Below, one piece after another: positions 1-64,000 of a stretch of DNA of 64,000 bases. The notes under the pieces are model-generated. The model was given only the letters and a program-made list of their open reading frames with translations. It searched no databases and was not told where the DNA came from. The DNA lies in contig OZ231126.1 in the NCBI GenBank assembly GCA_965153355.1, positions 42,346,001 through 42,410,000 on the forward strand, written 5' to 3'. The first letter of the stretch is position 1; each line of letters opens with the position of its first letter. Made by a program: the position numbers and the translations under genes. This DNA comes from Flaccisagitta enflata. Its lineage: Eukaryota.

Positions 1-86
1 TCATATCGATATTATCTTTATATGTTTATACACCTTCAGAGTTTTTTCCGCGTGGGAGTGAGTGTGTGTCTTTTGGAGAGTATGTG

Positions 87-1424
87 ACACAGCGCAATCT
101 GTAGTGATATTAGTCCCCCGGGGAAAAGCCCCATTACATCCCCTGTTAACTTTTATTCGAAAAGTGAAAGGGGCTTTCTGAAAAATATCAGTCTGAATCC
201 GGGGAAGTCCCCTGGGGACATCCCCCGTTCATTCCCCGGAGTTTTTTTTTTCATAAATTTTTAAAGGGGGATGTAACCGGGCTTTTCCAGATTTTAACTA
301 TTTTTTATCAGAGACATTGGGGCTTTCCCGTTACATTCCCTTGTTAACTTTCATTTGAAAAATGAAAGAGGCTTGCTGAATAATGTCAAAGACTGAATTC
401 CAAGAAATCTTCTGAGGATATCCCCTGTTCAGTCCCCACAGCTTTTTTTTCACAAATTTTTAAAGAGGGATACAACCGGGTTTTTCCAGATTTTAGCTAC
501 ATTTTATCGGAGACATTGGGGCTTTTCCCCGGGGAAAAGCCCTGTTACATCCCCTGTTAACTTTCGTTTGAAAAGAGGCTTGCTGAAAAATGTCAAAGTC
601 TGAATCCAGGGAAGTCCCCCAGGGATATCCCCCGTTCAGTCCCCAGAGTTTTTTTCACAAACTTTTGAAGGGGGATGTAACTGGGCTTTTCCAAGCTTAA
701 ACTACTTTTTATAAGGGACGTCAGGGCTAAGAGCTCTCAGAAATTTTCAAAAATCATGACTTCCTATCGTCCATTTGAGACTAGACCAATATTGAGGTGG
801 GGAATCCACTCAGACTATCAGAAATGTTCTCCGGTCAATTTTTCGATCCCCATGGCCTAAGGTTCTCAGGTCAAAAACCATATAAGGTCAAATTTTCAAA
901 ATAGGAATTATATATATTTGATTGCAGATTCAAAATCCTTGTGAAAAACTGCCTGTAAAAAGTGTCTTCCTTTTTTCAAAATTCCAACTAGAACATTGTC
1001 AAATTTGATGTTAAAGATATAAATAGAGTAAGAATTGCGCTTTTGTTTAAAATTACGCTAATTTTGACCTAATACGTCGATTTTGACAGTGTTCTGGTCA
1101 GAATTTTTAAAAAAGGAAGGCACTTTCAACATACAGTTTTTTACAAAGATTCTGAATCTGCAATCAGATATGCACATTTCAAATTTGGAAAATTTGACCT
1201 TATATGTTTTTTAACCTAAGAACCTTAGGTCATGGGGATCGAAAAATTGACCTGAGAGCATTTTTAACAGTCTGAGTTGATTCCTCAGGTCAATATCGGT
1301 CTAGTATAAAATGGACAAGAGGAAATGATAATTTTTCTATATTTCTGAGAGCTGTTAACGTCAGGGCTTTTCCCCCGGGGGGGGGGACTAATGTCCACTT
1401 TTTGTATTATAGATTGCGCTGTGT
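87..1424. mobile_element. Non-autonomous TIR DNA element containing about 3 tandem ~205-bp units
   Basis: ACACAGCGCAATCT...ATTAGTCCCCCGGGGAAAAGCCC (87-131) is the inverted copy of GGGCTTTTCCCCCGG...GACTAAT...AGATTGCGCTGTGT (1364-1424). The unit TTACATCCCCTGTTAACTTT...GGGCTTTTCC repeats at ~134, ~331 and ~545. Confidence 0.65.
728..1357. mobile_element. Foldback/Mutator-like MITE with 10-bp TSD, nested in the previous element
   Basis: Near whole-length palindrome with termini TAAGAGCTCTCAGAAA / TTTCTGAGAGCTGTTA. Direct repeat ACGTCAGGGC at 718-727 and 1358-1367. Confidence 0.8.
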
Positions 1425-1436
1425 GTGAGTATGTGC

Positions 1437-1631
<195 letters not shown>

Positions 1632-1800
1632 TTGCAGAAGTCCCTGTCAACTCCGATGTTAATGATATTGACTTCTGGAAAAGGGAGTTGAAGAATTAGG
1701 ATGTGCCAATGAAAATGGGCGATATGGGAAACAAAAGACAATGGACAAAAGGAGTATATGGACGCAACTTTATCGACGTCTCGACCTTTGAACATCCCAC

Positions 1801-1977
1801 CTGTAATTTTATCTTTTCGCCGTTGATTTCGACGGTTTTTATCATAAAGTCGACGCCGATGGTGGCGCCCTGTCCCGGGGGAAAGAGTCCTTGTGTGAAC
1901 CGACGAACGAGACAAGTTTTGCCCACGCCGGCGTTACCGATCAAAACTACCTTGAACAGGAATTTGTAGTCATCCAT
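1801..1977 (-). CDS. Rab30: Rab30 small GTPase, first coding exon (59 codons); the remaining exons lie left of the window or are unresolved
   Basis: MDDYKFLFKVVLIGNAGVGKTCLVRRFTQGLFPPGQGATIGVDFMIKTVEINGEKIKLQ has the P-loop GNAGVGKT and the Rab30-characteristic FTQGLFPPGQGATIGVDF. It ends at a phase-0 CAG|GTGGGA donor just before the expected IWDTAGQ. Confidence 0.93.
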
Positions 1978-3239
1978 GATGACAGCGTTTCTTCTTCTTG
2001 CGCGACAAATGATTGGCAGTGGGCGTTAGTAATTGCGACGACGGCCTTCTTGAGCACGAAAGAAGGCAGACAATACGACGTCGTCGGCATTATCTTAGAC
2101 AAAACATTTCCGTGGTGTAGAGATTTTCACCTCGTTGAGTTCTGTCAATGTCTCCAAAATACTGAGATTTATTTTTATGCAAGATCAGTCAGATCACAAA
2201 TATAAGCCGTTTTTAGGCTTGGAAGTTAGAACACAGAAAGAGCGAGTGGTTCAATTTAGTAAATAAGGAATGGAGCATCGAGCATTCATGAAAAGAGAAA
2301 GAGGCGCTTCCACGTAAAAAGCCGTGGCAAGAGTTGTCCACCCAGCTAGATTATGAAATTTCCTGCAAAGAAAAGATATACACATTTCAAATACATAATC
2401 ACGGCTAATTACGCCAGTGCAGTGATCAACTCACCCGCAAATCAACTCACTGAGATCAGACATCGCAGCTTAGCTTGACATCGCTATTTAGCGTCCTATT
2501 TAAGAAAACCTAATATGTGCCATATCTATCAAGCTTTCCATCTGACAATCTTGACGTTCAATCGAGCCACAGGTTCGGGTTCACTAGGGTTCATTTCCAT
2601 CGGTTCAAGTCAAGAGTTCACTTCCCCGTGTCTGATCTGGGTGCTGTCTTGAGAGAATGACTAACTCGCTTGAGAAGGCGAAAACGACATCTGGTTTCTC
2701 TCCGCTGAAAGCTATTTCAGAGTTGAAGAAAGTTGAGATCAGTCGAGAAATACCGGCTTATCACATATTGAAGCGACTCACCCATCCTTGGCACCAGTCA
2801 CGCTCCAAAGCCTCTGGGCGATCTTGTGTCCGTCCGTCGGCCGTGCTTCCATTGGTTGGTTCGCCCGTTTTAGGATAATACAGCCCCTGCTCACTCGCAC
2901 GCAACTTGTATCCTAAAATCAGTCTTATTTGCCCTCATCTTCTTCCATGGGTGTAGGGTATGCAAAAAGCTCAGGGACATCCGGAGCAATTTTTAACCCA
3001 CCAGAATAATTTATGATTAACTTCTTTGAGAGGCTTTCTTTCTATTGCCCAAACAAATAACAAAACCTTTTCACCTACAAACTAGCCCATTTTGAGCGAA
3101 ACTAGTATTTTTCTTTAATCTTACTTTCATTTTTTCTCTTTTCTTCTTTTTCTCTTCTCCCTTTCTCTTTACTTCATTTACATTATTCTGAGCCTAACTT
3201 TCCAACCCGATGAACAGGGACACCCATGCATGTCCAGGT

Positions 3240-3707
3240 TAAAAAATCTCAGAATTATGTCAAAATTGGGGGATTTCACCGTCCATCCCGTACTAGAGCA
3301 ATTTTGACCCAAGGAATCCAAATCTGCAGTCAGAAATGGTCTCAGGTCAATATTTCGATAGGCTACAGCTACATTTCTCAGGTCAAAATACTATATAAGG
3401 TCAAATTTTCAAAATTGGAAATTTGTCAATCTGATTGCAGATTCGAAATCCTTGGAAAAAACTATTAAAAGAAAGTATCTTTCTTTTTTTTGCAAGGATT
3501 TTGAATCTGCAATCAGATTGACAAATTTCCAATTTTAAAAATTTGACCTTATATAGTATTTTGACCTGAGAAATGTAGCTGTAGCCTATCGAAATATTGA
3601 CCTGAGACCATTTTTGACTGCAGATTTGGATTCCTGGGGTCAAAATTGGTTTAGAATGGGATGGACGGTAAAATCCCACAATTTTGACATAATCCTGAGA
3701 TTATTTA
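3240..3707. mobile_element. Foldback/Mutator-like MITE with 10-bp TSD (related to 728-1357)
   Basis: About 220-bp inverted arms (TAAAAAATCTCAG...CTGAGATTATTTA). ATGTCCAGGT at 3230-3239 and 3708-3717. Shares TATAAGGTCAAATTTTCAAAAT and GATTGCAGATTC with the 728 element. Confidence 0.85.
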
Positions 3708-5376
3708 ATGTCCAGGTAACCCTAATCCTACACCGATGCCTTCTTCTATCACCTCACAGTTGGTCAATACTCGTCTTCATGCCTTCATTTATCGGTTTCA
3801 AGCCAAAAAAGACCAATTGTCTATTCCTATGTGGCGTCCGTTGTCTACCCACAACAGTTCTTGGAGCTCTAGAGCTCTATACCTCTATACTTCTTCATTG
3901 TAGGCCTTTTCTTTAGAACAAATTCTAATTCAGCTTCTCTTATCACTACCATATATTAAGTGGCGGGTTCATGAGCGTTGGGGCGAAAAAAACATCCATC
4001 CAAAAAGGTACTGGACACCTGAGTATCTGAGGGGCCTATCGGTTTTAAGTAAGTCGCACTGAGGCTTTAGGGAGACTTTTTTTGGATGTGAAAGGCTCAA
4101 TTTGGGGTCAATTTAAGTCCCAGACCTCAAACCAGACCTCTCCACCCCAAGTTATTCAGACTGGGCTGTGGAAACCTGGCGGAGCCAGATCGGCTACCAA
4201 AAGCTTCATCCATCGTAAGTTTCGTAACCAAGGTTTGTCAAGCTTTAAAGCCATATGATCGATTTCACTCATGTCCACCACCCACCCTATATCCCAATAA
4301 AATGTGGGTAAGGTTCGAGCCAAAATCCTCGACTATGTGATTTGTTTGGGGATCGGCCATGAGGATGGAATATATAATGGATGAAACAAAAAATGCTATG
4401 TATGCCACCTTCTAAACCACCATACCCTACAGCCCAAACCACTTACAGTAGAGACATGAAATTTGGTATGGAAAGTCAGTGGGGGAATACTTTTGGGGCC
4501 ATCAGAGGTTTTCTTTATACATTTCCGCCCCTGCCCAGAGATATGTGGGTGGGTGGGGTAACCCCTGTGGGTTGAAAAATCCTAAAATATTTTTTCTCAA
4601 TTTTTTAATTGTATTGGTTAAATCTAGTTCATACCACGGTAAATAATCAAAAACATTTGAATTATACTCAAAATTTGAAGAGTTAGGCACTTTTGAACGT
4701 TATAAATTAGCATTTCAAAAATATCGAAAATACGCGTAATATCACTTAAAATTCGAATTTTACAAAAATTTTTAGTTTTTTACGTTTGTTAGAGCCTAAT
4801 ACAACACACCCAATTGAAAAATCCAAAATTTCAAAAAAAAAATAATATATATTTTTCAACACTCAGGGGCTACCCCACCCCGACCCCCTTATATCTGCTC
4901 AGGGATGGAGATTGAAAAAAAAACCTCAGTTGACCCCACTGACTTTCCATACCAAATTTCATAACTCTAATGTAAGTGATTTAGGCTGTAGGGTATGGTG
5001 GGTTAGAAAGTGTCATATAACATTTTAACATCTATCCGAACGTATGGCCACACACTGCCCCAGATCCCAACACGATGAAAAATGAATTCTGGTCCCCCCC
5101 TATAACCCCCGATTCACCTTTGAGGAAAACTAAATGTAAGGCCATAAAACGACGAATATTGTTATGCTTAAGGGCAAATTACGCCTTCTTATTAAGACTG
5201 ATATGAAATAATGGCCAACATAATATAATTTTCACTAATGGCAACATATCCGCTACTTGCGCTAGAGGACCTCCTAACCGCAAATTGCATCGTTTTACGG
5301 CAATACGTTAGACTTCATTCAAAAACAACGATCATCTTTACCTCAATGAAAATCAACACTTTCAAATGTTTTTTTT

Positions 5377-5398
5377 TTTATTCTGCGACAATTTATTA
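5377..5398 (-). terminator. Candidate poly(A) signals of GATAD2 (two AATAAA on the minus strand), implying a ~2.8-kb 3' UTR
   Basis: TTTATT at 5377-5382 and 5393-5398 on the plus strand, downstream of the GATAD2 stop. Confidence 0.35.
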
Positions 5399-6944
5399 TA
5401 CAAATAAACTAAGTTGAACGAGACCAATGATTGATAAAACATCCGACGAAAATCGTCGCAATTCCCTTCACAGATAATTAGTCCAGCAAGTGAGCGACAT
5501 GAGTTTTGGGCGCTCTAAAAAGAATGACTGTTCAAAGTTCCAACCTGCCAACTTACACTTGTCATCGTCGCGTGGAATTTCACCTTCATTCACCCAGTGG
5601 CTAAACTAGTGACATCCTTACGAGACGAACCCTCCTTGGGGCTATACGTTATTAATGTTATAGAGTCTAATTTCGTCACTCATGTATATACACACCATAG
5701 CATGTTCACATTCGTACCATGTAGGAGTATCATTGAAACGAAACCATGTCAAGAATATCGCTTGTCGACTTTCATCACTCATCAACCATAATTGGTTTAC
5801 CTACTAATAATAAAAATGGGCGTGTGTCTGTAACAGTAACATTGGTCCTGTTATACCGATAAAAGAGAAGCTTGCTGGCAAAGCGTTGACACTTTATCCC
5901 ATCAAATAAAGAAAAACGAATTCACGTTAAATACCGCATCCGCAATAGCCTAAAATCCTAAAATTTCTCGAAAAAAAAGACAAAAAAACATATTGGTGAA
6001 TCGCCTCTAACTCAATTTCTCGCCTATACAATCTACGAAAATGGTTTTCGAACTTAGCACATGTCAGATGTCACCCCAACGAAATAGTAAAAGGTGGTGC
6101 AGACGTGTTCGGGAGACGGCAGACAGAAGATGGGCAGACAGAAGGTTGCGTCTGTTAGGGTGCTTGAGCCAAAATTGAAGTTTGCCTGGCGATAGTGGTT
6201 TTCCTTTGCAAAAAAAGCCTTCAAATGAGCTGTTGCAAGACTTTCGAATCAATCAGGAACCATTGTTATGGTTAGGTTAAGGTATTCATCAAATCATGAT
6301 TGGAATCTATTTTCCTATCATACAAATTCTGCCTCTCTCATGCAGATCTATGGAAATGTCCAGATTGATTTGAAAAGCCCGCAGTGACTAGTTTGAAAGC
6401 ATTTTTTTCAGAAGAAAAACATTTTTATCAAGCAAAGTTCAATTCTGGCTTTTTTAGGCACACTGACAGATGTTACGTTGTTATTGATAGGGAAGAGGGA
6501 GTGGGTTCAACGGACTAGACGAAAATAAAAGAGGGGAGACGAAGATATAGTAACTTTCACCCTTAACTACAGCAACAACATGTGATCATGGTGACGATCT
6601 GAAATCTTCCTTTTCAAAGCATTACCGCCGAAAATGAAAATCAAATACTTAAGCTTTTTATCTAAATTTAATACGCGGTAGAGACCCCAATATTTGCCAT
6701 TTCAAGAAAAACAATGGATGTGATTTTAAAAAAATGACCTACATCCCAAAGTTGTCCGCATGCTAAAATTTTTACCCTCTTTTTATTTTCATCTCGTCCG
6801 CTATTGTCCTTTTGCTGCTTTGGGTATCGGGTTGATAGTTGTCGATCAGCAGAACGTTTACATAAGATACATCAAATCTGTTCTAAAACGACAGGATCAC
6901 CCCACTTAGTAAATTAGCTCTTTTTTTAGTCGCAAGGAGAGCAG

Positions 6945-7254
6945 AGTGACCAACCAATAGACCAACCAACAGACTGACCAACCATCAGACTGACCAACCG
7001 ACAGACTGACCAACCGACAGACTGACCAACCGACAGACAGACTTACCGACAGACTGACTAACCGACAGACTGACTAACGGACAGACTGACTAACGGACAG
7101 ACTGACCAAGCGACAGACTGACCAACCGACAGACTGTCCAACCGACAGACTGTCCAACCGACAGACTGACCAACCGACAGACTGACCAACCGACAGACTG
7201 ACCAACCGACAGACTGACCAACCGACAGACTGACCAACCGACAGACTGACCAAC
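6945..7254. repeat. 16-bp tandem repeat (GACTGACCAACCGACA)n
   Basis: Visible directly; explains the SLSVGQSVGWSVCRLV pseudo-ORFs. Confidence 0.95.
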
Positions 7255-8183
7255 ATACATTCTCACCAACAGGAACATTTTTTGAATGGCGATTAAAATC
7301 TTAATAATCAAAATGATATTTCCTTATGAATGGGTGTACGGCGAGGGACGTCAGGGACGTCGGCCGACGTCCCTGTTTGTCGGACTTACACCCCTGTCGG
7401 ACTTAAGCCCATGTAAAATTTGAAGGCAAAAAATGAAAAATAATAAGAAAAAAGGGATAATGAAAGAGAATATGTGTCTCTCTATCAAATTTGGCTGTCA
7501 TTTCTTATATTAGAATGTAATTTTAAATTGGGAAAGACTGAATTTGTTATGAACCCTGTTGGGCTTGAAGCTCTGTCGGACTTAAAACTGTTTGCCGACG
7601 GCCCTTTGAGATTTCACGCCATACACTTATGCAGTTATGATTATTTTGACGGCGCAAAGTGAAGCGAACTTATCATTGTAAGCTTTTCCAGTCCGTTAAC
7701 TCAGGTTCCAGGGTTTCCACCCTCAAGATACCCGCAGCAGCACGCGTTAGCTTCAGTTTCTCTAAAATAGCATATCACATTCTAACGCGGGCAAATTATT
7801 CAAAAACGACCAGGGCCCCCAAGGGAGAGGTGGGACAGAAATCGGCGCATGATGAAGATACGGAGAGAGTTTGGAGGCCAAAGTCATTAAAAACATGAGT
7901 TATGGCCATCGCACAATACAGAGAAGGGACCGCGGTTTTAAATATGATCACTCCGTTTTCAAGGTCAACACACATGAAAAGTCGAGCTCAACGTGGTTGA
8001 AGGAAAAAGAGAGTGAATCACTCGTTCATAGATATCGATTAACACCATTCCTTACGATTACATAATAGATCCTCGGGTTAATTTGGCATTTAAAAAAATC
8101 TAGGCGACGGTAGGAGAAGTGAAGTCTCTCCATTTCAACGAAAACGATGAGTCGCAATGAGACGGAGAGTGGCCTTCAATCCA

Positions 8184-24177
<15,994 letters not shown>

Positions 24178-24322
24178 CCCGTCTGCAAAGGAAGAAATAC
24201 ACCTAAGTTACGTAGAATGATGTACCTATTTATGTGCTTAGAATTGTTATCTATGTGGGTCACTCTTAGAACAGCAATTGCGTTCAAGCACACGTTCAAA
24301 TTCATTCACTCCCACATCTGCA

Positions 24323-24990
24323 AAACTCACCTCAACTCATTCATTCTAAACTCATTCACTCCAATATATCCAAACTCATTCACTCCCACATATCCAAACT
24401 CATTCACTCCCACATATCCAAACTCATTCACTCCCACATTTCCAAACTCATTCACTCCCACATTTCCAAACTCATTCACTCCCACATTTCCAAACTCATT
24501 CACTCCCACATTTCCAAACTCATTCACTCCCACATTTCCAAACTCATTCACGCCCACATTTCCAAACTCATTCACGCCAACATTTCCAAACTCATTCACG
24601 CCCACATTTCCAAACTCATTCACGCCCACATTTCCAAACTCATTCACGCCCACATTTCCAAACTCATTCACGCCCACATTTCCAAACTCATTCACGCCCA
24701 CATTTCCAAACTCATTCACTCCCACATTTCCAAACTCATTCACTCCCACATTTCCAAACTCATTCACTCCCACATTTCCAAACTCATTCACTCCCACATT
24801 TCCAAACTCATTCACTCCCACATTTCCAAACTCATTCACGCCCACATTTCCAAACTCATTCACGCCCACATTTCCAAACTCATTCACCCCCAGATTTTCA
24901 AACACATTTACCCCCACATCTCCAAACTCATTCACGCCCACATTTCCAAACTCATTCACGCCCACATTTTAAAACTCATTCACCCCCACA
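24323..24990. repeat. 24-bp minisatellite (CAAACTCATTCAC[T/G]CCCACATTTC), about 27 copies
   Basis: Visible directly; explains the PNSFTPTF ORF. Confidence 0.97.
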
Positions 24991-25635
24991 TTTTCTCTTT
25001 CACCGCCACACCTCAATGCATTCAATCCCAGGTTAAGAATCTCGTATATTCCCACATTTCCACACTCGTTCACGCCAACACGTTCAAACACTTTCACTCC
25101 CATCCGTTCAAACTCACTTCCCTCATTTATTCGTGAAAACAATCTAATTCACTTATTTTATTCATGAGAACATAGAGAACTATGATGTTCTTACTCTTTT
25201 AGACATTTCAAGCAGAACGTTTTTTTTTGGAAAAAAGTCAAAAATATGTAATTCGACTTTTTGAAGAGAAAAGTTTTTAGTCGCGGACACGCGACTACAA
25301 CTTGCCGTGTTGGTCAGTAGGCAGGTCCGTCGGTAGGTCCATCCGTCACATTTTAGAATTCTGATTGTTTTTTGCATTACTGCTCCTGCCCAACCAACCG
25401 CGACTGGATTGCTGTGTATCCGGCCTTGTTTATTTTCAATTTAGGGCAATTTTTGGAAGTTGAACCATTTTAAAGCTGGAATGATACTGTTGAAGTAGCT
25501 TATACATAAAAGGCTTTCTACTAATATGAATTGCTTGAAGTAAAAACTAGTGATGCTGAGTCACAATATTATTGCAGATAGGTGGGCAGGGGCATCCAAC
25601 CCCCCTCTACACCCCAATCTCACTCCAACACTTAA

Positions 25636-26982
25636 GGACGATTTCAGCAAGAGGCTCTCATGTCTAATTTCCAAGACCAACACAAGGCTAACCGGGTAAT
25701 TTCAGTACATGAGGGACTTGCAATTGGTATCATTGCTAGCAAATGTCAGGGTAGGTATACTTGTTCAAAATTAGGCCGGAAAAAATGGGCAGATATTTCA
25801 TTATCACCATAAAACGTGTCCATCAAAGGGGGCTTTCGCTCTTCATTTTCATGTAACAAACTGTAACAGATCTCAATTATCCATTTTCATGAGGCCCATT
25901 GTGTTGTTTTAACAACCATTGATATTCATTGTGGCCATTTGGTCATATTTGATTGATATTGTCTCGCTGGAAACATGAACTGTCCGAAATTGGACTTTTC
26001 AGCACCTGAAAGTGAACAAGGAAAAGAACGCAATTTTGGACAAATTTGAAGGAAACGGCAAATGAGATCAATTTCATCCTCAGTAGAGGTGAGAAAGCAG
26101 ACAAATTTGGGCTTGGGTAAGCCCCCATTTCACATGGAAGACCGCCCAAAAAAAATCGCGCGAAAAAATTTAAAGATAGAATAGTTAAGATAAAATCTTG
26201 AATTTCGGACAATTACTATTTTTCCACAATTTAATTGTCCCACTTACGTTCACTTGTGATACCTAACAGATATTTCCCAGAAAATGCGTTAACTTCAATA
26301 GCAATGACCCGGAAGTGTTTGGCTCAAACTAGTGAATTGCAATCAAAATGAATTTGGCTTGGTTTGTTCCGGTTTTCACACTTCAAGGGGAGAAAATTGA
26401 ATTTCGGACAATTACTATTTTTCCACAATTTACACGCAAATCGCCTTATTCGATTTTCGTCCAACGTTGGTAATGATATCTTGAGAACCCCTCACCCAAT
26501 TCTCATGAAATTTTGTGTGAATACTTACTTAATCAAAACCTAGCATGTGAATCATGAAGCTTTCATTTACGCGAGACCAGCCTCAGGGGCAGGGGGACAC
26601 CTGCTGGTCGCTACCCCACTTATGCACCGACTTATGAAAAAAAAAGTCAAAAATGAAAAAAAATGTCAATTTTAGAACACAAGATTTCTAAACGGTTCAT
26701 ATAATTTTGAATTGATTGAGACTAACTTTTTTTTCAAAAAAAATTTTCCCCACTACCCCCCCCCCCCCCTTGGGTGGCCAGGGGGGGAGAGATAGGGTGG
26801 CCAGGGGGGAGAGATAGGGTGGCCAGGGGGGAGAGATAGGGGGGCCAGTAAGCTTCGGCAATACCCAAATCCCATCCCCCGGACATAAAGGTTCACGATT
26901 CTCTCATAGTCAACCAGAAATATTTGATTCTAAAAATGAGATTTTTTCAAGGCCAAGTGTGAGTCTGTTGCCGATATTGTCC
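25636..26982. mobile_element. Non-autonomous element with TTAA TSD and GG termini (Kolobok-like)
   Basis: TTAA|GGACGATTTCAGCAAGAGGCTC ... GAGTCTGTTGCCGATATTGTCC|TTAA; interrupts a HINE-like copy. Confidence 0.6.
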
Positions 26983-27035
26983 TTAATCATACACAAATAA
27001 TGTGTATTTAAAACGCTCATTTCCCCACTTTTCAA

Positions 27036-27444
27036 CTACACGCCGTATTTTTTATAAGAACACTGTTTTTTTAAGTGAGGCTCAGCGTTCTTATTTTTTA
27101 GCCAGTTTCAGCCTTAAATGTTCTTAACATGTTCTTATTTTTGTAGTATTGGAGATTCATAATCATAGTTGCTAGCTATTTATAATCAATGAAATCAATG
27201 TCCTCTATTCTCAGTTAATACAAAATTTTGTTTTTGTAAATTATAAAATTATATAATTGTTTAGGTTAGAGGATTCTGTACAACTTTTGATAGTTTCCTT
27301 AAAAAATTATATCAAAACATACTTAAGAATATATTTATGCCATAATCTGAGCCTCAGCATGTTCTTAGAATGTTCTTATTTTTTCACCAAATCTGAGGCT
27401 GATGTTCTTATAAACAGTGTTCTTAGACAAAATACAGCGTGTAG
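27036..27444. mobile_element. MITE with long TIRs
   Basis: CTACACGCCGTATTTTTTATAAGAACACTG versus CAGTGTTCTTAGACAAAATACAGCGTGTAG. Confidence 0.7.
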
Positions 27445-28070
27445 GTGACAGCTAACGGATGGACAGACAAAGCCTCTTTTATAGTTGCGTGTCCGCATCT
27501 AATAAGAACAACAAAAGCAAGGACGTTCAATACCCCCCCCCGCTTAAGTTTATTAGATGCGGACACGCAACTATAAAAGAGCAAAGCACGCACACACAAC
27601 ATACGCCACACATACCACAAACACACACACACACTCACACACATAACCTTTCAATTAACATGTAATAAAACAAACCAATAAACAAATACATGAGTAAACA
27701 TGTTCTTGACAAAAAAATCCCAGATTTATGACTCTTTTCCTGTCGGCGATAGCCGCCTTCATTGGTTGAAGAAACATAAGGAGAGACTTGGTTCTTAGGC
27801 AAAGAGAAACAAGGCCAAGTAGGCCAATAGGCGCTACGTGTGGATCGTCGAACGAATGCGTTACAGACCGACCGACCGACAGACCAACCGACGGACACAG
27901 CCAGTTATAGAGGTGCTTTGTCGCACCTAAAAAAGGCCAAGTACAAAGGCCAATAAGGTGCGACGTGTCAATCGTCGAATGACTGCGTTACATACATACA
28001 GACAGACAGACCAACCAACGGACAGAACCAGTTATAGAGGTGCTTTGTCGCACCTAAAAAAAATTCTCAC

Positions 28071-28201
28071 CTTTAAATGAAACAGCGACGGTTAGTTCAA
28101 TTTCCCCTGGATACCTCACGAGGCAATTCGTGGTATCCTCTCGCGAGCGAAGATCACCACGAGGAAGTCAGGGGTTCAAAGACGAAGGTATTCATTCGAT
28201 T
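28071..28201 (-). other. Candidate GATAD2 5'-UTR exon carrying a 13-codon uORF
   Basis: TTTTTTCTTTTATCGCAG| acceptor, AAAG|GTGAGA donor; ATG 28195 to TGA 28154 (MNTFVFEPLTSSW*). Confidence 0.45.
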
Positions 28202-28436
28202 CTGCGATAAAAGAAAAAAAACGTTTAAATAACTCGCATCAAATCGGTGTTCCATCACAAAACGGACGAACAGAAGAAAAAAGAACCGTGACTCACGCAT
28301 CGTTAAAATCTTAATTCCTGATCGCATTATCTATGACCAAAACCCAGTAGGTTCACGTGATCATAAAACATGGCGTGGGTCTCGACGCTGCTGAGACTCA
28401 GTGCGTTGCACGGAGGATAATAACAGACAGTTCAGC

Positions 28437-28522
<86 letters not shown>

Positions 28523-28952
28523 ATTCAAAAGCAATCCGAGTTCCGAAATCCGAAATTCGTCTTTCAGGGCCGGGCAGGCATTACGATTTGTTGTTTAAAG
28601 TCCAGCAAGTAACGAGGAAAAGTTCATGCTTAAAAAAGAGGTACTTCGATAAACGTAGAACCGTGTGGCCGTGGCATCGCCGTGTAAAGCAGTTCTATTG
28701 CTGCAGGGATGGACCGAATGATTTGCGGTTATGCTCAATTATGCTCGTTAAATGTTGTCACCCAGTCAGTATGAACTAGATAATTTAACAGAATCCTCGC
28801 AAAAAAGATCAGGAAAGACAAAGCTAAAGGGGTGTGAAAACAAACATAAACAAGGCCAAGTAGGCCAATACGTGCGACCTGCGGATCGTCGAACGAATGC
28901 GTCACAGACCGACGGACAAAGCATCCTATTGATGTGCATTGTGGCACATTAA

Positions 28953-28987
<35 letters not shown>

Positions 28988-28988
28988 G

Positions 28989-29060
<72 letters not shown>

Positions 29061-30095
29061 AGGAAAAGAAACAGAGAAAGAAAGAAGAAAGAAAGAGAAA
29101 GAAGAAAGAAAGAGAAAGAAGAAAGAAAGAAGAAAGAAAGAAGAAAAGAAGAGAGAAAGAAAGAGAAAGAAAGAGAAAGAAAGAAAGAAAGAAAGAGAGA
29201 AAGAAAGAAAGAAAGAAAGAAAGAGAATTGACAAAAAGGCCGGATACACGGCAAATAAGAAATCGTTTGGGGGTGGGCAGGGGCAGTAAAGCGGGTGGGC
29301 AGGAGCAGTATGCGAGTGGGCGGTGGCTGTAATATGGTCGGGCAGGGGACGTTTAGCTAAAAACCACTATTTCAGCCTATTTCGCGTCATTCAGATTTTC
29401 GCATTACCTACGTATTACGGTAATAGTGATACGTAGTAAGTAGGGACTTAGCAAGCGAATAATTGTGGGAAATAATGAGAGTAAAAAGGAATGAAGGACG
29501 TCGGAATTGGCCGTTTTACGTAACTAAAACTTTTAAAAGGATTGCGTGACAGACAGATTGACGGACATGACCTCTTATAAATGTGCAAGGACGCACGAAA
29601 AAAGGAAGTTAAGGCAAGAGAAAGAGGTCAAGGAAAGAAAAGAGCCTCTAAAGGAAAAAAAAAGTTAAATGGACGAAAATAGGCAAAGGAGAGCATGGAG
29701 TAAACAAGGCCAAGTAGTCCGATGATGCGTCCTCTATGAATGAACGTTTTGTATTAATGATTATTATTCATAAATAAATAAAGGATTAAGTAATAGAATG
29801 AATGGAAAATTTTACTGGTACTGCTTTTACAATGAAAGAGCCTCATTTTTTATGATTTTAAAGTTTAAGTGACAGACCGACAGACAGACCAACGGACACG
29901 ACCTGTTATAGAGATGCGAGGACGTATCTAAAGAGAGAAGAGACTGAGACAAAAGAAGATCGGGATGAAAATGAACGAAAAAAAGCTACTTAATCCAGCA
30001 AAATGTCAACTTCTGTGAGACCAACAGACCCACCGGCCACCAGAATTCGCGCACAGATTTGACCTCCTGAAGACTTTCTTTGATGCATGTAAACC

Positions 30096-30179
<84 letters not shown>

Positions 30180-30294
30180 CGAGCTGTGTGCAACAGAAAT
30201 ACACGAGACTATGTACTCAGAAAGAACGACTCGGCGTAAGACAGAGTCGAATGAAATTGAATCCGTTGAGATGATCAAGAATGCGCATCGAAAA

Positions 30295-30445
<151 letters not shown>

Positions 30446-30727
30446 CTGTTTTGGGACTGAAAAAAATCTAACAAAGAGATCAGCTCAGAATTAGTCGAGG
30501 GGTGACCGTTTTCAAGGTCTGGCCGGGATTCTGGGGAATACGTGCATGCAAATGGATGAAGATCAGAGGGAAACTGGTCTTCACTTCACTGACAATCTTC
30601 ACTACCTCATACAAAAATGCCTTGAATATTGGCCTCAAATCACTAACGCCGATGCAAATACAAAAGACAAACGGATGGACAGACGGACTGAGGAACAGAT
30701 TCCCCCGTGTTCTACAGGACTTCATAC

Positions 30728-31430
30728 ATGGTAAGAATGACATTACTCTGTTTTTAGTTGCGGACACGCAACTCTATAAGAGGCTTTCTCCGTCCGTTGG
30801 TCCGTCGGTCCGTCAGCACGAGTCGAAAAGTGGGAAAACGCGCATATCCGCCCCTGCCCACCCGTCCGCAACTGATGGCCGTGTATCCGGCCTTGTTTTT
30901 TTGCAGTTTTGCCAATTTCATATGTGTACAATACAAGAACAATCGAGAGGGAAATCTTTCCTTTATTAGTAATTCTCAAAATCAGAAAAAATAAGACCCA
31001 TTTTCGATGCAGATTCGACTGGGGTGTGTTGACTCAATTTTTGATTCCATTTTGTTAATCTAGGCAAAATTCCCTTTCATTTGATAGGTCGCACTGAATA
31101 CTTTTGCAAAGAATTTGAATTTTCATTTTTTTGATTCACTGTTACAAAAAAGTTACAGTGGCTCAAAATATGAAAACTTTATTTCTGTATAAAACCATAT
31201 AGTGTGACCTATCAAATGAGAGGAAATTTTGCATAGAATAACAGTTTGGAATCAAAAAATGAGTCAGTACAACTCACAAGAATCTGCATTACCAACGCCT
31301 CTCCTGTAGGTGAAAAATCGTTTTTTTTTCAAAAAGCGCTCCAGAAAGATTTCTCTCTCGATTGTTCTTGTATAGTACACATATGAAATTGGCAAAACTG
31401 AAAAAAAAAACTATGTCGTTCTCACCCTAG
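30728..31430. mobile_element. Palindromic MITE with a HINE-like insertion (30752-30898) in its left arm
   Basis: CAGTTTTGCCAATTTCATATGTGTAC...AATCGAGAG versus CTCTCGATTGTTCTTG...CATATGAAATTGGCAAAACTG. Confidence 0.7.
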
Positions 31431-33017
31431 ATCGGCTGTCAGACAGTAGTGTGCTGCCCTACTCCCCCTCAACCTAAATCATAAACTACTCAAACTCTAT
31501 AAGAGGGTGTGACCGTACCCTAGGAATTTTGGATGATGAGAAATCAGCTAAACCAATGATTCTACCCATCAGAGCGCCTGCCCAAACACAGAAAAGCCCC
31601 TTCCAGCTGCAGAACTGCCCCTGCCCACCTGCCAGCGACTATTTGTGTCCGGCCTTGTTGTTTTTGTGCAGGCTTTGCGATAGATCACTTTCCTTTTTTC
31701 GCCAGAATTCTCCCAAAATTGTAAGCAAATCATAAGGATATGTAACACCTCCGACAAAATCAGGCGAACTGGGGTTGAATATCATCTATTTGAGCATGAC
31801 ATGGTGATTTGTATGGTAAATTGGGATATGTTCTCAAAATCTGGGGTATATTCTGTCAAGTTTTACCAAAAATGCCAAAAGAAACCTGTTTGAAAGCCTA
31901 TTAGTCGTTGTATCGCTATTTTCTGATGAGAGACAGTCCCACTTTGTCCATTATTACTACCTTCCTTAATGAACGATTTTGCCTATTACAAAGGCTGCCC
32001 TTGCCTCTATCTTGGCCCTACTCCTTCAATATCATCCAAAGAATGATCGTCCAGCTATCAAATACAAATAACTTCGGTAAAGACCTAGAAAATCAGTAAC
32101 AATCTGATTTGCCAATTCCGACCTTCTTACCTTTCTACCACTGATTAATAATCCCTCTGTTGTTCAACAATGTCAAAGTATGATATTTTAGCTATCTCTT
32201 CATCAAATCTTGTTGAGCTGGCGCCAATATTTTACACTTATTGGCATATGTTGCCAGTTCGCCCATTTATGTCAGGGGTGTTATTATCCATTGGTGACCA
32301 ATATTGACTGTTTTTACTCAGCTTTTTCCCAAAAAATGACTGAAAAAAGCTATTGTCACGCAAAACTTCATCGAGATTCACCACATTTCAAAAATAATTT
32401 TGAAGTCAAATCGATGATGCCAATAATTTGAATCAGGCGTTCATATTTTGAAAGTCTGCCGAGGTGCACAATTGTCCCTCATGTTTCCGACATGCTAACC
32501 AATTTTGTAAGGGTGCGTGAAACTGAGTCGCCTTTTCATTCCCTCTCTCCCCCCCCCCCCCCGCCATTTCTTTTTTGCATTGTGTAACAAAATCTGTAAT
32601 TTCCTTCTCCATAGGGTATTAAAACAGTTTTTTTAAAGTTCAAATCATGTCGTTCTAATCAGGCATTCAAATTGTGAAGAGGCGAGAGGCGGTGCCTCTC
32701 GGAAATCTCTTTAATGTTCTCATATAGAAAACCCATATGCCTCTCGGAAGCTTGGAAGAATTTGAACACCTAGTTCTAATCATGTTTTATATTTTGATAC
32801 CCTCTGATTTTCTCATTTCAACCAAACACATCACGATATCACTTAGCAAACAAAGTAAAAGAAAAAAACACAAATGGAAAGAAAAACTTTTTTTACTTCA
32901 CAGGTACCAAGACAGAATAGACAGAACTATGCCACTTAAGTTACAGTCCCAAAGTGCTGGCCCTGTATATCTAGTCTGTATCCCTCTCTCTGACTCTGTG
33001 TGCGTGTGTGTGTGTGT

Positions 33018-33048
<31 letters not shown>

Positions 33049-33420
33049 CTTCCTTTCCTTCCAACAAGCTTCCTTTGCTTCCGAGCCGCGGCGCGCCCCG
33101 CGCCTCCAAAATATTAACGCCTGGCTTTGATGCGTCCTGACTGTCTATGTGTATTGAATTCAGTGCTAAAAGAGGTCCTGGATGGACAGATGGAGAGACA
33201 GACCTACCTTCTGCATCTTAGACAGATGACTAAAGGAGTGACAACCTCGTGGCTGAAAAGGGCCAAGAAATGCGTTTTTGACAATGGCATATAAGACCAA
33301 CGGACCAACCAACAGACGGACAGTCAGACCTTGTAGAGATGCGCGAAGTCGAGGATACATCTAAAAATGATAGTTTACATCCTTTCAAAGATACCGACTA
33401 AGACCAAAACAAAGACAGGA

Positions 33421-34042
33421 CACGCCACGGGGAAAACCTCTGCAGGCTGTATTAAATACTTGGTCTTAATGGCCACTAGTCTTGTCATCAGGAAGACTTC
33501 CTCTATCTGTTTCCATAAGAGTTAAAAGAAATGCGCTTCAAAATTTGTTAAAAATCAGCAAAATATGCCTCTACAACCATTTTTTTTGCCATGAGTCTTT
33601 TCACATTAAAATCTTAAAAGTTTTGAGTGAAGATTCAAAGTCCTGGTAAAATTTCCAATCGTTTGATAGATCGCACTATATAGTTCTACTCAAAAATAAA
33701 AACGTCAAATTTTCTTTAAACGTATGACAATATAACAACCAACAGTGATGTAACACAAAATTGAACTTTTTTGTTTCTTGACCAAAGCACACATCAAATG
33801 AATGGAAATTTTTCAAGAAATACGAATCTTTCATAAGAATTATAGATGGGCTTCAACCATTCAACTTATCTAGCAAAACATAGAAAATGTTCAACATTTT
33901 GTTGATTCAAAAAAAAAAAATTTAAAGCCGAATTGTTTTCTCTGTGCTATGAAGCGATAGAGTAGACCTTCCTGAAGCCCAAACCAGTCACCGTCATAAC
34001 GGAGCATTTTTCTTGACCTATGAAAGTCTCCCCCGTAGCGCG
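33421..34042. mobile_element. MITE, CACGCCACGGGG-terminus family (diverged copy)
   Basis: Ends resemble those of 36724-37343. Confidence 0.55.
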
Positions 34043-34218
34043 AGGAGAATCCAACATAGACCGACAGTCAGACAGACAACAATAACAGACACACAGACAG
34101 ACACAGGCCGACAGACAGAGGCAGCCACACGGACAGAAAGACAGAAAAAATCAGACACAGAGACAGGGACAGGGACTGAAACAGTCGGAGAGATCAGAGA
34201 GACTATTAGATAGATAAG

Positions 34219-34760
34219 ACAATTTCGCATGTGCGTGCACACAATATCGCACCTGCGTGCACACAATATCGCACGTGCGTGCACACAATATCGTGCGTGC
34301 GTGCTCACAATATTGCATGATTATGCACACAATTTCGCACGTGCGTGCACACATTTTCGCATGTGCGTGCACACATTTTCGCAAGTGCGTGCACACAATT
34401 TCGCACGTGCGTGCACACAATTTCGTACGTGCGTGCACACAATTTCGAACGTGCGTGCAAACAATTTCGCACGTGCGTGCACACAATTTCGCACGTGCGT
34501 GCACACAATTTCGCACGTGCGCGTAACCAATTTTGCACTTACACGCAATTTCACGTGTTCGTGCACGCAATGTCGCGTGTACGTGCACGCAATATCACAT
34601 GAACGTGCACGCATTATCGCGTGTACATTGACGCAATATCGCGTGTACATGCACGCAACATCACGGGCACTTGCACGCAATATCGCGCGAACATGCATGT
34701 TATATCGACATTCATGCGCACTGTTTCACACACACGTGCACGTGCATACACGCAATTTTG
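34219..34760. repeat. 22-bp CpG-rich minisatellite (ACAATTTCGCACGTGCGTGCAC)n
   Basis: Visible directly; degenerates after ~34530. Confidence 0.93.
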
Positions 34761-36723
34761 TAAAATAGCAAGCGCGTGTCTCAATGTGCGTTGTCAAGGG
34801 CGCCAATAGAACTTAGTGCCCAAAACATTATCGAAAACGGAAAGTTGTGGGTGGGTGAAAATTAATCCAGGTAGAAACTAGAATTCAGAAATTGTAATCC
34901 ATGGGGTACGCCGGCCGGGTGCGTACGAGCCAGGTTCCATTGTAAAAAGAATCTGACGGGGCGTGACGGTATTACTAGGTCCACCAGAGTGGTGATGTCA
35001 ATTACACAACGGGTCAAGTGCATTCCATGTGACGCGTCAACTTTTGGGATGACGCGCGCGACATGGACATGGCGCCAAATGTCACAATTTTTTATGTCGC
35101 GTGGCCGGTAACGAAAAGAAAACGCTTAGGTACGGAAGAGGGCACGGAGCCAGGAAGCTGTATGAAACAACAAGAAAGAAGGCAACAAACAGTCAGAATT
35201 GTACAGTTGTTACTTCGTATACGAGCCAAGACAGCCATCAGCAGATTAATGAGAACATATAGTTAGGATTAAAGGTGAGAGATATATGAGTACTCTAATT
35301 TAAAGGTGTTAACATCATTCGTCAAAATTTTTCAATTTTAAAAACGATATTTGTTAATTATTACCAATTAAACAATCTCATGAAAACGATCAATTCATTA
35401 TGTTTTTTTTAAATCCATTCGCTTGGAAAGTGGCTCGTATACGAGGTACGAACTAACACATCGATAGAATAGGGGATCTGCCTCTTTAACAGCATCGGTA
35501 GACTCGGGTGATTGCATGATGGGTCACCTTCAGGTATCGCAATCCATGGCTACTTACTATCTGCAATGACAGGTTTATCATTTTAAAAGTGTCTTTTTGA
35601 AAATGTCACCTTTAAAAAAAACAATGCATACCCGTATTCATTTCATTATGATTCAAGGAGCTTTCACTCGATCCATAACGCATGCGAAGTCCTGGAATAA
35701 CCAGCTTTCAAAGAGGCTGCTAAATTTGCGGCCTCTGCTTTGCCCCGCAGCTCCTGGTGTCGCGGGGACAGCAGTCAAGGCAAGTCCTGTGGCCGCTGGG
35801 GATAGTTTAAGAACCCGGCAATGAGGTTTGTCTCATTCATCCTCCCAATTGTCCCCCCTTATCACCAAATGCCCTCATTATCTCAATGGAAAGTTTTTTT
35901 TTGTCACAAAAACGCCAAAACAATCATGACGTCTTAACGCCTTTATTGACACCATAACTTATCCAAATCCACCCCACCCCCCTCATGACCAATGAGAGCG
36001 GCTCCCGGCTCCACCTGTCGCGTACCCCTCCTTCCATTTTCTTTCCTTTCGACTCTTCCATCCCCTCCCCCCTCCCTCCTCTTTCTCTTTCTCATCCCCC
36101 TCCCTGACATCCCCTTCCTTTTTGGGCAGCGGCTCCGAAGGGGTCGATGACTTATGCTTTCACACATATGCGGAATTTTCTCCTTCTTCCTCTTCTTCTC
36201 CTTTGTACCCCCCCCCGCCCCATCCCAGTCTCAAGGACCAAATTCCAGTCTTGACGCCCAAAGGAGAAGAAGGAGAAGAAGGAGAAGAAGGGGAAAATTT
36301 CTCATATGTGAGAAAGCATAGGTCATCGACCCCTTTGGGGCCGCTGCCCTGCTTCCCCTTTGAATTCAAGCCCAACCTACTAAGGCAGGGCACGGGTAGC
36401 GCTGACCATCTGTGCGACTATTTTCTATTTCACCTTCTACCTCTTTGCTCAGATATGATCTAAAACATGATAGACAAACACTGATACGCAGGGGTGGTAT
36501 ACGACTGAAGACTTTTTTGTGTAAATGGGTTACCTACTGACGGACAGACCTAACGACAGACCGTCATATCCTCTTTTAGATAAACGAGGGCGCATTTTAC
36601 TACAGTTTGGGGTTGATGAGACGTGTGAAGACTGATTTGAGGGCATGGGTGAGAGACCAACGGATGTACGGACACACCATCTTATAATGGATTGCGGTAC
36701 GTAGCAAGCTAATTATTCCATAA

Positions 36724-37343
36724 TACGCCACGGGGGAGGCTTTCATAGGTCAAGAAAAATTCTCGGTCATAATGGAGAGTAGTTTTGGCCTTAGGAAGGT
36801 TTACTTTATCAATTCATACTGAAATGAAAATTTTTTTACTTCAAAATTTTTTTAAAATGCCGTAAAATACCGTAAAATTGGCATTTTTTACAGTTTTTTA
36901 GGTTCAAAACCGCCGCTATGGTCAAAAAATAGGCAAACAATGATTATTTGGTACTAAAACATATTCATACATAAATACATGCCAACTTGTCATCAAAAAA
37001 TGCCATTTTTACGGCTTTTTACGGTATTTTACGGCACAAAATGATACTAAATGATGACGGGTTGGCCTGTATTTATGCATAAATGTGTCTTAGTGCCAGA
37101 TAATCATTGTTTGCCTATTTTTTACCTTAGAGGTGGTTTCAGACAAAAAAAAACTGTTAAAAATGCCAATTTTACGGCTTTTTACGGCATTTTACGGCAT
37201 TTTACAGCATTTTAAAAACATTTTGAAGTAAAAAAAATTTTATTTTGGTATAAAGTGATAAAGTAAACCTTCCTGACGCCCAAACTACTCTCTATTATGA
37301 CCGAGAATTTTTCTTGACCTATGAAAGCCTCCCCCGTGGCGTG
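36724..37343. mobile_element. Palindromic MITE, CACGCCACGGGG-terminus family
   Basis: TACGCCACGGGGGAGGCTTTCATAGGTCAAGAAAAATTCTCGGTCATAAT versus ATTATGACCGAGAATTTTTCTTGACCTATGAAAGCCTCCCCCGTGGCGTG. Confidence 0.85.
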
Positions 37344-39513
37344 TATATAAGTACTGATTACTTTGTTTGGTGCCATCAACAAAACAGACTGACCCACAGA
37401 TGAGACACGGCGTCTTATAGTAGAAGTACATACACGTATTTTCGCATTTTGCAAAATCGCAATTCCTTTGAAGGAGTTACTGAATAAATTGTTTCCCCCT
37501 GCTAATCTGAGTCATGGACGTAGGGCAAGAGACGTCCGTAAGTCCCAGATTGTCAACCTTAGATTAGCGTCGATTCTAGATTCACAGGAAAGATCAAGGA
37601 AGGAAAATGAAGAGAAAACATGAAATCCAAAAATCGCAAAAGCGTAAGATGGTCAGTGGTAACCGTGCCCTGCCTAAGTAGATTGTGCGAAGTTGAGGGG
37701 GAAGCAGGGCAAAGTGTCGATGACATATGCTTTCACACATATGGGAAATTTTTTCCTTCTCCTCAGTCCCCCCCCTCAAATCCCAGTTTTGAGGCCCAAA
37801 TCCCAGCCTTTAAGACCCAAATCCTTGCCTAAAGGCCTAAATGCTAGCCTTCAGGCCTAAATCTCAGCCTGGAGGTTGAGGTCTTGGCCTCTTGGCTTGG
37901 ACTTGGACCTTAAAGCTGAGATTTAGGCCTCAAGGCCGGGATCTGAGCCTCCAGGCTAGGATTTGGGCCTTGAGGCTAGGATTTGGGCTTGGAGACTGGG
38001 ATTAGGCCTCCTGACTGGGATTTGGGCCTTGACACCAATTTTGGCCTTGAAAATGGGATGAGGGGGGTACAAAGAAGAAGGAGAATGAAAAAATACCCCA
38101 TATGTGTGAAAGCATAGGTCATGGACCCCTTCAGGACCGCTGCCCACAAAGGACCAACATACATGGCCCAGTTACAACAAGTGACGCGGGGTCACAATAT
38201 TGTTACGGACGGGTGGGCGGGGGCATCCAACCCCCATCCACACCCCAATCCCCACCCTCCCACAGACAAACATACTCAAAATGTATCCAAAAAAGCTTGT
38301 TTTTCCACTTTTCGACTCAATCATTATCAACGGATGGACGGACCAACGGACGGATGGACAAAGCCTCTTATTGAGTTGCGTGTCCGCGACTAAGAACCTG
38401 GGAAAAGGGGGCCCTGGAAAGCGGGCCCGGCAATAGCCCAGCAATGAGACTTCTGGATGGGGCCCAGGACTTTTCTGCAGATCTTTGCCTAGTAAGTCAC
38501 AGTGCAAAAGAATACAAAATTTGACAAGTCAAAACGATTTATTTGATATTTTTTTTTTGATATATGTATTCAAAGATTTTTTATTGAGAGAAAGGATTTG
38601 TGGTTGATAATCATCAATTTTTTGCATAGAAAAATGTTTTTCTTCACCAAATGCTTAGGAAATGTGAGAGAAAAGGGTGCGAAAGTGATGGATTTTTAAT
38701 AAAAATTGATCTTTGTGCATTGACATGTCTCGCGTAAAAAACCGAATTGATTTCTGAATTCAAAATTTTGCATTTTGAAAAACATGGCATCAGTCTAAAC
38801 ACCTTTAAGAAACAGGCCATGTGTGTAGAAATGCAAAATTTTGCTTTCAGAGACAGATTCGGTTTTTTTCGTGGCAACATCTCATGTTTTCCGTGCAATT
38901 CTTTTTAAAGAATTCTGTTGTTTCACTGAGTATGCTGCAACTTTACTGATGAATGTTGGTTGATCATTTGTTGCAGTGTAGGATCTCACCGTGGCCAAAA
39001 ACAGCCGAGAAACGCGGTTTTTGCACAGGCGTCACGGACCAACGGACGGATGGACGGACGGACGGACGGACTGACAGACGGACGGACAGACCCTCTTATA
39101 GAGTGTGATATATACAACAAAAATTTGATACATTAATCAGAGCAGTTGACTGATGGATGGACAGACATAATAGAGACGCTTAGAAAGTCACGATTGAATT
39201 GTTGAATTGCTGAATACTGGCTTTGATATCAATCTCATCATGGAACCGCCAACTGTGTGATTTGTGAGGCTAGGACCGAGAAAGCGCACAAAGAGACCAT
39301 TAAAGCGAAACTAGAACAAATGAGAGTTATGCAATGTACGAGCATTCTTCAGATCCTGATGATTGGGAAAAAGTCCATAAAGGGTTGGAGGCGGCGTTGA
39401 AGGAGCTGGTGCCGCGTGGTGTGACGGAGGATTTGGGAGTGTTAAGGGGCGTGGTGTTGCGTCATCTAACCGCCGACACATCCGTGGAGGCGGGTTAACG
39501 GCGACGATCTCTC

Positions 39514-41157
39514 ATGGGACTACGCGTGGTTAACGGCGCCGATCTCTCATGGGACTACTCCGACGCGCCTGATCCGGCAGCGACGGCTACCGGCGCTTCT
39601 CGACCGGCAGCAACGACTTCCGGCGCTTTTCCTCCGACAGCTTTGGCGCTCGGCGTTCCACTTCCGCCCCCGTCGACGTCTCGCGTCCCATTTCCGGCTG
39701 CGGCGTCGACGGACGTTCATCCTCCATCCACGGCTGCAGACGGCGCTCTTCCTCCTGATCCGGCGTCGTCGGCGGCACGTGCATCGGCATCTCCATCGTC
39801 CAACGGTTCTGTGGAAATTGACTCGTTTAGCGATACATCTACTCTCTGTCCTACGCCAGACCCAAGCGCAGCAGTCTCTATTGACATTCCGGATTCACCC
39901 CCATCCAACGCCATCTCAGTGTCGTACCCACCCCCACTCTCGTCCTCATCGCGCCCACCTGATTACTTTGAATTAACTCAAACCCAGGATATTCTAAATC
40001 ATAAAAACGTCCATGATTGGCGGTTAAAAAATCTCGCTTCTTGTGTGACCATCCCAGCAACCATCCATGAAGGTTTCACCTTACCTTATGGCGCGCCTGT
40101 TACTCGCAACGACTTTGCCACGCATACGACGACGCCGGTAAGGGCAACGGCCTCCGTCACCCTGCCGAAGACACTTCCTCCTCCCGTGTCTCTGCGTCCA
40201 TCGCATCTTTCCTCTGCATCCTCACTCCGCATCCCTCCCACTTCGCATCTTCCGCATCCTCACTCCTCCTCTACCGCTCCTCATCATGCTCCTTACTCTT
40301 CGCCTACTGCTCCTCATCATGCTCCTCTTCCTGCTCCAGCGGCGCCGATTTTGCCGCCGGTTGCTCTGGCGGCGTCGATTTTGCCGCCGGTTGACCCAGC
40401 GGCGCCGACCACGACGCACGTCTCTGTTGGCCCCCATTCGCTCTCCATGGCGCCACCGCTGCACATGCAGCTTCGCGACGATTCTCCACCACCGGAACCG
40501 CGTAAGCCACGCCCTCCAGGCCTAATGGAAGTAGAGGGTGTTGAGCTTATCCATTCGACCGACGGACATGTTTGCGGCGGACATCCTGAAACTCATTTGA
40601 TTTCAAAATTGCTCAAATTTGTCAAACCCGAGTTTAAGTCCCAGGAGAAGATTGATGTCTATTTGAAAAAAAAGAAGGAATTAATGAATTGCTTCAAGGC
40701 TACTTTTCCATCTGAAACCCTTTACACTTTGGTCAACATTTTCACATTGCAATGTGATTCTGAGCTTTGTTCTTACATTGAGGAATTAACTGCAAAGAAA
40801 AGTTATTTTACTTCTTTTGAAATGTTCCTACGTGAGTTTGAGGAGCAAGTTTACCCAAATTCACGTCAAGCCGCCTACACGCGCTTTATCAACAGATCAA
40901 CCCCTTCTGATGCCAAAATCGCGGTGGCATGGAAGCAATTCAAAGAAGACGCCAGGGTGGTTACTTTGGACCCACTTGAGCACAACATGCTTTTCATTAG
41001 GGGTATTCGCCATCGTGAGAAGAAAAAGGCGCTTCTGCAAAAATGGTTATCCACTAAAGACATGGACGAGGTTTTGGAAGAAGCGGTCTCCTTTGAATCT
41101 ACTTATGAAATGATGACTTGTTGGGATCAAGATGAAAAGGAAGGGAAAAGTAACTAA
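39514..41157 (+). pseudogene. Gypsy gag-like ORF (Pro/Ser-rich N-terminus, capsid-like C-terminal half), continuing in broken Q- and RGG-rich frames to ~41870
   Basis: FEMFLREFEEQVYP...AAYTRF...LFIRGIR...MDEVLEEAVSFE resembles retrotransposon Gag CA; position upstream of pol; ~35-bp tandem duplication at 39494-39558. Confidence 0.65.
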
Positions 41158-42039
41158 AAATCAAGCCTGCCAGCAACAATGCTAACATCAATGCCATTAC
41201 TGCGTCGGGGAATGGTAAAGCGGGCAAACAGCAACAACAGCAAGGTCAACAGCAGCAACAGCAACAACATCAGCAGCAAAATCAGCAGCAGCAGGACCAG
41301 TTGACTAAATCTCAATGAAAGAAATAATCAAGAGTAAGGAGCAACAAAGCTAAAGCAGTTGCAGAAGCAGATGGTGAGCAAATGGGCAGCAGCAGCAGCA
41401 GCAGCAAACACAGCAGCCGCCTCAGCAGCAGCAGGGAGGTGGTAGGGGTGGAGGAAGAGGAGGAAGAGCGATTAGGGGTAGTGGAGGTGGAGGTGGAAGA
41501 GGAGGTGGAAATGCTGGCGGTGGTGGTGGTGGTAAGGATGGTGGTGTGACTGTAGCAGCAAATGAGGTGCAGGAAGCGGCTATCAAGCAAAACCAATCGA
41601 ACCAACCTGTTTCATCGGGATGGACGGGGCCACTCTCAGCCCAAAATTGGAGTTTTCCAACCACTTTATCTGCCATGTCCACCAACACGCACAACAACTT
41701 GATTCCACCGAACGAAGCTTTGAATAAATGACGACGTTCAAATCTCCACGCCCAATCTGCGAAATTTAAAGTGGAGACAATTTCTAATTCAGAGGAGGTG
41801 GGTGAGAGAGGTGGCAGAGGAGGAGGTGGGGAGAGAAGGTGGGGGTGGACAATTCTAACTCTAATCATCATACTCGTCATCTAATTGCCTGACTTTAAAA
41901 TATTTTATCTTCAACAAAATTGTGAAAATACTTTGTCACGGCCTGTTTGCCTAACTCTAAACTTTACTCGTCATCTAATTGCCTGGCTTTGAACATGTCA
42001 GCGCGGTCAGTCCTAAGATGGTGGCTGGTTTACCTTTAA

Positions 42040-45000
42040 TTGGTGGTGAAGGGCTTCGATGGAAATCGCACCACAGCTATCACCCACAAAGTTGAACTCG
42101 AGTTGAACTTTCACCCCGGCGGGTTGAAGGATTACTTCTATGTTTGCGACGTTCCCCACGCTATTATTGGAAACGACATTCTCCAAAATGATGAGCACCA
42201 TCTGTCGCTGGAAACAGGAAAAAAGTTCTTTCATATTGGCAGTGACATTATTTTCACCAAATCTTCGCCATTTTTGTCCATTTCTGAGTACAAACGTCGA
42301 CGTCTCTCATCGGTTTCTAGCTACAGGAGAGCATATAAACACCACTGTCATGGTCGAAATTGGGTTAGACTACTCCAGGATTACCGTCTTGAGCCAAATT
42401 CAATCACTATGGTGGAGGGGTATGTGGATAATTACTTCGCTGACTCGCAAAGTTTCTTAAGTCTTTATGATGGCTCATATCACATTTACATACCATCTCT
42501 TTCCTTCCCGGATGGTAGGGAAAAGGCTTCAAATGGTCACGATACCCCACTATTGATCCCTGTTGCAAATAACCTGAGGTCAAAACTATGTCAACGTTGA
42601 CTATCTTAGGTGAAATGGTTCGTCACTCAACTGATTCACAGCAATATGATGCCGAGTGTTATGATATGAGGGAGTTGTTAGAGGAAATAGAAAGGAGAGA
42701 GATGGTGTCTGGTGAAGATATGACTTGTAAATATGGTATCACATCCCCATATGATGTATGCAATATTGACACTGATGAATTTTCAAATGTAAATAACCCT
42801 ACCACTCCTACCAACCAACCCAACCAACCTACCACTCCTACCAACCATCCCAACCAACCTACTACCCTACCGACCAACCAGAATTTCACTCCCGTGTTTT
42901 CGTCCGACATTAATCATCCTCAATACACCCCTCCCTCCTCACCTGTGCCATTTTCATCACTTGTTGGGAAGAATAAAGTGAGTGATGATGTTCTCGATCA
43001 AGCTGCCGGGATGGTATAGACTCTTCTTTGACTTGGTACGATGACAAAAATGGACCTGATGTTGAAATGGAGATTCTTTAAGACATCGATATTGAAGCTG
43101 AAAGGAAAAAAGAAGATGATTGTCCTTACTGGAAAGATAAAGATTCTTTTTTTTCTGAATTCAACTTCAAAGATTTGGCCCAAGAGCATTTGGACCCACT
43201 CAAAGAACTTCTATTTTCATTCCGTCACATTTTTGACTCTTCTGACCCTGCCCAATTCAGGCAGGGCATAAACATGAAGCCAATTGAGATAAAGCTTAAA
43301 CCCGGCATGACTCCTAAAAAACACAAACTTAGGCGTCCCTCTGATGAGAAAATTCGACACCTCAAAATTCACCTTAAAACGCTTCTCGATCAAGGCGTCA
43401 TCGCCGAATTGGACAGTAGCGCCGACGTCTACGCAAGTCCTTTGCACCTTGTTGTCGAGCAACGGTTCGTCAGTTCGCGCAACGCCGTGGTGGAAAAAAG
43501 TAGGGTAACTGCAGACCAGCGCCAATTAAATGCTTGTCTGGCCGACAGCTCATTTCCGCTTCTTCCAAGTAAACTGCAATGAATACCGTGAAAAGGTAGG
43601 AAAATGGGGGTTACACCACCTTAGCAATTCCTGATTGCCTGGGCCCTTCTTCCATCAGCTCGTCCTGAAGAAAGTTCTAAGTTGTTAGGCATTCACGCAA
43701 TTAATAAGATCTATTGTTACCTTCGCTTATCCCAAGGCCTAAAACTCAGCCCACCTATTGTCCAAAATTTCATCAGCAAGGCCATGCGCTGTCATGAGCG
43801 CGTCTTCCCGTTCATTGATGACTGTTCAGTTGCTTCAAAGAATGTTCAGCAGCATCTCTATGAAGATCTTCCCAAATTTTTCGCCCTCTGTTCCTATTAT
43901 CGGATACTTCTTAAACCTAGTAAGGCTGATATGGTCAGGAAATCGACTAGAGTCTTAGGGTTTCAAATTGGTGAATCTCAATTGTCATTATCCAAGGAAA
44001 AAGAGGTGAAAATTTCAGACCTTAAATTCCCAGTCACAAAAGATGAGTGTATCGCTCGCCTAGCCTTTCTGCAGTACTTTAATGGCGTGGCGCCAAAGCT
44101 CAGTGAACTTTTAGCGCCATTACGCCGTTTGACTAAATTAAAGGTAAGGTACACGCCCACTGACTTACACAGGGAGGCTTTTGACAAGGCCATAACTCAC
44201 CTGCAAGATAAGAAAGTGAATGTCATTCGTCTTCCGTCTTCTGACCCTTCAGACCAGTTCGTGCTGTGGACAGATGCATCGTCAAACTCAATCTCGTGTT
44301 TATTGACGCAATATATGCTTCCTCCATCGTCTGCACCTGATAATGATGGAAAAAGAAGATTGTATGTGGTAGGGTGTTTTTCTTCAGTCATCAAGGACAG
44401 CTGGCTTAATTTTCCAATATGGTTGCTCGAGTTGATCAGTCTCTACGAAGCGACTCGCAAATTCCGCCATCTGCTCAGTGCAAAAGCTTTTTGGGTGGTC
44501 GTTGATAGCTCTACAGTGGCTAACTGGGCCAGTCTTGAGGGTATCCCTAAAGACTTGGCCCGTAAGATCCTACACATACAGAAATTTCAGGCTAATATCG
44601 TCTTTGTTGAAAGTAGATTGCAAGCTGCAGATCCATTCTCACGCTTAGAATCACTCCCAGCACCATCTGGCACTTACCCAAAATTTTTGAAGGAAAGGAT
44701 CTACAACGCCCATGGACAAAAGGTGCCTTGGCAATCACTCTTTTCCCAACGAAAACACGATGAAATGATCGCCTTTTTTCATCGCCATCGGAGACAGCCG
44801 TTATCATACGCCGTCGACGGACCGTTGGAAGAGGAGGAGGAGGAGGAGGAGGAGGATGATTATGCTTCTCGACCCGACGGTGAATACACCATTGTCGTCG
44901 ACGATCTTCCGGCGACGCCGCCGGAAGTGACGCCCATCGCCGGCGCCATCCCGGCGATCCACACGTCGATTTGCGCCATATCTCTCGACGACGACGATTT

Positions 45001-46605
45001 AAATGCTGGAAGAGTGGAGGAGGACGATGATTCCCCGCCGGATAGTGACGTCATGGACAGTATCACACTGCCACGTTTTTCCGGAAGTCGTTTGGAGTTC
45101 GTGCGTCGCCTTCAAGCCGGCGACGATATTCTCGATCGTTGCCGAGACTTTTTGATGGGGACGACGCCGCTTCCCAACAAGGCCGAGGCTTTGTTATTAT
45201 CGGCGCCGCTGCAGGACTTCTTACGCCATCGTTCGCTTTTCCGACTGACAGACCAAAACATTTTAATCAGATTTTGGTTAAATCCGTTGGGTATCGTTGA
45301 CCCACTTATCATGGTGGGATCTAATGAATTTTTGAAGCTTGTCGGCGAAACTCATTCATTCAACTCAACATCATCATCCGGTCACATTGGTCAAAGAAAG
45401 ACCATGGATTCTCTCAAAAGACAGTACTATTCTTTCAACATGAGGCGGGTGATCAATTCTTACGTCCGTTCATGTCCCCAATGTGTGTTAAACAACCATC
45501 CCACCTGTAGGAAGGAAGACGATGGCAACAAAATCGCGACTGAGCCTTTATCGACCGTTGAAGTGGACGTGTGTGGCCCGTGGAACAATTTCAAGACCAC
45601 TTCCGGCCGAACGCCGTCATACTTTGTCGCAATTGACGCGGCGTCTCGATTTGCATTCACGTCAACGATATATTCGACCTCTGACGCCGAAATTCTTCGT
45701 TGTTTTCTCGATATGCGTCGCCATTTCTCCGGACTTCCTTCTAAAATACAATGCGATAACGGGTTGTTGAAAGAAAACTCACGCGCAAAACAATTTCTGA
45801 TTTCACACCACGTTTCAATCACACATGGACACGCGTACGTCAGCAGATCACAGTCTCGTGCTGAAAAAACTATCGGCACTATTTCTTGTCTCATCGTTAA
45901 ATACAGTACCGAGTGTCCAAAAATCGCTTTTCCCCGTCTGTTAGAGGAATCCACGCTCACCTATAACGCATCTCCATGTGACGCTCTCCCATGAATCTTT
46001 CCCCATTGATTTCTTCTATGTGCGTCCTCCAACTTTTCTTCGTTCTGCATCTCGACGAGGCCGCGACGGGCGCCGCCAAATCGCCGATCGACTGCGCTGC
46101 TACAATGCAGCCGGCGCCGTCTCTCCAAAACGACGTGGCTGCGCTCATCCGGCGACAGAAAAAACGATCTCCGACGAACTACACGCGCCGCCTCAAAAGC
46201 GGTGATTGCGTCTTAAAGAAACGCTCTGTGTGGCCTGTCGGAACGCCGAAGAAATACGGCCACAGAGTGGTTGTGGACGGATTTGTGGTGGAAGAACGAG
46301 TCGCCACAAATGCCTTTAAGGTTCGAAGTGTCGTGACGGGTGAACATCAAATTCTCCCAGGTGACGTGTTGATCAAAACTAAACTCACTGAAGATGAGTT
46401 ACGTCGCCTCGCGGACTCAATGAATGTAAGTTTGGAACTGAGTGAGCCAGAGATTGAGCCAGCTTTAACGCGTTCTCGTGCCAGGGCATTGAATAATGAT
46501 GCCTCGGTGAATTCCGTCGAAAAACTTTTCATCCATCATAGTGGAAAAAACAATTATAGTCTCGATTCACTTGTTGATTTTGGAATCTCTGATTTGTGGG
46601 TTTAG
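42040..46605 (+). pseudogene. pol: Gypsy pol (protease remnant, RT, RNase H, integrase, GPY/F-like tail) split by several frameshifts
   Basis: PR flap VKGFDG and IIGNDIL. RT ASPLHLV, RVTADQRQLN, LSQGLKLSP, FIDD. RNase H LWTDAS, LELIS, VVDS. IN H..GHIG...CPQC, VDVCGP, QCDNG, SQSRAE. Tail LKSGDCVL...GFVVEERV. Confidence 0.9.
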
Positions 46606-46755
46606 TCTATTTTTCCATATGATGATCAATTTTGAGTTTATAGGAAAGATGATTTTTTATTTTTTTTGGTTTTTTGTATTTTTTTAAGAAGTACAAAGTA
46701 GAAAGAAAATGAATAACCATGATCATTTTACCATAAACTCGGATTACCCCTATAT

Positions 46756-47130
46756 TTATATCCACACACTTCTTGCGGGCGCATCATATCCTCCATTTCT
46801 GCATTCTCGCATCTCTATAATTTCATCATCTGTGAAATTGCGCGGGATACCATTGCGGGGTGGAAGTTGTGGTGGTGCACCGTGACCTCTGTTCCTTATC
46901 CTTTCTATCATCGTTGAGAGTAAATCTTGCCCATGGCTCAGCAGGCGACGAGCCAGGACGGGATTTTTTATCCCAATGATGATACAAATGACCAACAGGA
47001 CAGCGGCCGCGACACTACCCACAACCTCTTCCAACCACCAAGGGTACCCAGGGTTATCATGGGCCTGCTCCATTGGGCTATTCTCGGTCGCTGAGGGGGA
47101 ATAGTTCCAATAGGTCTCATTATAACCCAT
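46756..47130 (-). CDS. 124-aa single-pass membrane protein with FAST-fusogen-like architecture
   Basis: CAAAATGG start, MGxxxT, ~35-aa ectodomain, TM VVGSVAAAVLLVICIIIGI, amphipathic/basic segment, PQLPPR, YDAP. Upstream acceptor TTTTCTTTTAG| at 47210. Minus-strand AATAAA at 46656-46661. Confidence 0.7.
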   Translation of the reverse strand: MGYNETYWNYSPSATENSPMEQAHDNPGYPWWLEEVVGSVAAAVLLVICIIIGIKNPVLARRLLSHGQDLLSTMIERIRNRGHGAPPQLPPRNGIPRNFTDDEIIEMRECRNGGYDAPARSVWI

Positions 47131-47770
47131 TTTGCACGTAATTTCACAGTCAAGTGTGCAGATATAAATTCCTTAATAGACGGGACAGCGACCACCCACC
47201 TTTAAATTTCTAAAAGAAAAGATTTTTAAACACTCAAACCCCCGAGAGAAACGAAACAAAAGGTGGAAACTAAAATTTTAAAAATGATAAAAACTTGCTT
47301 TTGCTGTAAAGAAATGATTAATCGAGTTATGTCATGTACAGAATTCTTTTATTTGCGATAATTCATTATACGCGGGTACAGTCTCACAAAAACTCTATCT
47401 GACTGTATCTACAATTTAATTGCCTTCTGTCTAAGTGTCTCGGTCTCTCACAAACAATTTTCATGACTGGAACACTTTATTGTACATATTCGTTATTAAC
47501 GAGTCTCTTATTCGCGGCGATTCGTTATATCAGTTTCTCGCTGTATTCTAGTTTTTCTCTTTTTGACGTTCTTAAAGTTGCCCTCACTCACTATGTGTCT
47601 GTTATGAAGCGCGCGCCGATCCTTTTTCTCTCCACTCCTCAATTGCCCAATTTCGTTGTCAGCGCGCCTTTTGTTTCCATCCGACGCATCCATCTCCACT
47701 TTCGCCTTTTTGCGCAGAATGCTGATTTTGCGTCCATTTTGCGCATAAGTCGCGGGCCTTTTGTTTCCGT

Positions 47771-50700
47771 CTAAACTCGGTTCCTCCCATCGTCTCGATC
47801 GTCGTCGTCGTTTCTGTCGCGTCGAGGGCCTGGGAATAAAATGTAGTATACGTTTTTTTTTGAGCGGTGGTCGCTGGATATTTGCGTTAGCTCTCTCTCT
47901 CTCTCTCTCTCCTCCTCTCTCTCTCCCTCTCTCTCTCCTCTCTCTCCTCTCTCTCTTTCTCTCTCTCCTCTCTCTCTCCCTCTCTCTCTCCTCTCTCTCT
48001 CCTCTCTCTCTCCTCTCTCTCTCCTCTCTCTCTCCCTCTCTCTCCCCTCTCTCTCTCCTCCCTCTCTTCCTCTCTCTCTCCCCCTCTCTCTCCCTCTCTT
48101 TCTCCCCTCTCTCCCTCGTTTTCATCTCAATTTTTGGTTGAATTTTTCAACGCTTTTTCTAAATATTATCCATTTCAGTTCCGTTTTCATTTTCTCACGA
48201 ACTGAAAAATATTAACCACTGTTTCCCCGCCGGAAATATTTACTCATGTTCTATTTTGTCAATGACAAAAATATTATTCTGCACACTTTTTTTCCAAAAA
48301 TATTACTCAAAAATATTAACCGTATTCACAAATATTATACTATAGTTACATCCGGATTCCCTTTCTGCGCAATTTTACCCCTCTTTCTCCACCCCTCTTC
48401 CCCCCACTCTGCTTTGCGGAAGTCAAAAATCAAGAAAGGGTGCTGTTAGAAATGTATGTCCGTCCGTTTTTTAAGTATGTGTGCTTTGTCTCTTTTGCGT
48501 GCTTTTGACTTTTCCTCTTTCTCGATTATTCAATGCCCGCGTCTTTTGTTTCTCGCCATTTTTTATATTGAACGCTAAATGGGTAACCATATGGTTGCGC
48601 CTTGTATTTTGTGCCATTTGTTTTTATTACGTAGGCGAATATACGTAACTCGTCTTTCGTATCATCCAATTTTTGGATTGATTGATTTTATTTATTTACG
48701 GCATTGCTTCTTAAAGTGATTGATTGATTTTTCGTGATCGTTTGAATGCGCCCTTGGAATTCACTAATTTCAATAATCTCTCATCTTTTTATTGCAGATA
48801 AACTAATGAACGGACAATTAACGTTAGTTTGACTTCGACAGACTGTGGGTTGAAACCAACGAAAGTGGGCCTAAAAGTAAGTTTTATAGACGCGTTTTTG
48901 CTTTTATTAACGTTGTTTTTATCTTGTTTTCCGGTCTGTTATTTTTATCTTTTGCCCTTTTGCATTTTTATCGCCGGATTTTAGTATGGTTTTTATCGCT
49001 TGCCCGATCAGCTTGCTATAGGGATGATATGGATGAATTTAATGGGATGGGCCGGGGCAGGGGCAGGTATTATCAGGTGGCATGGGCTCTGAAGAAGATG
49101 AACATGTTGTCATGTGCTGTTTCTGTCCTTTATTGTGTCCTATCTCGATTTCATGTTATCTTTTGCGTTTGCTGATCACAATTAACGCCCACTTTCCCTT
49201 TCATTTTTCCCCCTCTCTTCAGTTGTTGAAATTTTTATGGAATAAACGAGACGATCGCCTTCCTATTTTCCAATCGGACAACTTTCTTTCACCACAAGTC
49301 GTCAGTCAGATAGACGCTCATAGACAGTGCCAGTTGAAACTCGTGGGCGTAATTATATTTCAACAATTTAAAACACGACTCGACTCTTTCCATCTTCGAC
49401 CTCCGAAAACGAAATTGGACATAGCCGCGCGAGCGACGACACCGCTCGACTGCCTAACGTCATCTCGTGTATCTCACTTCGGTTTGAATCAGTGTCCGAG
49501 GTCGAACCGTTTACGCGCAATGAGGAATGACATCACTGCGGAAATGGAAGGATGCCGGCGCCTTTTCGACGCCGTTGCTTGCGCCGAAGGGACGAATGAC
49601 TTCGACACGCCGCCTGTGAATCAGATGGCGCTCGACACGGCCTTCGGGATATGGTTACGACTTTATATCATGCAAGGCAAATGGCGCTCGACTTCGTGCC
49701 CGGCGACCCTCTTCGATTCGTGCGTCTACTTTGCGTCGAATCCGGCGCGAATGGGACTCCATGCGTTTCTTTGATCGTGAGAACTATCCAGAGGGTTTTC
49801 CTTCCAACGCCGACATCGTGAACGCAGTGCATAACGACATCGGGAATCGCAAAAGACCCGTCAATGAATTCTCATGGAACAGTCTCCCAACTGATACTCA
49901 CGCCGCCCGTGACAATGTTACCGGCGCTCCGACTCCAAGGATGCGAACGTCTTCGCCAAACCCCGACGGATCCGAGTATCTACCACTTCCGGTCCCGCGA
50001 CATGGTGCGCAATCTCCAACTGGCGGCCAATTTTTAAATCTGCCGCCGATCCAAAGAGGAGATGCCGTCAATCAATGGGTATCAGATTTGGTCTCGGAAA
50101 TTGAACCTGCGCGTGCGTCTCCGATGGAGCAAGCTGACGACATGCTTGCGGATCTCGACGACGCCGACGCTCTCGCAAGAGGCCGCGGGATCATCAACGG
50201 ATTGACGCCGCAGGAGAGGGCGAGGCGACGCTTCGCCAACAGGAGTGCTGAGAGAGACAGATGGGGTAGGCAGTTGGAGGAGGAAATGCGACAAGGCCGT
50301 CGGCTGATTGACGATATGCAGCAGCAACAACGGGAGGAGGAGCAGCGACAGCAACAGGAGCAACAGCAGCAGCATCAATTGCAGATGCAGCAGCAGCAAC
50401 TCCAACAGCAACGTCAACTCCACCGACCACAGGAGCAGCAGCAAACGACGGCTCAGCGGCAGCAGCAAGAGCTGTTGCAGCAGCAGCAGTTGCAGCAACT
50501 CCAACAATTTTGTCAACAAGATCAACAACAACATCAGATCCTGCAGCCGGCGCCACAACCTGTGGCTCAACAACAGCAACAATACGATCAACAGCAGCAA
50601 CAGCAGCAACAGCAACAACAACAAGAGCTGCGACAACATCAAACGGCAATGCAGCCGCACGAACAACAACAACAGCGGCAAAACGATGCAGGAGAACATA

Positions 50701-53700
50701 GCAACAGCAACAACAGCAGCAACAGCAACCTTCCGCCGCGATCCCAGCGGTGGTAGTGGATCCTCCAGCTTCAAATAACCATCCTGTCGAAAGCATGAAC
50801 GTCAGTGAGGAGACAGAAGAAGAGAGACAGCAACGCCTTGCAGATCAACGTCTGCGCATGATGGCTGAAGGTGAAGGTGGTGGTGCAGCAACAGCTCCAA
50901 AGGCGCCGATCGCGGTGCCATTGGGATTCCAACAGCGAAGCTCATCACAAGAAGACAAAGAGTTATACGACAGAATGTGTAACTTTCGCCAGCAGCAGCA
51001 ACGAGATGAAGATAGAAGAGCAGGAGTATTCAACAATGCGGCAGAAATGCAACGAAAGCACTGGAATAGCCTGAACGACGGCGGCATTGGTGGAGCTTTA
51101 GAGCAGCGGGATGTGAAGCTTAGACAACTGTCTGAGCTGGACCAGCAGCAGCCGCAGCATCCGCCAAAAGACCGTCGATCTATCTTCAGAAATTTCAATC
51201 CGGGATTGTTCAATTCGAACATACAGCAACGTCATGCGCAGTCAGTGGAAACGTCCGTCAAGCAGCCGATGCAGCAGCAGCAACAGTTGGAGCAGCAGCA
51301 GCAGCAAGGACAACGTCAGCGTCAACTGCAGCAGCAGAACGAACAGCAACAGCGTCCTGACCAGCAACAGCAGCTTCAACATCAACAGTGGCAGCAGCAA
51401 CGGCTTCAACAACAGCAACAGCATCAGGATCAGCATCATCAAACCCCAGCAGCAACGATTCTCCCTACCGCACCGGAAGTGATCTTCGAAGCAGATTGGT
51501 TCTGCTAGAAGGGAGACTGGTCTTCCCCATCAAGAGGAAAAGGTCTTCAACACAGCCGGAAGCGGAGGTGATGCAACGGAGGCGATGCGCAGGAGGCAGA
51601 AGCAGGAGGCCGCTGACGCGAAGTTGGCACAGCAGCTGCAAGATAAAGAGAGAAGAAAAGTCGCTCCCAAGAAGACAATGAATGGATTGCAGCCGAAGGC
51701 GCCGAAAGTAGCGCAAGCGCCTCTAGCAACGCCTCAAGCGGAAGTCATCCAGCAGAATCAACGTTTGCAGCAGGAAGTGGATAGTTTGAAGATGCAGATT
51801 CAGCAGAGAGACTTTGACCTTGCCGCAGCGAGAGCAGAAGAAAAACAACGTAAAGAAGAACAACAGCGACAGTACGTCCGCCAAGATTTTGATGCTCCCC
51901 GATTCCATCAAGATGATCGTCAACAACAAATGAATCAGCAAAAGGAAGTTGGGTGGAGTGTAAAAACCACCAAAAAGAGATCTCCGGTAAAAGTCGGGGG
52001 TCAATACGCCTTTCGTCCAACAACCCCCAGCGTATCATCAAGTGGAGCATCATCAAGTAGCCCGTCAACCGGAAGTCCACGTTCAGATGCCCAACAATCC
52101 GGCTCTGGACAGGTTTTTGGAAAGAGCGACGTACAATGATCTCATGCGAGCAAGGGAGGTCGGCCTCAAAGCGTTGGAGAGAGCAAGACCTGAGAAGCCT
52201 CTGCAGGAGCTTTCATCCACCGACTTCATGATGTGGAAGAGGAAGTTCAAAGATGCTGAGAAGCATGAAGGCTTGACGCAAATGGACATCTTATTGGAAT
52301 TGCCTAAGTGGTTTGCTGGTCCGGCAAAAGAGATCATTGAAACTGCGACGATTGATGCAACTGAAGCGACAGCAAGAGGAGAGATTGACGACGCCTTCGC
52401 AAAAATGGACGTCGTCTTTATGGCAAGGCGCTGCAACATTGCGGCGCTGTTCAACGAAATCGTCGCGGAGGCGAAGATCCAGTCGGCCGACCATGCAAGG
52501 CATTTCAATTTGTCTGCAAGGTTGCAAAAGGCAAAGAAGATTGCGAGGACCTGTGGAGAAGTGCAACAATGCTATCGTGACGAGCTGCTGCAGGAGATCC
52601 TCAACAAGAGGGTCCCTCATCTTGCAGATAAATTCTGGGAAAAGCAACATGAAGCAGCCCAAAATGGACAATTATTTTCATTCGACAACTTGGTCAATAT
52701 GATCGAGACATGGGCGGTGATTCAGCGCAACAAAGGCGCAAGCTGCAAAACAGCATCAGTGGCAGCAGTCGCAACTAAAGAGAAAGAAGCGCCATCATCA
52801 TATGAAGATGCTTTGACCAATGGCAAGCAAAAGACGCAGTCGACGGACCGCTGCAACGTCTGCAGTGGAATGCATCAAACAGAAGACTGTCATCAGCTAT
52901 TAGAGTTGGAAGTGGACGCGAGAGTTCAAAAGATCATGTCTCGTCGTCTCTGCTTCCACTGCCTCGCGCCAGGACACAACGCCAAAGGATGCGCGAACAG
53001 ACCGACTTGCCAAACCTGCAAGAAGCGGCACGCAACGATTCTCCACGGGCGCACCTACAAGAAAGAAGAAAAGGAAGAGAAGAAAGGAGAAAATAAGCAG
53101 GGAAATAAAGTACCGCTGGCTCCCTTCAAAAAGTCAGAGGATGCGGCTGCAGCAGCACCAACAGCTCCGTCGACGACGGAGGCAGCCGATCCAACGGAAA
53201 TCATCTCTCCTAACGCCACGGCATGACTGGCGGCGACGGCAACGTCGCGGTCCGTCTCTTCATTCGACGACGTTGTCCGTCCGATCGTTCCAGTGACTAT
53301 CATAAACAATTCTTCGGGTGCGCAGAGGACGATATACGCTATGATCGACTCAGGCGCTGATCGCGACGTGATCAGTACCAGTGTCATTCGCAGTCTTCTG
53401 ATTCCAACAAAAACAGTGCAAATGACGGTGATTACTGTGGGAAGTCATGTTGTTGAGGATCGTTTCATCGCATCATTCACCATGCAATCGGTCGACGAGG
53501 AATACGTCGTCGACGTCAACGACGCGTTGGTGGGTGATTTGTTAACGAGTGAACGCGACATTCCTCCTTTTCTCCGCGACCTATCTGACCAACCTCACAT
53601 CAAAGGCGTAAAATTTCCAGAAGCTGAAGGCGGTGTGATGATGATCATCGGAGCGGCGCATGCGGATGCCGCCGTCGCTCAAGAAATCCGCCGAGGGCCT

Positions 53701-56700
53701 TCAGGATCTTTGACTTGCTTCAGATGTCTATTCGGTTGGACTGTATGTGGAAAAACGGGGAAGAGAGGACGAGATATTGCATCGATCAACGCTATCGCGA
53801 CGGATGACCGCGTTCTCAACGACAGCATCGATCGCATCCTCGACAATCGCGTCCTCAACAGCAACATTGACCGCATCTTCTACCATGACTTTGCATCGTC
53901 AATCGTCTCGCAAGAGGAGATGGGTGATTCCCTGGAAAACATCAGAGCGTGCAAAATGTTAGAGGAAAAGACTTATTTTTGCCCAATTGTGGGAAAATAT
54001 TTCGCTCCCGTCACATGGAAATTTCATCACGACAAAATCATGGAAATTCTGAGAAGAGTGAAATCACGACCGACTGCGATGAAGCGGCTCGGTAACCAAC
54101 GTTTTCGCTTCAAGCGTGATCCAGCCTTCAAAGAAAGAGTCTTCCGTGAAATCGAGAAGTTTTACGAGACGGGAGTGGCGGTTGAGATTGACAGCGTCGA
54201 CGACGACGACGGCATTGAGAAGCCGCGCTGGTACTTGCCGCTTCATATTGTTGAATTGCGCGGCAAAACGCGCGTATGTCACGATGCGCGTGCGGCGACC
54301 GACGGGATCTCACTCAATGATTTGCTCGTCGGAGGTCCAAACTTGATGAACAGCTTGATGGACATCCTCATGCGTTTTCGTCAGTGGAAGATCGCCTTTA
54401 TGTGTGATATAAAGGCGTTCTTCCACCAGATCCGCGTCCATCCTGACGACGCTGATCTGTTCAGATTCTTTTGGTTCAAAGACCGTACTCTACGAGAAGC
54501 CATTTTGAATCTGTTCTTATCACATGTCTTCGGCAGCCAATCCAGCTCATTCGTCACGTCTTTCACCGTCAGAAAGCATGCTGAAGTAATCCGGCCCAAA
54601 TATCCCTACAACGTCTACGATCTTATTCGCTTCGGCTTCTACGTCGACGACGGAAGTGGGGGTGGGGATTCGGTCGACGAAGCACTGCAGTTGAAGGTGG
54701 ATGCAGTGGCGGCGATGGCTGAAGGCGGGATGGATCTTGTGAAGTGGAAAAGTAATGCGCGGCAGTTGATGGATGGAGATCCGAACGTGCCAATTCCCAT
54801 CTCAGATAAGCAAGATGATGCGCCGACGAAGGTGTTGGGCGTCTCATGGCTTCCGGCGGAAGACGTCTTCATCTTCATCTGCGACGAGGAATTCAAAACT
54901 CTTAGAGCAAAAACACCTCGTCAATTGGTCTCCATGCAAGCTAAACTTTATGATCCATTGGGATTTTGGAGCCCAAGCGCATACATCGGCAGACGACATC
55001 TTCAACTCTGTCGTCCACAGGAAGTGGGATGGGATTCGCCCTTGGAAGAGAGCGTCGAGGAATCCTTCTTCCGCTACACTTCGTCTTGGCCTCTTCTACA
55101 ACAATACCGAATTGAACGCTGGTGGAATGGCGGCGTCGACAATAGTGACATTGCGGAAATAACAATTGAGATCTTTTGCGATGCGGCTCCAAAAGGCGGA
55201 TATGGAGCAGTTGCATATCGACGTCAAATCAATCGAGATGGAGATGTTCACATTTCATTCATCGCCTCCAAATCCCACGTCATTCCACTTAATCCCAAAC
55301 GTGCTTCTCATCACAACAGCGTTCCACGCGTCGAGATTGTATCCGCAGAAAAAGCAGTGCAGCTCAAACGCTTCGTCGGAAGGACCATCGAATTGGACAA
55401 TCTTGTCGTCAGATTTTGGTCTGATTCTGAATCTGCACTGAAGATGATTTACAATCCGGCGAAACCAAGGCCTGTATTTTTCGCCAATCGTCTCTCCAAG
55501 ATCCATAGCGGGTCTGATCCTCAGCAGTGGCGCTGGGTTGATTCGTCAAATAACCCGGCGGACCACTGTAGCAGAGGCATCCAGGCCCATGAAGCCGAAA
55601 AATGGCGTCAATTCCATCACGGTCCTGCATTTTTGCGTCTTCCCGAAGATCAATGGCCAAAGACGAACATCGCGACGTGCCCTATTTCTGCACAAGTCGC
55701 CGCATTGTATGTGGCTGAAAGTGAAAAGAAACAAGTGGCTGACGCGATACTTCTTGCAGCAGCTTCTCGGGGAAAATGGATGCATAAGTTGCGGATCATC
55801 GGCATGGTTCTTATCGCAGTCAAAAGGTGGAGAGCGTATCCAAGGGCGAAGACACGAGCAGCAAAGGATCTCCTTCCTAAACCGGAAGTGACGCAAGACG
55901 TTTTGGAGGAGGCGCGCAAACAGCTCGTCAAGTCAATGCAGCGGCATCATTATTCAGACGTCTTCGAACAATTGGAGTTGGGAAAAGTCTTTAAACCAGA
56001 AAGCCGTCATGACTTCATCATAAAAATAAAGAGATGCGGAATTTGAATCCTTTCGACGACGACGGTATCGTCGCGTCGGTAGTCGATTAAACGCCGACAT
56101 CGCACATGACGCTAAATTTCCCTTCATCCTGCCGCCAAAAGACGAGAATGTGAAATCATTGATTCGCCATTATCATCACAATGATTTTCACGCGGGTGCA
56201 AAGCATACATTGTGCCAATTACGCCAATTTGTGTGGATTACAAAAGGTCTTCAGGCTGTCAAGAGCGTCGTCAACACGTGCTTCAGATGCCAGAAGAACT
56301 TTAAAAAGAACGCAAATCAGCAAATGGCCAATCTTCCATCAAATCGCGTCAATCCTGCGCCTGTCTTTGCAGAGACTGGATTGGATGTCATGGGGCATTT
56401 CCTAGTTAAGATGAACGGGCGTGCTGATCATAAGGTGTGGATCGCAGTGTTCACCTGTTTCGTGTCACGCGCCGTCCATGTGGAATTGCTCTTCAACATG
56501 TCAGCCGATGCGATGGTAAATGCAATCATCCGCTTTGCAGCAAGGCGCCCAGGAATCCGCCGTTTCACTTCAGATTGCGGGACGAATCTAGTTGGCGCCA
56601 ATAATATCCTCAAGAAGGAAATGGAAGCTTGGAACCGCTCGTCAACTCCCGAATTGCAGCGGCGCGGCCTTCGGTGGGATTTCATCACGCCGAGAACACC

Positions 56701-59700
56701 CCACTATGGAGGGGTGTGGGAGAGAATCGTCGCTCTCTTTAAGCGCCATCTTGCTTCCATCTCGACTGGCGCCATCCTCCACGTCGACGCCTTCAACACT
56801 GCCGTTGTCGAAGTTGAAGGAATTCTCAATCGCCGTCCTCTGACAGCGCTCAGCGATGATCCAAATGACTCTGAGGCCCTCACACCGAATCATATCCTCA
56901 ATCCATCGGCATCCGGTCACGCCCCTCTAGATCTGGTGCAACAAGGCGTCAACTCTGACGCCGACTCTGCGAAGATTCAATGGAGGCGTGCGCAATCGCG
57001 TGTGGATGCATTTTGGAAATCGTGGAGGGTCGAATATTTGTCGCTTCTTCACGCGCGAAGCAAATGGTCGAGATCCGAGAAAGACTTTGCGGTGGATGAC
57101 ATGGTCATCGTCATGGACGAAACGCTGCCTCGTCACAATTGGAGTTTAGGACGTGTCATGGGCGTCGAGGGATCGTCAGCCCATGTCCGGAGGGCTCACA
57201 TCCGGCGCCAAGATGGAAAGATCGTGACGAAAGACCGCACGAAGCTCGTGCGGCTGGAATTGGACTCATAAAAAACGCTAAGTTTTGAGAGAGAGAGAAA
57301 AAGGCGCATGGGCCTGTCCATTAGTAACTATAGATATGAGTGATTGAAACTCTGACTTGTTATATTTACAAAGAGTTGTTATTCATATTTGGTTCTGATT
57401 ATCCATGCTTTCATCTTTCCTCTTGTCAATTATGTTGTCCATTTCCACTTACACATCAAAACACTGATTCATTCGCTCTGTCTATATGTACATATTATTG
57501 TGCCAAAATCCGTTCTTACCATTATCAGTTCTCAATACGAACATTTCAAAGCTTCCGCTGACGACGTCATTCCATCTACGAAGTCAGTTCGCATCTTGAA
57601 GTCGCTCGTCGGAGTCAAGATGTCCCGTCAGCAGCGTCTCGAGGCAGAGGCCGACGTGTCGACGTCGTACGGATCCTTGGATCTCCATCGACTCTTCAAC
57701 GACGGCTCGACTCGAGAAGGATCTGCATCCACGACGTCGTTCGGGGCGGAGGAGGAGGCTGTCGCGTTGGCAGCCTTCAATGGCGACCTTCGTTCCGTCG
57801 TAGACGCAAAAATGGCGAATAAAAAGCGTCAACAAGATGATGCGTTGGTAAATCGTCAACAGCCATCCAACGCCGTTGATCCCGCGTCGCTTCCTCCATT
57901 GGTGGTCATCAGAGATGGAGGTTCGAGGCGGATCTCGATCAATCGGCCGCCGACGGACTTATCCACCACTTCCGCGGCGGCGTCATCATCATCGGATTTG
58001 CCCCCATCGCCTCGCCAATTTTGCCTTGATTTCGGTCGCCCAGCGTCTCGTGATCAAGCGTCTGCAGCTGCACGTCAACGCAGCGGGGGCGAAGAGAGAG
58101 AGATCGGTCAATGATGGAGCAAGAGTGGAGGAGGAGGGGATGGAGACAGAGGAGGAGGTGTTAGTGAATGGGGAGGCGGTGGAGAAAGACATTGACCCGG
58201 AAGTGGACACTGCGACGCCGGAAGAGAAACACCAACGGATGCAGGCGCGTTGGTGGTATCGTACCATCAGTCCGGACGTCGGAGTATCTCTCCTCTTCAA
58301 AGAGTTTGAAAAACTTTCAGTGTGCTGCAACAAACAAACTCTCATGCGCTCATCGGCTAATCAAACAGAGCTTGGCTCGGAGACTCTGGAGCGCAAAATC
58401 CAAAGTAATAAGAGAAGGAGGGAGCATGATAAGGAGGTTCGTCGCATGGTCCAGGCGACGAAGAGGAAGAATGCGGCTCCGAAGCCTCCTGATGCAACTG
58501 CAAAGTCATCTGCAGCAACTTCCGTCGACGCTTCCGCAACTCCACCAGCGGTATTTGTGCTCGACGCAGCCGCAGCTACATCAGCGGCAATTCACTCTAC
58601 AGCATCAGGAAGTCGTCAATCGCGCCCTGGATTGGTTCATCCCCCAAATCAGCAGCAACAGGGTCCTCGTGACGTCACTCCCTCACAACAGTCGAAGAGA
58701 TCACGTCGGGGAAAGACTCCACAAATGCGCAACGTGCCGAGTCAACAAAAAGGGCCAGATTCCAAAAGCAAAGGCCCCCTTCAAGCGCATCTAGGCGCGC
58801 CCCCTGCAGCAGTGCGCCCAAAGGCCAAGGAGAAGCTTCAAGTGGTTAGTCGACGGCAGCGTTGGCAGCAACCCAGAAGCTGAATCAGGCGCCTGGGGCA
58901 GCGGCAGCAAAGGGGAAGAAGACCAAGAGAGCTGGGAAGAAGCATAAAGCAGCAACCAAGGGAGGTTCTACTTGCGGTGCTTCGGCGTCCGCTGTTAAAC
59001 CTCAAGTCTCTGGTCAGCAGACGGGAGCGTCTTCCTTTCACTCGCAGCCATCAAAAGCAGCGGTAGGAAGCGAACTAGTTGGCGGTGCTTCAGCATCTGT
59101 TAAAGTTGGTGTAGCGCCTCGTCAGCAAACCGAGTCTGCCCAAGGTCTGCAGCAAGTGCAGAACCCGCCTCCCCCGTCGGATCCAGCCTTTGATCCTGCG
59201 CATGGACACCACATCGCCGAGTCATTGCTACGAGAAGCCTCTTCACTGACCTCAAACGCTCCATTGGGTGTGGTGAAGAATTTAGCATCAAGGCTTCCGA
59301 AAGACTTCTTCGCGTCGCTCAATCCGCGTCAACGAGTTGAAGCGGCTCGTCAAGTCTTAGACGAGAGGATTCGTCGCAACATCCAAAAGGAGAGAGACGA
59401 TGCTCGTCAAGCAGCAATGGCTGCGGACAATGAGGTGGTCAAAGGCAATAAACGAGTCGTGGAACTGGAGAAGCAGCTTGAAAAGGAGAAGCAGGCCTGT
59501 GCGATGAAGGCTAAGAAGAAAGAGGAAGCTGTGGAACGCGCAAAGGCGGCTATGGCCGTCGACTTTAAAACTGCGTCCGCTGTGCGTCCTAAATTTCGAC
59601 TGACGCCGAATTGCGATGCAGCATCTCCACCTCCAGCGTCTTCTCCTGCAGAAAAAGTCGGTCAGCAGATCCTGTCGCAAAAAGACGCTCCCAAGCCTGG

Positions 59701-62505
59701 GAATAAGAAAAATCGAACCAGGCCTTGGAAAAATCAGACCGCCAGCTAAACGCTGATTGGTGCCACGCCCAGTTGCTGTTCAATTTAACTACCAATTTGC
59801 AACATGGCGTGGAGAGCGCCGCCATTCGCTGAGGATCGTATTCCACCATCACATCCTCATCCCATCGATGGACAGGCCGGCCAAGTCGGGGGCGCTACCC
59901 GGGGCGTGGGAATGACGTCCGCCCCGGGGCCTGGCGAAAAACGCCCGCGTAAGTATCATGGTTTGGGAAGGGTTGAGGTTGAGTTTTTGTGGTAAATTTG
60001 AATCTGTGTACGATAAGAACTTTACTAATCAATCTGCCCCCATTTTTTCTCTTTCTTTTTCTTCCCTTCGGGGAGGATACATTCTCAGACGGCTGCACCA
60101 CCTGCGCCTTTCGATGCGGTCGCCGTTGACGACATCATTTATCGCCTTTCGCCCACGGATTGACGAGGTGTTGGAGCTTCCGGAATGACCCGCTCGTCTC
60201 TGTAATGGAGAAGGCGCAGGTGATGTGGTCGTTCCATGATGCTTACTAATTTGTTTTTACCTTACAGATTCGTTTTTATATATAGTTAGTAACTTATTTA
60301 TTTTGTCTTGTTTTGTTTGGTTCCTTGGAACATGTAAATTTTTGTTGTGTTTGTTTTAGACATGGTCTTTTTAGTCATTATTACGAATACTTTCGTATGA
60401 CATGTTTTAGTAGTATGCCCCTACTCATTATTTTCCACTCTCAAGTCAAATCCCAGGCTTGGAGTGCTCCAAGGCCCGTTCCCCTTTCCCCCCCCTCTTC
60501 CCCTTAACTTTTACAGAACGGGTGCCTCAACCTCCTCGTCGCCGCCTCGTCTCCATCCGCGTCATCGTGATCGTTGAAAATTTGCTGGTGGTGGATCCTT
60601 TCCGGACGGGAATCATCATTCGTGCAGTCGTCGATCTGTTGATAGTTGGGGTGGGGATGTAAGAGGCGGTGGACGGGGGGGGCTGTATCTATGTAAATTT
60701 TTTTTAAGGAAGGTAGTATCGGTTTTTTAGTAGGGTTTCCCCGACTGGAAACTAGGTGTCGGATTTTTGAAATTCGTGAAATTCCAAAAATGGGGCAGAA
60801 TGTTAGAAATGTATGTCCGTCCGTTTTTAAGTATGTGTGCCTTGTCTCTTTTGCGTGCTTTTGGCTTTTCCTCTTTCTCGATTATTCAATGCCCGCGTCT
60901 TTTGTTTCTCGCCATTTTTTATATTGAACGCTAGATGGGTAACCATATGGTTGCGCCTTGTATTTTGTGCCATTTGTTTTTATTACGTAGGCGAACATAC
61001 GTATCTCGTCTGTCGTATCATCCAATTTTTGGATTGATTGATTTTATTTATTTACGGCATTGCTTCTTAAAGTGATTGATTGATTTTTCGTGATCGTTTG
61101 AATGCGCCCTTGGAATTCACTAATTTCAATAATCTCTCATCTTTTTATTGCAGATAAACTTATGAACGGACAATTAACGTTAGTTTGACTTCGACAGACT
61201 GTGGGTTGAAACCAACGAAAGTGGGCCTAAAAGTAAGTTTTATAGACGCGTTTTTGCTTTTATTAACGTTGTTTTTATCTTGTTTTCCGGTCTGTTATTT
61301 TTGTCTTTTGCCCTTTTGCATTTTTATCGCCGGATTTTAGTATGGTTTTTATCGCTTGCCCGATCAGCTTGCTATAGGGATGATATGGATGAATTTAATG
61401 GGATGGGCCGGGGCAGGGGCAGGTATTATCAGGTGGCATGGGCTCTGAAGAAGATGAACATGTTGTCATGTGCTGTTTCTGTCCTTTATTGTGTCCTATC
61501 TCGATTTCATGTTATCTTTTGCGTTTGCTGATCACAATTAACGCCCACTTTCCTTTTCATTTTTCCCCCTCTCTTCAGTTGTTGAAACTTTTTATGGAAT
61601 AAACGAGACGATCGCCTTCCTATTTTCCAATCGGCCAACTTTCTTTCACCACAAGTCGTCAGTCAGATAGACGCTCATAGACAGTGCCAGTTGAAACTCG
61701 TGGGCGTAATTATAGGTGCGTTCTTTCGCCTCTGGCACGTTCACACTGAGTTCACTTACTGACATAATGGTAGACTTTATGTCGGTTTTCTTCTTCTTCT
61801 TCTCCTCCCTTCGAGGTCGCTTGTTTCTTGCATCGTAATAGTCCTTGGATGATAACCGCCACGACGTTGGTGATGGTGATGCCGATGACCGCCCATGATT
61901 GGGATTCCAGCTGATCTGTCTGTTCGTCGATTTGGTTGTACTCCTTTCCGCACATTAAGGGCGATAGGACCAGATCGCTCCTCTCGAGGCATCGTGAGAT
62001 GTGGAGCACGTCTTTTCCATTTTTGCCTTTGATGGGGCTAGGACTGATGATGATGAGACACGTTTTGCCATACTCTGTTGGTAGAGAAGATACAAAAAAT
62101 TAAATTAAAATTCAGAAATTAGTGTGAACGTTGTCGCTCCCCTCGGTGATTGTGGCGCCGATCAGATTAAATAATGCATAAAATTTTCTCACCGTATCCA
62201 AAATCGCGTATGACGGCTTGTTTCGAATCGAGCTGGCAATCTGGCTTTTCTGGACGCGTGCTCAACCATTGCACGATGCGTTGATTGAAATCCCCATTGC
62301 TTTCGCCGTCACGTTGTTGCGGGGTCTGTGAAAAAAATTTTAGCGTTGGCCTTGAATATTTCTTCTTTCAGCGAAGAAGGAAGATTTAGGGTAGGGTTAG
62401 ATCACGAATCTGCTGAATTGGTTATCTCACCTCTGATTGGTCCGCTACGCTCCCCGGGAGGAGGAGGACGGGGAGAATGAAGGAGAGGAGGGGGTGATAT
62501 CTCAT
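47771..62505 (-). CDS. Uncharacterised type-I membrane protein; exons 62431-62505, 62193-62325, 61760-62074 and probable last exon 47771-47829 (193 aa, or 176 aa if it stops at 61752)
   Basis: Signal peptide MRYHPLLSFILPVLLLPGSVA; GT-AG introns of 105 and 118 nt with matching phases; 4-Cys ectodomain; TM WAVIGITITNVVAVIIQGLL then RCKK. The GTCA|GTAAGT donor at 61759 is in phase with TTTTATTCCCAG|GC at 47830. AATAAA at 47476-47481. Confidence 0.68.
47891..48116. repeat. Degenerate (CT)n tract
   Basis: Visible directly in the sequence. Confidence 0.9.
48444..49357 (+). repeat. BEL 5' LTR
   Basis: Starts TGTTAGAAAT; about a dozen differences from 60801-61714 by eye; Inr-like TCAGTT at 49219-49224; AATAAA at 49241-49246. 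Confidence 0.95.
49358..49368 (+). promoter_or_regulatory. Putative self-primer binding site TTTCAACAATT (no tRNA-type TGG PBS)
   Basis: Reverse complement of AGTTGTTGAAA at 49221-49231 (one G:U pair). Confidence 0.5.
49520..53226 (+). CDS. gag: BEL gag: polyQ-rich N-terminal region in several frameshifted pieces, then capsid and triple Cys/His knuckle in 52042-53226
   Basis: CNVCSGMHQTEDC, CFHCLAPGHNAKGC and CQTCKKRHATILH form the BEL/Pao three-knuckle signature; start position uncertain. Confidence 0.85.
53227..57271 (+). CDS. pol: BEL pol (PR, RT, RNase H/peptidase-A17 region, integrase, C-terminal DUF5641-like region); frameshifted at ~56030-56100
   Basis: PR AMIDSGAD. RT WYLPLH, SLNDLLVGGPNL, DIKAFFHQI, FYVDDG. 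KVLGVSW, YDPLG, FCDAA, YGAVAY, NPADHCSRG. IN HHNDFHAG..CFRC, GLDVMG, SDCGTN, GGVWER, FWKSWRVEYL. Confidence 0.95.
57620..59749 (+). CDS. BEL accessory ORF3 (~710 aa if two frameshifts are corrected); basic, low-complexity, coiled-coil, no TM
   Basis: Three overlapping GC-rich ORFs (57389-58114, 57876-58883, 58862-59749) between integrase and PPT; ATG at 57620. Confidence 0.55.
60786..60800 (+). promoter_or_regulatory. Polypurine tract of the BEL element
   Basis: AAAAATGGGGCAGAA immediately before the TG of the 3' LTR. Confidence 0.8.
60801..61714 (+). repeat. BEL 3' LTR
   Basis: Copy of 48444-49357; ends ...GGGCGTAATTATA directly followed by TSD GGTGC. Confidence 0.95.
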
Positions 62506-64000
62506 TTTCACAAATTGTCTGTTGTTCTCTTGTCTTCCACTCGAGGTGATTGTAACTTGTTTGTCAGTATCTTGTCAGTATCTTGTCAGTACTTGTCACT
62601 TTCATAAACCACGACACGCACTTTGTTGATTTGAGTGGTCGAGGTGTTGAGGAAAGGTGAAGTGTTGATTTTTGCTTTCGGAGCGCAGAGTCCAATTTCT
62701 TGTACAGAATTTTGCGATTATGATTTTGATTTTGTCCTTTAACTTTCCGTCGGCGATTGTTATTGTTTTTCATAATGCGGAATGATTGTACTTCAATTTT
62801 CGGCGTGCCTCGAATGGAATGAATGACTGTGAATGTTTAACTCACGTGTTCTTTCGATTGAATGGTATGTTGAGAATTGTGTTCTTATGTTAGGTATGTT
62901 TGAATGAATGGTGGTTTTTCATCTCCATAACACCTGGAGATTTTCCACATATCAAAATTTTTGATTTTTTTTTAGAACCGTTCTTTTCTAAATTTTTCTA
63001 AGAATTTAGTTTTTAAACGTATCAACATTTTTTTGGTCGGGGTCCGAGCTTTTCTTTTCTGGACATTATCTTCACCTATCTTAAATAGATTGAAGATGAT
63101 CTCCGGGTAGCGTTAGCCGAATCATGAACCGCCCGGTTCTGACCTTTGATATTATTATTATTATCAAATTCTCTCTGCCTCTCGCTTTTTGCATTGCTCG
63201 ACGGCGCTCCAATTTTCTCTTTAGTCTGGAATATAGCCTTCTTTCTTTTAGCTCAATTTCTTTCTCTCTCTCTCAATTAATGATAATTAAGCAGTCAAGA
63301 AATTGATCAAGAATAGATCTATAGCCAGGACGAATGATCATCATTTGGATGATCATCCGTTACTACTCGATCGACAAACTTTTTTTTCTCCTTGACTCAA
63401 TTTGCCACGGTACAAATTTTCATATCCTAAACCGACACCAAATTGATGATAATCGCCATAAGTACAAAGTTGTATAAAGAATAATACAGTTACAAAGTTC
63501 TTACAGACTCAGTACAAAATATATACGCCTGGATTTCTTACTTTTAACGACGAAAAAAAATAAATTTCCATCGTTTTTAGATGCGTCCGTCAGGAACGCA
63601 TCTCTAGAAGAGGGTCTGTCCGTCCGTCGGTCCGTCCGTCCGTCGGTCCGTCCGTCGGTCCGTCCGTCCGTCCGTCCGTCCGTCCGTTACGCCTATGCAA
63701 AAACCGCGTTTCTTGGCTGTTTTTGGCCGCGGTAATATCCTACACTGAAACAAATGATCAACCAACATGTTTTGAGAGTGTTTTCACTCGTCTGTTCGTC
63801 TGTCTCTCCATTCATATGTCACATGATCAATACACGCTGAGACACAGCCCGGACGCATCTTTGCCCGGTCGGGCTTGTTGTAACACATGCTGCATGCTGT
63901 TTAAAGCCATCGTTGACTTCTTCATCAAAACCTATGTCGCCTTTTTGGATGCTACTAAGGCTCCTAAACTAAAGCTTTTGACAGAATCTTATATTACTGT

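Follow-up and report, generated by a model that had tools for sequence, protein, structure and literature searches.

In the 64,000-nucleotide stretch of Flaccisagitta enflata DNA analyzed here (the window, within which all coordinates are counted), a 124-codon minus-strand ORF downstream of a Ty3/Gypsy-type pol is, as judged from the pattern of sequence conservation, a genuine, conserved protein-coding gene. We propose, with a probability of about one half, that the ORF is functional and encodes a small single-pass membrane glycoprotein of type III (N-out), being carried as an antisense accessory gene after the pol of a highly repeated Ty3/Gypsy family in a marine planktonic eukaryote. The features on which the argument draws are:

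39514..43582, plus strand: upstream part, probably of the same element as pol to judge from order and strand, with a gag-like ORF of 547 aa (39514-41157) and broken pol pieces (42040-42600, 43082-43582)
43625..46605, plus strand: 3' two-thirds of a Ty3/Gypsy-type pol with RT, RNase H, and integrase, divided between two frames near 45.99 kb
46651..48432, plus strand: weak candidate 3' LTR, with TGATTTTT after a purine-rich tract (46643-46653) and the end AAAAATCA at 48425-48432
46657..46662, minus strand: AATAAA, 94-99 nt past the stop codon of the small ORF, within an A-rich tract (46686-46655 of the minus strand)
46756..47130, minus strand: the 124-aa ORF, ATG to TAA
residues 1-35 of the ORF product: ectodomain with the sequons N4-E-T and N9-Y-S
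residues 36-54: membrane segment
residues 57-82: juxtamembrane helix
residues 85-92: proline-rich segment
residues 96-107: PRNFTDDEIIEM
C-terminal end: SVWI
47131..47222, minus strand: leader; the start context is CAAAATGG, and 47222-47210 holds a pyrimidine tract plus AG that resembles a splice acceptor
47356..47512, strand not given: upstream segment of highest conservation, lying 230-380 nt ahead of the ATG
47891..48117, strand not given: (CT)n array of ~227 nt that separates the small gene from the BEL insertion (Tandem Repeats Finder)
48444..61714, plus strand: separate BEL/Pao retrotransposon with LTRs at 48444-49357 and 60801-61714 and the 5-bp target duplication GGTGC

The ORF lies where an earlier note on this DNA had placed it, with the translation quoted there; it is antisense to pol and convergent with it, the pol stop codon (TAG, 46603-46605) and its own being 150 nt apart. 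The start context reads from the sequence as that note had given it, and the AATAAA is present as a candidate poly(A) signal, near which RNA-library contigs extend to 46662 and 46653. The upstream splice acceptor that the note had seen exists as a pyrimidine tract plus AG, but none of the four runs reports a splice joint; an RNA-library contig is collinear across this acceptor-like site (47130-47412), as is the leader in relatives with N-terminal extensions (P0031, P0006). Further upstream, a 157-nt contig of run X3 is identical to the window at 47356..47512 and has the highest single-contig depth listed (8086), making this segment a candidate promoter or regulatory part of the small-gene unit. 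Rfam and tRNA scans of the 64-kb window returned 0 matches. The length of the ORF is by itself within chance, because long ORFs are frequent nearby (40 ORFs of at least 60 aa overlap 40-52 kb); it is the homologues that lift it above chance.

These homologues form a family of 20 clusters with 240 member sequences from marine metagenome assemblies, 15 of the matches being full-coverage ones of 123-131 aa at 69-88% identity. The start motif and the end are both kept in 55 of the 64 relatives retrieved, whereas only 10-30% of copies stay intact when unconstrained substitution to 71-84% identity is simulated. The 282 parsimony changes across the 124 sites are unevenly spread (variance/mean 3.96), with 50 never-changing sites against 12.8 expected, and residues 85-108 average 0.88 changes per site, where the ectodomain, membrane segment, and helix reach 2.5-2.9. 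The membrane segment is the most variable part (2.95 changes per site) and is hydrophobic or small in 1062 of 1064 alignment cells. A profile search run on 1.84 billion representatives yielded 13 matches at E<=0.001; nine of its ten new matches look like true relatives, namely P0071-P0078, eight aligned sequences sharing length and layout with the window copy at 26-49% identity, and a C-terminal fragment, P0081. P0079 and P0080 were set aside as chance matches, being repeat proteins that match the PRNxTDEE stretch only. Across 31 sequences M1, N4, R79, P91, P96, N98, T100, and D101 are invariant, the family layout being completed by an invariant PRNxTD motif, an aromatic-aliphatic C-terminus, and a polyproline motif (54 of 55 relatives). 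N98-x-T100, likewise invariant, has the form of a sequon although its predicted location is cytoplasmic, which counts against the proposed reading.

This pattern of conservation contradicts the reading of the ORF as a chance frame in non-coding retrotransposon DNA from which no protein is made, and we regard that reading as extremely improbable. Such lengths are common in the window, as noted, and at the nucleotide level contigs diverge no less over the ORF (16-18%) than over the flanks (8-15%); against this stand the invariant sites, the persistently hydrophobic membrane segment, and the distant relatives of like length and layout, as well as the indels, of which both listed within the ORF are 3 nt long while six of the seven in the non-coding flanks have lengths not divisible by 3. 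Of nine substitutions listed in the ORF four or five are synonymous. The claim of an intact, real gene is thus borne out by the homologues and the uneven site-by-site change. Strong site-specific constraint is also expected of an expressed cellular gene, and the distant relatives fall in small clusters (1-33 members), as orthologues in other species would. Both points favor a different reading, under which the ORF is a host gene or a member of a multi-copy host family, perhaps once captured, that sits beside a dead Gypsy fragment and has no role in the element. We consider it possible but somewhat unlikely, for reasons that turn on the neighboring DNA and are taken up below.

The small protein matches no named family in Pfam or PHROGs. 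None of the 15 clusters looked up has a member with a name or an annotated-genome accession, which fits repeat-masked DNA and speaks against a host gene. The PDB profile search gave nothing usable, its best match (a designed helical repeat, E 5e-4) being taken as helix composition, and Foldseek against BFVD, with a low-confidence query model (pLDDT 59), returned 80 matches with none at E<=0.001. Pattern matches in JGI metagenome contigs (109 for close-family patterns, 253 for family-wide peptide patterns) and in an IMG/VR scan by peptide pattern (55) yielded none that was confirmed. In the ESM Atlas only generic small bitopic proteins matched, the best being an arthropod hypothetical protein (0.92, 169 shared features, below the bar). 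Influenza M2 appears among the language-model look-alikes of P0078 at 0.83, which is below the 0.9 bar and a lead only. It would agree with a viroporin-like class IA channel or membrane-remodeling protein, N-out and then an amphipathic helix as in M2, acting at particle assembly, a layout that the family shares. However, the highly variable membrane segment has no conserved polar or pore-lining residues, the conserved parts are short cytoplasmic motifs, and the Atlas matches are generic, so that we hold such a function to be very unlikely.

As the earlier note had described, the product has one hydrophobic segment (residues 36-54, mean Kyte-Doolittle 3.02) and a predicted N-out/C-in topology (charge -6 on the N side, +4 over residues 55-84), and AlphaFold2 places helices at 31-55, 57-82, and 102-111 (pLDDT 59). 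By prediction this is the size and topology of FAST proteins (about 100-200 aa, a single segment, N-out without a signal peptide), and the note had taken the protein for a fusogen of the FAST or sORF2 type, with which a Gypsy element lacking env could spread between cells by recruiting actin via SH3/SH2 adaptors. Its individual motifs fare differently. The NET and NYS sequons are present, as are PQLPPR and the C-terminal SVWI, and N4 of NET is invariant. The myristoylation-like MG-x3-T occurs as MGYNET here but is private to the window copy: residue 2 is Ser in 53 and Gly in two of 55 full-length relatives, the letter that codes for Ser predominates in each of the three runs covering the site, and distant relatives have F, Y, or S. 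Nor do the relatives conserve a juxtamembrane Cys for palmitoylation, and the ectodomain has no cysteine pair. YDAP is found here but is not kept beyond the close family and P0071, nor in relatives below 35% identity. The ectodomain is acidic, with hydrophobic moments (0.09-0.10 for residues 1-18 and 18-35) no better than those of shuffles, and its sole hydrophobic feature, a juxtamembrane YPWW, is absent in distant relatives. The basic amphipathic helix stands in part, its moment being moderate (0.46 at 57-74, reached by 3.75% of shuffles) but its basic cluster weak (K55, R61, and R62, net +2 over the first 15 residues past the membrane segment, with R62 nearly invariant). FAST juxtamembrane basic clusters are denser than this one. 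The combination of a membrane segment with a following basic patch and amphipathic tail motif is a moderate match to the sORF2 type.

With Gly2 private to one copy, the ectodomain patch absent, and the basic cluster weak, membership in the FAST group is unsupported, and we judge a fusogenic function of this kind to be unlikely. The layout does agree with it, in the 124-residue length, the N-out single pass, the basic helix after the membrane segment, and the polyproline motif, and the element has no env-like sense-strand ORF after pol. The FAST-like sORFs that the note had mentioned for env-less insect Gypsy elements prove to be real (Voichek et al., 2025; PMC11952523), some of these proteins being encoded downstream of pol. 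FAST motif sets vary, and sequence searches miss them (PMC11952523; PMC12945298). The lack of matches in Pfam, PDB, and BFVD nonetheless counts against the fusogen, as do the acidic ectodomain with its invariant sequon and the orientation of the sORF2-like candidates, all 105 of which are reported as forward (PMC11952523).

The neighboring gene is indeed a Gypsy-type pol, whose Pfam domains on the frame 43625-45994 follow the Ty3/Gypsy (Metaviridae) order of RT, RNase H, and integrase (RVT_1 24-115, RT_RNaseH 207-321, Integrase_H2C2 584-625, rve 641-738), and it is frameshifted as claimed, over at least four frames (42040-42600, 43082-43582, 43625-45994, 45982-46605). The 547-aa gag-like ORF has no Pfam match. 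Self-comparison of the window reveals no LTR pair around the Gypsy copy, which favors the host-gene reading, and neither 46606-48443 nor 61720-64000 shares a matching repeat with the sequence upstream of gag; a location inside the LTRs, as the earlier note had envisaged, is accordingly not demonstrable for this copy. The candidate 3' LTR would enclose the entire antisense unit, and it has no 5' partner in the window; its weak TG...CA pairing may be due to chance, because the 8-mer occurs 14 times on both strands against 8.7 expected. Two other sets of potential termini were rejected: a 140-nt inverted repeat (38953-39092 / 63629-63768), which bears (GGAC)n and has more partial copies in the window, and loose ends near 46652 and 46686, which are due to unrelated T-rich contigs. 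The region is bounded by the BEL/Pao element (LTRs 98.7% identical across 915 nt; domains Peptidase_A17, rve, and DUF5641), outside which the small ORF lies. Once this insertion is subtracted, the next same-strand upstream gene (61752-62510) resembles an ordinary spliced membrane-protein gene, again in keeping with a host gene. The closest pol relatives in the protein collection are 35-53% identical (six matches, proteins of 433-1381 aa), none of them on a contig equal in length to an ORF-bearing one, and for the 204-aa integrase C-terminus 621 candidates yielded no relative in the range of 112-357 aa; an intact neighboring pol is therefore far rarer in assemblies than the small gene, whose 240 members set against this dearth likewise point to the host.

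The abundance of the locus in sequencing runs, all of them picked by the ORF's own words, argues in the other direction and makes it likely that the small gene is tied to the Gypsy element. Run X3, from one organism and by our guess DNA, has 2330 contigs on 45600-47880, a highly repeated region with thousands of variant contigs, and its mean summed depth, a quantity distinct from copy number, is equal and very high over the pol end (~19,500), the ORF (19,500), and the upstream sequence (21,700). The ORF thus appears to be co-amplified with the 3' end of pol; this depth, and the mosaic look of the variants when compared with one another, speak against a host gene. Metagenome run X1 has an unbranched 1669-nt contig (depth 11.6) that extends from pol into the ORF as far as 46789 and there forks into two ORF variants whose depths (6.24 and 3.98) sum to approximately that of the contig, which also speaks against the host-gene reading. 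This bridging contig could stem from the window's own locus and species. We discarded the idea of a non-LTR retrocopy ending in an A-rich tail, as X3 depth does not climb toward the unit's 3' end and is equal over pol. Metatranscriptome contigs cover the ORF in X7, where pol is absent, and in X8, where it is lower, the contigs being of a kind from which strand is not readable.

Several known systems resemble the proposed antisense accessory gene in part. MMTV Sag, a type II membrane glycoprotein encoded in the sense orientation in the 3' LTR, is likewise encoded by a retroelement outside gag-pol-env and likewise a membrane glycoprotein. HTLV HBZ/APH-2 are retroviral antisense accessory proteins (PMC11963269), which like Sag have an expression route of their own; HBZ is a nuclear bZIP protein, and neither it nor Sag is related in sequence to the small protein. 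The position of the ORF, antisense to gag-pol and downstream of pol, is that of the plant aORF-3R genes (maize Grande gene23, rice RIRE2, Silene Retand), which are independently promoted, occupy the region that separates pol from the 3' LTR, often beside tandem arrays, and occur in many copies (PMC7264820, PMC11963269). The plant products are, however, longer and nuclear or DNA-binding (TRP28 domain) rather than membrane proteins such as the one predicted here (PMC7264820, PMC11963269), and in the present case the 3' LTR beyond the small gene is a weak candidate only and the host a marine planktonic eukaryote. With the sORF2 of the Drosophila MDG1 group (412, Mdg1, Stalker) the small protein has in common a small N-out single-pass form in an env-less Ty3/Gypsy element, a basic, helical stretch following the membrane segment, and the lack of a detectable sequence family (PMC11952523). 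Yet sORF2 is ~70 aa long, precedes gag (in some Lepidoptera it follows pol), is always read in sense from the transcript of the element itself, and usually starts with MGxxxS/T followed by an amphipathic ectodomain motif (PMC11952523), whereas the gene here is antisense, 124 codons long, mostly MS-starting, and furnished with a sequon but no amphipathic ectodomain; the two show no sequence similarity. Reovirus FAST proteins (p10, p13, p14, p15, p22) are similar in being ~100-200 aa long and bitopic N-out, with polyproline in some (PMC12945298), but belong to non-enveloped dsRNA viruses and carry a fatty acyl group or a hydrophobic patch in the ectodomain, together with a dense polybasic motif. 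The family here conserves neither acylation nor patch and has a thinner basic cluster, and its gene is chromosomal in a eukaryote, flanked by a Gypsy pol and a BEL/Pao element. Full-text literature searches, with coverage ending short of the supplementary candidate lists of the sORF2 paper, gave no account of the small-protein family or of the arrangement.

Given this organization, we propose that the antisense accessory gene would be transcribed from its own minus-strand promoter within about 47.13-47.9 kb, with the transcript ending at the AATAAA (46662-46657); with a promoter and end of its own on the minus strand, the unit's signals would therefore spare the element's sense RNA. Charge and conservation suggest that segment 36-54 would insert as a reverse signal-anchor, turning the acidic N-terminus and the Asn4 sequon toward the lumen or outside. 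The cytoplasmic tail, comprised of the juxtamembrane helix, PPxxPP, PRNxTD followed by an acidic helix, and the aromatic-aliphatic C-terminus, might dock host adaptor or trafficking proteins at the membrane, as its short motifs would permit. Particle traffic, exit, or cell-to-cell passage are conceivable uses of such a protein for the element. The most specific version of the last of these, in which the antisense family gene is an env-independent cell-to-cell transmission factor and a separately arisen analogue of sORF2 and FAST, with its own promoter and without acylation, we hold to be quite doubtful; if true, such a factor would be without precedent both in antisense and outside insects, and its gene would be visible across ocean metatranscriptomes.

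Should the link to the element hold, LTR retrotransposons would have antisense accessory genes outside the plants in which these have so far been documented, and the small membrane proteins that Gypsy elements encode as accessories would no longer be confined to insects, with a different gene layout here. The family, an unnamed one that is common in marine metagenome assemblies and present in metatranscriptome libraries, bears on whether env-less retroelements repeatedly acquire small membrane proteins, and cheap expression could assign a function to a widespread "dark" protein.

The small gene, tail-to-tail with a broken Ty3/Gypsy pol, and two further features of the window are located as follows:

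46756-47130, minus strand: small ORF of 124 codons, ATG to TAA, read from the sequence
48444-61714, plus strand: full BEL/Pao element with Peptidase_A17, RT, integrase, and DUF5641 in long open frames
61752-62510, minus strand: candidate three-exon gene; a signal-peptide-like start (MRYHPLLSFILPVLLLPG...) is followed by two exons that close with a membrane segment and an acidic/basic tail

Both the 124-aa antisense ORF and its translation, as quoted in an earlier note made from the sequence alone, were reproduced at 46756-47130. The adjoining pol displays the domain order RVT_1, RT_RNaseH, Integrase_H2C2, and rve (Pfam) in one plus-strand frame and stops with a TAG at 46603-46605; since the small ORF lies on the minus strand, the two genes are convergent with their stops 150 nt apart, just as the note had stated. 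It was likewise right that pol is frameshifted: the gene is split over at least four frames (42040-42600, 43082-43582, 43625-45994, and 45982-46605), and the window's frame break near 45.99 kb is absent from the Logan contigs of other sequencing runs. The signals ascribed to the ORF, namely its start context (CAAAATGG), an AATAAA 94-99 nt past the stop within an A-rich tract, and an upstream acceptor-like pyrimidine tract plus AG at 47222-47210, are all present as sequences, but use of the acceptor is not borne out: no splice joint at this AG was found in the Logan contigs of the four runs examined, and an RNA-library contig passes across it unspliced.

ORF length alone is weak evidence for a gene, because 40 ORFs of at least 60 aa overlap 40-52 kb. 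Judged by its sequence conservation, the small ORF is nevertheless a real gene. In a word-indexed search across 5.8 billion protein clusters, the 124-aa protein matched 20 clusters with 240 member sequences from ENA, JGI, and Logan assemblies, 15 of the 20 with full-protein coverage at 69-88% identity and lengths of 123-131 aa. The start motif MSYNE[ST]YW and the terminal SVW[IM] are both retained in 55 of 64 fetched relatives. In substitution-only simulations from the window's own codons, 10-30% of copies were still intact once amino-acid identity stood at 71-84%, and comparison of these with the relatives is skewed towards intact copies because the protein collection holds called ORFs only. 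Free of that bias is the pattern of change on a parsimony tree of 56 distinct full-length sequences, where the 282 changes over 124 sites have a variance/mean of 3.96 and 50 of the 124 sites are unchanging against 12.8 expected under Poisson. Residues 85-108 show 0.88 changes per site versus 2.5-2.9 in the ectodomain, membrane segment, and helix; the membrane segment is the most changed part, yet all but 2 of its 1064 cells are hydrophobic or small. In the small sample listed from the runs' contigs, the two indels within the ORF are both of 3 nt, whereas six of seven in the non-coding flanks have lengths not divisible by three, and four or five of nine ORF substitutions are synonymous.

A profile search against 1.84 billion representatives recovered 13 matches at E<=0.001. 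The distant relatives (P0071-P0078 and the fragment P0081), 26-49% identical where aligned, have a common layout, with Met-x-x-Asn-x-Ser/Thr at the extreme N-terminus, one membrane segment, and an RKNLELAxRLL-like helix, followed by PPxxPP, PRNxTD[DE]ExIEM, and an aromatic-aliphatic C-terminus; M1, N4, R79, P91, P96, N98, T100, and D101 are invariant in 31 aligned sequences. Two profile-search matches (P0079 and P0080) look like chance matches. Among the 15 clusters of close and distant relatives that were looked up, no member has a name or an accession. Separately, in the 178-aa metagenomic P0020 this family's membrane segment and helix follow in frame on the N-terminus of a DUF389 (PF04087) membrane protein, a fusion that reflects either chimeric assembly or exon shuffling.

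Residues 36-54 form the hydrophobic segment, with a charge of -6 on its N side and +4 over residues 55-84, and the predicted topology is therefore N-out/C-in without a signal peptide, in agreement with the single-pass layout proposed earlier. An AlphaFold2 model from 31 sequences, of low confidence (mean pLDDT 59.3), places helices at 31-55, 57-82, and 102-111, the remainder being disordered. The basic amphipathic helix claimed after the membrane segment stands in part: it is moderately amphipathic (hydrophobic moment 0.46 over residues 57-74, reached by 3.75% of shuffles), but the juxtamembrane basic cluster is thin for a FAST protein, a small fusogen of reoviruses. Searches of Pfam, PHROGs, PDB profiles, BFVD (Foldseek), and the ESM Atlas returned no named family, only generic small bitopic proteins. 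The invariant N98-x-T100 is also a glycosylation sequon, though on the predicted cytoplasmic side.

The earlier note had read the product as a FAST-like fusogen acting in env-independent cell-to-cell transmission, a reading that now appears improbable. Its statement on FAST-like small ORFs in env-less insect Gypsy elements was correct: the relevant passages of Voichek et al. (2025; PMC11952523) describe sORF2, a FAST-like membrane protein of ~70 aa in MDG1-group elements; the 105 candidates found in insects are all forward-oriented, and some lie 3' of pol. Hallmarks described there and in part of PMC12945298 are a single N-out pass, acylation (MGxxxS/T or palmitoyl-cysteines), an amphipathic or hydrophobic ectodomain patch, a juxtamembrane polybasic motif, and a tail amphipathic motif. 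The 124-aa protein is like these proteins in predicted topology and tail helix, and the proline motif of SH3-ligand type holds up, PxxPxR being kept in 54 of 55 relatives. The myristoylation-like MG-x3-T does not: Gly2 is private to the window copy, since 53 of 55 relatives have Ser at residue 2, distant ones have F, Y, or S, and the letter coding for Ser predominates in each of the three runs covering the site. The family has no conserved cysteine, relatives below 35% identity lack YDAP, and the ectodomain, unlike that of FAST proteins, is acidic with a glycosylation sequon in place of the hydrophobic patch, no amphipathicity being found there by hydrophobic moment. Given that topology, tail helix, and PxxPxR fit and the other hallmarks fit poorly or not at all, the mode of action would be at most loosely FAST-like; by the features compared, the protein is not a FAST member.

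Logan contigs of four runs were compared with 45600-47880. X3, which bears the label of one organism and is presumably DNA, contributes 2330 contigs to this region, most of them 90-95% alike; their mean summed depth is ~19,500 both at the pol end and across the ORF, and ~21,700 in the 750 nt upstream. Summed contig depth is not copy number, and the runs were selected through the ORF's own words. A 1669-nt contig (depth 11.6) of the marine metagenome X1 extends without a branch from pol as far as 46789, a position within the ORF, and forks past that point into two ORF variants of depths 6.24 and 3.98, summing to about its own depth. Taken jointly, the two runs suggest a single repeated unit comprising the pol end, spacer, ORF, and upstream region; co-amplification of the small gene with the Gypsy element is probable. 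The main rival, a host or captured gene merely adjoining a dead element, which we consider less likely, faces that repeated unit on one side and has an imbalance between pol and ORF on the other. The pol at 43625-46605 has no relative above 53% identity in the 5.8 billion clusters, versus 240 members at 69-88% for its 124-aa neighbor; its best relatives (433-1381 aa) are six matches at 35-53% identity only, no relative of 112-357 aa was found for the integrase C-terminus in the protein collection, and no contig of equal size is common to pol relatives and ORF-bearing contigs. This imbalance fits a gene carried antisense behind pol by a Gypsy-type element only if most assembly contigs are transcripts or solo-LTR-like copies. 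One reconciliation of the ORF-rich, pol-poor assemblies is that many contigs are small-gene transcripts; contigs span the ORF in the metatranscriptomes X7 and X8, with pol absent in X7 and lower in X8, the strand not being readable from contigs.

Within the window, the Gypsy copy has no LTR pair, no sequence after pol resembling any before gag; a weak hint is a purine tract followed by TGATTTTT at 46651, pairing with AAAAATCA at 48425-48432, an 8-mer occurring 14 times in the window. The small gene is outside the BEL/Pao element, which begins 1.3 kb upstream of it and has the appearance of a young insertion (915-nt LTRs, 98.7% identical; 5-bp target duplication GGTGC). With this element removed, the next minus-strand feature is the candidate gene at 61752-62510, whose stop is 32 nt from the BEL insertion site and whose product has no Pfam match. 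A 140-nt inverted pair (38953-39092 and 63629-63768; 90% identical, with (GGAC)n-like runs) lies on either side of the combined Gypsy and BEL region; as partial copies occur elsewhere, it probably represents a further small repeat family. Long near-palindromic repeats at 3239-3708, 728-1357, 11125-11675, 14415-14542 (a perfect 128-nt palindrome), 30896-31408, and 36725-37342 suggest dispersed MITE- or foldback-type elements. Low-complexity satellite-like DNA occupies 24289-25130 (a tandem array with copies 81-89% alike) and 22041-23276 (1.2 kb in which all six frames are open and both GC skew and AT skew are strong). The 642-codon minus-strand frame at 8184-10112, in a GC-rich island (57% GC), is probably a host transcription-factor exon (GATA zinc finger at 26.3 versus a Pfam cut-off of 26.8 bits).

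Full-text searches of the literature turned up no description of the family or arrangement; the supplements of the sORF2 paper, outside that scope, might list related candidates. In gene arrangement, antisense ORFs of plant Gypsy elements are a closer structural precedent than FAST or sORF2 proteins: the passages concerned describe, in elements such as Grande, RIRE2, and Retand, an extra antisense ORF located between pol and the 3' LTR, with its own promoter and often beside tandem arrays (PMC7264820, PMC11963269), and the small gene likewise has a (CT)n array upstream. We propose, at a probability of about 0.5, that the small gene belongs to a Gypsy-type retrotransposon as an antisense accessory gene, encoding a predicted small N-out membrane glycoprotein whose conserved cytoplasmic motifs would dock host factors.

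Follow-up and report, generated by a model that had tools for sequence, protein, structure and literature searches.

How does an LTR retrotransposon begin minus-strand DNA synthesis when the sequence behind its 5' LTR carries no primer site of the tRNA type? This question is raised by an element of 13,271 bp that lies within the window, our term for the whole 64,000-nucleotide stretch of DNA that was analysed. On balance, and with modest confidence drawn from the sequence, we consider that a fragment of the element's own RNA most likely serves as primer of the minus strand, in a manner like that of Tf1.

The assignment of the element to the BEL/Pao class (Belpaoviridae), made in the original prediction, is supported by its pol domains. 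Peptidase_A17 (7.9e-29), DUF5641 (1.2e-19) and Integrase_H2C2 (2e-9) are matched above the Pfam cut-offs, RVT_1 (17.5 bits) and rve (23.1 bits) are weak matches that fall under them, and the same pol domains recur in 88 homologues. The coding part of the element is arranged as follows.

49761 to 53226, plus strand: gag region, broken up into four reading frames in the present copy; it includes a single CCHC knuckle (52951) and is rich in CAG/Gln over long stretches
53341 to 57268, plus strand: pol of the BEL/Pao type (protease, RT, RNase H, integrase), placed by Pfam and by tblastn of P0001 and P0002
57356 to 59749, plus strand: three overlapping ORFs (252, 343 and 299 aa) 3' of the integrase, from the ORF list

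Relative to the uninterrupted 1312-aa protein P0001, tblastn reveals a change of frame in the present pol between 56031 and 56072; pol is intact in relatives at 98% (1312 aa) and 76% (P0002). Further homologues (P0003-P0025) stand at 36-51%. The ORFs that follow the integrase match no Pfam family, the 343-aa ORF has no usable Atlas match, and the three are possibly a broken third gene. The present copy sits within other repeats.

The borders of the element decide where a primer could act, and these were located with the features listed here.

48439 to 48443, no strand: left copy of the 5-bp target-site duplication GGTGC, present as a single 5-mer in the unoccupied-site contig of run X3
48444 to 49357, plus strand: 5' LTR, 914 bp, which starts TGTTAGA and ends ATTATA, aligned with the 3' LTR
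60786 to 60800, plus strand: polypurine tract AAAAATGGGGCAGAA, which abuts the 3' LTR and whose letters also stand as a loose end ahead of 48444 in run X3
60801 to 61714, plus strand: 3' LTR, which ends ATTATA, from the LTR alignment
61715 to 61719, no strand: right copy of the duplication GGTGC, from the flank comparison and the unoccupied site

Aligned over 48444-49357 and 60801-61714, the LTRs are 98.7% identical, with 10 substitutions and two one-base indels. The flanks read ...GGTGC/TGTTAG on the left and ATTATA/GGTGC... on the right. A contig of run X3 (marine metagenome) preserves the unoccupied site, joining the 5' flank up to 48443 directly to the 30 nt beyond the 3' duplication, and in a contig of run X15 a second insertion passes from an LTR end in TATA into unrelated sequence. 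At the junction 48443/48444, three kinds of sequence are found in run X3, namely the present flank, another flank and the polypurine tract. Two right-hand element junctions occur among the junctions listed, and neither ends in ...TTTCAACA before the target-site duplication, the ending for which other copies were to be checked. The ends of the element are TG...TA, fixed by LTR identity, the 5-bp duplication, the unoccupied site and the second TATA-ended insertion, and the non-CA end that had been claimed at 49357/61714 is thus borne out.

The family is recently active in its host, a marine animal, and is present in very high copy number, as indicated by the identity of the LTRs, the unoccupied site, the intact pol of the 98% relative and the 9404 contigs of run X1 that match the element. 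Since the family is active and abundant, its priming works. Metagenome contigs yielded 34 loci, two of which fall in the same clade (L001, 98% over 1.1 kb of pol; L002, 41% over 3 kb), with neither extending to an LTR. Searches of viral contigs by protein, alignment and DNA pattern recovered no relatives, nor did searches of genome contigs by alignment and DNA pattern.

With the borders fixed, the 3' end of the primer must pair at, or a few bases from, position 49358. A tRNA-type site with TGG had been reported as missing there, and this is correct: TGG does not occur in the 57 nt behind the 5' LTR and is first met near 49415. ARAGORN detects no tRNA genes in the 64-kb window, and none was found in 23 of the 34 fetched metagenome loci. 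Rfam gives no gathering-level matches in the window, and a permissive Rfam scan of 49340-49420 returned as its sole match a chance CRISPR repeat (E = 1.7).

What does occupy the position is a short sequence that is complementary to a segment of the LTR itself. The features involved are given below.

49219 to 49224, plus strand: initiator-like TCAGTT, from which an RNA start at A49221 is predicted by motif
49221 to 49231, plus strand: candidate self-primer AGTTGTTGAAA, nucleotides 1-11 of the predicted RNA; no other segment of the LTR pairs as well with the primer site
49241 to 49246, plus strand: AATAAA, single in the LTR, which would imply an R region of about 35-50 nt (predicted cleavage site)
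49358 to 49368, plus strand: primer-binding position TTTCAACAATT, with no TGG, directly 3' of the LTR; 49359-49365 also fits YNYAACA

Positions 49358-49368 pair with 49221-49231 through 10 Watson-Crick pairs and one G:U, with A49357:T49232 as a twelfth pair, and this is the only such partner in the 914-nt LTR. Nine contiguous Watson-Crick pairs run from offset 0 inside the primer site, a number that grows to 10 when the last LTR base is included and to 11-12 when G:U is allowed. The duplex is short, A/U-rich and of limited stability (-10.7 kcal/mol), but it is rare by each control applied. A comparable partner anywhere in the LTR was found for 45 of 20,000 window 11-mers, one of 300 dinucleotide-shuffled LTRs gives as good a duplex, and one of 1000 shuffles of the primer-site segment matches the real one. 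The first base of the partner segment is the A of the initiator-like TCAGTT, and AATAAA follows 20 nt further on. Two copies of TCAGT are present in the LTR (49219 and 49302), and only that at 49219 is upstream of the sole AATAAA. The partner is placed within the short interval (about 40-60 of 914 positions) in which a self-primer would be expected to work. The pairing, the motif and the position that had been proposed all stand, and the RNA start at this A is a prediction from the motif.

Folding is consistent with this arrangement. The helix is present in both the MFE and the centroid folds of 49221-49400. When the RNA is made to start at 49221, the ten inner pairs have probabilities of 0.69-0.99 in all three contexts and the two end pairs of 0.35-0.79, whereas for RNAs starting further upstream the ten inner pairs drop to 0.02-0.03 in four of six contexts. 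The 180-nt leader as a whole is not more stable than shuffled sequences (z = 0.54). Within runs X1 and X3, the primer site 49358-49368 has no variant at or above 5% among the variants listed. The two LTRs differ at base 12 of the candidate primer and not at bases 1-11, a point that had been offered in favour of self-priming. This is literally true, as an additional base follows base 11 in the 3' LTR, but it is not something that self-priming predicts because both LTRs of a new copy come from one minus strand.

We infer from these features a series of steps for RNA start, cleavage and priming. Transcription would start within the TCAGTT initiator, at A49221, with the single AATAAA 20 nt downstream. 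Nucleotides 1 to 9-11 of the RNA would fold back, or pair in trans, onto 49358-49368 directly behind U5, and an RNase H cut after base 11 would leave a 3'-OH opposite T49358. A49357 would then be the first base copied, which would explain why U5, and hence both LTRs, end in ...TATA rather than CA. Strong-stop DNA is predicted to transfer via a short R (about 49232 to about 49260), and on this DNA the proposed primer sequence is AGUUGUUGAAA. Self-priming is the commonest known alternative to priming by a tRNA 3' end, being predicted for 12% of plant LTR elements as opposed to 2% for half-tRNAs in the consulted part of PMC6317226.

RNA data bear on the first step only indirectly. No reads of the raw RNA run X24 matched the element. 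The RNA contig of run X15 continues through U3, R and U5 into the flank, and it thus represents read-through or DNA and not a transcription start. Counted from the predicted start, the sequence AGACG occupies +29 to +33; the downstream promoter element of Drosophila is positioned at +28. This match was set aside as evidence, as it is one base off and the host may be a non-arthropod.

The main competitor of self-priming, which we regard as possible although appreciably less probable, is priming by a host RNA. The primer might be an internal tRNA fragment, as in the copia/Ty5 type, or another small RNA ending in ...GUUGAAA, and the pairing between 49221-49231 and 49358-49368 would then be due to chance or would form a helix with a non-priming role, such as masking the primer site or circularising the genome. 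Half-tRNA primers are established in Ty1/copia lineages, according to the portion of PMC6317226 that treats them. Control BEL/Pao elements are also instructive. Two of these (L011 and L015) were clean, start with TGTT, have TG...CA ends and carry TGG at +1 or 0; L012 was left out because its LTR ends are too decayed, as were L006 and L013, which have partial LTRs at contig ends. One of the two clean controls, L011, has its TGG site and nevertheless carries, at LTR nucleotides 23-33, a segment that can pair with the 11 nt behind the LTR through 10 Watson-Crick pairs and one G:U, demonstrating that such complements exist without self-priming. In addition, the duplex of the present element is weak, the side helices of Tf1 are absent, and the G:U pair at RNA base 2 appears to be fixed in the family (no variant of at least 5% at 49367 among those listed). 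If the whole primer is copied into plus-strand DNA, as we reason from the Tf1 mechanism, this G:U should become a Watson-Crick pair within a few cycles.

Against a host RNA stands the lack of any known candidate, the permissive Rfam scan described above having produced a chance match only. The primer end that would be needed is A/U-rich, and we take it to be unlike tRNA acceptor, anticodon or T-arm sequence. Furthermore, chance would have to supply not only the 11-nt match (about 0.2-0.3%) but also its placement at an initiator A before the poly(A) signal.

A separate point against self-priming is that the complementarity may have another origin, given that 49359-49365 fits YNYAACA and that 49355-49365 corresponds to the inverted LTR start with one indel. 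YNYAACA is the consensus for the right-end terminal repeat that we took from the relevant part of PMC3601003, and it fits only 80 of the 64,000 window positions. Both similarities would suit an alternative that the original prediction itself had raised, in which the LTR is mis-delimited, truly ends in ...TATATTTCAACA (TGTT...AACA inverted ends) and has lost its last 8 nt in the present 3' LTR. We judge this highly improbable. The unoccupied-site contig of run X3 has nothing between the flanks beyond the element and one GGTGC, which would require the 8 missing nucleotides to have been deleted precisely up to the duplication, and the second insertion in run X15, the other of the two right-hand junctions listed, likewise passes from ...TATA into unrelated sequence.

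A merely degenerate primer site, in a family whose copies spread otherwise (for example by segmental duplication or recombination), would suit a copy that is defective (gag in four frames, a frame break in pol) and lies inside other repeats, but it deserves very little credence in view of the precise 5-bp duplication with its unoccupied site, the several different flanks at both LTR ends, the 98.7% identical LTRs, the intact pol of the 98% and 76% relatives, and a leader (49279-49506) that shows no variant of at least 5% among those listed over thousands of contigs.

Self-priming, our preferred reading, can be compared directly with the process in the Tf1 group. There, the element's RNA begins with an 11-nt stretch that can pair with the sequence directly behind the 5' LTR, and RNase H releases this primer by cutting between bases 11 and 12, as described in the consulted parts of PMC7175516 and PMC4600332. 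Like Tf1, Tf2 and Tj1 of fission yeasts and other Tf1/sushi elements (Metaviridae, chromoviruses), the present element has no tRNA site and carries an 11-nt complement directly after the LTR, in this case to the predicted RNA start. However, it belongs to BEL/Pao by Pfam, its integrase ORF has no Pfam match to a chromodomain, and its pairing includes one G:U. The ‘pretzel’ of Tf1 consists of three duplexes, of which the two extra helices join neighbours of the primer site to the LTR downstream of the self-primer (bioRxiv 10.1101/2022.12.06.519325, in part). Candidate side helices of this type are not significant here, the one being equalled in 127 of 1000 shuffles and the other in 278 of 1000. 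The same preprint, in the part consulted, describes LTRs of the Tf1 group as always ending in CA, whereas the LTR here ends in ...ATTATA.

Plant elements of the Tcn1 (Ty3/gypsy) and TAR (Ty1/copia) lineages have been predicted in silico to self-prime on the basis of a 5' LTR complement, and thus self-priming has already been proposed in more than one family of LTR elements. The rule applied, as given in the consulted portion of PMC6317226, demands that blastn detect in the 5' LTR a complement of 10 bp or more to a region whose first base lies 0-5 bp beyond the LTR. The present element differs in host kingdom and in element family, and the nine contiguous Watson-Crick pairs in its site make it borderline for the 10-bp rule.

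With canonical Belpaoviridae (Semotivirus; Tas, Pao, BEL and roo-type elements) the element shares its pol domains and their order, the 5-bp duplication, the polypurine tract and the TGTTRNR left end. The consulted part of the ICTV description (PMC8742986) gives this family as primed by host tRNA, with genomes of 4.2-10 kb and an 18-nt site that is complementary to the 3' terminus of tRNA-Arg or tRNA-Gly, whereas the present element has no TGG site, a TA end and a length of 13,271 bp. The missing tRNA site leaves its membership by pol intact, because such a site is a trait of described members and not a phylogenetic definition.

Judged from its sequence, the element is a credible candidate for self-priming in the Belpaoviridae, an assessment we hold at slightly better than even, and the mechanism itself is already known elsewhere. 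No report of self-priming in this family was found in the full-text literature searched, a body that has most subscription journals and supplements outside it, and the main text of two BEL/Pao surveys is without the words PBS or tRNA. A more specific and rather speculative history is that a lineage of Belpaoviridae dropped tRNA priming and evolved Tf1-type self-priming independently by recruiting its right-hand integrase repeat (...YNYAACA) as the primer site, with the U5 end moving 8 nt inwards to ...TATA and the integrase being forced to accept TA. If this were true, each of the three LTR-retrotransposon families (Metaviridae, Pseudoviridae and Belpaoviridae) would have given rise to self-priming. 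A self-primed BEL/Pao family would mean that escape from dependence on host tRNAs evolved repeatedly, and it would provide a natural case of an LTR end that is set by the position of the primer and not by the CA dinucleotide. For LTR annotation, a practical consequence is that this family, abundant as it is, would be overlooked or given wrong borders by pipelines that require both TG...CA termini and a tRNA site.

Long-range 5'-3' contacts in retrotransposon RNA include CYC5/CYC3 of Ty1 and the bipartite primer site of Ty3. These resemble the present case in that long-range pairing involves the primer-site region of genomic RNA, and they offer a possible reading of the complement in L011 and of a U3-U5 cyclisation that had been suggested for the element. 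However, the Ty1 and Ty3 pairings do not replace the tRNA primer. Both sequences of the suggested U3-U5 duplex are present and can form a helix of -16.9 kcal/mol, but this candidate was rejected as being at chance level, since a partner for the U5 end that is at least as good turns up in 49 of 300 shuffled LTRs. A better partner of the U5 end in the real LTR lies near 48548 (-18.0).

The BEL/Pao LTR retrotransposon in the window carries the following features.

48444-61714, + strand: LTR element, 13,271 bp
48444-49357, + strand: 5' LTR, from LTR-LTR alignment and also repeat families D2/D3
60801-61714, + strand: 3' LTR, on the same basis
60786-60800, + strand: polypurine tract, abutting the 3' LTR
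Both flanks: 5-bp target-site duplication (left flank ends GGTGC, right flank begins GGTGC)

Alignment of the two LTRs shows 10 substitutions and two one-base indels. Pfam searches of pol returned Peptidase_A17 (7.9e-29), DUF5641 (1.2e-19) and Integrase_H2C2, all past the cut-offs and placing it in BEL/Pao, together with weaker, below-cut-off matches to RVT_1 and rve; no chromodomain was found in the Pfam search of the element. As read from its sequence, the window copy is defective. Its gag (~49761-53226) is scattered across four frames, and contains a single CCHC knuckle (52951) as well as long CAG/Gln-rich runs; the pol frame shifts somewhere in 56031-56072 when compared with P0001, an uninterrupted homologous protein of 1312 aa. 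By protein search the pol clade is graded by identity, from P0001 (98%) through P0002 (76%) to P0003-P0025 (36-51%). The viral, genome and metagenome contig collections scanned yielded no clade relative with an LTR, and neither a second copy nor a solo LTR lies elsewhere within the 64-kb window. Belpaoviridae genomes are given as 4.2-10 kb (PMC8742986), a range that this element exceeds at 13.3 kb, in part because of the Gln-rich runs in gag. The CAG/CAA runs at 50300-51400 comprise 37 overlapping repeat copies.

The family is present in public sequencing runs; four of these were mapped onto 48300-49900, and the junction evidence covers 13 of 71 loose ends. In X1, a host DNA run, 9404 contigs match this interval, and the LTR has a summed depth far higher than the flank. 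One contig from X3, a marine metagenome, follows the left flank up to 48443 and continues with the 30 nt found 3' of the right GGTGC in the window. This contig is an unoccupied site, allelic or paralogous; the join is not an assembly artefact, because a 5-bp overlap cannot produce it in a 31-mer assembly graph. Further X3 contigs join 48444 to another flank or to the polypurine tract, and a contig from X15, an RNA library, crosses the LTR as far as ...TATA, beyond which its sequence is unrelated. These LTR-end contigs establish TGTTAG as the true left end and ...ATTATA as the true right end. Thus, the original prediction of an LTR ending in ...TATA rather than CA is borne out by the right ends of both the window element and the X15 insertion. 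Its own alternative, a true end at ...TTTCAACA from which the 3' LTR lost 8 nt, fails at both right-hand junctions seen, and a mis-delimited LTR is very improbable.

Such TG...TA ends are unusual. Nearly all LTR elements, Bel/Pao included, have the conserved terminal repeats TGTTRNR...YNYAACA (PMC3601003), and two metagenome BEL/Pao elements used as controls, L011 and L015, end in TG...CA, unlike the window element. (Of 16 metagenome loci 4.5 kb or longer, direct repeat pairs were present in five, and the LTR borders were clean in two.) A fitting repeat does lie just outside the LTR: the 7 nt at 49359-49365 match YNYAACA, the end of which is 8 nt beyond the TATA terminus, and 49355-49365 (ATATTTCAACA), which overlaps the 5' LTR end, equals the inverted LTR start at 48444-48454 (TGTTAGAAAT) with one indel. 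YNYAACA occurs at 80 of the 64,000 window positions. This repeat may be a chance occurrence, or a remnant of a former LTR end that has come to act as the primer site. By analogy with Tf1, the fission-yeast LTR element primed by the first 11 nt of its own RNA, it may also be relevant to integrase if a primer-site copy stays on the cDNA end. An extra T behind 49352, carried by the X15 contig, is a family variant (nine X1 and three X3 contigs) that lengthens the A/T run before the LTR end.

No TGG occurs in the 57 nt after the 5' LTR, as originally predicted, whereas L011 and L015 carry TGG at +1 and 0, respectively. In the ICTV profile, Belpaoviridae have an 18-nt primer site complementary to the 3' end of tRNA-Arg or tRNA-Gly (PMC8742986). 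Also confirmed is the predicted pairing of the primer site (49358-49368) with 49221-49231, through 10 Watson-Crick pairs and one G:U, to which A49357:T49232 adds a twelfth pair. The LTR offers no second partner of this kind and no better duplex partner. Any such partner in this LTR exists for 45 of 20,000 11-mers along the window, and an equally good duplex arose from 1/300 dinucleotide-shuffled LTRs and from 1/1000 shuffles of the primer-site segment.

To be functional, a self-primer has to lie downstream of the RNA start and upstream of the poly(A) site. The first base of the partner is the A of TCAGTT. Because the LTR contains TCAGT twice (49219, 49302) and AATAAA once (49241), the complement starts at the only initiator-like site preceding the single poly(A) signal, 20 nt ahead of it. 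The chance of such a match inside the 60-nt start-to-poly(A) interval is ~1e-4, an order of magnitude obtained from a per-position rate of 45/(20,000 x about 900 positions). The observation as such is sound, with its main part well above chance. This initiator motif is most familiar from arthropods, and the host may not be one: a p66/GATAD2-type host gene (8184-14341, minus strand; GATA zinc finger and P66_CC exons) has its best named relatives in nemerteans, annelids, molluscs and a brachiopod, plus one mammal (Tupaia). The motif is therefore taken as a hint of the RNA start. The X15 contig reaches from U3 into the flank and carries no information on this start, and the single raw-read RNA run among those mapped gave no matching read.

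With the LTR border fixed, the primer, whatever its source, must have a 3' end ...GUUGAAA-3' that pairs at 49358 or a few bases from it. The predicted 5' end of the element's own RNA would fit this end exactly, and no other primer candidate emerged from tRNA and Rfam searches of the window. Self-priming, as originally proposed, is a plausible but unproven interpretation, and we lean modestly towards a Tf1-like process. Priming by a host RNA, in which case the helix would be a chance or non-priming contact, is possible but less probable. It gains from L011, a TGG-site element whose first 11 nt after the LTR also have a complement of 10 Watson-Crick pairs and one G:U, at LTR nt 23-33 (expected U3), and a 10-nt direct copy in U5.

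L011:7612-7622, 7955-7964 and 8029-8039: complement/copy sites (11-nt complement near the LTR start, 10-nt direct copy in U5)

These sites may reflect a 5'-3' RNA contact in BEL/Pao elements. Because L011 has its complement despite TGG, a primer-site complement within the LTR does not by itself prove self-priming, and only the position of the complement sets the window element apart from L011.

The G:U pair also bears on self-priming. Among the variants listed, from thousands of contigs, none reaches 5% at 49367 or elsewhere in either 11-mer, and the G:U seems to be the family state. Tf1-like copying of the whole primer into plus-strand DNA would convert the T to C after a few cycles; for Tf1, a full primer-site copy is found at the 3' end of about half of the cDNA (PMC11042837). 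We infer that the apparently fixed G:U points to a 9-nt effective primer, to a capped 5' end that is copied incompletely, or to the absence of self-priming. A degenerate primer site with non-retrotranspositional spread is highly unlikely.

Folding is in agreement with the pairing and places the helix in both the MFE and centroid structures of 49221-49400. For RNA starting at 49221, the ten inner pairs have probabilities of 0.69-0.99 in 3/3 contexts and the two end pairs 0.35-0.79, but in 4/6 contexts with an RNA start at 49150 or 49000 the helix probability falls to 0.02-0.03. At -10.7 kcal/mol, with nine contiguous Watson-Crick pairs inside the site, the duplex is weak and borderline for an in-silico self-primer criterion that requires 10 bp or more beginning 0-5 bp behind the LTR (PMC6317226). 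The leader overall does not exceed shuffles in stability (z = 0.54). In Tf1, two further helices flank the central one (bioRxiv 10.1101/2022.12.06.519325); here the best Tf1-like side helices were equalled by 127/1000 and 278/1000 shuffles. U3 (49180-92) does pair with U5 (49343-54) at -16.9 kcal/mol, but the proposed cyclisation is at chance level, with 49/300 shuffled LTRs equalling it and a better partner in the real LTR near 48548. The LTR difference at base 12 is real: behind base 11 the 3' LTR has one base more than the 5' LTR. It has no weight for self-priming, since a single minus-strand LTR gives rise to both LTRs of a new copy.

Self-priming has been established in Tf1 (PMC7175516). 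In Tj1 and other Tf1/sushi elements it is inferred (PMC4600332; bioRxiv 10.1101/2022.12.06.519325), and in the plant lineages Tcn1 (gypsy) and TAR (copia) it is predicted (PMC6317226). The window element lies outside the Tf1/sushi group because of its different pol family, its TA end and its lack of a chromodomain and pretzel, although by analogy it may work like a member. The full-text literature searched, largely exclusive of subscription journals and supplements, held no report of self-priming in BEL/Pao, and an earlier mention may exist in those sources. The available text of PMC6317226, PMC2864245 and PMC5443660 makes no link between the two, and PBS, tRNA and 'primer binding' are absent from the main text of the BEL/Pao surveys PMC3118150 and PMC554778. 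If true, the present case would represent a known mechanism in a new form, extended to a third LTR-element family.

Several other observations concern the element and its surroundings. Variants in X3 and X1 skip 103 or 323 nt right after 49373 (joints to 49477 and 49697); they retain the LTR and the first 16 nt and diverge thereafter, and depth dips at 49434-49487. Three overlapping ORFs (252, 343 and 299 aa) at 57356-59749, between integrase and polypurine tract, gave no Pfam match, nor did the 343-aa ORF give a usable Atlas match; together they may represent a disrupted third gene, env-like or otherwise. On the strand of the BEL/Pao element, just upstream of it, are a Ty3/gypsy-type pol at 43625-46605 (RVT_1, RT_RNaseH, Integrase_H2C2, rve) and an ORF at 39499-41157. 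The flank at 48300-48430 is itself repeated in X1, and thus the BEL/Pao element sits inside other repeats.
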